Below are positions 1-55,076 of a stretch of DNA of 55,076 bases, in pieces. The stretch lies in contig JALSOP010000037.1 of NCBI GenBank assembly GCA_026986435.1, forward strand, positions 1-55,076, in the 5' to 3' direction. Within the stretch, counting starts at the first letter, position 1. Every line of letters begins with the position of its first letter. A program made the translations under genes and the position numbers. The notes below the pieces were generated by a model. It was given only the letters and a program-made list of their open reading frames with translations, searched no databases and was not told where the DNA came from. This DNA comes from Desulfurococcales archaeon. GTDB taxonomy: Archaea > Thermoproteota > Thermoprotei_A > Sulfolobales > NBVN01.

Positions 1-528
1 GAGAAACTCGGGGAGATAAAGGACATACTGAAGGAGCTTGACAGGGACGGCAGGGAAGGTGTTGTGATGAAAGATCCCCTCTACCGTGTCCCGCCACTGA
101 AGTATACCACGCACGCCGCCAACATAGGTGACCTGAGCGTCGGCATGAGGTTCTTCTTCGATGAGGGCAGATCATACATTTTCTCGAGACTCCTAAGGGA
201 GATATTCATGCTGTACGAGGAAGGCGCGGGCGAGGAAAGGATCAGGGAGATCGCTGAGAAACTCGGGATGAGCCTCCTGGCCCCGGCCCTCAACACCGTG
301 AGGGAGGTCGAGGCTAAGGGCGCGGTCTTCGCTGAGTACAGGTTAAGGGTCTATGATGAGGGGGTGATTGAGGAGATCCTGGACTTCATGCAGTCGCTTG
401 GGATGGGGCCCGAGATAATAAACGTTAAGCGAGAAGGAGACTCGATAATCTTCACCCTAAAGAAAATGAAGCGAACGTCCGACGAGGTAAGGCACATACT
501 CAAGACAGGGTACGCACCTATCGACTAA
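1..528 (+). CDS. ATP-dependent RNA ligase, Pab1020/Rnl3 family (5'-truncated by window edge)
   Basis: Frame open from base 1 (EKLGEIKDILKELDRDGREGVVMKD); nucleotidyltransferase motif IV REGVVMK and motif V-like LKYTT; C-terminal pattern typical of the archaeal homodimeric RNA ligase. Confidence 0.85.
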   Translation, partial: EKLGEIKDILKELDRDGREGVVMKDPLYRVPPLKYTTHAANIGDLSVGMRFFFDEGRSYIFSRLLREIFMLYEEGAGEERIREIAEKLGMSLLAPALNTVREVEAKGAVFAEYRLRVYDEGVIEEILDFMQSLGMGPEIINVKREGDSIIFTLKKMKRTSDEVRHILKTGYAPID

Positions 529-542
529 GAGGTGCTTCAGCG

Positions 543-986
543 TTGGGAGCGGGTAAGGTATGTGTTAGGTCGCGGCCGATAAACGCAGCCCACTACACAC
601 CGGTCGATGGTGTCCCAAGACTTCATGGACACACGTTCCGTGTAAGTCTGTGTGTGTTAGGCACTATAGGGAAGGACGGTATGGTGATGGATTTCGGCAT
701 TATAGACCGCTTTCTTGATAAGGTCTCGGAGGAGCTTAATTTCTCCTTACTTGCTCCCCGCAGTGATAGAGAAGTAATAGAGTCGTTAGTTAGGGCTGCC
801 CCCTTCGAGATTAAGGCAGTATACCTGCCTGGGCCAGCGACGGCTGAAGTCTTGGGGTTGTGGATCTGTGAGAGATTAGAACAGGTCTTGCCCGATCTCC
901 TAGGAAGGGTGAAGGCGTACGCCATCGTGGATGAGGGGGTTGGGCACAGGGCCGTTATCGGGTGTCTACCTAAAAACGCCCAGTAG
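543..986 (+). CDS. COG0720 PTPS/QueD-family T-fold protein (non-canonical, no catalytic Cys)
   Basis: AAHYT...LHGHTF Zn ligands, GMVMDFG, PATAEVLG motifs. Confidence 0.8.
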   Translation: MGAGKVCVRSRPINAAHYTPVDGVPRLHGHTFRVSLCVLGTIGKDGMVMDFGIIDRFLDKVSEELNFSLLAPRSDREVIESLVRAAPFEIKAVYLPGPATAEVLGLWICERLEQVLPDLLGRVKAYAIVDEGVGHRAVIGCLPKNAQ

Positions 987-2060
987 GTCGCTTATCCCGA
1001 CACAGAACGCCTCGAGCACACCGGAGTAACTAATCGCTTCAAGGCTCATGAGGAGGCTCGCATCGCGCATTCCGAGCCCCCTACTCATAAGGTATGTCTC
1101 TTCCTCTTCCGTGAGCCTCCTGACAGCGGCGCTGTGCCTGGCCTCCCTTACAAGCCCGGTGAAGACCTCAAGCATTGGTACGGAATACCCTCGACCCTTC
1201 TCACCCATTACCCTGACCTCGCTATCAACCACGGCTGAGGAGTCCTCAGCCTCTCTTTCAACCCTGGCCACGCCCCTGTGGACGAGGTAGCCGTTATCGT
1301 CGACAACACCCCTTGCTGAGAGATGAGCGGATGCTCTTGTCCCTCTCAGCACTGCATCAGTAATTATGTCTGCTTTTCTGTTGCTAGCAGCGTAGGCGCC
1401 GATCCTTATCTCAACGGAAGCGTTCTTCGAGAGTATGTATGATTCATGATACCTGCTCATCCGCCCTGCCAAAAGGGATGTGTTGCTCTCCACGCGGGCA
1501 TCCCTTCCCAGTGCGGCAGTGACGACATGGTATGTTGGTTGTGTGTCCAAAGATAGCGTCCTCAGCGTGGCCCTCGAGCCCGGCTCGAGGAGCAACTCCA
1601 ACCAGAAGGACTTCAGACCTCGAGTAAGGGAGTACGTTATGATGTTAATTGATGCGTCAGCTTTTTCCTTCAACCTGATGACGAGGTGGTGGGTGTTTAG
1701 GCCGTTGCCGCCGGGGACATGGATGTTGAGTGGATCGCTCATTTCTCCACTTATTTCTATGACGGCAACGTACTCTACGTTCTTGGAGTGTATTTCTTCC
1801 ATTTTGTTCCTGATATTGGCGTAGAGAGGCGCCTTATAGAGAACCTTAATGCTGGCGTTCCTTGGTATGTTACTGCTGATCCTGGACTGATTTATTGAGA
1901 GCGTTAAGGAGGGTTCTGTGCACGTCCTCACGGGGATTCTGTCTTCGACAGCGGCCCTGCCCCGCCGTAGTTCCTTCTCGAAGATTTCCCAGTCAGTGTA
2001 TGTCTTAACTGTAGGTGAGTCCGCTATTAGTTGCCAAGGGAGTCTTGCCGAGATCTCCAT
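966..2060 (-). CDS. sufD: Fe-S cluster assembly protein SufD-like
   Basis: SufBD beta-helix C-terminus (SVPMLEV...ARHSAAV, YLMSRGL); follows sufC-sufB. Confidence 0.85.
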   Translation of the reverse strand: MEISARLPWQLIADSPTVKTYTDWEIFEKELRRGRAAVEDRIPVRTCTEPSLTLSINQSRISSNIPRNASIKVLYKAPLYANIRNKMEEIHSKNVEYVAVIEISGEMSDPLNIHVPGGNGLNTHHLVIRLKEKADASINIITYSLTRGLKSFWLELLLEPGSRATLRTLSLDTQPTYHVVTAALGRDARVESNTSLLAGRMSRYHESYILSKNASVEIRIGAYAASNRKADIITDAVLRGTRASAHLSARGVVDDNGYLVHRGVARVEREAEDSSAVVDSEVRVMGEKGRGYSVPMLEVFTGLVREARHSAAVRRLTEEEETYLMSRGLGMRDASLLMSLEAISYSGVLEAFCVGISDLLGVFR

Positions 2061-3475
2061 TACCCGACACCCCCTATCCTCGAGAATTCGAGTTCGACAA
2101 CCTTCCGGAGCACGTTAGAGTATTCGAATGGGAGTTCCCGGAGTACGTCGTCCATGAACCCGAGGACGGCGAGACTCGTTGCCTCGCGCTCGGTGAGCCC
2201 CCTGCTCATTAGGTACGTGAGCACCTCCTCACTCAGCCTCCCGGTGGATGCTTCATGGGTTACCTGTGCTGTTGGTTCGTCGACCTGGTTGTGTGGGTAT
2301 GTATGAGCCGCTGACCTATCGTCGAGTATGAGGCTCTCGCAGGATACGTGCGCTATGCTGTTCTTTGCTCCGGGTAGCACTTTGATGAGTCCTCTGTATA
2401 CGTTGACCCCTCCGTCGGCGCTGACGCTCTTATTTATGATGGTGCTCTTCGTCTCTGGGGCTGCGTGTATCATCTTGCTACCGCTGTCCTTTATGTATGG
2501 GCCCTTCGCTATTGTGACGACAGTGCTCCTGCTTGATGCACCTCTCCCTCTCAGCACTGTTGAGGGGTAGACGTAGGAGACCTTGCTCCCTATGCTTCCC
2601 TCGACCCAGTCTATGCTCGCCCTCTCCTCCGCTATTCCCCGCTTGTTGTTGAAGTTTATGACATTCCTGCTCCAGTTCTGTATCGTGACGAACCTTATCC
2701 TCGCGCCCTTGGCTGCGTAGAGCTCGACGGCGCCGTCGTGGAATGAGTACCTCCTGTACATTGGGGCGCTGCAGCCCTCGATGAAGGTTAGCTCAGCGCC
2801 TTCGTCAGCGATAATCAGGGTGTGCTCAAACTGACCAACTAGTTCGTTGCCTATGAGGAAGAACGCCTCCAGTGGCTGGGGTATGCGCACGCCCTTCGGC
2901 ACGTACACGAAGGCCCCGCCGCTCCATAGGGCGTAGTGGAGTGCTGCGAACTTATGGTCAGCTATGGGGAATACTCGCCCGAAGTACTCCTTAACCATAT
3001 CTGGGTACCTCTTCACAGCCTCCTCCATGGGGACCATGATCACGCCTTTAGAGGAGAGCCACTCCCTCACCTTGCTGTATACGGTCTCGCTCTCGAACTG
3101 CACGTTTATGCCAGCGAGGAGCTTCGCCTCTATCTCAGGGATGCCCAGGAGCTCGTAGTAGCGCCTTATGTCCTTCGGCAGCTCGTCCCATGAGGAGGCG
3201 AGGGAGGCCTCAGGCTTGACGTAGTAGCTTATCTCGTCGAGGTCGAGCTCCTCGATACCGACCAACCACTTGGGTGTGGGGAGCTTCTCAAACATCTCGA
3301 GGGCCCTCAGCCTCAGCCTCCTCATCCAGTCAGGCTCGCCCTTCAGCCTCGAGATCTCCTCGATGAGGTCCCTAGTGACCCTCCCCTTGAGCACGACCTC
3401 TGCACGGATGGGTCTCGAGTAGCCTAGGATCTCTTCAGGCGATCTCGCAGGCAGTATCTCGTCGGCCCTGCTCAA
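2060..3475 (-). CDS. sufB: Fe-S cluster assembly protein SufB
   Basis: EISRLKGEPDWM, WSGGAFVYVPKG, GQFEHTLII, FIEGCSAP, THEASTG, YLMSRGL. Confidence 0.95.
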   Translation of the reverse strand: MSRADEILPARSPEEILGYSRPIRAEVVLKGRVTRDLIEEISRLKGEPDWMRRLRLRALEMFEKLPTPKWLVGIEELDLDEISYYVKPEASLASSWDELPKDIRRYYELLGIPEIEAKLLAGINVQFESETVYSKVREWLSSKGVIMVPMEEAVKRYPDMVKEYFGRVFPIADHKFAALHYALWSGGAFVYVPKGVRIPQPLEAFFLIGNELVGQFEHTLIIADEGAELTFIEGCSAPMYRRYSFHDGAVELYAAKGARIRFVTIQNWSRNVINFNNKRGIAEERASIDWVEGSIGSKVSYVYPSTVLRGRGASSRSTVVTIAKGPYIKDSGSKMIHAAPETKSTIINKSVSADGGVNVYRGLIKVLPGAKNSIAHVSCESLILDDRSAAHTYPHNQVDEPTAQVTHEASTGRLSEEVLTYLMSRGLTEREATSLAVLGFMDDVLRELPFEYSNVLRKVVELEFSRIGGVG

Positions 3476-4224
3476 CGCCCACCACCGTTTAGGAATGAGT
3501 AGCCTTCTGCCTCAACCCTTTCAGCTAACTCGGGCCCGCCTCTGGCGGCTACCTCCCCGTTGTAGAGTATCGTCACCTCATCGGGCTTAACGAACCTCAT
3601 CAGCCTAGCATAGTGAGTGATCAGCAGGATTGCTTTACCCCGATTCTTGAGCTCCTTAATGACCTCTGCTACCATCCTCACGCCGTCCACGTCGAGCCCG
3701 CTATCGGGCTCGTCAAGGATCACCACTTTAGGGTCGAGGAGGAGGACATGAAACAGTTCGTGCCTCTTTTTCTCACCGCCGCTGAACCCCACATTGACTT
3801 CTCTATAGGCGTAGTCTGAGGGCAGACCCACGCGCTCGAGGATCGAGTAGATTCTCTCGGGTATGCTCGGGTCAGCGGGCTTTGTTAGGTCAGGAGCGCC
3901 GAGCCTCTTATTTAGGGCTGCCGTAGCCAGGACAGCGACCCTCAGGCCCTTCACTGCGGGGGGTTCCTGGAACGCCAGCAGGATACCGGCCCTGCTTCTC
4001 TCGTCAATGCTCATTTCGAGGACGCTCTTTCCGTTAAGGAGTATGTCACCCTCAATGACCTCGTATCCTGGGCGACCAATGATCGTGTAGGCAAGGCTTG
4101 ACTTACCACTACCATTAGGCCCCATCACGGCGTGGACTTCACCGGCGTTAACTGAGAGGCTAACGCCCCGTAGCACCACCCTCTCCTCTACCTTTACCGT
4201 AAGATTTCTGACCTCCAGCATCAT
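3472..4224 (-). CDS. sufC: Fe-S cluster assembly ATPase SufC
   Basis: Walker A GPNGSGKS, VNVGFSGGEKKR, LDEPDSGLDVD, ITHY. Confidence 0.95.
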   Translation of the reverse strand: MMLEVRNLTVKVEERVVLRGVSLSVNAGEVHAVMGPNGSGKSSLAYTIIGRPGYEVIEGDILLNGKSVLEMSIDERSRAGILLAFQEPPAVKGLRVAVLATAALNKRLGAPDLTKPADPSIPERIYSILERVGLPSDYAYREVNVGFSGGEKKRHELFHVLLLDPKVVILDEPDSGLDVDGVRMVAEVIKELKNRGKAILLITHYARLMRFVKPDEVTILYNGEVAARGGPELAERVEAEGYSFLNGGGR

Positions 4225-4343
4225 TAACTCCGTTAAAGCGTTAGGTAAAGAGCTAAAATAACTTAGCGAAGCACCTGTTGAGAGAACCGTTAGTAATAAA
4301 ATAGTCAGTACGTCGTGGTAATAACCATGATAATACTATTTAA

Positions 4344-4811
4344 TTATTGTGGGTAGGGAGGAGGTGGAGGAGGTGGCACATTAGGTGAACCAACATGTCG
4401 TACTTGCATAATATAGTTTCTAATTCTTGCAGCTATTTCTATGAGTTTATCACCATTTCTGAAGTTATAGGAGCGTGGCCCGTAAATTATGACCATATTA
4501 AATCTATTATAGTATCCCCATATTGCTACTCCTATACCTGATAATACAAGCACAAGACCCAGATATGATAAGAAAATAATGTTAGGGACGAACAATATTG
4601 CACCAAGTACTGATAGCACTATACCGCCAATTACTTCATCTAGTTTCTCTTCAACCTCTATAGAAACAATATGTGATAAAGCAATATCTCTCACAGAACC
4701 CCCTTTACCAATGATTACTCTTCGATCTGTTAATATTATGTTTAAATCCTTTACGCGCCACGAAGCTTGGACCTGCTCTCCTGGGGCAATAAAACTTTCA
4801 GGTTGTATCAT
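4344..4811 (-). CDS. Hypothetical membrane protein, PH-like domain with two TM helices and poly-Pro tail
   Basis: ILTDRRVII PH-like motif, two hydrophobic segments, C-terminal PPPPPPPYPQ; AT-rich; ATG at 4811 preferred (ORF track start 4850). Confidence 0.6.
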   Translation of the reverse strand: MIQPESFIAPGEQVQASWRVKDLNIILTDRRVIIGKGGSVRDIALSHIVSIEVEEKLDEVIGGIVLSVLGAILFVPNIIFLSYLGLVLVLSGIGVAIWGYYNRFNMVIIYGPRSYNFRNGDKLIEIAARIRNYIMQVRHVGSPNVPPPPPPPYPQ

Positions 4812-4967
4812 AATCAGGTATCCCCCCGTATTTTTAGAGCGAGTAAGCATAAATATTTCAGAACTCTTTTATTTTGACCATAAAATGGTCAGCGTTCTAT
4901 TGCGCTATCATATGAATATTAGTTTTTCTTTATTGTAAGTTAATTTGATAAAATTAAAATTTTATTA

Positions 4968-5474
4968 TTAACTCCAATCGATGTCAATTGTTAGGCGGTC
5001 AATTGGTCCGCCTTCGTAATATATTTCCTCGTCCACTTTCTTCCAGTCATAAGGTTGAATATTCCCAATAATTATATCTTTAGTTGTTCTAACATTGCCT
5101 TGGTAGTATGTTACGTGAAGGACAACGTTATAAGCGGTTTCTGCTCCTACGTTAACTAAGTACCCCGTTATTACTATTTTCGGCGAACCGAAGATAGGGC
5201 GTTCATCTGACCAGCGTAAATCAACGCCGATCACTCTCGACCTGGGTTGGGCTGTCACAGTTATTGTTCTTGTTTCTGTCTGAGTGAACACAACTGTCTT
5301 TGTAGATGTTCTTGTATAGGTGAGTGTAACGGTGTAAGATTGAGCACCTGCTGTTTCCGTTATTGTTGTTGTTCTGATTAACGTTTCAGTTTCCGTTATT
5401 GTTTGGGTTCCAGTTCCCTTAATTATTGGTAAGTAACCATAGGCCGCCGCATAGAGTAAGGCCATTCCTATCAA
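4968..5474 (-). CDS. Membrane-anchored Thr-rich surface protein with Ig-like (FxLYD-like) C-terminal domain; 5' end probably frameshifted
   Basis: N-terminal hydrophobic stretch, TxTxT linker, ITGYLVNVG...AYNVVLHVTYY Ig-like domain; better SD+TTG start at 5532 is one base out of frame. Confidence 0.6.
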   Translation of the reverse strand: MIGMALLYAAAYGYLPIIKGTGTQTITETETLIRTTTITETAGAQSYTVTLTYTRTSTKTVVFTQTETRTITVTAQPRSRVIGVDLRWSDERPIFGSPKIVITGYLVNVGAETAYNVVLHVTYYQGNVRTTKDIIIGNIQPYDWKKVDEEIYYEGGPIDRLTIDIDWS

Positions 5475-5681
5475 AAGTCCTATGGCAATACCTAGGAACA
5501 GCCAACTACCTTATATGATTGTTAGAAGTCAAGCTAATTCACCGGTATTAATAATGTAGTATCTTCTATTTTTTATTTTTCTTCGAATTATGTTATATTA
5601 TAGAATTCTTTTAAATATAGTAATTATTTAAAGTATAATTGGCTGAGAAGACCTATGGTGATATATGGTATTTTGGGAATG

Positions 5682-5758
5682 TGGAGCCGCCGCCGGGCTT
5701 TGAACCCGGGACCTCCGCCTTACCAGGGCGGCGCTCTACCAGGCTGAGCTACGGCGGC
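5682..5758 (-). tRNA. tRNA-Thr(GGT)
   Basis: Reverse complement GCCGCCGTAGCTCAGCCTGGTAGAGCGCCGCCCTGGTAAGGCGGAGGTCCCGGGTTCAAAGCCCGGCGGCGGCTCCA folds into a cloverleaf; encoded CCA. Confidence 0.97.
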
Positions 5759-5786
5759 ACCATTAGAAACGTGTGGAGAGGGTTAT

Positions 5787-6185
5787 TTAACCGTTGATTG
5801 GCTCGCCAACTGTGTAGGATGAGCGGTCCGCGTAACCGACCCTGTACCTGGTCGGGTTGAGTTCCTCCATGATGACCTCGAGTGCCTTCCAGGGGTCGCT
5901 GGCGTCCCCGCAGGTGTAGATGTCTACGGTGGCGTAGTCGTACTCTGACCACGTGTGTATTGCAAGGTGCGACTCATTCACGAGGACTATCACCGAGACC
6001 CCTCCCTTTATGCCCCCGAAGCTCCAGGCATGCACATCAATGATCGTCATGTTAGCCTCCTTAGCGGCCCTCACGGCAAGGTTTCTGATGTATTCTAGGT
6101 TAGTCAGCTTCTCCCTACCTATGCCATACAGATTGGCGAACACGTGCCTACCGATGACGTATGGGTCGACGGCTTCCTTGGTCAT
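5787..6185 (-). CDS. Pyruvoyl-dependent arginine decarboxylase proenzyme (crenarchaeal AdoMetDC-like paralog)
   Basis: ESH cleavage motif, HTW, YTCG; AWSFGG.KGGVS and YADRSS ends match the crenarchaeal ArgDC branch rather than SpeD. Confidence 0.8.
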   Translation of the reverse strand: MTKEAVDPYVIGRHVFANLYGIGREKLTNLEYIRNLAVRAAKEANMTIIDVHAWSFGGIKGGVSVIVLVNESHLAIHTWSEYDYATVDIYTCGDASDPWKALEVIMEELNPTRYRVGYADRSSYTVGEPING

Positions 6186-6237
6186 CTCGCATCAATTCAA
6201 CCCTAATGATGGGGGTTTATAACTTTGCGTAACCATC

Positions 6238-7521
6238 TTACGCTTCATCCATTTTTTTCTCGAGCCTACCTCTTAAGTCAAAGAAGGTTGCTCCCACAAT
6301 CCTTGCCACACCGTAACCCCTGAAGTCCTTGAGCTCCTTGATAACCACTGGCCTATAGTTGAATGTCCTCCCTAGGGCATCACCCCTGAAGGAGCTCGTC
6401 GCGACCAGCACCTTGGCCAGTGAGCCAACATACTCGAAATTCTGCCTCCTCCCTATCTCCTCCACTAATAGCGCGAGTGCCGTACTCCTAGCCTTCTTCA
6501 CGCCCTCGGGCACCTGCCTCATAGCGGCTGCCTCTGTCCTGGGCCTCGGTGTGTACTGCGCTATGTGCACCTTGTCAAACATCAGTTCTCTAACAATCTC
6601 GATCGTCATCTCGAAGTCCTCGTTGTCCTCACCCGGGTGTCCAACAATAATGTCAGTCGCTATGGTGACTCCCTCCACCTTATTGCGCAATTCTTTAACG
6701 ATCTCCCTGTACTCGTCAACGCTGTACCTTCTCTTCATGATCCTCAGTACCTTATCGCTGCCGGACTGGAGCGGTAGGTGAACGTACTTGAAGACCCTCC
6801 TGTTCCGGAGAACCTCGATCAGGTCATCGAGGACGTCGGAGATCGTGTCCGGGTTCATCATACCGATACGGATCATGTAGTTCCCGTCGACCTCGGCGAG
6901 CACTCTGCGAACGAGGTCCGGGAGCCTCACACCGCCTAAGTCGACACCGTAGGAACCTGTATCCTGCGCCGTCAGATCGATCTCCAGCGCCCCCCTTCCA
7001 ACAGCTTTGCGCACGGCCCTCACGATCAGGCCGGGCCTGTAGGACCTGAGCCTCCTTCTAGCTATCTTCACAATGCAGAACGCACAGTCACCTAAGCAGC
7101 CCTCAGCTAACGGTATGGTTGCTACCCTATCCTCTAAGTAAGGCTCCAGGTACGAGACATCCCTCTCGCCGCCGACGAGGTGCTTCGGGGCACTTGACTC
7201 AACCAGGGAAACAACTTCGGTTACGTGCTGGGGCGAGAGAAGCACAGCGTTCGGGACGTGCTTTAGGATCGTGTAGGGCTGGGCAGCCGCCATACAGCCT
7301 GCCACTATAAGCCTCTTACCGTTCAGGTTCCTCAGTGCACTAAGCCGTTTGAGGATCCTTTCCTCGCTATCCTTCCTAACAGTGCAGGTGTTTATGATCA
7401 CGACATCGGCGTCGTCAATGGTTCGAACTATCTCGTGCCCGCTGGCGGATAGTAGGGACTTCATGAGCGCGGTATCGGCCCGGTTCAGAGCGCAGCCGTA
7501 GGTCTCGATGTACACCCTCAT
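6238..7521 (-). CDS. mtaB: tRNA methylthiotransferase, archaeal MtaB (radical SAM, UPF0004 + TRAM)
   Basis: ETYGCALN, INTCTV, AGC, radical SAM CLGDCAFC, RIGMMNP, HLPLQSGSD. Confidence 0.9.
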   Translation of the reverse strand: MRVYIETYGCALNRADTALMKSLLSASGHEIVRTIDDADVVIINTCTVRKDSEERILKRLSALRNLNGKRLIVAGCMAAAQPYTILKHVPNAVLLSPQHVTEVVSLVESSAPKHLVGGERDVSYLEPYLEDRVATIPLAEGCLGDCAFCIVKIARRRLRSYRPGLIVRAVRKAVGRGALEIDLTAQDTGSYGVDLGGVRLPDLVRRVLAEVDGNYMIRIGMMNPDTISDVLDDLIEVLRNRRVFKYVHLPLQSGSDKVLRIMKRRYSVDEYREIVKELRNKVEGVTIATDIIVGHPGEDNEDFEMTIEIVRELMFDKVHIAQYTPRPRTEAAAMRQVPEGVKKARSTALALLVEEIGRRQNFEYVGSLAKVLVATSSFRGDALGRTFNYRPVVIKELKDFRGYGVARIVGATFFDLRGRLEKKMDEA

Positions 7522-7600
7522 ACGGTTCCTGCCTAAGGGGTAGGGTCATCGGACCTTAATTATGCGAGCCCCCTAACCACATTATTTAAGCTATGAACCG

Positions 7601-8047
7601 TTGGGTACTGGGGTTGCTGAAGTGAGCAGTGACAAGATACTCTGGGATTATGAGGCCCTGCTGGAGAGGCTATACAGTAACCTCCCTGAGAGGGCCAAGG
7701 TACAGCCTATAGAGATACCGGAGTTCCAGATAATACGCACCGGGCCCTACACGAGGATAACGAACTTCAAGCAGGTATGTGACAGGATAAGGAGGGAGCC
7801 CAGGATCTGCATGAGGTACCTCCTTAAGGAGATCGGTGCTAGGGGAGCCATCGATGACTCAGGCGCCCTCACTATCTTCCTTAAGGTCTCGAGGAACACA
7901 CTGAGGCAGCTCTTCAAGAGGTTCCTAGAGACGTACGTGAGGTGCAGCACCTGCGGCTCGTACCACACGGAGCTCAGGAGGCAGGGTAAGGTGTGGGTGA
8001 TAAGGTGCCTGGCGTGCGGAGCGGAGACGCCGGTGAGGCCGATCTGA
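7601..8047 (+). CDS. eif2b: Translation initiation factor aIF2 beta subunit
   Basis: DYEALLERLY, ITNFKQVCDRIRREP, C-terminal Zn ribbon CSTC...CLACGA. Confidence 0.93.
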   Translation: MGTGVAEVSSDKILWDYEALLERLYSNLPERAKVQPIEIPEFQIIRTGPYTRITNFKQVCDRIRREPRICMRYLLKEIGARGAIDDSGALTIFLKVSRNTLRQLFKRFLETYVRCSTCGSYHTELRRQGKVWVIRCLACGAETPVRPI

Positions 8048-8376
8048 GGCCCGAGGACGTCACGCTCTTTCTGGGACGGCATGAGACGCTGAGTGATTAC
8101 GGGAGGGAAGTCGTCATCGGTGTGTGTGACGAGGAACTCCTAGGTAAGGTCTTCTCTGAGGGTGGCACGAGGCTTGAGCTGAACAAGGAGTTCTTCGGCG
8201 CCATGAAGATAGGCGGTGACGAACTCCTCAACTACCTCCTGGAGGCCTCATCGGCGATAATAGTTGGGGAGAAGGCAGTTAAGTTAGCCGTTAAGCTGGG
8301 GTTCATTAACCCCGATGCGGTGGCGAGGGTCGAGGGAGTCCCCTACGCTATGTACGTCAGGTCGCCGCTGATTTAG
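7993..8376 (+). CDS. DUF424 family protein
   Basis: VCDEELLGKVF, FFG, IVGEKAV, GVPYA; conserved neighbour of aIF2beta; start uncertain. Confidence 0.8.
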   Translation: MGDKVPGVRSGDAGEADLRPEDVTLFLGRHETLSDYGREVVIGVCDEELLGKVFSEGGTRLELNKEFFGAMKIGGDELLNYLLEASSAIIVGEKAVKLAVKLGFINPDAVARVEGVPYAMYVRSPLI

Positions 8377-8390
8377 CGGGTGCTGGCGCC

Positions 8391-9329
8391 ATGGTGAGGT
8401 TCTGCGTCAGATGCGGTGCAGAAGAGAAAGAGGGTTTCCCGATAATCGATGGTCTCTGCCCCAGATGCTTTGTTAAGGAGAGGAAGATAGTCGAGCTCCC
8501 GCCCAAGATCGAGGTCACGTTATGTCCCTCCTGCGGGAGCACCCTCCTGAGAGGGAAATGGGTATTCATCAGCGACAGCGTTGAGGAGATAGTTGAGACG
8601 ATTATCAACGAGGTCTTCATAAGGAGGGCGAACACGTACCCTGGTTTTGAGGACGTGTTTGCTGAGGTGAAGGAATTAACGGATACGACGGCGCGCATCC
8701 TTGTTGCCGGTTCTTACAAAGGGGCTCTAGTGTCTCAGGAGGCACTGATAAACGTGCTGGTAAAGAAGAGGCTCTGCCCGAGATGCATGAAGATAAAGAG
8801 CGGGCACTTCGAGGCAGAGATGCAGATTAGGACCATGGCACCGCTCAGGGGTGAGTGGTCGAGGCGATTCGTCTCGGATGTGCAGAGCATGAGGCGGCTG
8901 CAGGAGTCTGTGGTTGACGTTAAGGAGGTGAAGAACGGCGTCGATGTGAAGGTTCTAGACCAGAGGGCCGCGATGAAGCTAGCCAACTACCTGAAGAGGG
9001 TCTTCGGGGCTAAGGTCGTGTCGACGTGGAAGGACGCCGGATACAGGAGCGGTAAGAAGCACTCAAAGCTCACGGTCTCCGTTAGGTTGCCAGGCCTCAT
9101 AGAGGGGGACGTGATAGAGCTGGGCGGTAGGTTGGCTGTTATCGTAGCGTTCTACGGCTCCAAGATGGTGGTTAAGTTCTTGGACACTGGTGAGGAGGCG
9201 ACGGTCAGCCTGCAAAGGGCTTGGGCTGAGGGGCTACGGTACCTTACCGAGAAGGAGTACGTTATTAGGGAGGAGGGTGATAAGCGATACCTCCTTTATA
9301 AGGGTAGAGCGTATATCATGGATAGGTGA
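8391..9329 (+). CDS. NMD3 family ribosome-associated protein
   Basis: FCVRCG, LCPRC, LCPSCG, LCPRC..SGHFEAEMQIR. Confidence 0.9.
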   Translation: MVRFCVRCGAEEKEGFPIIDGLCPRCFVKERKIVELPPKIEVTLCPSCGSTLLRGKWVFISDSVEEIVETIINEVFIRRANTYPGFEDVFAEVKELTDTTARILVAGSYKGALVSQEALINVLVKKRLCPRCMKIKSGHFEAEMQIRTMAPLRGEWSRRFVSDVQSMRRLQESVVDVKEVKNGVDVKVLDQRAAMKLANYLKRVFGAKVVSTWKDAGYRSGKKHSKLTVSVRLPGLIEGDVIELGGRLAVIVAFYGSKMVVKFLDTGEEATVSLQRAWAEGLRYLTEKEYVIREEGDKRYLLYKGRAYIMDR

Positions 9330-9333
9330 TTGC

Positions 9334-9675
9334 GTGGGAAAGAAAGAAAGGAAAGAGAAGGGCAAGCGAAGCTCAGAGGACGAGTTCCTTGTGCCGAACC
9401 CAGAGGAGGGGACTATTCTCTGCATAGTTACGAGGATAGTCGGTGCTGGCTGGGTCGACGTGTTTTGCACCGACGGGAAGCAGAGGAGGGCTAGAATACC
9501 GGGTAAGCTCAGAAGGAGGATGTGGATGAGGGAGAGGGACGTCGTGCTCGTTAGTGTGTGGGAGTTCAGGGATGACCGCGGCGACGTGATCTACAGGTAC
9601 ACCAGGGATGAGAAGGAGAGGCTGATCAAGGAGGGCTACCTAGACCCAGAGTTCCTGGAGATCGAGGAGTTCTGA
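9334..9675 (+). CDS. eif1a: Translation initiation factor aIF1A
   Basis: CTDGKQRRARIPGKLRRRMWMRERDVVLV..W...RGDVIYRY; GTG start at 9334 after GGTGA SD. Confidence 0.95.
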   Translation: MGKKERKEKGKRSSEDEFLVPNPEEGTILCIVTRIVGAGWVDVFCTDGKQRRARIPGKLRRRMWMRERDVVLVSVWEFRDDRGDVIYRYTRDEKERLIKEGYLDPEFLEIEEF

Positions 9676-9685
9676 GCCCTCTTGG

Positions 9686-10540
9686 GTGTTGTGTGTCTTG
9701 TCCTCAGATGACAGGCTCGAGAGAATTCTCGACCAGTACTACAGACTAACGGGGAAAGAGAAACGGAGGGTTGACAAGGACCTTTTCGAGACCGTTGAGG
9801 AGGTCTTCGACTACGCAACTGTTAAGGCAATACTCGAGCTGGTTAGGAAAAAGCAGATATACGAGTTGAAGGGCGTCGTCAGCGCAGGTAAGGAGGCGAG
9901 GGTGTACTGGGGTAAGGACTTTAAGGGCGAGGATATTGCCGTCAAGATATACCTCACGACCACAGCCGAGTTCCGAAAGGGCCTGATAAAGTACCTAGCT
10001 GGCGACCCGAGGTTCGAGATGAGGAGAATACCTAAATCGACTAAGAAGCTGATGGAGATGTGGGCTAACAAGGAGTTCAGGAATTACAAGCTAATACATC
10101 GCGCAGGTGTCTCTGTCCCCACGCCGAGGGCCCAGCACAAGAACATACTTGTGCTTGACTTCATAGGGGAAGAGGGTGTTAGGGCGCCCCTCCTCGTGGA
10201 GACGGAACTCGAGGAAGAGGAGTACGAGAGAATATTCTGGAACGTCCTCAAGGATGTCCGTAAAATGTATGAGAGAGCGAGGCTTGTTCACGGCGACCTC
10301 AGTGAATTCAATATAATGGTGTGGCAGGGGAAGCACTACATAATAGACGTTAGCCAGGCAGTTAAGCTCGGTCACCCGAACGCAGAGGACTTCCTTGTGA
10401 GGGATCTGAGGAACCTCCGGAGGTTCTTCGATGAGGAGGTCGGTCTACAGGTACCGGAACTCAAGGACATGTATCTCTACGTCACAGGAGAGATCAGTGA
10501 AGAAGAGCTCCGGAGACGGACAACCTCATCAAACGAATAA
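9686..10540 (+). CDS. rio1: RIO1 serine/threonine kinase
   Basis: VSAGKEARVY, AVKIY, WANKEFRN, LVHGDLSEFNI, IIDVSQAV. Confidence 0.95.
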   Translation: MLCVLSSDDRLERILDQYYRLTGKEKRRVDKDLFETVEEVFDYATVKAILELVRKKQIYELKGVVSAGKEARVYWGKDFKGEDIAVKIYLTTTAEFRKGLIKYLAGDPRFEMRRIPKSTKKLMEMWANKEFRNYKLIHRAGVSVPTPRAQHKNILVLDFIGEEGVRAPLLVETELEEEEYERIFWNVLKDVRKMYERARLVHGDLSEFNIMVWQGKHYIIDVSQAVKLGHPNAEDFLVRDLRNLRRFFDEEVGLQVPELKDMYLYVTGEISEEELRRRTTSSNE

Positions 10541-10579
10541 TAGAGCCGTTTATCCATGAGTTAGTCGAGGGCAGAGAAT

Positions 10580-11161
10580 TTGAGCGAGGTGGGGACGAGG
10601 ATATACGTCAGAGTGCCTCTCGAGAGAGTTGGTGTGCTCGTGGGTGAGAAAGGAGAGGTACTCAGGATGCTGGAGCGGGAGCTAGGTGTCAAGGTCGTGG
10701 TGGACAGCGCGAACGGGACCGTCATCATAGAGCCAGCGGCGCCCAGGGTCTCGCCGTTCAAGCTCATGAAGGCGAAAGACTTCGTAACCGCCATAGCACT
10801 GGGCTTCAGCCCGGAAAGGGCGGAGAGACTCCTTTCCGACGACCAAGTGCTTGTGGTGATAGACCTGAAGGAGGAAGTTGGTGACTCTCCGAATCACCTG
10901 AGGAGGGTTAAGGGGAGGATAATCGGTGAGAAGGGGAAGGCGAGAAAGAACCTGGAGGAGATGACTGGCACATACATAAGCGTTTACGATGACAAGGTCG
11001 CAATAATAGGGGACTACGAGAGCGTCGAGGTAGCCAGGCAGGCTATCATGATGCTGATAGAGGGCAGGCAGCACTCAACAGTCTACAGATACCTCGAGAG
11101 GGAGCTCAGGAAGTTAAAGAAGCATCGCCTCACTGACCTCTGGTTAAGAGACGTGAAATGA
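10580..11161 (+). CDS. KH-domain rRNA processing protein (Dim2/Pno1-KRR1 family)
   Basis: RVGVLVGEKG, IALGFSPERA, GRIIGEKGKAR, GRQHSTVY. Confidence 0.92.
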   Translation: MSEVGTRIYVRVPLERVGVLVGEKGEVLRMLERELGVKVVVDSANGTVIIEPAAPRVSPFKLMKAKDFVTAIALGFSPERAERLLSDDQVLVVIDLKEEVGDSPNHLRRVKGRIIGEKGKARKNLEEMTGTYISVYDDKVAIIGDYESVEVARQAIMMLIEGRQHSTVYRYLERELRKLKKHRLTDLWLRDVK

Positions 11162-11173
11162 GTTCTCTACTAA

Positions 11174-11229
11174 AGTGATGACTCATTATTGGCTGAGTCC
11201 CCTAATGATGAGGGGCCAAAGCTCTGATT
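11174..11229 (+). ncRNA. C/D box 2'-O-methylation guide sRNA
   Basis: Box C GTGATGA 11175-81, 11-nt guide, D' CTGA 11193-96, C' ATGATGA 11205-11, 12-nt guide, D CTGA 11224-27; intergenic with canonical archaeal spacing. Confidence 0.85.
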
Positions 11230-11318
11230 CAGACTCTTAGGGAATAACGGCATGAATGTAACCTACCATCTCTTCGTTTAGGAAGTCAGAATTAGGAGCC
11301 CTTCACCCCTTACGGGTG

Positions 11319-11468
11319 TGGTGGGCCCGGGGGGACTTGAACCCCCGACCTACGGGTCTCTCCCAGGGGGACTCTCCTATCATCCCGCTCGCGCGGTCTT
11401 CAGACCCGTAGTGGACTGGAGCCTCGGCTCTGCCGATCCGCCGCTCTGCCTGGCTGAGCTACGGGCCC
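11319..11468 (-). tRNA. tRNA-Trp(CCA) with two introns (non-canonical about 30/31, 11423-11437; canonical 37/38, 11358-11415)
   Basis: Removing both introns gives GGGCCCG...GCGGG CTCCAGA CCCGT AGGTC GGGGG TTCAAGT CCCCC CGGGCCC ACCA. Confidence 0.88.
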
Positions 11469-11542
11469 ACCAGAGGTCATCCGTTAATCGGTGGTGGTAC
11501 TGGTCTTTTATACGTTTATGCCGATGAGGAACGGGTGAGAGA

Positions 11543-11719
11543 ATGACATCCTGGAGGCTCAAGTGTACTAGGTGCGGGCGTGTGTGGGTGCTTAAGGTGA
11601 GCTATAACCTGAAGGAGATGGGCCGTATATACCATTGGTGCCCCTACTGCAGGGTAAACACCTTCCACGAAGTGATTGAGAGGGTTGAGGAGGGTTCTGA
11701 GGAGGGGACGCAGGATTAG
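11543..11719 (+). CDS. Small Zn-ribbon protein (58 aa), below the ORF track cutoff
   Basis: GGTGA SD; MTSWRLKCTRCGRVWVLKVSYNLKEMGRIYHWCPYCRVNTFHEVIERVEEGSEEGTQD with CxxC...CxxC. Confidence 0.8.
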   Translation: MTSWRLKCTRCGRVWVLKVSYNLKEMGRIYHWCPYCRVNTFHEVIERVEEGSEEGTQD

Positions 11720-11760
11720 TTTATAGTTTGTTACGGATAGTAGGTGTTAGGTGCAACTAA

Positions 11761-13614
11761 TTGCGGTTACTAACGATCCATGCCGAGAAATTCTGGTTCA
11801 AGGCTAGGGAGAAGGCTCTCAAGGACGCCGAGGAACTCGTTGGTGTGCCGGGCGAGGCGAGGTCGGAGAACGCGCTCGTCGTCTTCATAAGCGTTGAGGA
11901 AGGGGACGCCAAGGGCGGCAAGGAGTTTCTGGAGCAGGTAGCGAGGAACATAGCTGAGATAGCGGAGAACGTCAAGGCGGAAACCGTAGTGCTCTACCCG
12001 TACGCGCACCTATCCAGCAGGCTCGCGCCCCCCTTCGAGGCAATGGAGGTTATGAAGTCACTGGAGGAAGCGGTTAAGTCTGTTTTCAAGGGTAAGGTGC
12101 TGAGGGCTCCCTTCGGGTGGTATAAGGCCTTCGAAATCAAGTGCTTGGGTCACCCACTCTCCGAGCTCTCCAGGGAGCTTAAGCCGGGCGCCGTAAAGCG
12201 TGTCGCGATAGAGAAGGAGTACTTCATACTGACCCCGGATGGCGGCCTCTACAGGCCGGAGGAGTACAAGTTCAAGGAGGGTGAGGAGGGGTTGAAGATA
12301 CTCGTTGATAAGGAGTACTTCAAGAAGGAGCTACCGGGGGGCAAGCCCAGGATAGTCGAGATCTGCAGGAAATTCGGCTTCGAGTGGGAGCCGATGTCCG
12401 ACGCTGGCCACATGAGGTACGGCCCCCACGCAACCACGATACTCGACGCAGTCATGGAGTACTCCTGGAAGGTCGCAAAACGCGTCGGGTTCCCAGTATT
12501 TAGGGTTAGGGGCACTAACATGTTCAACCTAAAGTTCCGCCCGGTGAGGGAGCATGCTGAACTCTTCGGCGACAGACTCTACGAGCTCAGGACAGACACC
12601 GGGACGATGGTCATGAGGTACGCAGCGTGCCACCAGCAGTTCGCGATGATAAAGGACTGGATAATCAGCTACAGAGACCTCCCCTTCGGCGCCTTCGAGG
12701 TAGCGGACAGCTACAGGTACGAGCAGAGCGGCGAGGTCATGCTGTGCTTCAGGTTGAGGAAGTTCTTCATGCCGGACCTCCACGTATTCAACAGGGACCT
12801 GGAGCAGGCCATGGAGACCGCGAAGAGGGTTCAGGAGGTGATACTCGAGGAGGTAGCTAAGGTCGGGCAGGACTACTGGGCTATCTATAACGTCACCCGA
12901 GACTTCTTCGATGAGCACAGAGACTACATCATAGAGCTGATAAGGAGGGAGGGGAGGCCCGCCCTCATAGAGGTGTTGCCAGCAGGGATCTATTACTGGG
13001 TCCTCAACATCGAGTATAACATAATCGACGTACTTGGGAGGCCGAGGGAGATAGCCACATTCCAGATAGACATCGGTAACGCCAAAAGGTTCGGCATAAG
13101 GTACGTTGATGAGGAGGGCAACGAGAGATACCCCGTGATAATACACACGGCGCTGATAGGCGGTGTCGAGAGGTATATATACATGGTGTTCGACGCAGCT
13201 GTTAAGCAGGAAGCTAGTGGGAAGACCCCGACGATACCGGTGTGGCTCGCCCCGATACAGGTGAGGGTCATACCCGTAAGCAGGAACCACCTCAGCTATG
13301 CCGAGGAGGTGCTTCAGAAGCTTAAGGAGGAGGGGGTACGCGCCGACCTAGATGACAGGGACCTAGGCCTTGGCAAGAAGATCAGGGAGGCGGGTATCGA
13401 GTGGATCCCATACATAGTGGTGGTTGGTGACAGGGAGGTGAGCACGGGAACTGTGAACGTGAGGATCCGCGGCACCAGGGAGCAGGTATCCATGAAGGTT
13501 GACGACCTCATCGAGAGAATTAAGAAGGATGTGAGGGGCTACCCGCGGGTCGACTCAGCCTTACCCGACCACCTCTCCAGGCGCCCGACCCTCCACTACC
13601 TCCGCGGCCTGTAA
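11761..13614 (+). CDS. thrS: Threonine--tRNA ligase (archaeal type, fused N-terminal editing domain)
   Basis: YPYAHLSS and APFGWYKAF editing domain; RYAACHQQF, RYEQSGE, RLRKFFMPDLH, IIHTA..GGVER, WLAPIQVRVIP. Confidence 0.96.
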   Translation: MRLLTIHAEKFWFKAREKALKDAEELVGVPGEARSENALVVFISVEEGDAKGGKEFLEQVARNIAEIAENVKAETVVLYPYAHLSSRLAPPFEAMEVMKSLEEAVKSVFKGKVLRAPFGWYKAFEIKCLGHPLSELSRELKPGAVKRVAIEKEYFILTPDGGLYRPEEYKFKEGEEGLKILVDKEYFKKELPGGKPRIVEICRKFGFEWEPMSDAGHMRYGPHATTILDAVMEYSWKVAKRVGFPVFRVRGTNMFNLKFRPVREHAELFGDRLYELRTDTGTMVMRYAACHQQFAMIKDWIISYRDLPFGAFEVADSYRYEQSGEVMLCFRLRKFFMPDLHVFNRDLEQAMETAKRVQEVILEEVAKVGQDYWAIYNVTRDFFDEHRDYIIELIRREGRPALIEVLPAGIYYWVLNIEYNIIDVLGRPREIATFQIDIGNAKRFGIRYVDEEGNERYPVIIHTALIGGVERYIYMVFDAAVKQEASGKTPTIPVWLAPIQVRVIPVSRNHLSYAEEVLQKLKEEGVRADLDDRDLGLGKKIREAGIEWIPYIVVVGDREVSTGTVNVRIRGTREQVSMKVDDLIERIKKDVRGYPRVDSALPDHLSRRPTLHYLRGL

Positions 13615-13701
13615 ATGACCTCGAGAATTTTCTGAATAAACAATTTTTCGAGTGTTTATAGCCCTTCAAATAAGTAACATACAGTAGGGACGGTGGTCTG
13701 T

Positions 13702-14667
13702 ATGAGTGAGGCAAAAGAGGAGAGGCCTGTCATGAGGCTCGAGGACCTGGGGCTGAGCCCGACGATAGTTAGGAAGCTGAAGGAGGCAGGCTACAAGACC
13801 ATAGAGGCTGTCGCCGTAGCGAACGTCAACGACCTAGCCAGCATCCTTGGGGTGCCGATAAACACCGTGCAGAAAATCGTGAATAAGGCCCGGGACGCCC
13901 TAGGCCTGAGGTTCAAGACGGCGCTCGAGCTGAAGCAGGAGTCTAAGAATATAGGGAGAATAACCACTGGGTCAAAGAGGCTGGATGAGCTTCTCGGCGG
14001 TGGCGTAGAGACCAGGACGATAACGGAGTTCTATGGCGAGTTCGGTACCGGGAAGACACAGATATGTATGCAACTGTCCGTCAACGTCCAGCTACCGCCC
14101 GAGGAGGGCGGGCTGAGCGGCAAGGCCCTCTACATTGATACGGAGGGCACCTTCAGGTGGGAGAGGATCGAGAAGATGGCAAGAGCTGTGGGCCTGGACC
14201 CCGACGAGGCAATGAAGAACATAATAGTGGCTAGGGCGATAAGCACGGATCACCAGATAGCGATAGTCAACGAGGCCATGGAACTCATACCGAGGGAGAA
14301 CATCAGGCTACTTGTGATAGACTCTGTGACGAGCCACTTCAGGGCCGAGTACCCCGGCAGGGAGAACCTAGCGGTGAGGCAGCAGCGCCTCAATCAGCAC
14401 CTACATCAGCTAGCGAGGATAGCCGAGGTCTACAACGTGGCGGTGGTAGTGACCAATCAGGTAATGGCGAGGCCCGACGTGTTCTACGGGGACCCGACCC
14501 AGGCCGTTGGCGGCCACGTACTCGCTCACGCGCCCGGCGTTAGGGTGCAGCTGAGGAAGGCCAGGGGCAACAGGAGGATAGCGAGGATCGTTGACGCCCC
14601 GCATCTGCCGGAGGGCGAGGCAGTATTCCTAATAACGGACGAGGGCATCAGGGACGTGGAGGAATGA
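13702..14667 (+). CDS. radA: DNA repair and recombination protein RadA
   Basis: N-terminal HhH, Walker [52 protein letters not shown]. Confidence 0.98.
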
Positions 14668-14674
14668 GAGCCCC

Positions 14675-15400
14675 TTGCCGCTCAGCCCCGACATCGTCAC
14701 AGCGATCCCGGTAGCGGCAACTCTCACGTACGCGACGTATAGGGACCTCAAATATAGGGACATACCAGAATTGACATGGGTTCCGGCAGCAGTATTCGTT
14801 ATCGCGTATAATGTATACCTTGGTAGGTATGAGCCGATCCATACAATATTCTCGTTCTTGCCTGCTATAGCATTACTTGCCATGGCTTTCCTTGACCTAA
14901 TTGGTGGAGCGGATGCCCTGGCAATGCTCCTAATAGCTGCAGCCCACCCAAGCTTCCTTGTGCTTCCCATCTCGTTGCTTACGGTGGCTCTCTCGGTTAT
15001 TCCGCCTCTGGCGTTAATTATTTACTACCTTGTCCTGAACCTCGTCCATAAGGAGGAGCTGGACAGGCTTGGCTGCGTTGAAGGTTCAAAGAAACCGTTG
15101 CTGTTCATGGGGAGGCCCTTAAGTGTGAGCGACTATCTCAAGTCGAAGTACCTGTTCCTTCTCACAGTGCCCACAGAGAGGGGGTTCCGTTGCAGCGTGT
15201 CGGCCGATGTCGACATAGACTTTGAGCAGGAGAAGAGGATTGTTATGGACGCTGTGAGGAAGGGGATAATATCGGAGGACTCGCTTGTGTGGGTATCGCC
15301 GGCCCTACCTCACATAGCCTTCATATTCGTCGGTTACATAATCTCTCTCCTCATACCTCAGGATTTCCTGCTCACCCTATTCCTCAGGAGGGGGCAGTGA
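14675..15400 (+). CDS. Prepilin/preflagellin peptidase (A24, PibD/FlaK-like)
   Basis: Multi-TM; ATYRDLKYRDIP and IGGADA catalytic Asp motifs; C-terminal VWVSPALP. Confidence 0.85.
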   Translation: MPLSPDIVTAIPVAATLTYATYRDLKYRDIPELTWVPAAVFVIAYNVYLGRYEPIHTIFSFLPAIALLAMAFLDLIGGADALAMLLIAAAHPSFLVLPISLLTVALSVIPPLALIIYYLVLNLVHKEELDRLGCVEGSKKPLLFMGRPLSVSDYLKSKYLFLLTVPTERGFRCSVSADVDIDFEQEKRIVMDAVRKGIISEDSLVWVSPALPHIAFIFVGYIISLLIPQDFLLTLFLRRGQ

Positions 15401-15452
15401 TGCCGGCATTGGTATAAGAACTGTTAACCACTAGATTAACTGGTGCTGATTA

Positions 15453-15947
15453 TTGAGAGTTCTATGGGCTCCATGGCGGATAGAGTATCTGCGGAAGTAT
15501 GGTGGGGGAGTGAAGAGCTGCATATTCTGCGATGCAGTGAGAGGTGACGACAGGAGTCACTATGTGGTATTCAGGAGCAGGTACAGCATAGCTATGCTGA
15601 ATATATACCCGTACAACACAGCGCACGTCATGGTGGCGCCGATACGGCACGTGCCGAGGCCAGACCTCCTCACAGAAGAGGAGATTATGGATATTCATAG
15701 GCTGGTGACGCTCGTCATGAGGGCAATAGAGGACGAGTACTCTCCCCAGGGGTTCAACATAGGCATGAACATCGGTAGGGTGGCGGGAGCTGGTATAGAG
15801 GCCCACATGCACATACACATAGTCCCCCGCTGGAATGGGGACACGAACTTCATGCCGGTAATAGCTGGCACGAAGGTAATGCCCGAGGACCTGGTCACTA
15901 CATGGAAGAGGATAAGGGGGGCAATACAACGCCAGCTCAGTAAGTAG
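15453..15947 (+). CDS. HIT family hydrolase (Ap4A phosphorylase-like)
   Basis: LWAPWR, CIFC, LNIYPYN, AGAGIEAHMHIHIVPRW.GDTNF. Confidence 0.92.
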   Translation: MRVLWAPWRIEYLRKYGGGVKSCIFCDAVRGDDRSHYVVFRSRYSIAMLNIYPYNTAHVMVAPIRHVPRPDLLTEEEIMDIHRLVTLVMRAIEDEYSPQGFNIGMNIGRVAGAGIEAHMHIHIVPRWNGDTNFMPVIAGTKVMPEDLVTTWKRIRGAIQRQLSK

Positions 15948-16033
15948 GCTGGCCCTTCCTTTATATCACGTCAGAATCAACTCAAACCTTTATGATGTTA
16001 GGAAGCATATCATCTATGAGGGGTTAAATAGCC

Positions 16034-17068
16034 ATGAAACATTTAGTAGCGGATCTCACGGGTAAAGACTTAATCACGACCCAGGACTGGAGCGTTGAGG
16101 AACTCAGGCTCGCCATAGAACTTGCAAAGGACCTGAAGAGGCGGTACGTACATTACGGAATAGAGGGTATACCGAAGATACTGGATAGGAAGACGTTCTT
16201 CATGCTCTTCTACGCCCCCTCCACCAGGACCAGGGCTGCCTTCGAGGCTGCGATGACCTACCTCGGCGGCCACGCCCAGTACATCGAGGCCAGGATGACC
16301 AGGATGGGTGAGGGTGAGAAGGTCAAGGACGTAGTGACTATGTACGAGAGATACGGGCAGGGCCTCGGCATAAGGATACTTGATAAGGCGATAGACTTCA
16401 AGCACGGCGTTGGCAACGCCATCATAAGAGAGGCCGCCAAGCACATCAGCATACCCGTCATCAACATGGCTGACGACCAGTTCCACCCCACGCAGGGACT
16501 CGCCGACTACATGACCTTCGAGGAGGTCTTCCCGAACCCGAAGGGCAAGAAATACGTCATCATGTGGGCGTACTCCCCGCACGTCAGGGGGCCGTGCAGC
16601 GTCAACGAGGACCTCCTCCTCTTCACGAGGATGGGTGTTGACGTGACCGTGGTCTACCCGCCGGAGTTCGAGCTATACCCGGACATCGTGGAGATGGCTA
16701 AGAAGAACGCTGAAGCGAGTGGCGCTCACCTCGAATTCAGCAACGACTACAAGGAGGCACTGAGCGGCGCCCACGCCGTCTTCCCGAGGAACTGGGCGAC
16801 CAGGCAGCTCCAAGAGCTGGGGTACAGCAAGTTCGCTGAGCAGGAGCTACAGATATACGAGAAGTACAAAGACTGGAAGGTCACTAAGGACCTTATGGAC
16901 CTCATGGACAAGAGCGGTGTTCTGATGCACGTCATGCCCATAATGAGGGGCTACGAGGCCGACGACGAGGTCGTAGACTCACCTAGGTCCGTGCTCTACG
17001 AGCAGGCCGAGAACGGACTCTGGACCAAGGCCGCGGTCCTCGCCCTAACCATGGCCAACATAAGGTGA
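16034..17068 (+). CDS. Carbamoyltransferase of the AOTCase/YgeW (knotted) clade, copy A
   Basis: STRT carbamoyl-P motif, HPTQ, WAYSP loop, FPRNW, HVMP in place of HCLP, EQAENGL. Confidence 0.85.
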   Translation: MKHLVADLTGKDLITTQDWSVEELRLAIELAKDLKRRYVHYGIEGIPKILDRKTFFMLFYAPSTRTRAAFEAAMTYLGGHAQYIEARMTRMGEGEKVKDVVTMYERYGQGLGIRILDKAIDFKHGVGNAIIREAAKHISIPVINMADDQFHPTQGLADYMTFEEVFPNPKGKKYVIMWAYSPHVRGPCSVNEDLLLFTRMGVDVTVVYPPEFELYPDIVEMAKKNAEASGAHLEFSNDYKEALSGAHAVFPRNWATRQLQELGYSKFAEQELQIYEKYKDWKVTKDLMDLMDKSGVLMHVMPIMRGYEADDEVVDSPRSVLYEQAENGLWTKAAVLALTMANIR

Positions 17069-17196
17069 GCGGAATCTTAACATAGATGTGCATAAATGAT
17101 AGGCAAACACAACATAATTTTCTTAACCACCTAAACCAGGCCGCATTAGACTCTCTTTTTAAAAAGCCGACCAATCATTAAGATGAGGTCCTAACC

Positions 17197-18267
17197 ATGG
17201 GACTTCCTTGGTATGTTGGGTACTTCGAGGGTAAGCACTGGCTAACTAACATTGACTACACGCAGGATGACATAAGGAAGGTTATAGAGGCAGCCCTTGA
17301 TCTGAAAAGGAAGTTCAGGAGCCGGGTACCGACCCCCTACCTTAAGGGCAAGACGCTCTTCATGCTGTTCTACAACAGGTCGCTGAGAACCAGAAACAGT
17401 TTCGAGGCCGGCATGTTCCAGCTAGGTGGCCACGCCCACTTCCTCTCCCCGAACGATGTCTACACGCCGACCCTGCCAGAGGACATGGAGCCCTACAAGA
17501 CCGAGGCTATCAGGGACGTGGCCAGGGTGCTCAGCAGGTACGGCGACGGCATAGCCATAAGAATCTACGGTGACGCCGCCAAGTGGCACATTGGCAGGGG
17601 CCACAGGGTCATCGAGGAATTCGCTAAGTGGGCCGAGATACCCGTGCTCAACATGGAGGACGACGTCTACCACCCGTTCCAGGCCCTCGCAGATATTATG
17701 GCGGTCCTGGAGGTGTTGCCAAAGATACAGGGCAAGAAGTTCGTCGTCTCCTACGCCTATAGCGGCGGCCTAAAGCCTCTCGCCGTCCCGCAGAGCGTGA
17801 CCCTAATAGCAGCGATGTTTGGTGCTGAGGTCGTACTGGCTCACCCACCGGGCTTCGAGCTCCAAGACCACATAATCCAGAAGGCTAAGGAGCTCGCCGA
17901 CCAGTACGGCGGCAGCTTCACCATAACCAACAACATGGAGGAGGCCTTCGAGGGCGCCGCCGTGGTCTACCCGAAGGCCTGGTCGCCGAAGGGCTTCTTC
18001 CCGCCGTACAACAGCACTGTGGACAAGGAGGGCGCTAAGGAGTACCAGAAGAAGTTCAAGGACTGGATAGTCACCATGGACCTGCTCGAGAAGGCTGGCA
18101 AGCCGTACTATATGCACTGTGGCCCTGCAGACAGGGGACAGGAGGTCACTGACGAGGTACTCGACAGCTACGAGAGGAGCCTTTACTTCCAGGAGGCGGA
18201 GAACAGGCTCCACGTCCAGAAGGCCGTAATGGCCATGGTCATGGGCTCCAGGTTCCAAGAGTTTTAA
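17197..18267 (+). CDS. Carbamoyltransferase of the AOTCase/YgeW clade, copy B
   Basis: SLRT, HPFQALAD, YAYSGGLKPLAVPQS (cf. YgeW WAYSPSYGKPLSVPQ), VYPKAW, HCGPADRG, EAENRLH. Confidence 0.85.
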   Translation: MGLPWYVGYFEGKHWLTNIDYTQDDIRKVIEAALDLKRKFRSRVPTPYLKGKTLFMLFYNRSLRTRNSFEAGMFQLGGHAHFLSPNDVYTPTLPEDMEPYKTEAIRDVARVLSRYGDGIAIRIYGDAAKWHIGRGHRVIEEFAKWAEIPVLNMEDDVYHPFQALADIMAVLEVLPKIQGKKFVVSYAYSGGLKPLAVPQSVTLIAAMFGAEVVLAHPPGFELQDHIIQKAKELADQYGGSFTITNNMEEAFEGAAVVYPKAWSPKGFFPPYNSTVDKEGAKEYQKKFKDWIVTMDLLEKAGKPYYMHCGPADRGQEVTDEVLDSYERSLYFQEAENRLHVQKAVMAMVMGSRFQEF

Positions 18268-18327
18268 ATCTAAACCTAAAACCCATCCAAACAATCATAA
18301 GAGATCACGAAACTCCGGTGATCGATC

Positions 18328-19293
18328 ATGGCTGAGAGGAATGAGAAATACGTATTAATCGCTCTGGGAGGCAATGCTTTCCAGACCAAAGGTGAACCAG
18401 GTACTACAGAGAATTATTGGAAGAACGCGTACAAGGCGGCTGAGACTATAGTAAAGATTGTCAAAGAAGGCTACAAAGTGGCGATCACCCATGGAAACGG
18501 CCCCCAGGTCGGTACCATACTTGAGTGGATGGAGAGGTCAAAGGACAAGATACCTCCACTCGCGATGGATATAGCCGGGGCAATGACGCAAGGCTGGCTC
18601 GGCTACCTACTGATGCAGTCGATAGGTAACCTCCTCATTAAGGAGGGTATTAAGGACCACATTAAGGGAGTGGTTGCCATAGTAAATCAGGTGCTCGTAA
18701 GCAAGGACGACCCCGCATGGCAGAACCCGACGAAGTACGTGGGCAGCTACTACACTGAGGAGGAGGCGAAGCGCCTGGCCAAGGAGAAGGGCTGGGTAAT
18801 CAAGCCTGACCCAAGAGGCGGCTGGAGGAGGGTTGTGCCCTCTCCCGACCCCAAGCAGAACATTGAGGTAGAAGCTGTGAAGAAGCTGCTTGATGAGGGC
18901 TGGATAGTGATAGCATCGGGAGGCGGCGGGATACCGGTGATCAAGGAGGAGGACGGCACCCTAAAGGGTGTTGAGGCGGTGATCGACAAGGACCTAGCTG
19001 GCGAAGTCCTAGCGACTGAGCTGGGTGTCGGCCAGTTTATAATCCTTACCGACGTTGACGGTGTCTATCTGAACTTCAAGCAGCCCAACCAGAAGAAGCT
19101 CGACGTGGTGAAGGCCTCAGAGCTCGAGAAGTACTACAAGGAGGGCCACTTCAAGCCAGGCTCCATGGGCCCGAAGGTACTGGCAGCGATCAGGTTCGTG
19201 AGGCACGGCGGTCTCAGGGCGGCCATCGGCCACCTAAAGCAGGGCTATGAAGTCGTTAAGGGCCAGGCAGGAACTACGATACTCCCAGACTAA
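18328..19293 (+). CDS. arcC: Carbamate kinase
   Basis: IALGGNA, THGNGPQVG, PTKYVG, WRRVVPSP, GGGGIPV, EAVIDKD, GSMGPKV. Confidence 0.96.
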   Translation: MAERNEKYVLIALGGNAFQTKGEPGTTENYWKNAYKAAETIVKIVKEGYKVAITHGNGPQVGTILEWMERSKDKIPPLAMDIAGAMTQGWLGYLLMQSIGNLLIKEGIKDHIKGVVAIVNQVLVSKDDPAWQNPTKYVGSYYTEEEAKRLAKEKGWVIKPDPRGGWRRVVPSPDPKQNIEVEAVKKLLDEGWIVIASGGGGIPVIKEEDGTLKGVEAVIDKDLAGEVLATELGVGQFIILTDVDGVYLNFKQPNQKKLDVVKASELEKYYKEGHFKPGSMGPKVLAAIRFVRHGGLRAAIGHLKQGYEVVKGQAGTTILPD

Positions 19294-19508
19294 GCGTAAT
19301 AGGATACAGATTTTTATCTTAACATTTTTATTAAATTTTCCGTTAGCTTGTATACAATATCCTCTAATTCTAATTTTAATCTAAGTTATCTTAACTAAAT
19401 AATGTACACTTAAAGCCAATAATGCCTACCCTGCGTCTCGCTTATTTGCTTTCCTTAATTAACGGTTTATTAAAAGGTATGTCGGTGATAGATTTCTAGG
19501 AGAGGATT

Positions 19509-20897
19509 ATGAAAGATAAAGTTGACATACTCATAAATAACGCCCTCGTTGTCACTATGAACAGAAACAGAGATGTAATACCTAGAGGTTTTGTCGCCAT
19601 AAGAGATGGAAAAATAGTCGATGTTGGGGTCGGTGACGGTACCAGCAAGTACGAGTCTGAGGAGATTGTTGAGGGTCGGCGCACTGTTGTAACACCTGGA
19701 TTCGTGTGCGCTCACACACACTTTTACGGTGTGCTCCTCGCAGCATCCACGTGGTTTGGGTTGATTGAGCCGCCTACTGACTTTCAGCAGAATCTTCAGA
19801 GGATATGGTGGGCTCTTGACGAGAACATAACGTACGATGACATATACGTAGCTTCGCTGATGGGCTCCATAATGTTTGCAAGGACAGGCACAACATTCTT
19901 CAAAGACATGAATTCCTCGCCAAACTCGGTGACAAACGGACTAGACTACATAAGGAAAGGAGCGGAGGAGGTCGGTTTAAGGGGTTTTGCAGGCTTCTGC
20001 GCTACGCAGAGGAGGAGCCCTGAGGAGGGGTTCAAAATAATCGCAGAGAACGAGAGATTCGTTAGGGAGACGCATTCTGATCCCAAGGCAAGGGTTAAGG
20101 GATTCTTCGCTGTACACGCGTCCTTTACTGTGACTGATGAAGTGCTGACAAAGACAAAGGAGCTAGCGGACAAGTACGGAACAATTTATGCGATGCACGT
20201 TGAAGAGGGCCTTATAGACGTGTACCACAATATCGAGAGATACGGTAAAAGACCAATAGAAAGGCTGAGGGACATAGGCTTCCTCTCTGATAGATTCGTG
20301 GCCGTGCATGTTGTGCAGGCGATTGATGAAGAACTTAAAATTATTAAGGAGTACGGGGTAAATGTGGCACATAATGCTATGAGCAATATGATAAACGGTG
20401 TCGGTGTTCCACGCATTCAGAAGATGCTGGAACTCGGCATAAATGTTGCCATAGGTAATGATGGTTATGTATTCGATGTATTCGATAACATGAGGTCAAC
20501 ATACCTTGTGCATAAGGTCGTGAATAAAGATCCGAGGATCCTAGCCCCTCTAGACGTAATTGAGATGGCGACAATCAACGCAGCCAAGGCCCTGCACATG
20601 GACGACAGAATAGGGTCTATAGAGCCGGGTAAGGACGCTGACATAGTCATCATAAGACCAGAGTTTGTGCCAACACCTCTGAACGAGAAGACAGTCTACG
20701 GTCATATAGTGAATACGTTCACTGGCCAGGACGTGTGGGGCGTCCTTGTGGAGGGTAGGTGGGTGACTAAGGAGAGGAAGTTCATGACAGTGGATGTCGA
20801 GGAGGCTATGGAAAAGGCTCATAAGACAATAGAGAGACTCTGGGACAGGATGGCGTCCATGGAGGAAAAGTACAAGATAGAGTACCTCCGCGCATGA
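19509..20897 (+). CDS. ssnA: SsnA-like metal-dependent amidohydrolase
   Basis: PGFVCAHTHFYG, DF.QNL.RIWWALD, HASFTV, MHVEEG, HN..SNM.NGVG, IGNDG match the SsnA subfamily pattern. Confidence 0.8.
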   Translation: MKDKVDILINNALVVTMNRNRDVIPRGFVAIRDGKIVDVGVGDGTSKYESEEIVEGRRTVVTPGFVCAHTHFYGVLLAASTWFGLIEPPTDFQQNLQRIWWALDENITYDDIYVASLMGSIMFARTGTTFFKDMNSSPNSVTNGLDYIRKGAEEVGLRGFAGFCATQRRSPEEGFKIIAENERFVRETHSDPKARVKGFFAVHASFTVTDEVLTKTKELADKYGTIYAMHVEEGLIDVYHNIERYGKRPIERLRDIGFLSDRFVAVHVVQAIDEELKIIKEYGVNVAHNAMSNMINGVGVPRIQKMLELGINVAIGNDGYVFDVFDNMRSTYLVHKVVNKDPRILAPLDVIEMATINAAKALHMDDRIGSIEPGKDADIVIIRPEFVPTPLNEKTVYGHIVNTFTGQDVWGVLVEGRWVTKERKFMTVDVEEAMEKAHKTIERLWDRMASMEEKYKIEYLRA

Positions 20898-20903
20898 GAT
20901 TTT

Positions 20904-22139
20904 GTGGGGGTGAATAAGGTGGCGGTGGATCTAACCGTAGAGATAGCGGGCCTAAAGTTCAAGAACCCGATCCTAAACTCCGCATGCCCTATATCAAGGG
21001 ATGGCCCAGCCATGGAGAGGCTGGCCGAGGCCGGCATAGGAGGCTTAGTGAGCAAGACCATAGGTGTCGTCGCTGCCAAGGTGCCGAGGCCTCACATGGG
21101 CGTGGTGAACAGAGGCATAATTGACATGGTCGTGCCGACCTACAGAGGAGGGCAGTTCCAGACAAGAGTCAACAAAATAAGGGGTGCGTTCTACGGACTC
21201 CTCAACGCAGAGCTATGGACAGATCTTCCGCCGGAGCAGTGGTTCGAGAAGGAGTTACCCTATGCTAGGAAAGTTGCCGACAAGTTCGGAATACCCCTGA
21301 TTGCCAGTATCGGCTATAAGCCTCACGAGCTGAAGGAACTAGGGCCAAAGGCTGTTAAGGCCGGTGCCGAGGGCATAGAGTTCTCTACCCACTACCTCGG
21401 CTACGACTACAGGCCAGTAATTGAGTCGGCAAAGGCACTGAGGGAGGCTGTGGATGTGCCAATATTCCCGAAGCTCTCACCACACATCTTCGGACTGACC
21501 GAGATGGTCAAAGAGCTTGAGCAGGTCGGTGTAGACGGTATAGTGGCTATAAATACCGTTGGTCCAGCCCTTCACATAGACATTGAGACTGGCAGGCCGT
21601 ATATGGGTGGTCCCTTTGGCCACGGCTGGCTCTCGGGCCCCGCGATAAAGCCCATAGGTGTAGCAATAGTAGCGGAGATAGCGAAGAACACTAAGCTCCC
21701 CGTGATCGGTGTCGGAGGCGTCACTACGCCTGAAGACGTGATCGAGTACATAATGGCCGGTGCCTCGGCGGTGCAAGTCTGTACATCGGTTCTCGTAGAA
21801 GGTCTTGGGGTGATAAAGAAGCTTGTCGAGGGGGTTGAGAAGTGGCTGAAGGAGCACGGCTACTCATCGATAGAGGACATAAAGGGTAAGGCCCTGAAGT
21901 ACCTGACAAAGGAGCCAGGGTGGTGGGAGATAAAGTCGCCGAAGGTTAACGAGGAACTCTGTATCTCGTGCGGGCTCTGTGAGCAGGTCTGTGACTACGA
22001 CGCTGTCCACCTCGTCAACAAGGGCGGTAAACTACTGCCCGTGGTGAACGAGCAGAAGTGCTACGGCTGTGGTCTCTGTACGACGGCCTGCCCGACCAGG
22101 GCGATACACTTCCCGGACGAGTACTGGCCCAAGATATGA
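20904..22139 (+). CDS. DHODH/PreA-like FMN oxidoreductase with C-terminal 2x[4Fe-4S] domain
   Basis: GLKFKNP, LVSKT, LLNAEL, PKLSP, AINT, WLSGPAIKP, GVGG, AVQVCT; CISCGLCEQVC and CYGCGLCTTACP. Confidence 0.85.
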   Translation: MGVNKVAVDLTVEIAGLKFKNPILNSACPISRDGPAMERLAEAGIGGLVSKTIGVVAAKVPRPHMGVVNRGIIDMVVPTYRGGQFQTRVNKIRGAFYGLLNAELWTDLPPEQWFEKELPYARKVADKFGIPLIASIGYKPHELKELGPKAVKAGAEGIEFSTHYLGYDYRPVIESAKALREAVDVPIFPKLSPHIFGLTEMVKELEQVGVDGIVAINTVGPALHIDIETGRPYMGGPFGHGWLSGPAIKPIGVAIVAEIAKNTKLPVIGVGGVTTPEDVIEYIMAGASAVQVCTSVLVEGLGVIKKLVEGVEKWLKEHGYSSIEDIKGKALKYLTKEPGWWEIKSPKVNEELCISCGLCEQVCDYDAVHLVNKGGKLLPVVNEQKCYGCGLCTTACPTRAIHFPDEYWPKI

Positions 22140-22226
22140 GGCAAGTGAGTGAACGTTTGTTTTTTACAATTGCAAGTTAATCTTCTTACATAACCTCACC
22201 CGTCTATTACCTCCGAGGTACCGGGG

Positions 22227-23504
22227 TTGAGTAGGTTCATTAAGTACCTAAAATGTTCCAGGTGCGGCAAGATCTACCCGTACGAGGATGCCCGGATAAC
22301 GTGTGAAAAGAATGACCTAGGTAGGCTCGACATACACTACGATTACGAAGCGATGAAGGAGGTCGTGACAAAAGAGTACCTGGCCAAGATACCGCTTGAG
22401 AGTATGTGGAAGTACAAAGACCTCATCCCGCCGAAGGACGAGAGCAAGATCGTTAGCCTGGGCGAGGGCGCTACCCCGCTGATAAAGGCAAAGAGGCTGG
22501 CGGAGGAGCTCGGCCTGAAGAACCTCTACCTGAAGGACGAGACCAGGAACCCTACGGGCTCGTTTAAGGACAGGGGCATGTCGGTGGCGGTGAGCGTTGC
22601 TAAGGAGTTCGGCTTTACTAAGGCAGTAACAGCGTCCAGCGGTAATGCCGCCGCTGCACTAGCGGCTTATGGTGCTAGGGCCGGGATCGACGTCATAGCA
22701 TTCGTGATAGAGCAGGCTGGCTACGGCAAGATAGCCCAGCTCCTCTTCTACGGAGCTAAGGTGTTCAGGGTGCGCGGACTCGGTAGGGAGGACCCGACCG
22801 TCAAGCTGATGAGGATGGTGCACGAGAGGTTCGGCTTCTACATGGCCCCGAGTTTCGGCCCCTTCAACCCGTACCAGATCGAGGGACCCAAGACGATCTC
22901 ATACGAGATCGTGGAGCAGCTGGGCTGGAGGAGCCCTGACTGGGTCTTCGTCCCTGTTGGGGCGGCATCACTCCTCACAGGCGTCTGGAAGGGGTTCAGG
23001 GACTTTAGGGAGCTAGGCATAATACCTGACCTACCCCACCTCTTCGCTGTTCAATCAACGGGTAACCCGCCCTTTGTGAGGGCGTTCAAGGAAGGGCAGG
23101 ACCCATTCAACATAAAGCCTTGGGATCATCCTCACACGATAGCGTGGGGGCTGGAGGACCCGTACCCCTGGGACGGTGATGCAGGCATAGCGGCTCTTAA
23201 GGAAACCAAGGGTGACGCCGAGGAGGTCCCAGACGAACTAATACTGAAGGCAATGAAGCTCCTGGCCTCCAGGGAGGGTGTGTTCGCGGAGCCCTCCGGC
23301 GCGGCCGGCCTCGCTGGCCTCATGGCCGCCCTCGAGGATGGGAGGGTTGATAAGGATGAGGAGGTAGTGGTTCTCGTCACTGGCCACGGGCTCAAAGACC
23401 CAGATGTGGTTAAGGAGAGCGCGGGTGATGCTCCGACGATCAGTGCTGACCTCGAGGAGTTCAAGTTCGTTCTGAGCAAGGCCTACGGTATCAAGATTCA
23501 GTGA
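22227..23504 (+). CDS. Threonine-synthase-like PLP enzyme (fold type II)
   Basis: N-terminal CxxC, SLGEGATPL, NPTGSFKDRG (PLP Lys), ASSGN, EPSGAA, TGHGLKD. Confidence 0.85.
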   Translation: MSRFIKYLKCSRCGKIYPYEDARITCEKNDLGRLDIHYDYEAMKEVVTKEYLAKIPLESMWKYKDLIPPKDESKIVSLGEGATPLIKAKRLAEELGLKNLYLKDETRNPTGSFKDRGMSVAVSVAKEFGFTKAVTASSGNAAAALAAYGARAGIDVIAFVIEQAGYGKIAQLLFYGAKVFRVRGLGREDPTVKLMRMVHERFGFYMAPSFGPFNPYQIEGPKTISYEIVEQLGWRSPDWVFVPVGAASLLTGVWKGFRDFRELGIIPDLPHLFAVQSTGNPPFVRAFKEGQDPFNIKPWDHPHTIAWGLEDPYPWDGDAGIAALKETKGDAEEVPDELILKAMKLLASREGVFAEPSGAAGLAGLMAALEDGRVDKDEEVVVLVTGHGLKDPDVVKESAGDAPTISADLEEFKFVLSKAYGIKIQ

Positions 23505-23599
23505 TTTTTACTCAGTAATGGTCCATGTATTACCATAGATAAGTGCCTTAAGCCGTCTCAGACCTAACCTGTAGGGGAGTTCTTCTGGACGCTGTACTG

Positions 23600-24589
23600 A
23601 TGAGGACTTTGGTGAAGGGCAATGACCACGGAGTAATATCGGTTGGCCTAGTGGATATAGATGGTGTCGAGGACGGAAGGATCCGCATAGTCACCCACGT
23701 CCACTCGGACCACACAGTGGGCTTAAGTAAGAGCACCAACATATCAGAGAAAATCGTTGCTACCCCTCTCACGCTCGAGTGGTTGCCTGTGCTTGGCCAT
23801 AAACTACCGCGACATAAGCTACTACCCCTTGATTACGGTGAGGAGGTTAGGGTGGGTGACCTGAAAATAACGTTCTATGAGTCAGTACACATTCCCGGCA
23901 CGGCGCAGGTGATGATAGAGTTTCCAGACGGTATAACACTTGCTTACACAAGCGATTTCAAAAAGCCTGGGGAGGGTACCCCAATACTCAGCCCGGACGT
24001 GCTGGTCATCGACGCCGTCTATGGGAGGCCGAACTACGTGAGGGAGTTCGATGACATTATCGACACGATCCTCGCCGACGCGGTGAGAGAGCTGCTGGCA
24101 ACCGGGCCCGTGTACCTCTACGGGTATCATGGCAAAATACAGGAGGTAATGGAGGTGCTTCGTAGGGAGGGTGTCGACGCCCCCTTCATACTCCCGTACA
24201 AGCAGTACCAGCTGGCGAGAATAGCTGAGAGGCACGGTCACAGGTTCGGTGACTATGTTCTCCAGGGAACGGATGAGGCTGAGGACATAATCAGGGATGG
24301 GTGGTTCATCTACTTCGCCCACGTCAACTCAAAGAGGAGACTGAATGGTGTTATGGGTAACCACCTTATCTTGAGCGGATGGGAATTCAGCAGACCTTAC
24401 AAGAGGATAGGGCGGAATAAGTGGCTCGTTGCCTTCAGCGATCACGCGGACTTCACGGGGCTCCTTAGGTATGTGGAGGAGAGCAGGCCTAAGCTATTGC
24501 TGGTGAACTTGCCGAGGAGCACGGGAGGGATAGAATTTGCTGAATACGTCAGGAAAAAATTTGGGATAGAGGCCCTACTACTCCCCTAA
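23600..24589 (+). CDS. Metallo-beta-lactamase/beta-CASP-like nuclease (COG1236-like)
   Basis: THVHSDH, HIPG, YTSDF, DAVYG, FSDHADF. Confidence 0.85.
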   Translation: MRTLVKGNDHGVISVGLVDIDGVEDGRIRIVTHVHSDHTVGLSKSTNISEKIVATPLTLEWLPVLGHKLPRHKLLPLDYGEEVRVGDLKITFYESVHIPGTAQVMIEFPDGITLAYTSDFKKPGEGTPILSPDVLVIDAVYGRPNYVREFDDIIDTILADAVRELLATGPVYLYGYHGKIQEVMEVLRREGVDAPFILPYKQYQLARIAERHGHRFGDYVLQGTDEAEDIIRDGWFIYFAHVNSKRRLNGVMGNHLILSGWEFSRPYKRIGRNKWLVAFSDHADFTGLLRYVEESRPKLLLVNLPRSTGGIEFAEYVRKKFGIEALLLP

Positions 24590-25573
24590 CTCGGACTCCC
24601 TTAGCTCATAGGGTTCCTTGATGAAGGATTCAGTCAGCGTCAAGCCGTACTCCTCTAGTAGTATCAGGATTGCTGCCTGCGGAGGAATGACCCCCTTCTC
24701 GGTTATTATTGCGTCTATGTACTCCGGCGGCGTCACGTCGAACACCGGGTTGTAGACCTTAACCTCTGGGTTCCTGTTGAGCCACTCCTCCGTCACTATC
24801 TCGAGTGGTGACCTGACCTCAATCGGTACCAGCTCCCCTATCACGGTCTGGGGGCTGAATTTGTAGGTCTCGCTGGCGACATACATACGTACCCTGGCCT
24901 CCTTAGCAGCCAGGGCAACCATAGATGTGCCGATCTTGTTAATGACAGCACCATTGGCAGCTATTGTGTCAGCGCCGACAACCACCTTGTTCACTTTCTT
25001 CATAAAGTACCTCACTGAAGAGTCCGGTATGAGGATGACGTCAAGGCCTGCATCCGCTAGGGCCTTGGCAGTAATTAGGCCCTGCATCTTGGGCCTCGTC
25101 TCCTTCACGTACACCCTGTGCACCTTGCCCTGGTTATGGGCCGTAGCGATGACCGACACGGCGGCGGTGCTGTGGCAATGTGTCATCACTACATCGCCGT
25201 TTTCCAATCTTTTAGCACCAAGTTCCCCGATTATTCTTACAGCGTTAAGTGAGTACTCGATGAACTCTTCAGCAGCGTTAACGACTGCGCGGACAGCCTC
25301 CTCGAGGGATGATGCCCCGGATCTTTTTAGTCTATTCATAACGTAAGCGACGGCGTTGGGTAGCGAGACAGCTGTTGGTCTGGCTGACCTCACGAACTCA
25401 GCTATTCTTTCCATGTACGCCATGAAGTCTTTCAGGTTCCTTCCCTTGAACTCCTCGGCAGCTATGGCCAGTGCCCTGGCCCCTGCCCTGGCTATTCTGC
25501 CAGCGCCCCTGATCCTCATTTCCTTTATGTCGAGCCAGATCTTCCTTACACCCTCGGGTACATACTCGCTCAT
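24578..25573 (-). CDS. Ribose-1,5-bisphosphate isomerase (eIF2B-like family)
   Basis: MRIRGAGRIAR, RPTAVSLPNA, catalytic THCHS, ETRP, VGADTI, NKIGT, ETYKF, FDVTPPEY. Confidence 0.9.
   Translation of the reverse strand: MSEYVPEGVRKIWLDIKEMRIRGAGRIARAGARALAIAAEEFKGRNLKDFMAYMERIAEFVRSARPTAVSLPNAVAYVMNRLKRSGASSLEEAVRAVVNAAEEFIEYSLNAVRIIGELGAKRLENGDVVMTHCHSTAAVSVIATAHNQGKVHRVYVKETRPKMQGLITAKALADAGLDVILIPDSSVRYFMKKVNKVVVGADTIAANGAVINKIGTSMVALAAKEARVRMYVASETYKFSPQTVIGELVPIEVRSPLEIVTEEWLNRNPEVKVYNPVFDVTPPEYIDAIITEKGVIPPQAAILILLEEYGLTLTESFIKEPYELRESELGE
24698..24742. repeat. 45-bp exact direct repeat, copy 1 (copy 2 at 25681-25725)
   Basis: ctcggttattattgcgtctatgtactccggcggcgtcacgtcgaa is identical in both eIF2B-like paralogs. 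Confidence 0.9.
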
Positions 25574-26562
25574 AGGGACCGCACCTCCTTGAGAAGTTCC
25601 TTAATGCTCTTCACTCTTGGCGGAAGCCCATACTTCTCCTTAATGAGTATAGGTACGGCCTGTGGGGCTATGAGCCCGTGCTCGGTTATTATTGCGTCTA
25701 TGTACTCCGGCGGCGTCACGTCGAATATTGGCTCCCTAACAATCACCTTTCCAGTGAGTTCCTCCATTCTATTCCGAGGGATTATGAGCTCGGGATCGTT
25801 CAGGACTATGCCCTCAATCAGTTCTCCGAAGACTGTCTCTATACCGAACTTGTAGGTGCCAGCAGCTACTAGCACCCTGGTCCTCGCCTCTTTCGCTGCC
25901 AGGGCTATTGCTGATGTACCTGCCTTATTGACTATCGCGCCATTCGCGGCTACGGCGTCGGCACCGACTATGACCTTGCTTATCTTTTTCATCACGAACC
26001 TTACGGCAGAGTCAACGATGAGTGTTGTGTCAATTCCCATCTTAGCTATTTTTTCAGCGGCAACCAAGCCCTCTCCTAGGGGTCTCGACTCGGTGACGTA
26101 CACACTGAAGTTCTTACCCTCTCTTAAGGCTTCCTCAAATATTCTTATGACTGATGTGCTGTACGAGTGAGTAAGGATGACGTCACCATTAACTATTCTT
26201 TTTGCACCAACCCTAGCCACGATTTTCTTTGTGTGCTCTATCTCCTCATTTATCTTGTCTATTATTGCGGCGACCTTCTCAATGGCTGCCTCGACACCAC
26301 TTCTCTTAGCCTCATTCACGAACCCGATTAGGAACTCCCTGAGAAGATTCGACATAACCATGGACGTGGGCCTTGCATCTATTATCGTCTCTACCCAGCT
26401 AGGGAGGTACTTGACGAAATCCCTCCCACATACCTTGACAACGTCTGAGAGGAATGAGAAGGCAGCGTAGGCTGCCTCCGTGGACCCGAGTATTCTGCCA
26501 TGCCTGAGGTCGGAAGCTAGGGCATCGACTCTAGTAGCTATTTCCCTACACTGTTGTGACAT
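25570..26562 (-). CDS. eIF2B/R15P-isomerase-like paralog lacking the catalytic Cys
   Basis: RPTS, THSYS, ESRP, VGADAV, NKAGT, TYKF, FDVTPPEY. Confidence 0.85.
   Translation of the reverse strand: MSQQCREIATRVDALASDLRHGRILGSTEAAYAAFSFLSDVVKVCGRDFVKYLPSWVETIIDARPTSMVMSNLLREFLIGFVNEAKRSGVEAAIEKVAAIIDKINEEIEHTKKIVARVGAKRIVNGDVILTHSYSTSVIRIFEEALREGKNFSVYVTESRPLGEGLVAAEKIAKMGIDTTLIVDSAVRFVMKKISKVIVGADAVAANGAIVNKAGTSAIALAAKEARTRVLVAAGTYKFGIETVFGELIEGIVLNDPELIIPRNRMEELTGKVIVREPIFDVTPPEYIDAIITEHGLIAPQAVPILIKEKYGLPPRVKSIKELLKEVRSL
25681..25725. repeat. 45-bp exact direct repeat, copy 2
   Basis: Same sequence as 24698-24742. Confidence 0.9.
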
Positions 26563-26642
26563 CCACCATCACATGTTACTTTTCTTATCGAGCACAGAAA
26601 ATCCTAACTGTGAAGTGAACGATTGCTACGGACGTTTTAACC

Positions 26643-27614
26643 CTAGATCACCGTGGGTTCAGCGAGTCTCCTGCATTCGCTCGCGTACTCCATGAGTTCG
26701 GTGTACCTTGGCGAACCCCTCGGACCCTCTCTCGAAGCGTTGATTGTGGCAGCACATGTTGCCAGAACCATGGCGTCGATGAAGTCGTGGCCCACAGATA
26801 CGGCAGCTGTGAACACGCCCACGTACGCATCTCCGCAACCGCTTGTTGACCTAGTCCTTAGCCCGAGCCTCTCTGTGGGTATGCCACGCACTATCAGGAC
26901 ACGGTCCTCCATGAAGAGTCTCGAACCTTTGATTCCTTCCTTGCTGAGGACGCGCAGTCCCGGATTTATCTGCCTTAACCTTTCCACCGCTTCTTCAACG
27001 CTGGTTGCCCGTGTCATGGAGAGGAGTTCGTCCTTATTTGGTGCGATTATGTCGACACGGCGGATAATCCCATCCAGCTTATCTATTCCTTCATGTGAGA
27101 GTGAGCCAGGATCCCACACCACCATAGCACCCCTCTCCCTAGCCCAACCAGCAATCGCTTCAGCAACCTCTATAGGCGGGTTCATTATTAGTACGGCAGC
27201 TGGTTTAACATCTGAATTAAGCAGCGGTCGTACGTCGGCATCATTGAGCGCCTCATTCGCTCCGTAGTAGCTGTAGATGGCGGTTTCCCCGGATGGATTA
27301 ACGGCAACGAATGCCTGCCCGGATTCGACGCCATCCTTGGTAACGATAAATGACGTGTCTATTCCTTCACTTCTCAAGGCATCGATGTGTTGCCTACCGA
27401 CCTCGTCGTTGCCTATTGCCCCGACCATGATCACTGTCCCGCGCACTCCCAGAAATCGTGCGGCAGCCGTAGCGGCGTTACCGCCTGATCCTCCCAGGTA
27501 CCTCGCAAGCGCCCTAACCCTAACTTTAGGTGGAGCGAACCTATTGACGAAAAGCATGGTGTCGTAGTTTAGTGAGCCGGCCACTATGACCTTAATCTTT
27601 TTATTCCTATCCAT
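26643..27614 (-). CDS. PfkB/ribokinase family carbohydrate kinase
   Basis: GSLNYD, GGSGGNAA, GAIGNDEVG, WDPG, PNKDE, TSGCGDAY. Confidence 0.9.
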   Translation of the reverse strand: MDRNKKIKVIVAGSLNYDTMLFVNRFAPPKVRVRALARYLGGSGGNAATAAARFLGVRGTVIMVGAIGNDEVGRQHIDALRSEGIDTSFIVTKDGVESGQAFVAVNPSGETAIYSYYGANEALNDADVRPLLNSDVKPAAVLIMNPPIEVAEAIAGWARERGAMVVWDPGSLSHEGIDKLDGIIRRVDIIAPNKDELLSMTRATSVEEAVERLRQINPGLRVLSKEGIKGSRLFMEDRVLIVRGIPTERLGLRTRSTSGCGDAYVGVFTAAVSVGHDFIDAMVLATCAATINASREGPRGSPRYTELMEYASECRRLAEPTVI

Positions 27615-30586
27615 ACCTTCCTCCCCTCAACAACCCACTCCTTCGCTAGATCAGCCTCGCCCTCTCCGAACATGATGTCCCTTGCCCTGACCTCTGAAGC
27701 AACGTATTCTCTGTGCTCATTAAGGGCCGCGGATATCTCGTCGTCCTCGGTCTTGATGTACACCTTGATAGGTTCGTCGACCTTTAGGTTAAGTGAGTTC
27801 CTCATGGTCTGCACCCTCCTGATTATCTCCCTGGCAAGCGCTTCCTTCCTAAGCTCGGAGGTTAGCTCCCTGCTTATGCATGTCTTTAATGGGACGTTGT
27901 CGACCTTTGTCTCCTCACTTATCTCTTCCTCACCGCAATCAAGCTCCTCGTAACTCACTATGATAACGTCCTTGCTGTTGGCCAGCAATCTAATGATGTG
28001 CTTAAGTTCCTTCAGCCCCTCAACATAGTCCCTGGGTAGGCCCACTTTCACGTACTGTATTGGCCACCTAAGCTTGATCTTTACCTCGTTCCTCAGCGAC
28101 GCCGCGGAAGAGATGACCCCCAGCGCCACCTTCATCAGTTTTTCTATTCTTTCATCCGTTAAATCCTTGGCAGGCTCCGACAGTCTGCTGAGGTGCACGC
28201 TTTCGGCCTCCCCCGGTTCGTACCTCTTTATGAAGTCTTGCCATAGCTTCTCAGCCATGTGCGGCGCTATCGTGGAGAGAAGCTGTAGCCCCGTCTTGAG
28301 TGCGTGGTATAACGCAGTGTAGGCGTGGAATCTGTCGAGCGACTCCTCCGACCAGACCCTGGGCCTTATCATCCTTAGGTATCCGTGGCTGAGTGTCTCG
28401 ACGAAGAAGTCCAGCACTGCCTTGGTTGCCTCATGCAGTCTGTATTCTCCCATGAGTTCGTCGAATTTCCTTAGTAGTGTGTTCGTCTCGCTTATTATCC
28501 ACCTGTCCTCAGGCGCTCCCTCGTTGAAGGTAGTTAGTACATCATACTTGCTCGGGTCAAACCTGTCTATGCTCATGTACGTGTCGGCGAACTTGAAGAC
28601 ATTCCATATGATGTTCAGGTTCCTCACTACATCACGAATTTCCTTCAGGTTGAAGATGAAGGACTCCGCTGGAGGGTAGCGCATCAGGATATACGCTCTA
28701 GTTGCGTCGACGCTGTGCTTCGTCAGGAGGTCGTTTGCCCAGATCACGTTACCTAAGTGCTTTGACATCTTTCTCCCCTGAGCGTCGAGCACAAGTCCCT
28801 GCATCAGGATTGTCCTGTAAGGCGCCCTCCCTTCTAGGAGAACTGAGGTTACTAGGAGGGAGTAGAACCACCCTCTCGTCTGGTCAATCCCCTCAGTTAT
28901 GAAGTGGTAAGGGTAGAGCATCGAGAATAGCTTCCTATTCCTGAGACCATCGACCGATGCCATCCACGCCATGCCCGAGTCCATCCAGACATCCACCACG
29001 AAGGGAACCCTGATCCACTCTTTGCAGTCTTCAGTTGGCTTCAGCCTCACCCTGTCTATCCATGGCCTATGCACTAGTCTGAAGTCATCCACGTCCGGCA
29101 GGTATTCAGCCTCTTTTTTAAGCTCCTCTATACTACCTATGACCTTGACTTTCTTCGGGTCATCCTTGCAGACCCAAACAGGGAGCGGAGTACCCCAGAT
29201 CCTCGACCTTGAGATGGTCCAGTCCTTAAGGTTCTCAAGCCAGTTCTCAAACCTAGCCCTGAGCTTCTTCGGATAGATCGCCACGTCAGAGAGGGCCTTT
29301 ATTAGGTCGCTCCTGTAAGGTGATACTCTTATGAACCACTGCTTATCAGCTCTGTAAATCAGGGGTGTGCCGCATCTCCAGCAGTGCGGGTACTTGTGTA
29401 CGATCGTTCCCTCATAAACGAGCAGGCCCTTCTCCCTCAACACCGCAGTAACTTTCCTGCTGGCCTCGTTAACGTCCAGGCCCCTGAAGATACCGCCTTC
29501 GCTGTTGAACACGCCGTTTATCTCTACGGCACTGGTTATCGGGAGGCCGTACTGAGTACCAACCTCGTAGTCCTCAGGACCGTGCCCCGGTGCTATGTGA
29601 ACAAGCCCTGTGCCCTCATCTAGACTGACGAAGTCAGCAGTTATCACGTAATGGGCGTTCTCGTGCTTGGTATGTATAGGCACCTCCTCGAGGAGCGGGT
29701 GCACGTACCTCAGTCCCTCTAGCTCAGAACCCCTCACCCTCTCTACACATTCCCAGGACTCCACGCCAGCGTTCTTCATCACCTCCTCCAACCTGGACTC
29801 GGCGACGAACCAGTACTCGTCGCCAACCCTTGTCTTGCAGTATATCCCCTCTGGGTTGACCGCGACTGCCTCGTTATCGATGAGTGTCCACGGAGTCGTT
29901 GTCCATATCACTAAGTACTCGTTGTTTCTGTTCTTCAGCCTGAACTTTACGTATATGGAAGGGGATACTTTGTCCTCATACCCCTGCGACACTTCTGCAT
30001 CGCTTAGTGCTGTCTCACAGCGCGGGCAGAACGGCAGAACCCTCTTTCCTTCGTAGAGTAAGCCCCTCTCATGCATCCTCTTTATGAAGTACCAGACGTG
30101 CTCAATGTACTCGGGCTTCCTAGTCTCGTAAGCGTTTTCGAGGTCTAGCCAAAGAGCGATCCTCTCCGTGGCGTAGTCCTGCCAGTACTTTAGGTAGTAG
30201 TCAACCAGCTTGTTACATTCCTCAACGAACCTTTCGGCGCCCACAATCCGAAATATGTCCTTCTTTTTCTTTATGCCGAGCTTCTTCTCAGCCTCCACCT
30301 CTACAGGCAGGCCCTGCTCATCCCATCCTGCCTGAGCCCATACGTTGTATCCCTTAAGCCTCATGTACTTCAGCACGAAGTCCTTGAACACCCTACCTCT
30401 GATGTGCCCAACGTGTGGGTACCCATTCGCTGTGGGGGGCCCCTCAAGGAAGGCGAAAACGGGTTTTCCCTCATCCCATGAACGCCACTTTCTCGGGATC
30501 TCCCGTGTTTTCCAGAATCTCCGCGCCTCCTCCTCCATAGAGAGGAGGTCAAACCTCCCTAACCCGATGGTTCCGCACCTAATCAA
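27584..30586 (-). CDS. ileS: Isoleucine--tRNA ligase
   Basis: EGPPTANG.PHVGH, GWDEQGLPVE, WTTTPWTL, GTGLVHIAPGHG, WTISRSRIWGTP, EGIDQTRGWF, KMSKH. Confidence 0.97.
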   Translation of the reverse strand: MIRCGTIGLGRFDLLSMEEEARRFWKTREIPRKWRSWDEGKPVFAFLEGPPTANGYPHVGHIRGRVFKDFVLKYMRLKGYNVWAQAGWDEQGLPVEVEAEKKLGIKKKKDIFRIVGAERFVEECNKLVDYYLKYWQDYATERIALWLDLENAYETRKPEYIEHVWYFIKRMHERGLLYEGKRVLPFCPRCETALSDAEVSQGYEDKVSPSIYVKFRLKNRNNEYLVIWTTTPWTLIDNEAVAVNPEGIYCKTRVGDEYWFVAESRLEEVMKNAGVESWECVERVRGSELEGLRYVHPLLEEVPIHTKHENAHYVITADFVSLDEGTGLVHIAPGHGPEDYEVGTQYGLPITSAVEINGVFNSEGGIFRGLDVNEASRKVTAVLREKGLLVYEGTIVHKYPHCWRCGTPLIYRADKQWFIRVSPYRSDLIKALSDVAIYPKKLRARFENWLENLKDWTISRSRIWGTPLPVWVCKDDPKKVKVIGSIEELKKEAEYLPDVDDFRLVHRPWIDRVRLKPTEDCKEWIRVPFVVDVWMDSGMAWMASVDGLRNRKLFSMLYPYHFITEGIDQTRGWFYSLLVTSVLLEGRAPYRTILMQGLVLDAQGRKMSKHLGNVIWANDLLTKHSVDATRAYILMRYPPAESFIFNLKEIRDVVRNLNIIWNVFKFADTYMSIDRFDPSKYDVLTTFNEGAPEDRWIISETNTLLRKFDELMGEYRLHEATKAVLDFFVETLSHGYLRMIRPRVWSEESLDRFHAYTALYHALKTGLQLLSTIAPHMAEKLWQDFIKRYEPGEAESVHLSRLSEPAKDLTDERIEKLMKVALGVISSAASLRNEVKIKLRWPIQYVKVGLPRDYVEGLKELKHIIRLLANSKDVIIVSYEELDCGEEEISEETKVDNVPLKTCISRELTSELRKEALAREIIRRVQTMRNSLNLKVDEPIKVYIKTEDDEISAALNEHREYVASEVRARDIMFGEGEADLAKEWVVEGRKVWIGIKRLRS

Positions 30587-30633
30587 GCCTTAAGGAATAC
30601 CTTATATAGATTAGACGTTAGGCGAGGAGAAAA

Positions 30634-30699
30634 TGGCCCCGTGGGGACCCCCCACTCACTCCGAGCCATTTCGGCTCCGTCGTGAGGGTCTCTGACCCA
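30634..30699 (-). ncRNA. Candidate structured small RNA (unassigned)
   Basis: Very GC-rich intergenic block with nested hairpins, TATA-like element upstream and T-run downstream on the minus strand. Confidence 0.4.
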
Positions 30700-30735
30700 G
30701 ATATTAGGGTGTTATCTCTCTAAAACGGTTTCTCT

Positions 30736-32592
30736 TCAGTCCCTTAGATCAACTAAGTCTCTCAGCCCCTCGTACACGAAGCCTAGGCCGAGCCTCTCCA
30801 GAGTTGACTTCTTCGGCGCGCCTCTCTCGTCCCAGCCTCTTAGCTCGTAGTACTTGCTCAGCATCCTGTCGTAGCCGTCCCTGTCGAGCTTGGCGCCAGC
30901 CAGCGGCCCCTTGGTTAGGGGCTCCGTGAACCACCTCTCAGGCGGGTAGTCCATGTGCCTGCCCCAACCCCTTCCCTCGGCGGCGTATTCCCTCACCCAG
31001 AACGCCCTAATGAGTGTGTAGACTCTCTCCGCCAACTTATGGAGGTCGTCCCATGTGAAGCTCACTCCTGTCGCCGCTTTCAAGAACTTCGGGTAGTAGT
31101 CGAGGTTGAGGCCGAGCTCCACCCACGGCAGCCTGCACGTTACGAGGGACTCGAATACTGCTCCCCTAACGTTCTGCATCCAAACGAGATTCTCTACCTT
31201 CTCATCGGTGTACTTATCCCTACCCATCTTTATCTCCAGCGATATGAACCATGCATCCTTGTGGTGGGCCCCTATGGAGCTCGTGCCGTAGGCCAGAGCC
31301 ATGCCTGGTGCGGCGTGGCAGTCGTATGCCGAGATCTCCAGGCCCTTAACCTGCATGGCGAAGGCCATGGCGCCGTTCCCGAGCTTCTCGGCGGCGGCCC
31401 TGGTGCCCTCCGCCATCAGGTTCCCGAGTTCCCCTCTCCTGTACGCTATGTCCTCCGTCAACTGTACGGCGGCGTCGAAGTCGCCCCACTCAATCCCGTC
31501 CTTTATGAGGCCTTTCTCGGTAGCCTCCATGGCGAAGGCTATTGAGGAGCCGAGGCTTATTGTATCTAGTCCCAGGTCGTCCGCGAGTTTATTCAGGTGG
31601 GACACCTTATTGAGGTCCCCTATACCTATGTTGGAGCCGAGCATCGCGACGTTCTCGTAGTCGAGCTCTGCCCTGGCCTTAGTGCTGCCTACCTGGTACT
31701 CGACAATGTTTCCGCATGGCATGTTGCAGTTGGGACACCCCTTCTGCGCCACCTTCATCTTCTCCATGGTGTAGCCGTCGATCCCGCTGGCGAAGTCGTA
31801 GACGCCCTCACGGAAGTTGTAAGTGGGTAGCACGGAGTTCTTGTTAGACCACTCAATGGTCATCATGGTGCCCTGCCTGATCCAGAAGTCGTAGCCATCC
31901 GCCTCTTTCACCACCCTGTAGGCCTCAGCCCCAAGCCGTACGAGCTCGGCCTGGTCAGCGGGCTTCGGAAGCTCCTTGCACCCCTTAATCACGATGGTCT
32001 TCAGCTTCTTTGAGCCCATCACCGCACCCATGCCTGGCCTGCCGCCCGAGCGGCCGAACTCGCTTATAACTGTGGCGAACTTGACCAAGTTCTCCCCTGC
32101 CGGGCCTATGTACAGGGCTCCGGCGTTCTTTCCGTACTCGGCGTAGAGCTTCGGCTCGAGGTCATGGACACGCATACCCCATATGTCCTCCGCGGGCTCG
32201 ATGGATGCCTTACCGCACTCAACAACCAGCTTTACGGGCTTGTCGGAAGCGCCCGTAATCACTAGAGCATCATGTCCCGCCTTCCTAAGCTCCACAGCTG
32301 CCCTAGTACCTATGTTGCCGTCGCCGTATCCGTGAGTGAGGGGTGATTTGGCGGCGATCACCATCTTACCCGAGGAGGGCAGGGGGTATCCCGTGAGCGG
32401 CCCCACAGCGAATATGAGCACGTTGTCAGGGCTCAGCGGATCAGTCCCTGGTTTCACGAGGTCCCAGAGGAGCCTGATCGCCAGGCCCCTGCCGCCAAGG
32501 TAGTTCAGCAAGGTTTCCTTGTCGAGACTTACCTCGGTGATCTTTCTTGTTGTCAGGTTCACTAGGAGATATTTCCCATTCCATCCAAACAT
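30736..32592 (-). CDS. Tungsten-dependent aldehyde:ferredoxin oxidoreductase, FOR-like
   Basis: YLGGRGL, KSPLT.GYGDGNIG, GRPGMGAVMGSKKLK, CPNCNMPC, DYENVAMLG, DDLGLDTIS, AHHKDAW. Confidence 0.93.
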   Translation of the reverse strand: MFGWNGKYLLVNLTTRKITEVSLDKETLLNYLGGRGLAIRLLWDLVKPGTDPLSPDNVLIFAVGPLTGYPLPSSGKMVIAAKSPLTHGYGDGNIGTRAAVELRKAGHDALVITGASDKPVKLVVECGKASIEPAEDIWGMRVHDLEPKLYAEYGKNAGALYIGPAGENLVKFATVISEFGRSGGRPGMGAVMGSKKLKTIVIKGCKELPKPADQAELVRLGAEAYRVVKEADGYDFWIRQGTMMTIEWSNKNSVLPTYNFREGVYDFASGIDGYTMEKMKVAQKGCPNCNMPCGNIVEYQVGSTKARAELDYENVAMLGSNIGIGDLNKVSHLNKLADDLGLDTISLGSSIAFAMEATEKGLIKDGIEWGDFDAAVQLTEDIAYRRGELGNLMAEGTRAAAEKLGNGAMAFAMQVKGLEISAYDCHAAPGMALAYGTSSIGAHHKDAWFISLEIKMGRDKYTDEKVENLVWMQNVRGAVFESLVTCRLPWVELGLNLDYYPKFLKAATGVSFTWDDLHKLAERVYTLIRAFWVREYAAEGRGWGRHMDYPPERWFTEPLTKGPLAGAKLDRDGYDRMLSKYYELRGWDERGAPKKSTLERLGLGFVYEGLRDLVDLRD

Positions 32593-32698
32593 AGCGGATT
32601 CCCTTATTGTCTCACGGGAAACGAATTAAACATTAGTGAAGATCAGCCAACATATATTTTACCTGGATCTGCGGTAGTTAATTAATTGGGATAATGTA

Positions 32699-33373
32699 AT
32701 GCCTAAGGTCCCCACCAAGCTTGTTAGCTGGGACGACATCGTCGAGTGGTCGAGGGGGCTAGCAAGAAAGATTAAGGATTCCGGTTATAGACCGGACGTG
32801 ATCGTAGCTATAGCCAGGGGAGGCTTCGTTCCTGCCAGGCTTCTCTGTGACTTCCTCGACGTCGAGAACCTCCTCTCGATCCAGTCACAGCACTGGACCG
32901 AGGCGGCCAAGGTAGCTGACAGAGCCATAATCAAGTTCCCGTATAAGGTAGAACTAACTGGTATGAAGGTGCTGATCGTCGACGACATAGTCGACACAGG
33001 CGAGTCACTGATCCTGGCCAGGGACTACATCATGAGGGAGTGGAAGCCCGAGGAAGTGAGGATAGCAGCTCTGCAGTGGATATCGCCAGTGGCTAAGCTG
33101 AGACCTGACTACTACTTCATCGAGATTAAGGAATGGATATGGTTCCAGTACCCGTGGACCAGGCTAGAGGACACTTACCAGTTCATAAAGAGGATGCTGT
33201 CTGAGGAGGGCAAGTACAAGAAAGAGTGGAGTTATGAGGAACTAAAAACTAAGTTCATGGAGTGGTACGACATCGACGTCGGGGATGAGTACTTCAGGGA
33301 CGCCATAGAAATGCTTGTAGAGAAGGGGTTCCTGTCCAGGATCGATAAGGACAGGTTCCGTATTAAGGAGTGA
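32699..33373 (+). CDS. Purine phosphoribosyltransferase (archaeal HGPRT/Gpt-like)
   Basis: SWDDI, VAIARGG.VPAR, VLIVDDIVDTGESL, WIWFQYPW. Confidence 0.88.
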   Translation: MPKVPTKLVSWDDIVEWSRGLARKIKDSGYRPDVIVAIARGGFVPARLLCDFLDVENLLSIQSQHWTEAAKVADRAIIKFPYKVELTGMKVLIVDDIVDTGESLILARDYIMREWKPEEVRIAALQWISPVAKLRPDYYFIEIKEWIWFQYPWTRLEDTYQFIKRMLSEEGKYKKEWSYEELKTKFMEWYDIDVGDEYFRDAIEMLVEKGFLSRIDKDRFRIKE

Positions 33374-33398
33374 GAGTCACTAAGGAGAGAGGCATTAT

Positions 33399-33944
33399 TT
33401 ACTGCGATACCACGCCCTCCGCCTTGGCCTCAGCAGCTTTCCTAGCCATCTCTAGGATCTTCCTGGCCTCTCCGCTAGCACTCACGAATAGTTCATCGCT
33501 GCTTAGGTACATCCCTCTCGAGGATATCTCGGTAGCGTTCTGGGCAATGTCGTCTAGTACTACCGTGAACTCGCTTAGCTCCTCAGCCCCCTCCCTCAGC
33601 TCTCTCAGCACTTCGGCAACCAGCTTAGCGACTGGTGAGATGTAGGATAGGAGCTTCGCCGTCAGCACTGTCTCTATCCTTAGGACCAGTATCTCGACGG
33701 CTACCTCAACCTGCGTAAGCCTGGTGATCAGGGACCTCAGCGAAGCTATCTCCTGCGCGTATGACGCCCTCAGGTTAGGATTCTCCGTAATCGCTAGCCT
33801 TTCCTCGTAGCGCATGATCCTCTCCTCTAACCTCCTCCTAGATAGGCTTACCCACCGCAGGAACTGCTTGAGGTCTATAAGGAGTCTCGCTAGATTCTGC
33901 CTCAACTCCTTTGGGTCTGCGCGCTTCCTCCTAGCAAATAACAC
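33399..33944 (-). CDS. ESCRT-III/Snf7 (CdvB-like) paralog
   Basis: Helical hairpin with ASYAQEIASLR, VEILVLRIET, SPVA, and EARKILEMAR.AAE C-terminal helix. Confidence 0.72.
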   Translation of the reverse strand: MLFARRKRADPKELRQNLARLLIDLKQFLRWVSLSRRRLEERIMRYEERLAITENPNLRASYAQEIASLRSLITRLTQVEVAVEILVLRIETVLTAKLLSYISPVAKLVAEVLRELREGAEELSEFTVVLDDIAQNATEISSRGMYLSSDELFVSASGEARKILEMARKAAEAKAEGVVSQ

Positions 33945-34071
33945 AACACGCCCCTGGATAATACTCGGGTATTACCAAGGCGAAAAAGCCCCCACTGATT
34001 AATACCCCACCGTATTACGAGAAAGTACCTGCAAAACATCCTTAAATCCCCCCGAACCACACACTTATTGG

Positions 34072-34199
34072 CCGCCGGTAGCTCAGCGGCAGAGCGCCCG
34101 GCTGTAGTCAGCCCCGGAGGGTACAGGAACAACCGCCTGCGGGCGGGCCCTCCGGCAGAAACCGGGTGGTCGGGGGTTCGATTCCCCCCCGGCGGACCA
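34072..34199 (+). tRNA. tRNA-Tyr(GTA) with canonical 37/38 intron (34108-34160)
   Basis: C1:G72 acceptor CCGCCGG/CCGGCGG, CCCGG CTGTAG|intron|A CCGGG, T arm GGGGG TTCGATT CCCCC, ACCA. Confidence 0.95.
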
Positions 34200-34324
34200 C
34201 CCTATTATCAAGTGGTAGCATAGTAACGCCCACAACTAACCCCGAATGAGAGCCATTATTGCTCAGTCCTAACGTAACATGTGTTTTTCATTGTTGACTG
34301 CTCCTTAACTAATGGTGGGCTTAC

Positions 34325-35704
34325 TTGGCAGACCTAATGATAAAGGCGAAATTCATTATCCCGGTCAGGCCCTCAAAGAAGATCATACGCGATGGCGCCA
34401 TCGTCGTTGAGGACGAGCGGATAGTGTTTGTTGGTAAGCGCCACGTGGCCGAGGAAAAATATAGTGCTGAGGAGGTGATTGAGGCTAATCACCACGTAGC
34501 TATTCCGGGACTGGTTAATGCTCACAACCACCTCTTTCAGTCGATAATCAAGAACATAGCCATCGATATGGTGTTGATTGACTGGTTAAGGAAGGCCATA
34601 CACCCGATACTTGCGTCGTTCCGTGACTTGGACTTCTACTACTCCACGAAGTGGGGCGTGATAGAGAACATAAAGTCGGGTGTCACCACGCTCATAGAGA
34701 ACCACTACGGTCCCAAGGGATACGACTACGTCGCTAAGGGGCTCATGGAGTCAGGCATAAGGACAGTCCTTGCCAGGGGCATATACGAGCTCAACGTGCT
34801 ACTCGATGAGCTCAAGGAGGAGCCGAAAGCGGCGATCTCCCACACTGAGTACCTCATACAGAAGTATCACGGAAAGAACGACGGAAAAATGATGGTTGCC
34901 GTCGCGCCGATGCATCCATACAATTCGAGCAAGGATTTACTCCTCATGGCCAAGGAACTCTCTGATAAGTATGGGGTGCCTTACCACACTCATACGGCCG
35001 AGTCCGTGAAGGACCAGGAGCTGGTGAAGGAGCTTCACGGAAATACAGATGTCGCGCTACTGTACGACCTCGGGATCCTTGGCCCAAGATACCACGCAGT
35101 ACACTCTGTGCAGGTGTCTGAGGAAGAAGTACTTATGTTGGCTAAGACAGGTGCCCACGTAATACACAACCCAGAGAGCAACCTAATAATAGGTTCAGGC
35201 ATAGCACCGATACCCGACTTCCTCAAAGCAGGCGTTAACGTAGCCCTCGGCACAGACGGTGCGGGAAGTAACAATAACCAAGACATGATAGAGGCCATGA
35301 GGTTTGCGGTGCTCATACACAGGGGGGCTAGGAAGCACCCGAACATAGTAACTGCTTGGGACGCCCTAGAGATGGCCACAATTAATGGTGCGAGGGCCCT
35401 CGGGCTAGAGAATGAGATAGGTTCGCTGGAGCCTGGTAAGAAAGCAGACATAACAATCATAGACCTAGAAAGCCCGAGCATAGCCCTTGCACATGACCCA
35501 CTCGGCTCGATAGTCTACTGTGCAAACGCCGCCGACGTCGACACAGTCGTAGTTGATGGTAAGGTGGTCATGAGGAATAGAAAGGTTCTCACAATAGACG
35601 AGGAGAAGGCCAAAGAAGAGGCGTGGAAGGTCGCGCTGGACCTCCTCGACAGGGCCAGGCAGAAATTCGATATGAAGTTCCCCTACGAAGAATTCATCGA
35701 GTGA
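34325..35704 (+). CDS. Amidohydrolase, nucleobase/nucleoside deaminase family (COG0402)
   Basis: PGLVNAHNHLFQS, SGVTT, HTHTAES, HNPESN, LGTDG.GSNN, MATINGA, GSLEPGKKAD. Confidence 0.9.
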   Translation: MADLMIKAKFIIPVRPSKKIIRDGAIVVEDERIVFVGKRHVAEEKYSAEEVIEANHHVAIPGLVNAHNHLFQSIIKNIAIDMVLIDWLRKAIHPILASFRDLDFYYSTKWGVIENIKSGVTTLIENHYGPKGYDYVAKGLMESGIRTVLARGIYELNVLLDELKEEPKAAISHTEYLIQKYHGKNDGKMMVAVAPMHPYNSSKDLLLMAKELSDKYGVPYHTHTAESVKDQELVKELHGNTDVALLYDLGILGPRYHAVHSVQVSEEEVLMLAKTGAHVIHNPESNLIIGSGIAPIPDFLKAGVNVALGTDGAGSNNNQDMIEAMRFAVLIHRGARKHPNIVTAWDALEMATINGARALGLENEIGSLEPGKKADITIIDLESPSIALAHDPLGSIVYCANAADVDTVVVDGKVVMRNRKVLTIDEEKAKEEAWKVALDLLDRARQKFDMKFPYEEFIE

Positions 35705-35713
35705 CACACCAAA

Positions 35714-36361
35714 ATGATAGACAACATAAGAGAGATCGTGGATAAGATAGACTCCTTTTTAAAGGTAAAGGATGAAGCAAGAGAACAAATAATCAAAATA
35801 ACCAGAGACGTCATAAGAGAAGCAGGCTACGCCGTAACTGAGGCGAACGCGGGCAACATAACAGCCGCCAAAGCGCATTTAGAGAAAGCGTTAAAGAGGT
35901 GGAAAGAAGTCAGCGAGATAATATCTGAGCACGAGGAGCTGAGGCACTCGGGCATAATCTACAACGCTGGTATGGAGCTTGCTGAGGCAGCTATTTTCTT
36001 ATCCATAATAGAGGGCGTACCCATACCGGGGCCGGACGACATAGGTGTGCATCAGATACCGTACCTCCTGGGCCTCCTGGATGTTGTGGGCGAGCTAAGG
36101 AGATACGCCACAGCCAAGGTGAGGGAGAACGACTTTGAGGAGTCATGGAAAGCTTTTCATGCGGCTGAGGCAATCTTCCTTTCAACGAAATTCCTGGATT
36201 ATCCGGATAGGCTCGTCCCGGGACTACGCCGGAAAATCGACGCGGCGAGGTACTCTGTTGAGGAGCTTCGGAAATTTCTCACAGATATGGAGAGCAGGGC
36301 GAAGTTGATCGGAGAATTAAGTAATTTAAGGGAACAGCTGAGGAGAGTAGCCCGATATTGA
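35714..36361 (+). CDS. Translin family protein
   Basis: DEAREQIIKITRDVIR, ELAEA, YLLGLLDVVGELRR, GLRRKID. Confidence 0.88.
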   Translation: MIDNIREIVDKIDSFLKVKDEAREQIIKITRDVIREAGYAVTEANAGNITAAKAHLEKALKRWKEVSEIISEHEELRHSGIIYNAGMELAEAAIFLSIIEGVPIPGPDDIGVHQIPYLLGLLDVVGELRRYATAKVRENDFEESWKAFHAAEAIFLSTKFLDYPDRLVPGLRRKIDAARYSVEELRKFLTDMESRAKLIGELSNLREQLRRVARY

Positions 36362-36375
36362 GAATTTTTAGAGGA

Positions 36376-36452
36376 TGGCGCCGGGGAGGGGATTCGAACC
36401 CCCGACCACCGGGTTAACAGCCCGGCGCTCTACCCGGCTGAGCTACCCCGGC
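36376..36452 (-). tRNA. tRNA-Asn(GTT)
   Basis: GCCGGGGTAGCTCAGCCGGGTAGAGCGCCGGGCTGTTAACCCGGTGGTCGGGGGTTCGAATCCCCTCCCCGGCGCCA. Confidence 0.97.
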
Positions 36453-36480
36453 ACCAATCTAGGATATAGTTGGGCTGTTT

Positions 36481-37194
36481 TTAAGGCTTAAATGTCACAA
36501 GTTTAGCGGCGAACTCAGCAAATCCCTTGCCCGAGGGCTTTTCAGTAACTATGTCAGCCAACTCCTTTAATTCTGGATCGGCATTCCCTACGGCGACCAG
36601 CTTGGGGCAGGCCCTCCTCATGGGGATATCCGACACCGCGTCCCCCACACAGTAAATGCTCCCGGTCTTTAGTCCCAGGATCTGGATCATCCTCCTTATG
36701 CCCCTATCCTTCCCGCACCCAGTAGGGTGTATGTGGATGGCGTAGCCGCTGCTGGTGGCTTCCACCCAGTCGGCCCCTATCTCCATCAGTATCTTTCGAG
36801 TTATACGAAGTGCCCCATCCTCAGACACCCCTCTCCATTTGAGTGCCATATCGCATATCCTAAACAGGTTCTGCCATGACTCCTCGAGAAAGCCTTTGGC
36901 CCCCTGCACTAGAACCTTAGCGATTTCCTTAATTTTCTCGCATCTTTCGCACTCTATGATTACCTTGTGTCCGTCAAAGAGCACTGCGCCGTTTTCGCCT
37001 ATAGCTAGTCCGCCTAGGCCGAGGTAGAGGGAGAGCCCCCGAACAACAGGGAGTGAGTTACCTGACACCATGATCACGGCGTAACCGCTCTTCACAAGCT
37101 CACGAAGTGCTCTGAGGGCGGCATCATCAAGGACTGAACTCTGCCTGTCCGTCGTTAGTGTCCCATCGATATCCGTGAACACAGCACCTTTCAT
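36481..37194 (-). CDS. HAD-superfamily phosphatase (archaeal phosphoglycolate phosphatase-like)
   Basis: DIDGTLT, SGN, ENGA, SSGYAIHI, GDAVSD, VGNA. Confidence 0.9.
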   Translation of the reverse strand: MKGAVFTDIDGTLTTDRQSSVLDDAALRALRELVKSGYAVIMVSGNSLPVVRGLSLYLGLGGLAIGENGAVLFDGHKVIIECERCEKIKEIAKVLVQGAKGFLEESWQNLFRICDMALKWRGVSEDGALRITRKILMEIGADWVEATSSGYAIHIHPTGCGKDRGIRRMIQILGLKTGSIYCVGDAVSDIPMRRACPKLVAVGNADPELKELADIVTEKPSGKGFAEFAAKLVTFKP

Positions 37195-37371
37195 ATCGGA
37201 GCCCTAATGCTACTTGAGCCGTGACTATAATTTCTCCTCTGGAAGAATGTGGCGTGAAGAAGTGCTTCAGAGTATACAGGGATGCTTCTGAAGGCATATC
37301 TCAGATTTGTTTAACATTTTTGATGAAAAGATTTAACTACATCGATAATGATGATATTAATGGTGTAGCAT

Positions 37372-37554
37372 ATGGCGAAGAAGCCCCCAGTTAAGGTTAA
37401 AGACCCAACCACAGGGAAGGAGGTCGAGCTAGTGCCAGAGAAGGTCTGGGTCCTGGCTCCGCGCGGGAGAAAGGGCGTGAAGATAGGTCTGTTCAGATCC
37501 CCCGAGACCGGGAAGTATTTCCGCGCTAAGGTGCCTGACGACTACCCAGTCTGA
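37372..37554 (+). CDS. creN7: Chromatin protein Cren7
   Basis: [41 protein letters not shown]. Confidence 0.97.
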
Positions 37555-37622
37555 GTCACAATTGCAGAGAAGTTTTTAGCCTATAATCTTCAAAGTTTTT
37601 GCTCGTCCCTAACCTAAGTTTT

Positions 37623-38168
37623 ATGGTGAGTAGTGTGTCGAGGCTCCTCATTATCTCAGACACTCACGACAACCTAGCAGCAATAGACGACCTCATTAAA
37701 TGCCTCAAGATAGGGGGCTATACTTACGACTCGGTCATACATCTCGGCGACATAGTCTCACCTTTCACGCTAAGGAAACTCATCAATGAGCTTGAGGCAC
37801 CCATGACAGCGATTTTCGGAAATAATGATGGTGATAAGCCCCTCCTTAAGAACATCTTACCAGGCATTGCGGACCCACCAGTAACGGTAGAATGGAGAGG
37901 GCGTAGGGCCCTCTTACTCCACGGTTTTAAGTCCCCAGAAATGACCGAGTTCTTCGTGAACTCTTTAGCGAGTGGTAGGGCGTATGACATAATACTATAC
38001 GGCCATACACATTTGGCCAGGGTCACGAGGATAAACAACACATTAGTCATTAACCCCGGCACGGTCTCCGGCTATGTCAGCGGTAAGAGGACATTCGCTA
38101 TCCTAGACACTGAGAAGCTAGACGCGGAGATCGTGGACATAGATCGATGCCTTACGAAAGAGTTGTAG
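37623..38168 (+). CDS. YfcE/MJ0936-family metallophosphoesterase
   Basis: ISDTHDN, HLGD, GNND, LLHG, YGHTH, INPG. Confidence 0.92.
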   Translation: MVSSVSRLLIISDTHDNLAAIDDLIKCLKIGGYTYDSVIHLGDIVSPFTLRKLINELEAPMTAIFGNNDGDKPLLKNILPGIADPPVTVEWRGRRALLLHGFKSPEMTEFFVNSLASGRAYDIILYGHTHLARVTRINNTLVINPGTVSGYVSGKRTFAILDTEKLDAEIVDIDRCLTKEL

Positions 38169-39828
38169 GGGGTTCGGGGAACGATACGGGTAGCGCCATC
38201 TGCTCCGGTGCTATCCTTACTATGCCCTCACCTCTCTCAAGCACGTTCACGAGGTCCATGATCTCCTCACTGATCTTTACATACCTTTGCACACTGTCCC
38301 AGTATTCGGGACTAGGAGAACTCATCGCTATGAAGAGCCCGGCGTCAGACGAGAGCCCGGGTTCCCTGTCTATGTCCTCGATCCGCTGAGTTGCCACAGC
38401 TACTGAGACGCCGTAACTGCGGCTAATCCTCATCAGATCTGATACGAGTCCAGGGATTCCGAGGTAGATCCAGGCCTCATCAAGCAGGAGTAGGCGCCTG
38501 ATCCTCCCGTCTCCTGCCCTGAGCAGACCCATCTTCATCGCGGCCTCCAGTACTAGGACTAATGTCCTCACGAGCCTCTCGTTCCTGACGAAAACATCTG
38601 ATATGTCGATGACCACGTTTGAGTCCGGCTCAGAGAGCACCTCAATCAGGGGTTGCTGACCCGTGTCGAGGGAAGCCACTTGGTCGAGTATTTCCCTTAT
38701 TTTGTAAGAGGAATATTCGTCCAGTGTTAAGGAAGCAAGCGACGCGGCGTGCTCCAACGGGTGTTCGGCATTTATTGAATTCCTCAGCACATTGTAGAGT
38801 TTTACTCTCAGCCTCTCGTCTATCCCAAACGCTCTGCTGATGATCTCCGTGATGATGTGGGGGTTGCGGCTTTCTTTGAATATCCTGCTCAGCCCGAGCG
38901 ATACGTTCTCGAGTCTTACGATGCTGAACACCTCCCCTCTAGCACTCAAGCGCTCTGAGTACTCTCCCTTCGCGTCGATCACTATGTACCTGATTCCGTG
39001 GACCGTGTTCATCTCTGACGCTAGGTAAGCAAGTAACTCCGTCTTCCCTGAGCCCGTGGGTCCGACCACGACTATGTGGGGTGATGGGGCGTTCTCTAGG
39101 TTCCAGAACACCTCCTCTCCCGTGGAGAGGTTCTTTCCAAGGTAGACCCCGGCCTGCCTACCCCTCCTGTGGGTACCACGTATCAAGGCGGGCACTATGA
39201 ACGGTAGGTGATGTGTTGAGGCAGTCTTGATGAACCCCTTAACGATAGTTTTCCTTAGTAGCCAGCCAGTGAAGCCGCCTCCGATGTTGTCAAAGCCCCG
39301 AAAAAACACCTTTGCCGCAAGTCTGGCTTCCAATCCACCGACGTTCTTGAGCCTAATACCTAGTGCCCGAAGCGAATCACTCAAGAGCTTAGCCCGGATC
39401 TCGGCCCTCTGTACCGCCTCCTTCTCATCCCGCGCACATGCCTCAACGGCGTAGAAAACAATAACCTCTAGTGGAGGTACTCCCTCCTTCAGTACGGTAT
39501 CACGTACCTTCTTTAACCTCGCCAGCTTCACACGAATGTCTGGCCTTGAGGGATTACTCTCCAGTTCTATTTCGAGTGCCTCTATGGCCCTTTCTAATCT
39601 CTTAACGTACTTCTCGAGTTCCATAGGTACGACATATGCCCTAACCTCCACCGGGAAACCGAGGTTGAGAGCACTGTGGTATGCCTTCAGTAATGTCTTC
39701 AACTCCTTGCCACTGGACTCGCTAAGTAGCGAAGAAAATCCTGCAGCTATCAGTAGCTTCTTCGCGCAGAACTGTTTTTTCTCACGAATAACTAAAATAT
39801 TGCCCCTTACCACCACGCCCTTAATCAT
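38152..39828 (-). CDS. HerA/VirB4-like P-loop ATPase
   Basis: SPHIVVVGPTGSGKT, VIDAKGEY, LLLLDEAW, RSYGV.VAVATQR, LERGEG; N-terminal coiled-coil domain. Confidence 0.85.
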   Translation of the reverse strand: MIKGVVVRGNILVIREKKQFCAKKLLIAAGFSSLLSESSGKELKTLLKAYHSALNLGFPVEVRAYVVPMELEKYVKRLERAIEALEIELESNPSRPDIRVKLARLKKVRDTVLKEGVPPLEVIVFYAVEACARDEKEAVQRAEIRAKLLSDSLRALGIRLKNVGGLEARLAAKVFFRGFDNIGGGFTGWLLRKTIVKGFIKTASTHHLPFIVPALIRGTHRRGRQAGVYLGKNLSTGEEVFWNLENAPSPHIVVVGPTGSGKTELLAYLASEMNTVHGIRYIVIDAKGEYSERLSARGEVFSIVRLENVSLGLSRIFKESRNPHIITEIISRAFGIDERLRVKLYNVLRNSINAEHPLEHAASLASLTLDEYSSYKIREILDQVASLDTGQQPLIEVLSEPDSNVVIDISDVFVRNERLVRTLVLVLEAAMKMGLLRAGDGRIRRLLLLDEAWIYLGIPGLVSDLMRISRSYGVSVAVATQRIEDIDREPGLSSDAGLFIAMSSPSPEYWDSVQRYVKISEEIMDLVNVLERGEGIVRIAPEQMALPVSFPEPPTTLS

Positions 39829-41959
39829 TGGTCTCCCCCACCTCGCTGGACAATTTCTCAGCAGTTAACACGGCAGCCAGCAGAGCACTCCGGATGAGTT
39901 CGTCCCTGGTAATGATGATTGGCCGCGGGTTCTCAAGTGCGAGATATACTCTGCATCCGTCAACCAAATCAAGCAGGCCCAGCCTGATCGCAACATCCTT
40001 TCCTGCCTCCGCAGACTCTCCGCACGTAACAGTGAGCCCCACGGACCCACTGACGCGGAGAACGCCGTCACCCCTAACCGTGATTTTTTCAACTCTGCCA
40101 TCGATCTCAGTGCATCTGAAATTCTCCGGAGTATCTGAGTCAGTGCAGCTAATCACTCTAGTGATCTCTGCTTCAAAGCCATCCTCAACGAGCGTAGCCT
40201 CTACCAGGGAAGGAAGTGGGCAGTGATCATTGTTGCCGAGCTCTATTATTCTTCCATCAGCGCACAGAATGCGCACCCTCCCCGGCGCCTCTATACCGTC
40301 TCTCTTAACTCTGATTATTGAGTCACGCACAATCTGATCTATTTTCGCCTCTCCCAACATAACCATAGAGCCCGGGATAACGTATTTCGTCCCGATCTCA
40401 TCTACTAACTCGAAGGATATAGGGACGGCCGTACCCGGCCTAGACCTACCAATGAGTAGGAACCTAACTGATCCATCTTCACTGTATACGCTACCGGCCT
40501 TGAATCCTGGAGGGACAATTACATGCACGCTCCACGCACCCGGTGATGTCTTAAGCATAGTGGCGTGACCTGCGATTGAGGCGTTCATTCTTGGCTCATC
40601 AATGACTCTTCCAACAATACTCGCAACAGCCTTCTCAATTACAAAGGAGTCGAGCCGAGGCGCTGAACTAGCTATCGTGATTCTCCGAGCAAATTCCGTC
40701 AGCGGCGACCTAATCATGATCACGGGTGACACAGTATCGCCTAACCTCATCGGCCTGAGATACAGATGTACGACGCCCTCCTTCTCGAGCCGGTGACCAC
40801 TCACATCGCCTATTACCTCGACCTCGGAGCACTTTCCCGGAAGCCTCACCCTTACCGTGGCATAGGTTTCTGCGTCAACGACGTTCTTCGTAACCTCGAT
40901 AGAGGGCTCAACCAGGGTGTGGGCCGAAGAAACTACGATGTAATCGTCGCTAATACACAAAAGTAAACCCTCATTGTTGGGTACGCACATCCTCGACTTG
41001 ATTGACGTCACTATTCCGGAGTTGTTAACGAGGACTACTTCCATGCCCTCGAATGAGTTAAGGGTCGCTATCTCGGCAGCGGAGAATGGGGTGAAGAAAC
41101 GATTAGTTAATCCCATCCACAGCCTCTCTTTGAGGATACCGCAGCCGATTTCACTCGTGCACAGTATTAACGAGTCGTTAAGGCATGCGGCTGACGGTGT
41201 GCCCTCGATGGGTATCAATGGGTCAATACCGTTGCTCGTAGCCTTAATGACGAAGCTCCCCTCATCGCTCCTGTACATTAAGTAATTGTCTCCTCTGCAT
41301 GAAGCGAGCGGGTAAGTAGGTGTGATCGGCAGATATATTGGGTTGCTCCCCGGATGCACGATCACCGATTCCTCGGAAGAGTTGATAACACAGAGACCCC
41401 TACTACACGAGACATTCCTCGGCCCCTTCAACTCTATATCGTGTTCTGCTGACTCACCCGTTAATGGGTCCCAAACCACCGCAGTACATCGCCTCTGGTT
41501 GCACCCCACTATCGCGGCGACGGTGTCGTCAGCGCTATGGTAGACCTTCCTAAGCTTCATCAAACCAGTTAAGGGGGTGTAAACAAGCACATAACTTCCC
41601 TTCGGGAATATGCCCGCTAACCTCCGCCCCCAGTTGATGGCTGCCATAGGCTCCTCGAGGCTTCTCGGGCTCCCTAGTAGTTCCCTCTTTAGATTCCGTA
41701 CTTCATCAAGAAGAACGGAATCACTGAGCAAGGGGGCGAGCTCCACCCTCTCTTCAAGAATCACTTTGAAGACACGTTTGGGATAATCCCCTCCAACGAG
41801 CGCATAGAACCTGTCGCTGATTGAACGAAACGATATGGGTGTTCTAGAAACATCAGGAGAGAGCTTGGCGCAGCCAAGGATTAGCGGGACCTTACCGCTC
41901 AAATCATCCCACCCCCTATCAAGATCATTAGCGATAACCCGGGAACAAGCCCAGAGCAT
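39821..41959 (-). CDS. Large hypothetical beta-rich, Cys-rich protein in pilus operon
   Basis: 712-aa ORF overlapping neighbours at both ends; no recognisable motif. Confidence 0.65.
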   Translation of the reverse strand: MLWACSRVIANDLDRGWDDLSGKVPLILGCAKLSPDVSRTPISFRSISDRFYALVGGDYPKRVFKVILEERVELAPLLSDSVLLDEVRNLKRELLGSPRSLEEPMAAINWGRRLAGIFPKGSYVLVYTPLTGLMKLRKVYHSADDTVAAIVGCNQRRCTAVVWDPLTGESAEHDIELKGPRNVSCSRGLCVINSSEESVIVHPGSNPIYLPITPTYPLASCRGDNYLMYRSDEGSFVIKATSNGIDPLIPIEGTPSAACLNDSLILCTSEIGCGILKERLWMGLTNRFFTPFSAAEIATLNSFEGMEVVLVNNSGIVTSIKSRMCVPNNEGLLLCISDDYIVVSSAHTLVEPSIEVTKNVVDAETYATVRVRLPGKCSEVEVIGDVSGHRLEKEGVVHLYLRPMRLGDTVSPVIMIRSPLTEFARRITIASSAPRLDSFVIEKAVASIVGRVIDEPRMNASIAGHATMLKTSPGAWSVHVIVPPGFKAGSVYSEDGSVRFLLIGRSRPGTAVPISFELVDEIGTKYVIPGSMVMLGEAKIDQIVRDSIIRVKRDGIEAPGRVRILCADGRIIELGNNDHCPLPSLVEATLVEDGFEAEITRVISCTDSDTPENFRCTEIDGRVEKITVRGDGVLRVSGSVGLTVTCGESAEAGKDVAIRLGLLDLVDGCRVYLALENPRPIIITRDELIRSALLAAVLTAEKLSSEVGETND

Positions 41960-43386
41960 ATCCTGTCAAATCCGGCCTTAGATACGAAGATCCCGAGAGC
42001 CGCTGATGAAGCTATGAGGTACCTGATAAGCAGTTTATCTACAGAGAGTAGCAGCTGTGTTGTTGATAGGAGGAGGAACGTGATCCCTATGCTCACGACC
42101 GCTAAACCCGCCCCTGTTATTATGAGCTTCCGGATGTCGGCTATCATGCTCTCAACAACGTCCTTAAGCAGTATCAGGGTCTCGCGCCTCACGTCCCCTT
42201 GAGAGAAGAGGTTGCTTATTGTGAAGTCGGTGAAACAGGTTATCCAGTAATGATACTCGTTGCATCTCCCTCTAGGGAAGCTTGAGAGAGTCCCTCCCAC
42301 GCTCTCCAGGTAGGCCCTTAGCCTGTTTATGTTGCCTACTGTAAGGAGGGGTATTTCGGAGATCGCCTTAATGACATTGTTTAGGGAGTGCAGTTCCTTT
42401 AGAGCACCCGATAATTCCTTAAGCCAAATAATGCCGGACAATATCAGCGTCAGCGCTGATGCTAGGAGGACGGGCTTACTGAGAAGGAGAATACCCGTAA
42501 ACAGTAGGATAATCCCAATAAGGAAGAGCGTGCCCTCCAGTTTGGAGCGCTTGTTACCTAGATGTATCATATGGCGGGGTAGCTTAGGTACGGAGGCGAT
42601 CCCTACCGGTATGAGTATTAGCATCAATGCTATGGCGTAAGATATGGCAGAGCGCCCAATAAGGTTGGTCATTAGTGATGCTATGGGTGGAACGTACCCT
42701 ATTAGGGCTGATAGGGCCACCGAGAACACGATCCTGGCTTTCACGGCGTCACGTGCCCTCTCCTTCAGAGTCCTTGTGTAGTACCTAAGTGAGTCAGTGA
42801 TCCACACGCCGCCGAGGCCCATGGAGTAGGCTGTCAGGTACTCCGAGAACGTCCTCCTAAGCTTAGTAGAGAATTTCTCACTCATTATCCGCAGGGACTC
42901 CATTATCCCGAAGACCGTCGAAAGAGCTGTGAGTCGGTCGCTGAACTTCAGGAGGGCGGGGAATATAGTCGATGCGTACTTCCTCCAACTCCCACCAAGC
43001 TCCACCACGTCTCTCCCAAGCTCCACGTCTGTACCCTGCGAGAGGCCCAGAGATATTATGAAGTACTCGAGCTCTGTAAGTACACGCGCTGAGTAGTTAA
43101 GCGCCCTGAGGTACCATATCGTCACGTAGGCCGCGGGCGGCAGAATTATTGAGAGGGCGATCAATAAGATCTCGTAACCGGGCGCTGCCTTAACAATGAA
43201 TGCGGTTAAGAGAATAGACAGTGAGTACGTGCCTGCAAGCCAGATAAGCACTTCTTTGTACGCTTCTCTCCCAATTTTTCTAGCGTTGCCGCTCCTAACC
43301 CTCAATTCCTCTATAAGCTCCACAAACGCTTGGAGACCACTGAGTAGTATACGAATTGTTCTCGAGTTAACGTTTTGTCTCTGCAT
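41899..43386 (-). CDS. Type IV pilus membrane platform protein (TadC/FlaJ-like)
   Basis: Multiple TM clusters separated by helical cytoplasmic domains; directly downstream of the secretion ATPase. Confidence 0.7.
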   Translation of the reverse strand: MQRQNVNSRTIRILLSGLQAFVELIEELRVRSGNARKIGREAYKEVLIWLAGTYSLSILLTAFIVKAAPGYEILLIALSIILPPAAYVTIWYLRALNYSARVLTELEYFIISLGLSQGTDVELGRDVVELGGSWRKYASTIFPALLKFSDRLTALSTVFGIMESLRIMSEKFSTKLRRTFSEYLTAYSMGLGGVWITDSLRYYTRTLKERARDAVKARIVFSVALSALIGYVPPIASLMTNLIGRSAISYAIALMLILIPVGIASVPKLPRHMIHLGNKRSKLEGTLFLIGIILLFTGILLLSKPVLLASALTLILSGIIWLKELSGALKELHSLNNVIKAISEIPLLTVGNINRLRAYLESVGGTLSSFPRGRCNEYHYWITCFTDFTISNLFSQGDVRRETLILLKDVVESMIADIRKLIITGAGLAVVSIGITFLLLSTTQLLLSVDKLLIRYLIASSAALGIFVSKAGFDRICSGLVPGLSLMILIGGGMI

Positions 43387-44632
43387 AGTCGATCATCCTC
43401 CTTGTTCCTATTTTGTATAACTTCCTTATGATGACCCTATTCGACGAGTCATCATAAACAGGTTTCTCCACTGACACCACAGTCCTTTGGAGCTTGCCAT
43501 CCCTGGTGGAGAAACCCATCACAATTATAGCGTCAAACATTGCGACCTGATACGGGCTGAGATCTATTGGTGGGCTCATGAGCCTTGTCACCACCTCCCG
43601 CGCGCTCCCGCCGTGGAACGTTGTCAGGCTCCCCAGACCCATATTCATTGCCTGTGGCAGCACCCGAGCCTCTCTGCCCCTCGTCTCGCCGATCACGATG
43701 TACCTGCTCACCGATGCCCTAAGAGCCGCTTTTGCTAGGCTCATCTGGTCAACGTCCCTACCAATGCCCCAGAGGCTCGCTGGGACAACGTACCTAACCC
43801 ACGCACTCCCCGGTAGCGGGTCTATCTCAGGCGTGTCCTCGATTATCACTATTTTCCATTCTTTCGGGATCAAGGAGTAGAGTATCGCTCTTAGGAGTGT
43901 GGTCTTGCCCGAGCCAGGCGGCCCAGCGATTATTATTGAGCCTCTTCTATCGATGATCCTCTTGATTAACCCAACGACCTCCGGAGAGAGTGTGTTTCTC
44001 TTGACCATCTCATCAAGGGAGATGCTACTGATGCCCCTCTTCTTCCTAATCACTATCTCGCCGTCCCCTCCAGTCACCTCAGGATGAACTAGGTGTACTC
44101 TGTGCCCTCCATCCTCCTCTGGGAGGTTGCCGTCAGCTATCGGGTTTAGGGGAGTAACTAGCTTCCCAATCTTCTCGGCAAGAAGTTCCATATACTCAAG
44201 AAACTCTGCCTGAGTCTTTATCGTGATATTAGTCGGGATGTAATCGGCTCCCGGGTCCCTCCGGAGTATCTCTGAGTGCCTGACCCACACGGTGCCGGGG
44301 CCGACGATGGATATGTCCTCTATGTAGGGATCATCTAGCAGTATCTGCAGCTTCTTATATCGCATCGTCCTCGAGATGCTCACGAGTTCACTGAACTTCG
44401 GCTTTTTGCCGGTCGTCCTCCGTATGGCCTTAATTAGATTGAACAGCGTGATCTTTCTCTCGTTAATTGACTCGATAGCCCTAACAATGTCCTCCCTGCC
44501 TAGCGCTTTGGGCTGATCAGTGACCAAGTATTTGTAGTTCTTGCCTATTTTCACAACCTGCACACGGGTGCTTGAGACTGTGTACTTGAGGATTTTCTCA
44601 TAAAAAGAAGTGCTCAACCCTGTACCCTCCAC
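43367..44632 (-). CDS. Type II/IV secretion (VirB11/CpaF/FlaI-like) ATPase
   Basis: LLDDPYIEDI, Walker A GPPGSGKTT, IIEDTPEI, ALRA, IGETRG.EA, TTFHG. Confidence 0.93.
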   Translation of the reverse strand: MEGTGLSTSFYEKILKYTVSSTRVQVVKIGKNYKYLVTDQPKALGREDIVRAIESINERKITLFNLIKAIRRTTGKKPKFSELVSISRTMRYKKLQILLDDPYIEDISIVGPGTVWVRHSEILRRDPGADYIPTNITIKTQAEFLEYMELLAEKIGKLVTPLNPIADGNLPEEDGGHRVHLVHPEVTGGDGEIVIRKKRGISSISLDEMVKRNTLSPEVVGLIKRIIDRRGSIIIAGPPGSGKTTLLRAILYSLIPKEWKIVIIEDTPEIDPLPGSAWVRYVVPASLWGIGRDVDQMSLAKAALRASVSRYIVIGETRGREARVLPQAMNMGLGSLTTFHGGSAREVVTRLMSPPIDLSPYQVAMFDAIIVMGFSTRDGKLQRTVVSVEKPVYDDSSNRVIIRKLYKIGTRRMIDYAETKR

Positions 44633-44647
44633 TCCTCAATGTCTTCG

Positions 44648-45088
44648 TTACAGTGGTATCTCCACGGTAGTCGTTTCGCCAGTATCCGAGGTTAAGGTAA
44701 TCACTACTAGCTGTGGCGATGTAACGCTGCCAGTTGCCACGATGACCAGTGTCTGCCCAGGACTCACCGACCCTCCTGCAGGTATCGTTGAGTACTGTGC
44801 GGAGGTGGTTGTTCCGTCGCTACTCACTAAGCTGACGTCGGTGACCTGGAAGTCTGAGTCGCTATTATTCTTCAGCTTGATCGTAACTGTCAGGGTGCCG
44901 TTTCTTAACTCTTTGGACGTTAGCGTACCCGATATTTCTGGTATTGCTGTCTGCTCGGACACCTTGCTTGCCTGTCCCTGTAGCCATGACTGCACGGCGA
45001 ACGCTACGGGTATAGCTATGGCGGCCATGACGAGCACAACTATTAGGTCGCTCACGCCTCTTCTCATCCTACGGGACCTTGCCCTCAT
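44648..45088 (-). CDS. Archaeal type IV pilin
   Basis: Class III signal RRMRRG|VSDLIVVLVMAAIAIPVAFAV; Ser/Thr-rich Ig-like globular domain. Confidence 0.88.
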   Translation of the reverse strand: MRARSRRMRRGVSDLIVVLVMAAIAIPVAFAVQSWLQGQASKVSEQTAIPEISGTLTSKELRNGTLTVTIKLKNNSDSDFQVTDVSLVSSDGTTTSAQYSTIPAGGSVSPGQTLVIVATGSVTSPQLVVITLTSDTGETTTVEIPL

Positions 45089-45169
45089 GGGGTTCCCCGT
45101 GAGTAGGTAGTGTTTTTAAAGTGTGCATGGGGGTGTTGGCTTAAATGATTAGCTGATTTCCTCCCTAGA

Positions 45170-45469
45170 ATGGTGCTGGTATTGAGCGGGGTTAGGGAGA
45201 GACTGAAGAATATCCTCTCCTCGATGAGGGGTAGGGTCGTAACCCCCGGCGACGTGGTTGCCCTCACCGGCCTGCCGAGGTATGAGGTGCTGGCTGCCTT
45301 CCACGTACTTGAGGCGCTGGGCTTCATTGAGGTAGTCCACGCTAAAGGAAATTACAAGATCTACAAACTCAGTGACCTCGGTGAGAGGCTCCTCGAAGCT
45401 CTTGAGGAAGCAGAGGAGTTCATGATCAGTATCGGGCAGGGCCAGCTGGAAGCGGAGGCAGGCACCTGA
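45170..45469 (+). CDS. Winged-helix DNA-binding protein
   Basis: TPGDVVALTGLPRYEV..AFHVLEALGFIE...KIYKLSDLG; divergent from the pilus operon. Confidence 0.8.
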   Translation: MVLVLSGVRERLKNILSSMRGRVVTPGDVVALTGLPRYEVLAAFHVLEALGFIEVVHAKGNYKIYKLSDLGERLLEALEEAEEFMISIGQGQLEAEAGT

Positions 45470-45506
45470 TCTTTTAAATTAATTCCATTTGGGGGTGTGA
45501 GCAATT

Positions 45507-45902
45507 TTGCTAGTCGAGCCTGCTAGGAATAGAGGTCGTATTCTTGTCATAGACTTGTCCAGTCCGAAAGATCTCTTCAGCCTCGCGGGTAGTGTCTCAT
45601 TTACATTAGAAAGTATAAAGAGTGAGAAAAGGTTAGTAAGCAATTACGCCAGGGCGGTCTCAGCGATCATGAAGGAGGCTAAAGGGACGGCTGAAGACGA
45701 GACGAACAGCGAAAGGGTGAGGAACGCCTCCTTTATCTTCCTGAGCATGCCGGATCCGACAATGATATCCACGGCCATAGGTGTGACGACCTTCATCGCC
45801 AGCAGGGGCCTTCACGCCCTGGAGCGCAGGAAGCACGGGTACATGGAAGTGTTTAAGGTGTACAGAAAAATAAGAATGGAATTATACGAATTAATCGACT
45901 GA
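45507..45902 (+). CDS. Hypothetical protein
   Basis: 131-aa ORF with GGGGTG SD, fills the gap between genes. Confidence 0.55.
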   Translation: MLVEPARNRGRILVIDLSSPKDLFSLAGSVSFTLESIKSEKRLVSNYARAVSAIMKEAKGTAEDETNSERVRNASFIFLSMPDPTMISTAIGVTTFIASRGLHALERRKHGYMEVFKVYRKIRMELYELID

Positions 45903-45909
45903 AGAACGC

Positions 45910-46299
45910 TCAGAACCTCCTCCTGAAGCTCTTTTCCGGTGCTTTAGGTCGTTCCTCTGGTACTTCCTCCTCTTTAGGCACTTCCTCGTCACCGATGCTC
46001 CGTATAGTGTTCCTACCACCTATATTGAGCTGTACCTCCCCTCTGTAGGCTGTTGTCCAGCCCCCCTTGATTTCTATTGCATCTCCTTCCTTAATGGTAC
46101 CAGCGGCTCTCCCCCAGAGCGTTAGTTTGACTCTACCAGTCTCGTCCCCCACGACTGCCTCACTAATTGTTCTCTCTCCTTTCTTTGTCTGGATTGTTTT
46201 CGGGGGGCTTGTCTCGAGAACCCTGACCTTTATGTCAACGTTTGACATCCCGGGTTTTAGATCCATGACCTTCTTGCTTTTGGACTCGTTTTCGTGCAT
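45910..46299 (-). CDS. ssb: Crenarchaeal single-stranded DNA-binding protein
   Basis: KVMDLKPGMSNV, TISEAVVGDETGRVKLTLWG, WTTAYRGEVQLN, charged tail. Confidence 0.95.
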   Translation of the reverse strand: MHENESKSKKVMDLKPGMSNVDIKVRVLETSPPKTIQTKKGERTISEAVVGDETGRVKLTLWGRAAGTIKEGDAIEIKGGWTTAYRGEVQLNIGGRNTIRSIGDEEVPKEEEVPEERPKAPEKSFRRRF

Positions 46300-46399
46300 G
46301 CCTACGATACACCACACAGACGATACGCTTCCTACGTGCTGATGGGGGTATTAAATACTTCCTTCAGAACAACAGGTATCTAAAAAAATGAGGTTCAGG

Positions 46400-46630
46400 T
46401 CACTCTTTTTCGACAGTGATGGCGCCAGTAGGACAGGCGGTTCTGGCCTGCTCTACACAATCCTCGAGATCCTCTGGAACCTCACCCTCCCACGGATTAG
46501 CACCGCGATACTGGTCTACTATCTGAGACTTTCCGTCTGGACCTGCCTCGAAGACCTGCGGACATAGAGCGTAGCACACGCCGTCGGAGATACAGAGATC
46601 CCAGTCAACCTTTACCTTAAGCTTGGCCAT
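46400..46630 (-). CDS. Single-cluster ferredoxin (CxxDxxC...CP)
   Basis: CISDGVCYALCP...ACPTGAI. Confidence 0.92.
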   Translation of the reverse strand: MAKLKVKVDWDLCISDGVCYALCPQVFEAGPDGKSQIVDQYRGANPWEGEVPEDLEDCVEQARTACPTGAITVEKE

Positions 46631-46759
46631 AGGTTTTCACCGTTGAAAGGTTCATGGCTAACTTATTAAAGATTCCCTGGATATAAGAGCATAAGTACTT
46701 AGGGTAATGATTTGGTGTCCAAAAAAGCTTAATAAGCGGACATAACTTCCAGTTTTCTG

Positions 46760-46858
46760 GGGCCCGTAGCTCAGCCAGGCAGAGCGCCCGGCACACCGGA
46801 TACCGGTGCGGGAATCATAACCGGGTGGTCCGGGGTTCGAATCCCCGCGGGCCCACCA
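46760..46858 (+). tRNA. tRNA-Ile2(CAT) with non-canonical 32/33 intron (46793-46814)
   Basis: GGGCCCG acceptor, CCCGG C|ACACCGGATACCGGTGCGGGAA|TCATAA CCGGG, BHB-like pairing; body resembles archaeal Ile2 more than elongator Met. Confidence 0.85.
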
Positions 46859-47093
46859 AGGATGCGTTAAGATAAATATTTCCTCATGAATTATAGAAAA
46901 CTAATAATATGGGCTTCATTGTAGATTAATAATATTATTAAGTTATTTTTAACGGAGTAAAATATTTATACATTTTAGCGATGTTGTGATTATTATTATT
47001 CTATCCACTGGCAACTTTTAATCTGTGCCTTAAGGCAACAAAGTTAAGGTTATATTTTTAATTTTAGCCACTGCTTGGTTCTCTGGGATAGCT

Positions 47094-47867
47094 ATGGGGT
47101 ATAAAAGTGTAAAAGCAATTTTTAGTATTGATAAAGCAGTGGTCGACCATTTACTTGAGATGCTTAAAGATAAAGAATTTATTATTTCTTCTTTGCCTTG
47201 TGTTGTTGCGAGATTTAGTAATAAAATTCTTCTACGTTTTTCAAGGCTATTTTTATTTAGAGTTGATGATGTTTATTCTTTAGATATCGAACAAATAGAT
47301 AAAGGCACGGTGATCAAGCTTTTTGGCGAAAAAAGTACAGTTACCTTAATATTTCGTTTATTAGAGAACGATAAGATAGAATATGTAGGGGAATATAATG
47401 GACCTAAGCAATGGGTCGTTGTTCCGTGTCTCGAGGACATTGGTAGATCCGTTATTAAGGATGTTGCTGAAGAAGCTCGAAGAAGATCTGTGGAAAGATC
47501 CCATACGGCTGCAGGAGCCGATTATTCTGCACTACTAGCCAAGGTGTCATGGGTCTCGAAACTATTGTTGCGTTCGGTTCTAATTAAGTCAGAAATCGTA
47601 GCTATAAATAAAGGGAATCTCATATCGTATATAGAGGATCTAGCGTCTGAGGGAGTATTGTCAAAATATAAAACGGTATATGTATCGGGCACAAGCGACA
47701 TAGGCTCGTTTAGGATGCTTTTCATTAGTGGTGAGCTAGTTGGTGTTTATTCTCTTATTCGAGGTAAAGAGTATGTGGGCGACGATAAAGTCCTTAACGA
47801 ATTTGAGGGTTTCACACGTATTCGGGTTTATGGTTCAAATGTTGAACCTTCCATAGATGGGGGGTGA
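47094..47867 (+). CDS. Hypothetical two-domain protein (possible SRPBCC/START-like N-terminus)
   Basis: 257-aa AT-rich ORF; fold guess from the alpha/beta pattern only. Confidence 0.6.
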   Translation: MGYKSVKAIFSIDKAVVDHLLEMLKDKEFIISSLPCVVARFSNKILLRFSRLFLFRVDDVYSLDIEQIDKGTVIKLFGEKSTVTLIFRLLENDKIEYVGEYNGPKQWVVVPCLEDIGRSVIKDVAEEARRRSVERSHTAAGADYSALLAKVSWVSKLLLRSVLIKSEIVAINKGNLISYIEDLASEGVLSKYKTVYVSGTSDIGSFRMLFISGELVGVYSLIRGKEYVGDDKVLNEFEGFTRIRVYGSNVEPSIDGG

Positions 47868-47872
47868 TTTGA

Positions 47873-48631
47873 ATGGGTATACGCGTACATAGACCCTACA
47901 TAATTGCTGAAAAGGATGACCACAGGTTCATATGGCTAGGACTTGATGAGGCAGAAGCTGAAAGAGGGATACTTACAAATCAGTACTTAATAGTTGACAA
48001 AAACGAAGGATTACTTATTGACCCGGGAGGACAATACGTATTCGAGAGAATATACAGGAATGTCAGTGAGTTTATTGAACCGGAGAATATAAAAGCTGTA
48101 TTTTTCTCTCATCAAGACCCGGATGTTGTCGGCTCATTGATAATGATTTCGGACTTTTTCCCTAATGCTGAGATTTATGTCTCAAAATTATGGACAAGAT
48201 TTCTGCCTCATCTTGGTGTCATAGAAGGTGTTGTAATGAAGGAAATACCTGATGAAGGAACAGATATCATCGTAGGAAAAACATCTCTAAAAGCGATACC
48301 TGCACATTATCTACACTCTCCAGGTAACTTCAGTTTATATGATCCGAAGGTTAAAGTATTGTTCAGTGGTGACATAGGAGCAGCTGTATTTCCTGAGGGA
48401 ACATGGTATCTATTCGTAGATGATTTCAAAACCCATGTCAAGTATATGGAAGGATTTCATAAGAGGTATATACCAACAAAGAGGGCCCTAGACATCTGGT
48501 TAAATAAAATTAAGGAATTAGACATTAATATAATAGCCCCTCAGCACGGAGCTATATTTGCAGAAAAGAATGTCAAAAAATTCCTGGACTGGCTTCGCAA
48601 TCTCGATAACGTCGGTTTAGACTCTATATGA
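47873..48631 (+). CDS. Oxygen-binding di-iron protein (ODP)-like MBL-fold protein
   Basis: NQYLI, LIDPGG, SHQDPD, LWTRFLPH, AHYLHSPGNF, FSGDIG, FHKRY, IAPQHG; no flavodoxin domain. Confidence 0.85.
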   Translation: MGIRVHRPYIIAEKDDHRFIWLGLDEAEAERGILTNQYLIVDKNEGLLIDPGGQYVFERIYRNVSEFIEPENIKAVFFSHQDPDVVGSLIMISDFFPNAEIYVSKLWTRFLPHLGVIEGVVMKEIPDEGTDIIVGKTSLKAIPAHYLHSPGNFSLYDPKVKVLFSGDIGAAVFPEGTWYLFVDDFKTHVKYMEGFHKRYIPTKRALDIWLNKIKELDINIIAPQHGAIFAEKNVKKFLDWLRNLDNVGLDSI

Positions 48632-48660
48632 CAAGTTGGAGGTGATCAAGACTGAATGAG

Positions 48661-49125
48661 ATGATAAAGAATTTGATCGAAAAAGCATGGGATATTGAAA
48701 ATAAATCAATAATGTCATATATGGGTTGGCTAAAAATATTAACAAATATAGGAATAAACTATGAACAAATATTAAATTTTATAGTAGATATAATCGAAGA
48801 TAGTTTGATTCATAAACGTCTTGTAGAGGCACTGGCCGGCGGGCTCAACGATATTGACACCATAAGAGAAGAATTATATAAGTTGAAAATTCAGACATCA
48901 TCTAAAGAGAATACCTGTGATAACGAATTAATAGAATTTATAAAAAGTATGATAAGAGAGCATGATATAATAGAGAAAGATGCGGCAAAAATATATAGAA
49001 AGTTGGCAAGCTCAGTTGACAGTGATATCGCCAGAAGGGTCTTTGAACTCATCGCCGAAGATGAGACAAAACACGATGAATACATGAAGAAACTAGATAG
49101 ATTAGTGGATAAACTGTGCTCTTAA
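48661..49125 (+). CDS. Ferritin/rubrerythrin-like four-helix-bundle protein
   Basis: DIE..S...Y, EDSLIH, IEKDAAKIY, EDETKH di-iron-type motifs. Confidence 0.75.
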   Translation: MIKNLIEKAWDIENKSIMSYMGWLKILTNIGINYEQILNFIVDIIEDSLIHKRLVEALAGGLNDIDTIREELYKLKIQTSSKENTCDNELIEFIKSMIREHDIIEKDAAKIYRKLASSVDSDIARRVFELIAEDETKHDEYMKKLDRLVDKLCS

Positions 49126-49157
49126 AGACAATGTAGTTCCTGAAGAGAATGATAAGG

Positions 49158-49234
49158 TGGAGCCGCCGGCGGGATTCGAACCCGCGACCACCGGCTTACA
49201 AGGCCGGCGCTCTACCCGGCTGAGCTACGGCGGC
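49158..49234 (-). tRNA. tRNA-Thr(TGT)
   Basis: GCCGCCGTAGCTCAGCCGGGTAGAGCGCCGGCCTTGTAAGCCGGTGGTCGCGGGTTCGAATCCCGCCGGCGGCTCCA. Confidence 0.97.
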
Positions 49235-49342
49235 CCAAAAGACTGAATCTTAGGGCCTCTATTAATTTTTTTCAATGAGACCTAACCTTTATTAGTCGTG
49301 TTGATAAGGAATTAACAAGATATAATTAATCTAGTTAAGTCA

Positions 49343-50290
49343 TTGGTGGGAGTTATGGGTGATTTGGGATATCTTTCACCTTTAATTGACGGATCTGATG
49401 AAATGGAGTGTCCTTCCGACAAAGTGGTGTTTGATGAGTTAACGGGTCAATATATTTGCCTTGAAGGTGGTTATGTTATAGGTCAAGAATTTGATATGGG
49501 GCCTGAGTGGAGGGCCTTTGATTTCAGCGAGAAGCAGCGTCGCTCAAGAAGCGGGGGCCCTATAAACTTGGGTCTAGGGAGCAGCGTCATTTCCTCGATG
49601 ATAGATTGGAAAGACCGCGACGCTACTGGTAAGAAGCTGTCTCCGTTGAGAAAAGTTGAGGCGACAAGGCTGAGGAGGTGGCAGATAAGGTCAAGAATAC
49701 CTGATAGCGCTAACAGAAATCTCCAGCAGGCTATGGACGAACTTAATAACCTATCTCATAGGCTAGGGCTCAACCATGCCATTAAGGAAAGGGTGATACA
49801 TATATATAGAGAAGCGCTTGAAAAAGGAGTGGTCCGTGGTAGGGCTGTAGAAGCGGTTGTTGCAGCAGCCGTGTACGCTGCGTGCAGGGTAGAGAGACTT
49901 CCAAGAACTCTCGATGAGATAGCTATCCACACGAGGGTTTCAAAGAAGGAGATAGCTAGGTGTTATAGATTGCTAATTAAGGAACTTGGGCTAAAGGTAC
50001 CGATAGCAGATCCTAAAGACTTCATACGCCGGATAGCTGATAGCCTTGGACTAAGTGGTTACGTAATAGCAGAGGCGATGAAAATAGTCGATAGTGCTAG
50101 GAACGCCGGACTAACAGCGGGTAAGGACCCTGCAGGACTAGCAGCTGCAGCGGTTTATCTGGCGGCCCACATAGCTGGTGAGAGGCGAACGCAAAAGGAG
50201 GTAGCTGCTGTGGCAGGTGTAACGGAAGTAACTGTACGTAATAGATACAAAGAAATAACTCAGTTCTTAGGCATAACTATTCCCGAATGA
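49343..50290 (+). CDS. tfb: Transcription initiation factor TFB
   Basis: DMGPEWRAF, RNL..A, VRGR, PRTLDEIA, GKDPAGLAAAA, RTQKEVA..AGVTEVTVRNRYKE. Confidence 0.97.
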   Translation: MVGVMGDLGYLSPLIDGSDEMECPSDKVVFDELTGQYICLEGGYVIGQEFDMGPEWRAFDFSEKQRRSRSGGPINLGLGSSVISSMIDWKDRDATGKKLSPLRKVEATRLRRWQIRSRIPDSANRNLQQAMDELNNLSHRLGLNHAIKERVIHIYREALEKGVVRGRAVEAVVAAAVYAACRVERLPRTLDEIAIHTRVSKKEIARCYRLLIKELGLKVPIADPKDFIRRIADSLGLSGYVIAEAMKIVDSARNAGLTAGKDPAGLAAAAVYLAAHIAGERRTQKEVAAVAGVTEVTVRNRYKEITQFLGITIPE

Positions 50291-50352
50291 GATTACCAAA
50301 ATAACATTATTTCTATATTATTGTATTGTTTAAAAATTCTTTTAAGCCTTAA

Positions 50353-50682
50353 TTACTCGGTCTCAACGTAAATTATGTTATCCTCTGGTATTCCCAGCTC
50401 ATTCACTAATATTTGTTTGACTTTATGTTTATGATTCCCTTGCAACTCTATGTGGTCGTTCTTGACGGTTCCTCCTGTAGCGAGCATGCTTTTGAGCTTA
50501 GATGCGATTTCCTTAAGGTTAAAGACGCTTGGGTCGAGTCCCTCTATTATAGTCACTTCCTTACCAAAACGTCTGCGCTCAACCCTTATTTTCACAAGCT
50601 GTTCCTCAAGACCTATCGGTGTACAGAGATCTTCTGGAAGACCCGCGCACAGAACCTCCAGATCACTTTTCTTCTTCGCCAT
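50353..50682 (-). CDS. Translation initiation factor aIF1 (SUI1)
   Basis: CAGLPEDLC, RRRFGKEVTIIEG, LKSMLATGGTVK, IELQGNH; ATG at 50682. Confidence 0.95.
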   Translation of the reverse strand: MAKKKSDLEVLCAGLPEDLCTPIGLEEQLVKIRVERRRFGKEVTIIEGLDPSVFNLKEIASKLKSMLATGGTVKNDHIELQGNHKHKVKQILVNELGIPEDNIIYVETE

Positions 50683-50788
50683 GACCCACCCTGTCGCCAC
50701 CATATTGTCGATAGGCCTTATAAGGATTAACGCAGGAAAATCGGTAAAAGACTTAATAATGCCCAATCTCTGCACTCACGGTGTTATT

Positions 50789-51013
50789 GTGCAGAGAAGC
50801 GAGCCAGTGTACAGGTGTTGGTCCTGCGGCAGGATAATCACCTTTGAAGACCTTCGAACGATGGCGCTGAGCTCAGCAGGCGAAGGTATCTTAGAAGGAG
50901 TAGGTACGGAGTACGGTGTCGGTATGAGAATAGCGATAAGATGCCCTCACTGCAACTCACGAATAATCGTTAAGGTTAGACACCCAGCTCCCAAGGTAAT
51001 TAAGGCCGTCTAA
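50789..51013 (+). CDS. rpoP: RNA polymerase subunit P (Rpo12) with enlarged loop
   Basis: VYRCWSCG...IRCPHCNSRIIVKVR...KVIKAV; GTG start at 50789. Confidence 0.85.
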   Translation: MQRSEPVYRCWSCGRIITFEDLRTMALSSAGEGILEGVGTEYGVGMRIAIRCPHCNSRIIVKVRHPAPKVIKAV

Positions 51014-51908
51014 GAGATGACTTCGCAGCGATAAATTCCATGACAGCCTTCGCAGCGAACATAGACGTTATCATTGATGAGTCATAAGGCGGTGACACCT
51101 CCACAATGTCGATCGCTGCTAACGCGTCGCCGACCTCGTGAATTACGTCAAATACCTCGGTAGGTGTGAGCCCTTCCGGCTCAGGAGTCTGCACGCCGGG
51201 GGCATAGGATGGGTCGAGAACGTCTACGTCGAGAGATATGTAGACGCTGTTACAGGTACTGACGAAATCCCTTATTTTCTCAAGGAGGTCGTTCCTTAAC
51301 GATTTCCTAATTGCTAAGGAACTAACATAATTCACCTTGTTCTCGTTGATGAAGACCATCTCCTCCCTAGAAACAGCCCTGAGACCCACTATCATGACCC
51401 TCTCTATATCCAGGAACTCAAGAACCCGCCTAAGCACGCAGGCGTGGCTGAGCCTATACCCCAAGTACTCATCCCTCAAGTCGGCGTGAGCATCCATTAC
51501 CAGGAGGCACATGCCGCTGATGTGCTGTGCTGCGGCCTTAATAGATCCTATCGATACTGTGTGCTCTCCCCCCAGCACTATCGGGATCTTTCTCTCACTC
51601 AGGAGGTCAGAGACCACCTTCTCAACACGCTTAACGGTCTCGAGTGCGTCGCCGTGTACGACCGCCACGTCACCTACGTCGGCGGGCAGGTATTCTTCTA
51701 CATCGACGCCTGCCCTAAAGGAGTATGTCTCAAGGTTCTGGGCCGCCTGCCTAATGGCTGAGGGGGCGAACCTCGCCCCTGACCTGAACGAGCTAGTGCT
51801 GTCGAAGGGGGCGCCGAGCACAACGAACTTGCTCTCATTGAGCCCTACGTCTACTCCCGCGAACGAGCTGGCTCCTTTATTAACGAAGAGTCGCCAACTC
51901 ATGAACAC
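51000..51908 (-). CDS. speB: Agmatinase
   Basis: GAPFDSTSSFRSGARFAP, LGGEHT, DAHADLRD, SHA, SLDVDVLDP..APG..TPEP.G. Confidence 0.93.
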   Translation of the reverse strand: MFMSWRLFVNKGASSFAGVDVGLNESKFVVLGAPFDSTSSFRSGARFAPSAIRQAAQNLETYSFRAGVDVEEYLPADVGDVAVVHGDALETVKRVEKVVSDLLSERKIPIVLGGEHTVSIGSIKAAAQHISGMCLLVMDAHADLRDEYLGYRLSHACVLRRVLEFLDIERVMIVGLRAVSREEMVFINENKVNYVSSLAIRKSLRNDLLEKIRDFVSTCNSVYISLDVDVLDPSYAPGVQTPEPEGLTPTEVFDVIHEVGDALAAIDIVEVSPPYDSSMITSMFAAKAVMEFIAAKSSLRRP

Positions 51909-51942
51909 ACCTTATAAAAGGTGATTCGCTGACTTCATTAAG

Positions 51943-53514
51943 ATGACGGTGATCGGGTTGGGAAACGCAAGGATACCGCCGTTGGCTGAGATACTCAGCA
52001 GATCAAAACCCGACGGGTTCTTCTGGTCAGCCTATGAGGGATATGGTGGCCTGAGGGGTTTCTGGGTGCTCGGCCCTATGGGTACGCAACTCATGAACGA
52101 GGTACTTAGGCTGTGGCGCAGGTACTTTGTCCTCAAGAACTTCGGCATGACTGTCGAGATAACCGCCCCGATAGTGACGCCCGAGAAAGTGCTCGAGGCC
52201 AGCGGCCACCTAGAGCACTTCACAGACCCCATAGTCAAGTGCACCAAGTGCGGCGCGGTGTTCAGGGCGGACGAACTCATAGAGGAGAAGCTAGGTATCA
52301 ATGCGGAAGGGCTCACCCCAGCCAAGATCGATGAACTCATTCGGAAAAACGGTTTAAGGTGCCCCAGATGTGGCGGCGAATTCGGCAAGGTGATGCTGTT
52401 CAATCTCTTAATGGGTACGGTGGTCGGTCCGTTCACAGAGCTCAAGAAGTTCAATGCGTACCTTAGGCCTGAGACCGCGCAGGGCATGTTCGTTGAGTTC
52501 CCGTACGTGTACCTATCGCTCGGTAAGAGGTTGCCCGTAGGTGTGGCCCAGATCGGTAGGGTTGCTAGGAACGAAATCTCGCCTCGCCAAGGAATGATAA
52601 GGCTTAGAGAGTTCACTATAGCAGAGATCGAGTTCTTCTTCGACCCAGACAAGCCGGAGGTGCCCACCGAACTCATGATGGAGGTAGGGGACGTGGAGGT
52701 CAGGGTGCTCACCAAGGAGTTACAGGAGAAGGGCTCCAGCGAACCAAGGACGTACAGCGTGAGCGAGCTGATTGAGGAAGGGGTGGTTAAGACGCCCTGG
52801 CTAGCGTACTGGCTCGGCATATCATGGTTATTCATAAAGGAGATCGGTGTACCCGACGACGAGATGTACTATCTGGAGAAGTATGGTGATGCATTAGCCC
52901 ACTACTCCGTCCAGACATTCGATCAGATGGTGAGGATACCGGGCCATGGCTGGCTGGAGGTCGCGGGTCACTCCTACAGAACCGATTATGACCTGAGGGG
53001 ACACCTGAGCAAGGCAGTGAACAAGTCATTCTTTGAGCAGGTATTGACGGAGTCAGGCAAGATACCACATGTGGTCGAGCCCTCATTCGGCGCTGAGAGG
53101 CTGGCGCTCGCTGCCTACACGTGGGCCTACGCCAGGGGGGTATCCCAGGGCAAGAACGTGCTCGTGTTCCCGGCATCGATAGCCCCCATCAAGGCATCCG
53201 TTATACCACTGCTCGCCTCAGACGAGAAGATGCTGGCTAAGGCTAAGGAGGTAAGAAACTCCCTCTCAGCTATTGGTGTCCCTGCGCTCCTCGTAATTGG
53301 TAAGAGGATAGGTAAGGCTTACAGGAGATCTGACAGATTAGGTATACCTTACGCCATAACTATAGATAAGCAGACACTGGAGGACGGCACTATCACAGTT
53401 AGGTCAAGGGATACGTCAAAACAGGTTAGACTAGGTCTGGACGATGTCGTGAAGGGGTTCACGGAGATCCTCCTTAAGGGGCGTACCAAGATTTTCCCGG
53501 AACTAGCCATGTAG
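51943..53514 (+). CDS. glyS: Glycine--tRNA ligase (alpha2 type)
   Basis: ASGHLEHFTDP, FNLL, YLRPETAQG.F, QIGR..RNEISPRQG.IRLREFT.AEIEFF, LAHY, PHVVEPSFG. Confidence 0.95.
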   Translation: MTVIGLGNARIPPLAEILSRSKPDGFFWSAYEGYGGLRGFWVLGPMGTQLMNEVLRLWRRYFVLKNFGMTVEITAPIVTPEKVLEASGHLEHFTDPIVKCTKCGAVFRADELIEEKLGINAEGLTPAKIDELIRKNGLRCPRCGGEFGKVMLFNLLMGTVVGPFTELKKFNAYLRPETAQGMFVEFPYVYLSLGKRLPVGVAQIGRVARNEISPRQGMIRLREFTIAEIEFFFDPDKPEVPTELMMEVGDVEVRVLTKELQEKGSSEPRTYSVSELIEEGVVKTPWLAYWLGISWLFIKEIGVPDDEMYYLEKYGDALAHYSVQTFDQMVRIPGHGWLEVAGHSYRTDYDLRGHLSKAVNKSFFEQVLTESGKIPHVVEPSFGAERLALAAYTWAYARGVSQGKNVLVFPASIAPIKASVIPLLASDEKMLAKAKEVRNSLSAIGVPALLVIGKRIGKAYRRSDRLGIPYAITIDKQTLEDGTITVRSRDTSKQVRLGLDDVVKGFTEILLKGRTKIFPELAM

Positions 53515-53552
53515 TAGCTATCTGAGATTTAAGACCCGCTCCAACACAGTAA

Positions 53553-53927
53553 ATGGGGTGTCTCATCCTGGAGTCCCACGAGACAGAGGCTGGCCAGCAG
53601 GGGAAGAAGAGGGACATCAGCAAGCTCCTAGCGGTGATCCCCCCAGCTGAGGAGTTCAGGGGGAGGAAACAGAGCAAGCCCAAGGAGAAGAGGATAAGGA
53701 TAAGGCTGGACCCCGACATCCCGGAGGATAAGGCGTTGATTCATCCCTCGCTAGCCAAGGAACTCGGCATAAAGGATAGGCTAGTTATGTCAGTCAGCGG
53801 AAAGAGGTTCGTGTTCATGGCCGTGATTGAGGAGTCAGCCCCCCAGAACCTGGTCATCGTTAACGAGGAGCTTATGAAGGAGCACGGCATAGCTGATAAT
53901 AGCCTCGTAACCGTTAGGAGGGCATGA
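53553..53927 (+). CDS. Hypothetical protein with stand-alone double-psi beta-barrel-like repeat
   Basis: ALIHPSLAKELGIKD and VIVNEELMKEHGIADNSLVTV resemble the two DPBB halves. Confidence 0.6.
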   Translation: MGCLILESHETEAGQQGKKRDISKLLAVIPPAEEFRGRKQSKPKEKRIRIRLDPDIPEDKALIHPSLAKELGIKDRLVMSVSGKRFVFMAVIEESAPQNLVIVNEELMKEHGIADNSLVTVRRA

Positions 53928-53928
53928 G

Positions 53929-54333
53929 ATGAGCAGGAGGGACATCCTCATATTCAAGAACCTTGAGAACCTCACCTTAGGCAGGGATACAGGAATAAAT
54001 AAGTTAGAGAATGTAATGAAGAAGTACAGACACGGCGGGTACGAAGAGGCCCTACGGCTCGTTGGAGAACTACGGCGCTCCAGGAAAGCCTTGATAAAAG
54101 TTATGACGGACTTAAAAGACACGGACGTAGGCAACGACATCAAGGAGTACGTCGAGGCACTTGTAGAGTTCAATGATCTCGTCGCCGTTCCTAGGGAGAA
54201 GGACTTGATAAAGCAGCTGATCAAGGAGATTAAGGCAAACGGATCATCGAAGGAGGCCAGGAAACTTAGGAAGGATATCGAGGAACTGGATAAGCTTGGA
54301 GCGCTCATTAAGGCGGTTCTACGGAAGTTCTGA
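53929..54333 (+). CDS. Hypothetical helical protein
   Basis: 134-aa ORF starting one base after the previous stop. Confidence 0.65.
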   Translation: MSRRDILIFKNLENLTLGRDTGINKLENVMKKYRHGGYEEALRLVGELRRSRKALIKVMTDLKDTDVGNDIKEYVEALVEFNDLVAVPREKDLIKQLIKEIKANGSSKEARKLRKDIEELDKLGALIKAVLRKF

Positions 54334-54422
54334 GTAAGAGACACAGAGTAAAGGTATTTTTAGCGGGCTGACCTTAGAGCCGGGTAAGAAGAGTGGGGTC
54401 ACCTAGGGAGGCACCAATAAGG

Positions 54423-55076
54423 ATGGATGACGTCGCCGACGTCAGTGACAGGCAGTCAATAGCAGAGTCAAACATCAGTGAGTCGCTCAGGAGGCAGATA
54501 GTATCGTTCACAACCCTGGCGAGGACCCTGCTAGAGATCATCGACGTGTTCAAGGAGGGCAAGACATACTTCGTCGAGAAGAGGTACGAGCTGCTGAGGC
54601 ACCAGAAGGACGAGATCGAGAACGAGTCAATTTCCCTGACAGAGTACATAGTTAAGGTCGCTCCAGGCCTCCTCAACAAGGAACTATACGTATTCGTGCT
54701 CAACGACCTCGTGCGGGCATCAGAGCACATTGAGGCAGCGGCGTTCAGGGTACTGCTGCTCTCGAACGGTAACGGGAACGAATTGCTGGAGAAGTTCTAC
54801 GACAAGGTCACATCAATGATCAGCGACCTCATAAGCATGGCGTCAACGGTTGAGTCCATGATAATGAAGATAAACAACACCAAGGCCGTCAGCCAGCTAT
54901 ACAGGGACATAGTGAAGCTGGAGGTATCGATAGATGAGACATACAGGGAGCTCGGGCTAGCGACCCTAAAGTACCTTGAGGGCGGCATCAGCAGGTTCAT
55001 ACTAATCCGGGAAATGATCGATAAAATAGAGTCAGCCGCAGACCTCCTAAAGAGAATGGGCGCATACATTAGGGTA
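54423..55076 (+). CDS. DUF47/PhoU-like phosphate transport regulator (3'-truncated)
   Basis: Open to window end: MDDVADVSDRQSIAESNISE...LEVSIDETYRE...IDKIESAAD, a duplicated helical PhoU-like pattern. Confidence 0.75.
   Translation, partial: MDDVADVSDRQSIAESNISESLRRQIVSFTTLARTLLEIIDVFKEGKTYFVEKRYELLRHQKDEIENESISLTEYIVKVAPGLLNKELYVFVLNDLVRASEHIEAAAFRVLLLSNGNGNELLEKFYDKVTSMISDLISMASTVESMIMKINNTKAVSQLYRDIVKLEVSIDETYRELGLATLKYLEGGISRFILIREMIDKIESAADLLKRMGAYIRV

What the first reader, a model, noticed from the sequence alone, without database searches (positions are those of the whole stretch)
16034..23504. Candidate archaeal anaerobic purine/ureide fermentation pathway (2 carbamoyltransferases, carbamate kinase, SsnA, PreA-like reductase, PLP lyase)
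Seen: six co-oriented genes, with no arginine deiminase and no canonical OTC. Established: the bacterial anaerobic uric-acid/purine degradation locus (E. coli ygeW, dpaL/ygeX, ygeY, hyuA, yqeA, ygfK, ssnA) combines a YgeW carbamoyltransferase, carbamate kinase, SsnA, a DPD-like flavo-Fe-S reductase and a fold-II PLP diaminopropionate ammonia-lyase. It proceeds via 2,8-dioxopurine, diureidopropionate, albizziin and diaminopropionate. Inference: this cluster is an archaeal counterpart with non-orthologous replacements - a ferredoxin-type reductase for YgfK, a second carbamoyltransferase for the hydrolase YgeY, and a ThrS-fold enzyme for DpaL - making ATP from ureido groups. HyuA and xanthine dehydrogenase are not in this window.
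Basis: partly seen in the sequence, partly recalled or inferred. Interest (0 to 1): 0.9.

Follow-up and report, generated by a model that had tools for sequence, protein, structure and literature searches.

The report
Archaeal anaerobic purine breakdown gene block
Six neighbouring genes of an uncultured heat-loving archaeon look like the core of an archaeal version of the oxygen-free purine breakdown route recently found in gut bacteria, which would let the cell make ATP from the nitrogen-rich parts of purine bases.

Summary
The six co-oriented genes are real (16034-23504): two non-canonical carbamoyltransferases (CT1, CT2), carbamate kinase, an SsnA-like amidohydrolase, a PreA/UacX-type flavin/Fe-S reductase and a ThrC-like PLP enzyme. 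None except the kinase passes a curated equivalog cut-off for a known function that fits. The block is not a chance neighbourhood. CT2 relatives (58-99% identity) occur in Desulfurococcales, Caldarchaeum, Nitrososphaeria, Hadarchaeota, Bathyarchaeia and Asgard archaea. There the same gene families recur in shuffled order, often beside xanthine-dehydrogenase subunits, adenine deaminase, a hydantoinase-like amidohydrolase, a CysK-like PLP enzyme and a PnrA-type nucleoside ABC transporter. The window's genome carries those missing parts on other contigs. In 41 relatives the hydantoinase-like gene (15/15 vs 0/26) and the ThrC-like gene (14/15 vs 0/26) follow the block. The ThrC-like protein has lost the motifs conserved in canonical threonine synthases. 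Best reading (about 0.6): an archaeal variant of the reductive 2,8-dioxopurine pathway in which both ureido groups are released as carbamoyl phosphate. The final PLP step, the substrates and the direction remain inferred. The claim that the ThrC-like enzyme replaces DpaL has a competitor, the CysK-like paralog. I found no description of this in archaea: new variant of a known kind.

The parts
16034..17068 (+). CT1, a non-canonical carbamoyltransferase (344 aa). Motifs read from the sequence are STRTR, HPTQ and HVMP, with no DxxxSMG. Proposed to split one ureido group of 2,3-diureidopropionate, or of its mono-ureido product, with phosphate to give carbamoyl phosphate.
   Evidence: It forms its own clade of 24 sequences (support 0.989), apart from the canonical OTC. 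In the loci it occurs together with the ThrC-like gene.
17197..18267 (+). CT2, a non-canonical carbamoyltransferase (356 aa) of the AOTCase-like, probably knotted, type. Motifs are SLRTR, HPFQ and HCGP. It is the most conserved and most widespread member of the module.
   Evidence: The AF2 model has pLDDT 92.6 and its best PDB match is AOTCase 3kzk (TM 0.87). The CT2 clade has 47 sequences (support 1.0) and E. coli YgeW is its sister (0.962). The AOTCase signature E92/N185/K302 reads T/P/E in CT2 (alignment).
18328..19293 (+). Carbamate kinase (321 aa): carbamoyl phosphate + ADP -> ATP + CO2 + NH3.
   Evidence: TIGR00746 386.6 > 358.25. It is 41% identical to E. coli YqeA. G012 keeps it alone at the same position after the other five genes were lost, so it also has a role of its own.
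19509..20897 (+). SsnA-like amidohydrolase (462 aa). Proposed to open the ring of the reduced purine.
   Evidence: PRK07203 333.8 < 444, with the next family at 265.6. It is 28% identical to E. coli SsnA, and E. coli SsnA lies inside its clade (18 tips, support 1.0). Only 6 bp separate it from the reductase gene, as with ygfK-ssnA in E. coli.
20904..22139 (+). PreA/PydA/UacX-type reductase (411 aa) with an FMN (DHO_dh) barrel and a C-terminal 2x[4Fe-4S] domain, and no FAD/NAD(P) domain. Proposed to dearomatise the purine reductively with a low-potential donor.
   Evidence: The architecture is the one described for C. difficile UacX (PMC12507026). It is adjacent to SsnA-like genes in loci L108, L122, L125, L133 and L137.
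22227..23504 (+). ThrC-like fold-type II PLP enzyme (425 aa) with an N-terminal Cys-rich stretch. It is a paralog specific to the module whose ThrC-type motifs are replaced. Proposed terminal beta-elimination on 2,3-diaminopropionate or 3-ureidoalanine.
   Evidence: Orthologs occur in 14 of 15 block-positive and 0 of 26 block-negative relatives. It lies next to CT genes in 26 of 46 loci.
34325..35704 (+). Deaminase-type paralog of the SsnA-like protein (459 aa, 32% identical). Probably an aminopurine deaminase that feeds the pathway.
   Evidence: The best model is 5'-deoxyadenosine deaminase (377.9 < 522). It is present in 15 of 15 block-positive relatives and 1 of 26 others. Elsewhere it is clustered with adenine deaminase and the hydantoinase-like gene (L108; coordinates).
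24578..27614 (-). Context on the opposite strand: ribose-1,5-bisphosphate isomerase (24578-25573), a paralog of it (25570-26562) and a PfkB sugar kinase (26643-27614). This is the ribose branch of archaeal nucleoside breakdown.
   Evidence: TIGR00511 398.6 > 314.1 for the first gene and 249.2 for the second; the PfkB protein stays below all cut-offs. RuBisCO large subunit is at C16:11399-12286.

Best explanation
The block is the core of an archaeal, oxygen-independent purine catabolic pathway built on the plan of the bacterial reductive 2,8-dioxopurine route. The proposed flow runs as follows; the genes are shown, every reaction is inferred. Purine nucleosides are imported and split. The ribose goes through the pentose bisphosphate genes that lie next to the block. 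Adenine deaminase and a second deaminase make oxopurines, and molybdenum XDH-type enzymes, encoded on other contigs, set the oxidation state. The PreA/UacX-type Fe-S flavoenzyme reduces the ring and the adjacent SsnA-like amidohydrolase opens it. A hydantoinase-like amidohydrolase (contig C85) opens the second ring to give 2,3-diureidopropionate. CT2 and CT1 then remove the two ureido groups by phosphorolysis, and carbamate kinase turns the two carbamoyl phosphates into ATP. In E. coli one of these groups is instead hydrolysed by YgeY. The remaining 2,3-diaminopropionate, or 3-ureidoalanine, is deaminated to pyruvate by the ThrC-like PLP enzyme, by the CysK-like paralog, or by both together.
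For: (1) Domain content and order were confirmed. (2) Conservation with shuffled order. I clustered 46 CT2-anchored loci from six or more archaeal lineages. They came from 80 fetched loci; 18 sharing the window's flanks and 16 shorter than 8 kb were dropped. The counts were: ThrC-like 26, SsnA-type 21, CK 18, PreA-type 14, CysK-like 12, hydantoinase-like 8, XDH large subunit 8, XDH 2Fe-2S subunit 7, PnrA-type binding protein 7, adenine deaminase 6. (3) The window's genome holds the missing parts elsewhere: an XDH operon (C152), a hydantoinase-like gene (C85, 33% identical to E. coli HyuA), adenine deaminase (C141, TIGR01178 526.6 > 472.5), a CysK-like gene (C123/C31), a PnrA ABC transporter (C10) and RuBisCO (C16). 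(4) Phyletic profile in 41 relatives, of which 15 have the block. The hydantoinase-like gene is in 15/15 with the block and 0/26 without. The ThrC-like gene is in 14/15 and 0/26. The deaminase paralog is in 15/15 and 1/26. The CysK-like gene is in 13/15 and 1/26. The C152-type XDH is in 12/15 and 3/26. (5) G012 has lost CT1, CT2, SsnA-like, PreA-like and ThrC-like together at the same chromosomal position. (6) E. coli SsnA falls inside the SsnA-like clade, and YgeW is sister to CT2. (7) The ThrC-like protein has lost ThrC motifs in 27/27 members, while 13/13 canonical ThrCs of relatives and 3/3 solved ThrCs keep them. (8) No ADI, agmatine deiminase, YgeY (over cut-off) or DpaL was found in the genome. 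(9) Bacterial precedents exist for a PydA-like reductase (UacX) replacing YgfK, and for YgeW+YqeA making ATP (PMC12507026 Results; bioRxiv 10.1101/2025.04.24.650524 sections 3, 5 and 7).
Against: No enzyme was assayed, and no expression or induction data were examined. All proteins except CK fall below the curated cut-offs of YgeW, SsnA, PreA and hydantoinase, and identity to the E. coli enzymes is only 28-41%. PreA-like and ThrC-like give no BLASTP hit to YgfK or YgeX. The XDH profile is imperfect: it was not found in 3 of 15 block-positive genomes, one of them 95% complete, and it is present in 3 genomes without the block. The C152 XDH is nearer to E. coli XdhA (33%) than to the urate-reducing XdhD (29%). 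Two PLP enzymes are one more than the pathway needs. Some genomes carry CT2-CK-SsnA-PreA without CT1 or ThrC nearby (L122 type), which fits a one-ureido substrate such as a pyrimidine. The trees hold few reference sequences (no AOTCase, SOTCase or PTCase; SsnA and GuaD from E. coli only). The relatives are kin, so the phyletic counts are not independent events. No CarB was found in the genome, so the carbamoyl phosphate may serve biosynthesis rather than ATP.
Confidence: 0.6

Rival explanations
1. The module performs reductive pyrimidine degradation, instead of or in addition to purine degradation. The PreA-type reductase makes dihydrouracil or dihydrothymine, an amidohydrolase opens the ring, a carbamoyltransferase replaces beta-ureidopropionase by splitting 3-ureidopropionate or 3-ureidoisobutyrate with phosphate, and CK makes ATP. 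The two transferases serve the two substrates.
For: The best curated hit of the reductase is dihydropyrimidine dehydrogenase subunit PreA, and the best solved relative is pig DPD. The hydantoinase-like protein also scores as dihydropyrimidinase. L122-type loci hold only CT2-CK-SsnA-PreA. The 3-ureido group of diureidopropionate is chemically a 3-ureidopropionate, so one enzyme might take both substrates (inference).
Against: It gives no role to the XDH subunits, adenine deaminase, the ThrC-like enzyme or the CysK-like enzyme that co-occur and co-vary with the block. None of the neighbour families I annotated is pyrimidine-specific; several recurring families were left unannotated and four had no Pfam match. 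The ring opener next to the reductase belongs to the SsnA lineage, not to the dihydropyrimidinase family.
Confidence: 0.15
2. The main product is carbamoyl phosphate for biosynthesis, not ATP. In a genome without carbamoyl-phosphate synthetase, the transferases harvest carbamoyl phosphate from ureido compounds for the canonical ATCase and OTCase, or CK works in the anabolic direction.
For: No CarB was found in the 93.6%-complete genome, while canonical OTCase and ATCase are present. G012 keeps CK after losing the other five genes. In Thermococcus kodakarensis carbamoyl phosphate comes from citrulline phosphorolysis, and arcC disruption has little effect (PMC13260591, abstract read).
Against: This changes the fate of the product, not the nature of the pathway. 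CK is physically inside the block or next to the CT genes in 18 of 46 loci. Relatives without the block, and six without any CK match, would need another source, which was not examined.
Confidence: 0.12
3. The module handles allantoin- or oxalurate-type ureide fermentation. XDH makes urate, an allantoinase-like amidohydrolase opens allantoin, and the transferases split allantoate/ureidoglycine or oxalurate.
For: The hydantoinase-like protein also scores as allantoinase (277.5 < 357.85). Ureidoglycine and oxamate transcarbamylases exist (PMC4016543 and PMC4581275, passages read; PMC11326118, abstract in a search listing).
Against: It gives no role to the reductase-SsnA pair. No uricase, HIU hydrolase, OHCU decarboxylase or AllFGH-type genes appear among the neighbour families I annotated; they were not searched for by family in the genome.
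Confidence: 0.05
4. The block is a chance neighbourhood of ordinary biosynthetic genes: arginine-pathway transferases, PyrD and threonine synthase.
For: Automatic names are 'ornithine carbamoyltransferase'. The ThrC-like protein passes two threonine-synthase models and is the only protein over the TIGR00260 cut-off in this incomplete genome.
Against: Canonical OTCase and ATCase lie elsewhere. A canonical-type ThrC (37-46% identical to the window protein) is present in 31 of the other 40 relatives, including one of the same genus. ThrC motifs are replaced in 27/27 module proteins. The genes are gained and lost together and are re-clustered in distant phyla.
Confidence: 0.03

Closest known systems
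Bacterial reductive uric-acid / 2,8-dioxopurine pathway (E. coli xdhD-ygfM, ygfK, ssnA, hyuA, ygeW, yqeA, ygeY, ygeX; C. difficile variant with UacX and UacY)
   Same: The same set of enzyme types is linked in genomes: an XDH-family Mo enzyme, a dearomatising flavo-Fe-S reductase directly next to an SsnA-lineage amidohydrolase, a cyclic amidohydrolase of the hydantoinase group, a knotted-group carbamoyltransferase with carbamate kinase, and a fold-type II PLP enzyme at the end. The reductase has the UacX (PydA-like, no FAD domain) architecture described for C. difficile.
   Different: It is archaeal. A commentary (PMC12990295, part 1 of 2 read) states that the pathway is restricted to selected anaerobic bacteria. 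There are two carbamoyltransferases of new clades (CT1, CT2) and no YgeY-type hydrolase. There is no DpaL/YgeX; instead there is a ThrC-like paralog with replaced ThrC motifs and a CysK-like paralog. The proteins are 28-41% identical to the E. coli ones and fall below the family cut-offs. The genes are split over several loci in this genome. It sits beside pentose-bisphosphate genes.
N-acetylornithine carbamoyltransferase (AOTCase, Xanthomonas campestris, PDB 3kzk etc.) and the knotted transcarbamylase group (AOTCase, SOTCase, YgeW/YTCase)
   Same: CT2 aligns over its full length with AOTCase, including the extended 120s loop and the proline-rich loop region. AOTCase is the best structural match of the CT2 model (TM 0.87, rmsd 1.9 A). 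The CP-binding motifs SxRT and HPxQ are kept.
   Different: CT2 is below the AOTCase cut-off (267.8 < 288). The three residues that define AOTCase (E92, N185, K302) read T, P, E. The genomic context is catabolic (CK), not arginine biosynthesis. HxLP reads HCGP in CT2 and HVMP in CT1.
Arginine deiminase / agmatine deiminase pathways (catabolic OTCase or PTCase + carbamate kinase)
   Same: The same energy logic: phosphorolysis of a ureido compound gives carbamoyl phosphate, and carbamate kinase then makes ATP.
   Different: No arginine deiminase or agmatine deiminase was found in the genome. CT1 and CT2 are not OTCase or PTCase by score or by the DxxxSMG motif. The partners are purine-related enzymes.
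Threonine synthase (ThrC; solved structures 2zsj, 6cgq, 1uim)
   Same: The fold, the PLP-lysine motif SFKDR and the overall length of the catalytic part are shared. It passes TIGR00260 and PRK08197.
   Different: Three motifs conserved in canonical ThrC are replaced in all 27 module proteins. They are ASTGNT, NPxR[IL]EGQKT and GN[AG]GN. From recall, they line the pocket for the substrate phosphate. The gene follows the purine block, not threonine biosynthesis.
Archaeal pentose bisphosphate pathway of nucleoside utilisation (Thermococcus kodakarensis)
   Same: R15P isomerase, a PfkB kinase and a type III RuBisCO are present, the first two directly beside the block.
   Different: T. kodakarensis excretes the nucleobases and cannot degrade them (PMC12628685, passages read). 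The block would add the missing base branch.

Membership tests
YgeW knotted carbamoyltransferase (TIGR03316 / NF005538) | Score at or above the curated cut-off (500 / 453 bits) | tested here: not met
   CT1 scores 129.2 / 139.1 and CT2 scores 141.9 / 141.0. The genome search found no match over the cut-off.
YgeW knotted carbamoyltransferase (TIGR03316 / NF005538) | Longer chain (about 396 aa) with extra terminal helices and an extended 240s loop (review PMC4581275, section 8) | tested here: not met
   CT1 has 344 aa and CT2 has 356 aa. The YgeW-type structure 2yfk ranks only 46th for the CT2 model.
YgeW knotted carbamoyltransferase (TIGR03316 / NF005538) | Catabolic context next to carbamate kinase; phylogenetic affinity | tested here: met
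   CK lies 60 bp downstream of CT2. E. coli YgeW is sister to the CT2 clade (0.962), and CT1+CT2+YgeW lie apart from OTC (0.755), in a tree with few references.
N-acetylornithine carbamoyltransferase (NF003384) | Curated cut-off of 288 bits and the signature residues Glu92, Asn185, Lys302 | tested here: not met
   Scores are 201.8 and 267.8 bits. In the alignment the three positions of CT2 read Thr102, Pro194 and Glu316. CT1 was not checked residue by residue.
Knotted transcarbamylase group | Proline-rich loop and extended 120s loop; trefoil knot | tested here: inconclusive
   CT2 aligns without gaps with AOTCase through both loops, and AOTCase is its best structural match. The knot itself was not computed, because no coordinates were available to me.
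Ornithine carbamoyltransferase (TIGR00658) | Cut-off of 280.85 bits and the DxxxSMG motif | tested here: not met
   Scores are 197.1 and 235.1 bits. No SMG motif occurs in either sequence. The canonical OTCase is at C35 (421.7 bits).
Carbamate kinase (TIGR00746 arcC) | Curated cut-off of 358.25 bits | tested here: met
   386.6 bits over the full length.
SsnA (TIGR03314 / NF005540) | Curated cut-off (455.5 / 444 bits) | tested here: not met
   311.5 / 333.8 bits.
SsnA (TIGR03314 / NF005540) | Closer to SsnA than to deaminase families; adjacent to the dearomatising reductase | tested here: met
   The next-best family scores 265.6. E. coli SsnA lies inside the clade (18 tips, 1.0), while the window's deaminase paralog and GuaD lie outside. 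The gap to the reductase gene is 6 bp.
UacX / clostridial PydA-type reductase | PF01180 FMN domain with 4Fe-4S clusters and no FAD/NAD(P) domain | tested here: met
   DHO_dh plus Fer4 x2, 411 aa, with no further domain. No UacX sequence was available for a direct comparison.
PreA (NF006183) | Curated cut-off of 335 bits | tested here: not met
   210.2 bits. A PreT partner was not searched for.
Threonine synthase | Family model cut-offs | tested here: met
   PRK08197 344.7 > 303 and TIGR00260 221.7 > 167.1.
Threonine synthase | Conserved ThrC active-site motifs (ASTGNT, NPxR[IL]EGQKT, GN[AG]GN). Their role in binding the substrate phosphate is recalled, not taken from a call. | tested here: not met
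   27 of 27 module proteins read ASSGNA, NPYQxEG[PV]K with a 3-residue insert, and G[AS][AG]xL. 13 of 13 canonical ThrCs of relatives and 3 of 3 PDB ThrCs keep the motifs.
Diaminopropionate ammonia-lyase (TIGR01747, YgeX/DpaL) | Any match to the family model | tested here: not met
   No match at E <= 1e-5 in the genome. The ThrC-like protein gives no BLASTP hit to E. coli YgeX.
Bacterial 2,8-dioxopurine pathway (as a system) | XDH-type enzyme that makes 2,8-dioxopurine; reductase specific for 2,8-dioxopurine; intermediates UMH, DUPA, albizziin, DAP | not testable with these tools
   Only gene content can be read. The XDH operon is at C152 and a second XDH at C98. Substrates need assays.
Bacterial 2,8-dioxopurine pathway (as a system) | HyuA-type hydantoinase present and linked | tested here: met
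   C85:10156-11505 is 33% identical to HyuA and scores 327.7 bits against TIGR02033, below the 393.25 cut-off. It is present in 15/15 block-positive and 0/26 other relatives, and lies next to CT genes in 8 of 46 loci.

The most novel reading that the evidence does not exclude
Many archaea, from hyperthermophilic Desulfurococcales to Bathyarchaeia and Asgard lineages, ferment purine bases by their own version of the reductive dioxopurine pathway. This version conserves both ureido groups as carbamoyl phosphate, giving up to two ATP per purine. It uses two previously unrecognised carbamoyltransferase families. It ends with a threonine-synthase paralog re-tooled for a ureido- or amino-substituted alanine, possibly working with a CysK-like partner. 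Together with the pentose bisphosphate pathway this would make whole nucleosides an energy substrate for archaea. It would also supply carbamoyl phosphate to cells that lack carbamoyl-phosphate synthetase.
Probability: 0.4. Interest if true: 0.8.

Novelty: new variant of a known kind. Interest (0 to 1): 0.72.

Why it matters
The anaerobic purine route was worked out only in 2025, in gut bacteria, and a commentary describes it as restricted to bacteria. Work on Thermococcus shows that this archaeon uses only the ribose of nucleosides and excretes the bases. If the reading is right, it would fill the missing base branch of nucleoside catabolism in archaea. It would add a substrate-level phosphorylation route for anaerobic, DNA- and RNA-scavenging archaea in hot springs and sediments, Asgard lineages included. 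It would define two new carbamoyltransferase specificities and a new reaction in the threonine-synthase family. It would also correct annotations: these genes are now named 'ornithine carbamoyltransferase', and the ThrC-like protein passes the curated threonine-synthase models. Finally, it bears on where cells without carbamoyl-phosphate synthetase get carbamoyl phosphate.

Tried and rejected
1. Shared regulatory motif. I read the upstream regions of the block genes and of the unlinked partner genes. ATCTTAAC occurs 4 times in the window, 3 of them in the block's intergenic gaps. The expected count is 1.69, and 8 of 100 shuffles reach 4. In the orthologous gaps of 10 relatives it recurs only in the same genus and in one other genome. 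What recurs upstream of the SsnA-like gene is an A/T-rich ACTTAAA-like box, probably just a promoter. I dropped this as evidence.

2. Base composition. The block is not compositionally odd (GC 0.50-0.56).

3. Literature on ThrC active-site residues. The search found nothing usable, so the roles of the residues are recalled.

4. L122-type genomes. The context of the ThrC-like gene there shows no other module gene within about 9 kb, so it was uninformative.

5. In the window's genome the CysK-like gene lies between an aminotransferase and a PEP carboxylase. This gives no local support for a link.

6. Alternative pathways considered are listed under the rivals. These are arginine or agmatine deiminase (no genes), allantoin/oxalurate, pyrimidines, and plain biosynthetic genes.

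7. A biosynthetic (reverse) reading of the whole module was considered and set aside, because importers and deaminases are its neighbours.

8. Not done: complex prediction, sequencing-run tools, ESM Atlas, the search of protein representatives, a phylum-wide phyletic survey, and a direct comparison with C. difficile UacX or with AOTCase/SOTCase/PTCase sequences in a tree (none was available as data).

Supplementary files of the papers were not opened. The gene-neighbourhood supplements of PMC12507026 and of the Liu et al. preprint might list archaeal members that I could not see.

Full report
WHAT IS THERE. The window is contig C37 of a 1.54 Mb archaeal genome in 168 contigs, 93.6% complete. 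Its closest named relatives are uncultured Desulfurococcales. CT1 (16034-17068) and CT2 (17197-18267) both carry the two carbamoyltransferase domains. They fail every curated equivalog. Their best model is N-acetylornithine carbamoyltransferase (201.8 and 267.8 bits, cut-off 288). OTCase gives 197 and 235 (cut-off 280.85). YgeW gives 129-142 (cut-offs 453/500). The third gene is a carbamate kinase that passes its model (386.6 > 358.25). The fourth is an amidohydrolase of the deaminase/chlorohydrolase group whose best model is SsnA (333.8 < 444; the next family scores 265.6). The fifth, 6 bp downstream, has a dihydroorotate-dehydrogenase-type FMN domain and two 4Fe-4S motifs; its best model is PreA (210.2 < 335). 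The sixth is a fold-type II PLP protein that passes two threonine-synthase models. The gaps between the genes are 128, 60, 215, 6 and 87 bp, so there is probably more than one transcript. Upstream lie ThrRS, RadA, a preflagellin-type peptidase and a HIT protein. Downstream lies a metallo-beta-lactamase-fold protein. Beyond it, on the other strand, are a ribose-1,5-bisphosphate isomerase (TIGR00511 398.6 > 314.1), a paralog of it and a PfkB kinase.

IS IT MORE THAN A NEIGHBOURHOOD? Among 41 related genomes, orthologs of the SsnA-like protein (60-95% identity) occur in 15. I fetched 14 of these loci. Twelve hold all six genes in the same order, and two are cut by contig ends. Inside the family the flanks are also conserved, so that synteny alone proves little. 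Three further results carry the weight.

(a) G026, from another family, has the six genes with different flanks and one extra gene between the reductase and the ThrC-like gene.

(b) G012 is of the same genus as the block-positive G022 and has the same flanks. It retains only the kinase between HIT and the beta-lactamase-fold gene. CT1, CT2, the SsnA-like gene, the reductase and the ThrC-like gene are gone together.

(c) CT2 relatives of 58-99% identity occur in Desulfurococcales, Caldarchaeum, Nitrososphaeria, Hadarchaeota, Bathyarchaeia, Thor-, Hermod- and Promethearchaeota (145 confirmed stretches, 80 loci kept). I dropped 18 loci with the window's own flanks and 16 shorter than 8 kb, then clustered all ORFs of the remaining 46 loci. 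The recurrent neighbours of CT2 were:
- ThrC-like: 26 loci
- SsnA-type amidohydrolases: 21
- carbamate kinase: 18
- PreA-type reductase: 14
- a CysK-like PLP protein: 12
- a DHOase/allantoinase/hydantoinase-like amidohydrolase: 8
- XDH large subunit: 8
- XDH 2Fe-2S subunit: 7
- a PnrA/Bmp-type binding protein with its ABC partners: 7
- adenine deaminase: 6
- a SagB/nitroreductase-like protein: 6

Gene order differs from lineage to lineage. Caldarchaeum has CT2, CysK-like, ThrC-like, CK, then CT1, XDH-L, XDH-S, FAD subunit and SsnA on the other strand. A Nitrososphaerales locus has two XDH sets. The Asgard loci have the reductase, an AOR-like gene with an Fe-S protein, two SsnA-type genes, CT2, CT1 and ThrC-like. 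Re-clustering of the same families in different orders across phyla is the usual signature of a functional module.

THE REST OF THE PATHWAY IN THIS GENOME.
- an XDH operon (FAD, 2Fe-2S and Mo subunits) at C152:2-3866
- a second XDH large subunit on C98
- the hydantoinase-like gene at C85:10156-11505 (33% identical to E. coli HyuA)
- adenine deaminase at C141 (526.6 > 472.5)
- the CysK-like gene, split over the ends of C123 and C31
- a PnrA-type ABC transporter on C10
- a RuBisCO large subunit on C16

In the 41 relatives these unlinked genes follow the block. The hydantoinase-like ortholog is in 15 of 15 block-positive and 0 of 26 other genomes. The ThrC-like ortholog is in 14 of 15 and 0 of 26; the missing one is a truncated contig. 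A deaminase-type paralog of SsnA, window 34325-35704, is in 15 of 15 and 1 of 26. The CysK-like ortholog is in 13 of 15 and 1 of 26. The C152-type XDH is in 12 of 15 and 3 of 26, two of the latter being fragments in incomplete genomes. The kinase is wider spread: all 15, plus 14 others. These genomes are kin, so the counts describe a few gain or loss events, not 41 independent trials.

WHAT THE PROTEINS ARE. Against the E. coli cluster (locus fetched, BLASTP):
- CT1 and CT2 are 31% and 28% identical to YgeW.
- CK is 41% identical to YqeA.
- The SsnA-like protein is 28% identical to SsnA (22% to GuaD).
- The C152 XDH is 33% identical to XdhA and 29% to XdhD.
- The reductase and the ThrC-like protein give no hit to YgfK or YgeX.

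In a tree of 80 carbamoyltransferases, CT2 (47 sequences, support 1.0) and CT1 (24, 0.989) are separate clades. E. coli YgeW is sister to CT2 (0.962). The three together (0.755) are apart from a clade of canonical OTCases that includes this genome's own. The tree has no AOTCase, SOTCase or PTCase.

CT2 aligns end to end with Xanthomonas AOTCase, including the extended 120s loop and the proline-rich loop. A confident model (pLDDT 92.6) matches AOTCase best (TM 0.87, rmsd 1.9 A), with YgeW-type 2yfk only at rank 46. The three residues that the transcarbamylase review uses to define AOTCase (Glu92, Asn185, Lys302; PMC4581275 section 8) read Thr, Pro, Glu in CT2. The OTCase motif DxxxSMG is absent from both proteins. 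So CT1 and CT2 are new members of the knotted-type group, and they are not YgeW, AOTCase or OTCase.

In a tree of SsnA-type proteins, E. coli SsnA falls inside the clade of the block's protein (18 tips, 1.0), away from the deaminase-like paralogs and GuaD. The reductase has the architecture that Li et al. describe for C. difficile UacX, the PydA-like enzyme that replaces YgfK there and probably takes electrons from ferredoxin (PMC12507026, Results read).

The ThrC-like protein keeps the PLP-lysine motif, but three motifs are replaced in 27 of 27 module proteins. They are invariant in the three solved threonine synthases it matches, and in 13 of 13 canonical ThrCs that I could extract from 16 loci of relatives. 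ASTGNT becomes ASSGNA. NPxR[IL]EGQKT becomes NPYQxEG[PV]K with a three-residue insertion. GN[AG]GN becomes G[AS][AG]xL. From memory, not from a call, these motifs line the pocket for the phosphate of O-phosphohomoserine. If that is right, the enzyme no longer binds a phosphate ester. A canonical-type ThrC (37-46% identical) is present in 31 of the other 40 genomes, including the one of the same genus. In the window's own incomplete assembly it was not found.

HOW IT PROBABLY WORKS. Shown: gene content, linkage, co-variation and family placement. Inferred: every reaction. Purine nucleosides enter through the PnrA-type transporter. The ribose is used through ribose-1,5-bisphosphate and RuBisCO. 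The bases are deaminated and brought to the right oxidation state by the XDH-type enzymes. The reductase and the SsnA-like enzyme dearomatise and open the six-membered ring, as YgfK/UacX and SsnA do. The hydantoinase-like enzyme opens the five-membered ring to give 2,3-diureidopropionate. In E. coli YgeW removes one ureido group as carbamoyl phosphate and YgeY hydrolyses the other. The two published accounts differ on which comes first (PMC12990295). Here no YgeY-family protein passes its cut-off (best 182.3 < 321.5), and there are two transferases, so both groups may be conserved as carbamoyl phosphate, giving up to two ATP through the kinase. No DpaL was found. The end step to pyruvate and ammonia would therefore fall to the ThrC-like enzyme, to the CysK-like enzyme, or to both. 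A ureidoalanine is about as long as phosphohomoserine, so the altered pocket could hold a ureido group, but that is speculation. The stereochemistry left open in the bacterial pathway (D intermediates, PMC12990295) might be why two PLP enzymes are present.

RIVALS. A pyrimidine route (reductase, ring opening, phosphorolysis of ureidopropionate) explains the CT2-CK-SsnA-reductase loci of the L122 type. It fits the PreA/DPD likeness of the reductase. It does not explain XDH, adenine deaminase or the PLP enzymes. It could co-exist with the purine route, since the 3-ureido group of diureidopropionate is a substituted ureidopropionate.

No CarB was found in the genome, while canonical OTCase and ATCase are present. 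G012 keeps the kinase alone. In Thermococcus carbamoyl phosphate comes from citrulline phosphorolysis (PMC13260591, abstract). The carbamoyl phosphate made here may therefore feed biosynthesis as well as ATP. Allantoin-type fermentation and a chance grouping of biosynthetic genes are unlikely, for the reasons given under the rivals.

NOVELTY. My searches found the two 2025 papers on the bacterial pathway, a commentary stating that it is restricted to selected anaerobic bacteria, and the 2013 Barba et al. paper. That paper linked an unknown DHODase-like clade 'X1' with hyuA, ygeW, ssnA, xdh and yqeA in genomes (PMC4016543, passages read). I found no description of an archaeal version, of CT1/CT2-type transferases or of the ThrC-like paralog. 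The library holds open-access papers and preprints only, and I could not open supplements, so a mention elsewhere cannot be excluded. Work on T. kodakarensis reports that it cannot degrade nucleobases (PMC12628685, passages read). I rate the finding a new variant of a known kind, well supported as a gene module and unproven as chemistry.

LIMITS. No experiment or expression data were used. The trees have few references. Residue roles in ThrC are recalled. The knot was not computed. UacX was not compared directly.

Noticed in passing
window 24578-27614 (- strand); G000:C16:11399-12286: A ribose-1,5-bisphosphate isomerase (TIGR00511 398.6 > 314.1), a second IF-2B-family paralog below the cut-off (249.2) and a PfkB kinase lie directly beside the block. 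A RuBisCO large subunit is on contig C16. Together they suggest the archaeal pentose bisphosphate route for the ribose of nucleosides. The function of the second IF-2B paralog is open.
   Followed up: partly
G000:C98:29-2338 and G000:C80:7962-9296; e.g. G002:C14:508798-514927, G014:C20:7393-14035: In relatives a second locus holds two further XDH-type large subunits (35% and 47% identical to the C152 one) around a second hydantoinase-like gene. It occurs in genomes with and without the block. The copy on C80 of this genome shows one in-frame TGA in the match. Its function is unknown; it may be another nucleobase pathway.
   Followed up: no
whole genome G000: No CarB (carbamoyl-phosphate synthetase large subunit) was found in the 93.6%-complete genome, although canonical ATCase and OTCase are present. 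The source of carbamoyl phosphate for biosynthesis is open.
   Followed up: partly
window 32699-33373 (+), 30736-32592 (-): A xanthine-phosphoribosyltransferase-like gene (64.8 bits, below the cut-off of 138) lies just upstream of the deaminase paralog. An aldehyde:ferredoxin-oxidoreductase-like gene lies nearby. AOR-like genes with an Fe-S protein also sit next to the reductase in the Asgard loci L163-L170.
   Followed up: no
L094, L095, L104, L121, L152 (about 11800-12700 in each): An Lrp/AsnC-family regulator follows the ThrC-CT1-CT2(-CK) genes in five Desulfurococcales/Thermoproteota loci. It is a candidate regulator of the module.
   Followed up: no
L122, L125, L126, L137 (genes between CT2 and CK, and upstream): In one group of Desulfurococcales a radical-SAM protein and proteins with no Pfam match lie between CT2 and CK or just upstream of CT2. 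A canonical OTCase, an MFS transporter and a SagB/nitroreductase-like gene lie upstream. Their role is unexplained.
   Followed up: partly
window 17074, 19316, 19388: The octamer ATCTTAAC occurs three times in the block's intergenic gaps and once elsewhere in the window. It is conserved only in the same genus and in one other genome.
   Followed up: yes
window 4001-6000 and 46001-50000: There are two stretches of low G+C (0.40-0.42, against about 0.53 elsewhere). I did not examine them.
   Followed up: no
L123 (QMNG01000129.1, 2.6 kb): A CT2-CK fragment 75% identical to the archaeal genes sits in a bin labelled as a candidate division Kazan bacterium. On so short a contig a binning error is likely.
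   Followed up: no

Follow-up and report, generated by a model that had tools for sequence, protein, structure and literature searches.

The closest described relative of the system analyzed here is the reductive urate (2,8-dioxopurine) pathway of Escherichia coli, Clostridium sporogenes and C. difficile (Li 2025, PMC12507026; Liu 2025), with which our locus has in common a catabolic transferase accompanied by a carbamate kinase, SsnA, a UacX-type reductase and a PLP enzyme. Its transferase is YgeW (YTCase); the Liu 2025 preprint (bioRxiv 10.1101/2025.04.24.650524) describes ATP formation from diureidopropionate with YgeW and carbamate kinase. The published variants deliver one carbamoyl phosphate (CP; YgeW + YgeY) or none (UacY + YgeY) (PMC12507026; bioRxiv 10.1101/2025.04.24.650524). 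Two 2025 studies are at odds over which ureido group YgeW removes (PMC12990295), the intermediate being albizziin according to Li 2025 (PMC12507026) and 3-amino-2-ureidopropionate according to Liu 2025 (bioRxiv 10.1101/2025.04.24.650524). Two further types of system are comparable. The arginine and agmatine deiminase routes (catabolic OTCase or PTCase plus ArcC) also couple ureide phosphorolysis to ATP formation by carbamate kinase, but release a single CP per substrate and employ unknotted enzymes. Ureidoglycine carbamoyltransferase (UGTCase) is likewise a purine-catabolic transferase giving CP from a ureido amino acid (Barba 2013, PMC4016543), but it is ATCase-like, carries an H[ST]LP motif and belongs to the allantoin route, whereas the two proteins described below are not ATCase-like.

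Gene cluster and genomic background

The DNA analyzed (the window, 55,076 nucleotides) is contig JALSOP010000037.1 of a heat-loving archaeon (Desulfurococcales archaeon, GCA_026986435.1; genome G000, 93.6% complete). It encodes the following features:

16034..17068, + strand: carbamoyltransferase A, 344 aa, undescribed subfamily; putative phosphorolytic replacement of YgeY
17197..18267, + strand: carbamoyltransferase B, 356 aa, undescribed subfamily with a YgeW/AOTCase-type pocket; putative YgeW step on 2,3-diureidopropionate
18328..19293, + strand: carbamate kinase (ArcC/YqeA); TIGR00746, 386.6 bits vs cut-off 358.25
19509..20897, + strand: SsnA-like amidohydrolase, predicted to open the six-membered ring; top family SsnA, 334 bits vs cut-off 444
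20904..22139, + strand: UacX/PreA-like FMN reductase, predicted to dearomatize the ring; top family PreA, 210 bits vs cut-off 335; DHO_dh and Fer4 domains
22227..23504, + strand: threonine-synthase-like (ThrC-like) PLP enzyme, predicted substitute for the diaminopropionate ammonia-lyase YgeX

The A and B reading frames, both intact and 128 bp apart, head this same-strand run of carbamate kinase, SsnA-like, UacX/PreA-like and ThrC-like genes; each product has OTCace_N and OTCace Pfam domains, and the two are 38% identical. The carbamate kinase gene is the single copy found in the genome (one tblastn match), and the reductase bears 4Fe-4S clusters at its C-terminus. Threonine synthases possess a phosphate-binding arginine, a point for which a literature search found no paper; the ThrC-like protein reads NPYQIEG where solved threonine synthases have NPYRIEG or NPYRLEG. 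Elsewhere in the genome we found two Xdh genes and a spare hydantoinase/allantoinase-like gene (all below curated cut-offs), an M20 peptidase related to YgeY (251 bits vs cut-off 321, NF009555) and a CysK/CBS-family gene split across contigs C123 and C31. The host genome gave no match to the DpaL family TIGR01747 (YgeX/DpaL), its single PF07969 protein matched no NCBIfam family at E<=1e-20, and neither DpaL nor a TIGR01879 carbamoylase scored above cut-off in it or in four relatives. A search for arginine deiminase (PF02274) in the host genome and four complete relatives found none, nor with it any other CP-yielding catabolism.

Taking the 2,8-dioxopurine cluster as a yardstick, homologues of Xdh, UacX, SsnA and HyuA and a carbamate kinase are all there, the kinase above its cut-off and the SsnA-like and UacX-like genes within the operon; YgeY (or UacY) and YgeX/DpaL were not found, YgeY having been sought in 68 genomes. 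Judged from these sequences, the cluster represents an archaeal counterpart of the reductive urate (2,8-dioxopurine) pathway, and the A/B system would be a variant of that known pathway, new in its two transferases. It differs from the described pathway in having no YgeY or DpaL and in its ThrC-like and CysK-like PLP enzymes. Literature searches found no description of the A/B pair, and its database relatives carry the name 'ornithine carbamoyltransferase'. A sigma-70 promoter and terminator scan gave chance-level counts, that model being unsuited to an archaeon.

Family placement and active sites

Neither A nor B reaches any NCBIfam cut-off: OTCase models score them at 194-197 and 235-236 bits (cut-offs 281 and 306), the AOTCase model NF003384 at 202 and 268 bits (cut-off 288), and the YgeW models TIGR03316 and NF005538 at 129-142 bits (cut-offs 453 and 500). 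Both are 29-30% identical to YgeW and about 40-50 aa shorter; they lack the C-terminal extension of that protein (~396 aa with extra terminal helices). In the tree, neither protein is placed within the OTCase or the AOTCase clade (support 100/99-100 for each). With these positions and scores, and with the SMG loop absent, A and B do not classify as OTCases; nor do they classify as AOTCases, being below cut-off, outside the clade, in a catabolic neighbourhood and only 32% (A) and 36% (B) identical to that enzyme. They are, as far as sequence comparison can tell, old and separate subfamilies. Topology tests gave AU p 0.20 for B with YgeW types and 0.28 for A with B, and thus leave undecided both which of the two is closer to YgeW and the deeper order of A, B, YgeW and AOTCase.

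Two other candidate placements were rejected. A recent tandem duplication, with A and B of the window as sisters, has an AU p of 7e-7. An ATCase identity for A, hinted at by an ENG helix motif, was set aside: identity is 25%, the RxQ motif is absent and the Gly of the helix motif varies within the A clade. Identity of A and B to the host ATCase is 24-25%.

The top structural match of both models is AOTCase (ArgF' of Xanthomonas, PDB 3kzk). For A (pLDDT 93), this knotted enzyme (Z 43.3, rmsd 1.5, 317 aligned) ranked ahead of YgeW 2yfk (Z 42.0, rmsd 1.9, 326 aligned) and OTCase 1a1s (Z 40.8, rmsd 2.1, 313 aligned); for B (pLDDT 83), Foldseek TMq values were higher against AOTCase chains (0.81-0.82) than against OTCases (0.73-0.78), and OTCase 1a1s came second by E-value. 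These matches to knotted enzymes reflect likeness of fold rather than a trace of the knot; in the alignment, A and B show the extended 120s loop and a Pro-containing loop, the trefoil knot of knotted transcarbamylases being threaded through a proline-rich one. An ESM Atlas search returned generic OTCace clusters only, a profile search of 50% clusters recovered outgroups without gene context, and among plasmid sequences no bacterial relative was closer than 39.7%.

The motifs quoted in an earlier sequence-only reading (STRT, WAYS, FPRNW and HVMP in A; SLRT, YAYS, YPKAW and HCGPADRG in B) are all present, although part of their interpretation has to be revised. That reading took them to differ on the substrate side, which holds for FPRNW/YPKAW alone among them: according to Shi 2015 (PMC4581275), SxRT and HxxP are CP motifs, not second-substrate motifs. 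DxxxSMG and HCLP are indeed absent from both sequences, but HCLP is not OTC-specific as had been supposed, since it also occurs in AOTCase, and the YTCase form is H[AVC]LP (Barba 2013 Table 1, PMC4016543). The (W/Y)AYS loop, ascribed to a YgeW/AOTCase type, matches YgeW (TWAYS) and not AOTCase (TWTYH).

Both proteins belong to the transcarbamylase superfamily, with SxRT, the beta4 Arg, HPxQ, HxxP and the two-domain fold; SxRT, the Arg, the H and Q of HPxQ and the H and P of HxxP are each kept in 120/120 homologues of A and of B, a Gly replacing the Leu of HxLP in B. In A, the CP residues S63-T64-R65-T66, R114, H151 and Q154 are each invariant (120/120), and the second-substrate pocket is remodelled and arginine-rich: A146, R252 and R90, the last within the 80s loop, are found in 120/120 homologues and R185 in 119/120, while position 304 is hydrophobic. 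The CP-side arginine is lost among the A homologues (G in 101, N in 14, R in 5; n=120), as it is in ATCases according to Shi 2015 (PMC4581275). The pocket of B comprises E154 (for YgeW Q160), K193, K260, D312 and E316, with R337 at the CP-side K/R position, all in 120/120 homologues; the 80s loop of B is long and contains Y89. Set against the second-substrate positions suggested from structure for YgeW (Q160, K203, K270, D334 and E344; Shi 2015, PMC4581275), B reads E, K, K, D, E and largely agrees, whereas A reads A, R, R, M, E and does not. B also has in common with YgeW the motifs KPL(A/S)VPQ, YPK(A/S)W and HCxPAD, but is unlike it at D124, S200 and L331. Of the AOTCase residues E144, K252, W77 and R322, B retains the Glu-Lys pair, the Arg and an aromatic residue (Tyr) in the long 80s loop, together with the extended 120s loop; A keeps none: Ala stands in for E144, Arg for K252 and G328 for R322.

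The bias towards C/G-ending codons which had been read as a hint of high expression is real: GC3 is 0.805 for A and 0.801 for B (genome mean 0.69, sd 0.08), the 96th-97th percentile of 834 long ORFs. Their CAI lies in the 97th-98th percentile of 1253 ORFs, but it argues only weakly for high expression because the reference set consists of 4 genes and a still higher value belongs to the ATCase gene.

Distribution of A, B and YgeY

Orthologues of A (E<1e-150) and B (E<1e-195) occur in 39 and 40 of 401 Thermoproteota genomes, respectively; B is present in all 39 A genomes, and the single B-only genome is 86% complete. Since the genomes are kin, these counts are not independent events. In GTDB, B lies within 10 kb of A in 37 of the 80 best A loci; it was located elsewhere in 35 of the remaining 43 genomes (34 at E<1e-140, one as a contig-end fragment), hence in 72/80 overall. 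The two genes are adjacent on the same strand in 11 loci, all from Desulfurococcales, spaced on the same strand in 6 and on opposite strands in 20, with no B inside the stretch examined in 43; in complete genomes the distance can be 26-640 kb. The tandem order is a local feature.

An SsnA orthologue occurs in 37/39 A+B genomes vs 0/29 others, a ThrC-like orthologue in 39/39 vs 1/13 and a UacX/PreA orthologue in 16/39. Across the window and 160 loci (161 stretches in all), neighbours include ThrC-like (84), carbamate kinase (70), SsnA/deaminase-type (55), UacX (28), Xdh (25) and hydantoinase (19) genes. CysK orthology was checked in the host genome and the 160 loci: a CysK/CBS-family gene at least 40% identical to the host copy is found in 40/160, at most 30 bp from B in 27 of these 40. 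A CysK-family paralogue query matched in 39/39 A+B genomes, which are not orthologue counts.

No protein exceeds the YgeY cut-off (TIGR03526) in any of 68 genomes, including all 39 A+B genomes, and M20 peptidases occur in only 3/160 loci. YgeY-related M20s similar to that of the host are found in 5/39 A+B genomes and in the purine loci L036 and L094; none belongs to the clade of true YgeY, but they could hydrolyze a ureido group. In an Asgard sample, YgeY was absent from the 14 genomes with adjacent A+B and from 22/25 with a more divergent two-gene set, and above cut-off in the other 3/25; the 8/25 checked by motif all carry one A-type and one B-type gene. In three Asgard genomes a true YgeY (~630 bits) adjoins a single transferase with a YgeW-type KP..VP/HxLPAD pocket, and A is absent; a Clostridium plasmid has a comparable layout, dpaL-hydA-ygeY-transferase. 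Unpaired genes also occur, for the most part in genomes that are incomplete or whose completeness is unknown: A-type without B in G410, G514, G495, G443 and G490, and B-type without A in G357, G326 and G242. G410 has A and SsnA, no B, and an M20 just above the YgeY cut-off, a pattern that would suit A rather than B in the role of YgeW.

Two proposed phosphorolytic steps and the alternatives

Taken together, the co-inheritance, the purine context, the exclusion of true YgeY and the two distinct conserved active sites fit a scheme of two phosphorolytic steps, in which we infer all substrates and the order of steps. Purine would be converted to urate/2,8-dioxopurine by Xdh, encoded elsewhere in the genome, reduced by the UacX-like enzyme, and opened by the SsnA-like enzyme and then by the hydantoinase, also encoded elsewhere, to 2,3-diureidopropionate. 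B, whose pocket is of the YgeW type, would transfer one ureido group to give CP, and A, in place of the hydrolase YgeY, would do so with the other. The neighbouring carbamate kinase would turn two CP into two ATP per purine ring, and the ThrC-like enzyme would convert 2,3-diaminopropionate to pyruvate and ammonia. That A and B act in sequence as independent trimers with this doubled yield, much as the sequence-only reading had proposed, is the account towards which we lean; nearly all comparative data fit it, and the co-inheritance of both in a cluster devoid of the gut-bacterial hydrolase makes two ATP likelier than one. B would rather precede A than follow it, and the mono-ureido intermediate may be 3-amino-2-ureidopropionate or albizziin. 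Counting against the scheme are the CysK-family PLP gene beside B, which has no role in it; the missing CP-side arginine of A and the B-YgeW differences; the tree, which does not place B nearer to YgeW than A; and the M20s akin to YgeY, the three divergent Asgard genomes with YgeY, and G410.

Less probable, although a serious competitor, is that only one transferase acts on the purine diureide, with one ATP gained and the rest lost as urea through a PLP enzyme or hydrolyzed. The ATP-free exit might run through beta-elimination or replacement of albizziin, catalyzed by the CysK-like or the ThrC-like enzyme, or through a hydrolase (M20 or other), and the second transferase would serve another ureide, e.g. 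pyrimidine-derived beta-ureidopropionate or another stereoisomer. Cysteine synthases can link urea and albizziin, for which a literature search found no paper; the frequent CysK/CBS-family neighbour of B fits such an exit, two PLP enzymes exceed what the sequential scheme needs, and a sister clade with a B-like pocket lies in preT-preA-dihydropyrimidinase-transferase-carbamate kinase loci. Both this clade and the co-inherited cysteine-synthase-family enzyme had been overlooked in the sequence-only reading. The gene content of these loci makes ureide phosphorolysis in pyrimidine breakdown look real, although phosphorolysis of beta-ureidopropionate is an activity only proposed so far. However, 23/39 A+B genomes have no PreA/UacX match (E<=1e-30) and retain both transferases, A and B track SsnA whereas the pyrimidine-type clade is a separate branch in genomes without it, and a single pathway would account more simply both for the near-perfect pairing and for the mutual exclusion with true YgeY. 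An F420-type reductase is found in both PreA/UacX-less loci examined (L188, L190).

We consider it rather improbable that A and B are subunits of an obligate heterotrimer (A2B or AB2) with exchanged 80s loops that performs one or both steps, the alternative put forward in the sequence-only reading. Their co-inheritance and matched codon bias would suit it, as would active sites formed between two subunits, which Shi 2015 (PMC4581275) reports for transcarbamylases. Complex prediction, also proposed there, gave an A2B model that passed (score 0.80 vs 0.06 for the best of 3 controls; contact agreement between runs at least 83%, partner pLDDT at least 88) at a mark reached by 116/157 solved complexes and 2/215 mismatched pairs; given the solved homotrimers of the family and controls that lacked A3 or B3, this pass denotes likeness rather than binding. 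Same-strand adjacency in only 11/80 loci, distances of many kilobases and the lone A-type and B-type genes make a heteromer less likely. Modelled interface residues common to A and B (10/21 and 10/18) are matched by those common to B and the host OTCase (11/21 and 10/18), and the characterized members covered by Shi 2015 (PMC4581275) are all homotrimer-based. Finally, a biosynthetic ArgF-type role (OTCase or N-acetylornithine carbamoyltransferase), which the sequence-only reading had named with lack of co-conservation as refuting it, is very improbable despite the database names, the 268 bits of B on the AOTCase model and the match of E154/K260 to E144/K252: the genome encodes elsewhere an ATCase, LysW-type arginine genes and a true OTCase that scores 434 bits (cut-off 306), the SMG loop and clade membership are lacking, the neighbours, carbamate kinase included, are catabolic, and the core CP motifs of the co-conserved A are invariant.

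If true, the two-phosphorolysis scheme would bring in a hitherto undescribed enzyme activity, would show that a pathway worked out in gut bacteria as recently as 2025 also has a form yielding two ATP, and would widen its reach to many archaea with genes misnamed 'ornithine carbamoyltransferase'. On a bolder reading, which we consider slightly less than evenly likely, purines would be fermented fully by phosphorolysis in archaea as diverse as Desulfurococcales, Caldarchaeales, Bathyarchaeia, Hadarchaeota and Asgard lineages, with an ancient regiospecific A + B pair doubling the ATP of gut bacteria, A being a new activity and a third, sister clade doing likewise for pyrimidine-derived beta-ureidopropionate. 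Two separately specialized enzymes would make each regiochemistry disputed for YgeW testable singly. A orthologues are recorded from cultured Desulfurococcus species, so growth and ATP-yield tests look feasible.

The two carbamoyltransferases and their gene cluster

The two transferases, A and B, share 38% identity and are followed on the same strand by four further genes, with intergenic gaps of 60, 215, 6 and 87 bp, in order, from B onward:

16034-17068, + strand: A, intact ORF of 344 aa with two carbamoyltransferase domains
17197-18267, + strand: B, intact ORF of 356 aa with two carbamoyltransferase domains
downstream of B, same strand: carbamate kinase, passing its cut-off
downstream of the carbamate kinase gene, same strand: SsnA-like amidohydrolase
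downstream of the SsnA-like gene, same strand: PreA/UacX-like flavoprotein with 4Fe-4S clusters
downstream of the PreA/UacX-like gene, same strand: threonine-synthase-like PLP enzyme (ThrC-like)

Neither A nor B reached any NCBIfam cut-off: the AOTCase model gave 202 bits for A and 268 for B (cut-off 288), the OTCase models 194-236 (cut-offs 281-306) and the YgeW model 129-142 (cut-offs 453-500). Both belong to large, tight families, with 120 homologues each among the matches listed (56-95% identity for A, 71-99% for B). The A and B clades are each supported at 100/99 and are separate from OTCase and AOTCase. A sister relationship of the two window genes was rejected (AU p 7e-7); at deeper level, neither an A+B clade (AU p 0.28) nor a clade of B with the YgeW types (AU p 0.20) was.

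The motifs quoted for A and B in the sequence-only reading are present in the respective proteins. However, the SxRT and HxxP motifs, which it had placed on the substrate side, bind carbamoyl phosphate (CP) and not the second substrate, according to Shi 2015, and HCLP is not specific to OTCases by the motif data of Barba 2013. Mapped on the Shi 2015 residue table, B retains E154 (YgeW Q160, AOTCase E144), K193, K260, D312, E316 and R337, each found in 120/120 listed homologues, and departs from YgeW at D124, S200 and L331. The core CP residues of A are likewise present in 120/120 listed homologues; its second-substrate pocket, however, has A146, R185 and R252, position 304 is hydrophobic, the 80s loop carries R90, and the R322 position is mostly Gly in its family. 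From these residues B looks YgeW-like, and A, with an intact CP core and an altered pocket, looks active but re-specialised. The best structural matches of the A model were AOTCase and YgeW; for the B model, AOTCase chains led by a narrow margin. The C/G-ending codon bias reported earlier was confirmed in both genes (GC3 0.80, 96th-97th percentile), and lends weak support to the high expression read from it: their CAI lies within the top 3%, based on four reference genes, and the ATCase gene scores above both. Solved threonine synthases carry NPYRIEG or NPYRLEG, with an Arg that binds the substrate phosphate; the corresponding stretch of the ThrC-like protein is NPYQIEG.

Co-inheritance with purine genes and distribution of YgeY

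According to Li 2025 (PMC12507026) and Liu 2025, E. coli and clostridia reduce urate to 2,8-dioxopurine, which is dearomatised by YgfK or UacX; SsnA and HyuA then open the ring to 2,3-diureidopropionate, the first ureido group is cleaved by YgeW (yielding CP, and ATP with YqeA) or by the hydrolase UacY, the second by the hydrolase YgeY, and YgeX performs the final step. Action of YgeW on the diureide is common to both accounts, whereas its target is the 2-ureido group, with albizziin as product, in Li 2025 and the 3-ureido group in the Liu 2025 preprint, a conflict that the commentary PMC12990295 calls unresolved. Archaea are absent from the main text of both studies, although the SsnA network files of Li 2025 might hold archaeal nodes, and a search mostly outside subscription journals returned no published account of the pathway in archaea, of a form with two transferases or of phosphorolysis at the second ureido group. 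The archaeal cluster looks like a variant of the known pathway, with one probably new, predicted enzyme activity.

Among 401 Thermoproteota genomes, A was found in 39 and B in 40, including 39/39 A genomes (the sole B genome without A being 86% complete), counts that describe a pattern among genomes related by descent and not independent events. SsnA orthologues occurred in 37/39 A+B genomes vs 0/29 others, and ThrC-like orthologues in 39/39 vs 1/13. A UacX orthologue was present in 16/39 and a PreA-type match absent in 23/39; both genomes examined from these 23 encode an F420-type reductase. The best 80 A loci in GTDB came from Desulfurococcales, Bathyarchaeia, Caldarchaeales, Nitrososphaerales, Hadarchaeota and Asgard archaea. 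B lay within the fetched stretch in 37 of them and elsewhere in the genome in 35 of the other 43, and the layout varied (same-strand adjacent 11, same-strand spaced 6, opposite-strand 20).

The YgeY cut-off was passed in 0/68 genomes, all 39 A+B genomes included; YgeY-related M20 proteins above 180 bits, found in 5/39 A+B genomes including the one carrying the window, fell outside the true YgeY clade. In a sample of 151 Asgard genomes, 14 had adjacent, opposite-strand A and B (YgeY 0/14, SsnA-family match 13/14), and 25 had two more divergent transferase genes (SsnA-family match 25/25, YgeY cut-off passed in 3/25), which were one A-type and one B-type in all eight sets examined. Conversely, in G513, G468 and G446, which lack A, a true YgeY adjoins a single transferase with a YgeW-type pocket, the same arrangement as on a Clostridium plasmid. 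Two genomes are counter-examples: G410 has A and SsnA without B, together with an M20 protein marginally over the YgeY cut-off, and G514 has a lone A-type gene adjoining a nitrilase-family hydrolase. At five loci from several Asgard genomes (L211, L212, L213, L223, L224), the neighbours of the divergent A/B pair are not ssnA but a gene resembling penicillin amidase and an ABC transporter of the oligopeptide type.

Proposed order of action and alternative functions

Given that YgeW takes the diureide as its substrate, that the pocket of B is of the YgeW type and that A occurs where YgeY is missing, we lean towards a sequence in which B would act first, on 2,3-diureidopropionate, and A second, in place of YgeY; two CP and two ATP would result, and the ThrC-like enzyme would remove diaminopropionate, thereby pulling the sequence. 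The reverse order is possible because the A pocket, without two acidic or polar residues, would suit an amine-free substrate, because B adjoins PLP genes and because G410 has A without B.

As the main alternative, it seems rather unlikely that only one transferase acts on the purine diureide, the other ureido group leaving without ATP, for example as urea, and the second transferase serving another ureide. In its favour, a cysteine-synthase-family gene occurs in 40/160 loci, at most 30 bp from B in 27; the encoded enzyme has no job in the B-then-A sequence and could free urea from albizziin. Likewise, a third, pyrimidine-type transferase clade, sister to these, sits in preT-preA-dihydropyrimidinase-carbamate kinase loci.

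We regard a heterotrimer of A and B as improbable. The complex prediction proposed in the sequence-only reading did pass (score 0.80 vs 0.06 for the best control, contact agreement at least 83%, partner pLDDT at least 88), at a mark reached by 116/157 solved complexes and 2/215 mismatched pairs, but a pass is expected in a family with solved homotrimers, the A-B interface likeness is no greater than that of B with the host OTCase, and the variable gene order speaks against obligate subunits. A biosynthetic ArgF function for either protein is extremely improbable, and the genome (93.6% complete) encodes a true OTCase, a true ATCase and LysW-type arginine genes outside the cluster. Also elsewhere are two genes each for adenine deaminase, the Xdh large subunit and a cyclic amidohydrolase, and four for M20 peptidases, of which one is related to YgeY but under the cut-off; DpaL, TIGR01879 carbamoylase and arginine deiminase gave nothing over cut-off in this genome and four complete relatives.

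Neighbouring genes and other transferase clusters

A CysK/CBS-family PLP enzyme with the motifs A(T/S)TGN and H(E/K)IEGIGDG accompanies the cluster, often coupled directly 3' of B (L036:16242-17207; L128:7618-8664; in the window's own genome, contigs C123:8373-9071 and C31:4338-4751). In the window, 7-12 kb downstream, 30736-35704 holds genes for a tungsten-type aldehyde:ferredoxin oxidoreductase (AOR), a protein resembling purine phosphoribosyltransferases and another amidohydrolase of the deaminase type, the second in the window; since members of the AOR family are also encoded at 14 related loci, some without visible Xdh, an enzyme of this family may carry out the purine redox step. Two tandem ribose-1,5-bisphosphate isomerase/eIF-2B-like paralogues (one of the two passes TIGR00511) and a PfkB kinase gene adjoin the cluster (24578-26562, - strand); salvaged nucleosides may be an input to the purine route. 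Three genes at 47094-50290, one encoding TFIIB, have very low GC3 (0.30-0.42 vs a genome mean of 0.69) and are possibly a recently acquired island.

The third clade, about 40% identical to B, was seen at L175:8025-15201, L176, L177, L178 and L179 (genomes G320, G224, G136, G032, G172), with preT-like, preA, dihydropyrimidinase, transferase and class III aminotransferase genes and a carbamate kinase close by in 4/5; no SsnA orthologue was found in the four genomes searched. It looks like a beta-ureidopropionate carbamoyltransferase, which would yield ATP from pyrimidines; a catabolic beta-alanine transcarbamylase was still unproven according to Shi 2015. Asgard transferases at L216:6785-9659, L217 and L226 (G449, G479, G509) fall within the AOTCase clade (383 bits for L216, cut-off 288) and adjoin a LysK-like peptidase gene, at L216 also an amino-acid-kinase gene; they possibly carbamoylate carrier-bound or acylated ornithine. 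Finally, a Pusillibacter plasmid (L197:2316-7333) carries preA, an amidohydrolase, a divergent carbamoyltransferase and a LarA-family racemase, with a nitrilase-family gene beyond, and by gene content is a further predicted, undescribed ureide-phosphorolysis cluster.
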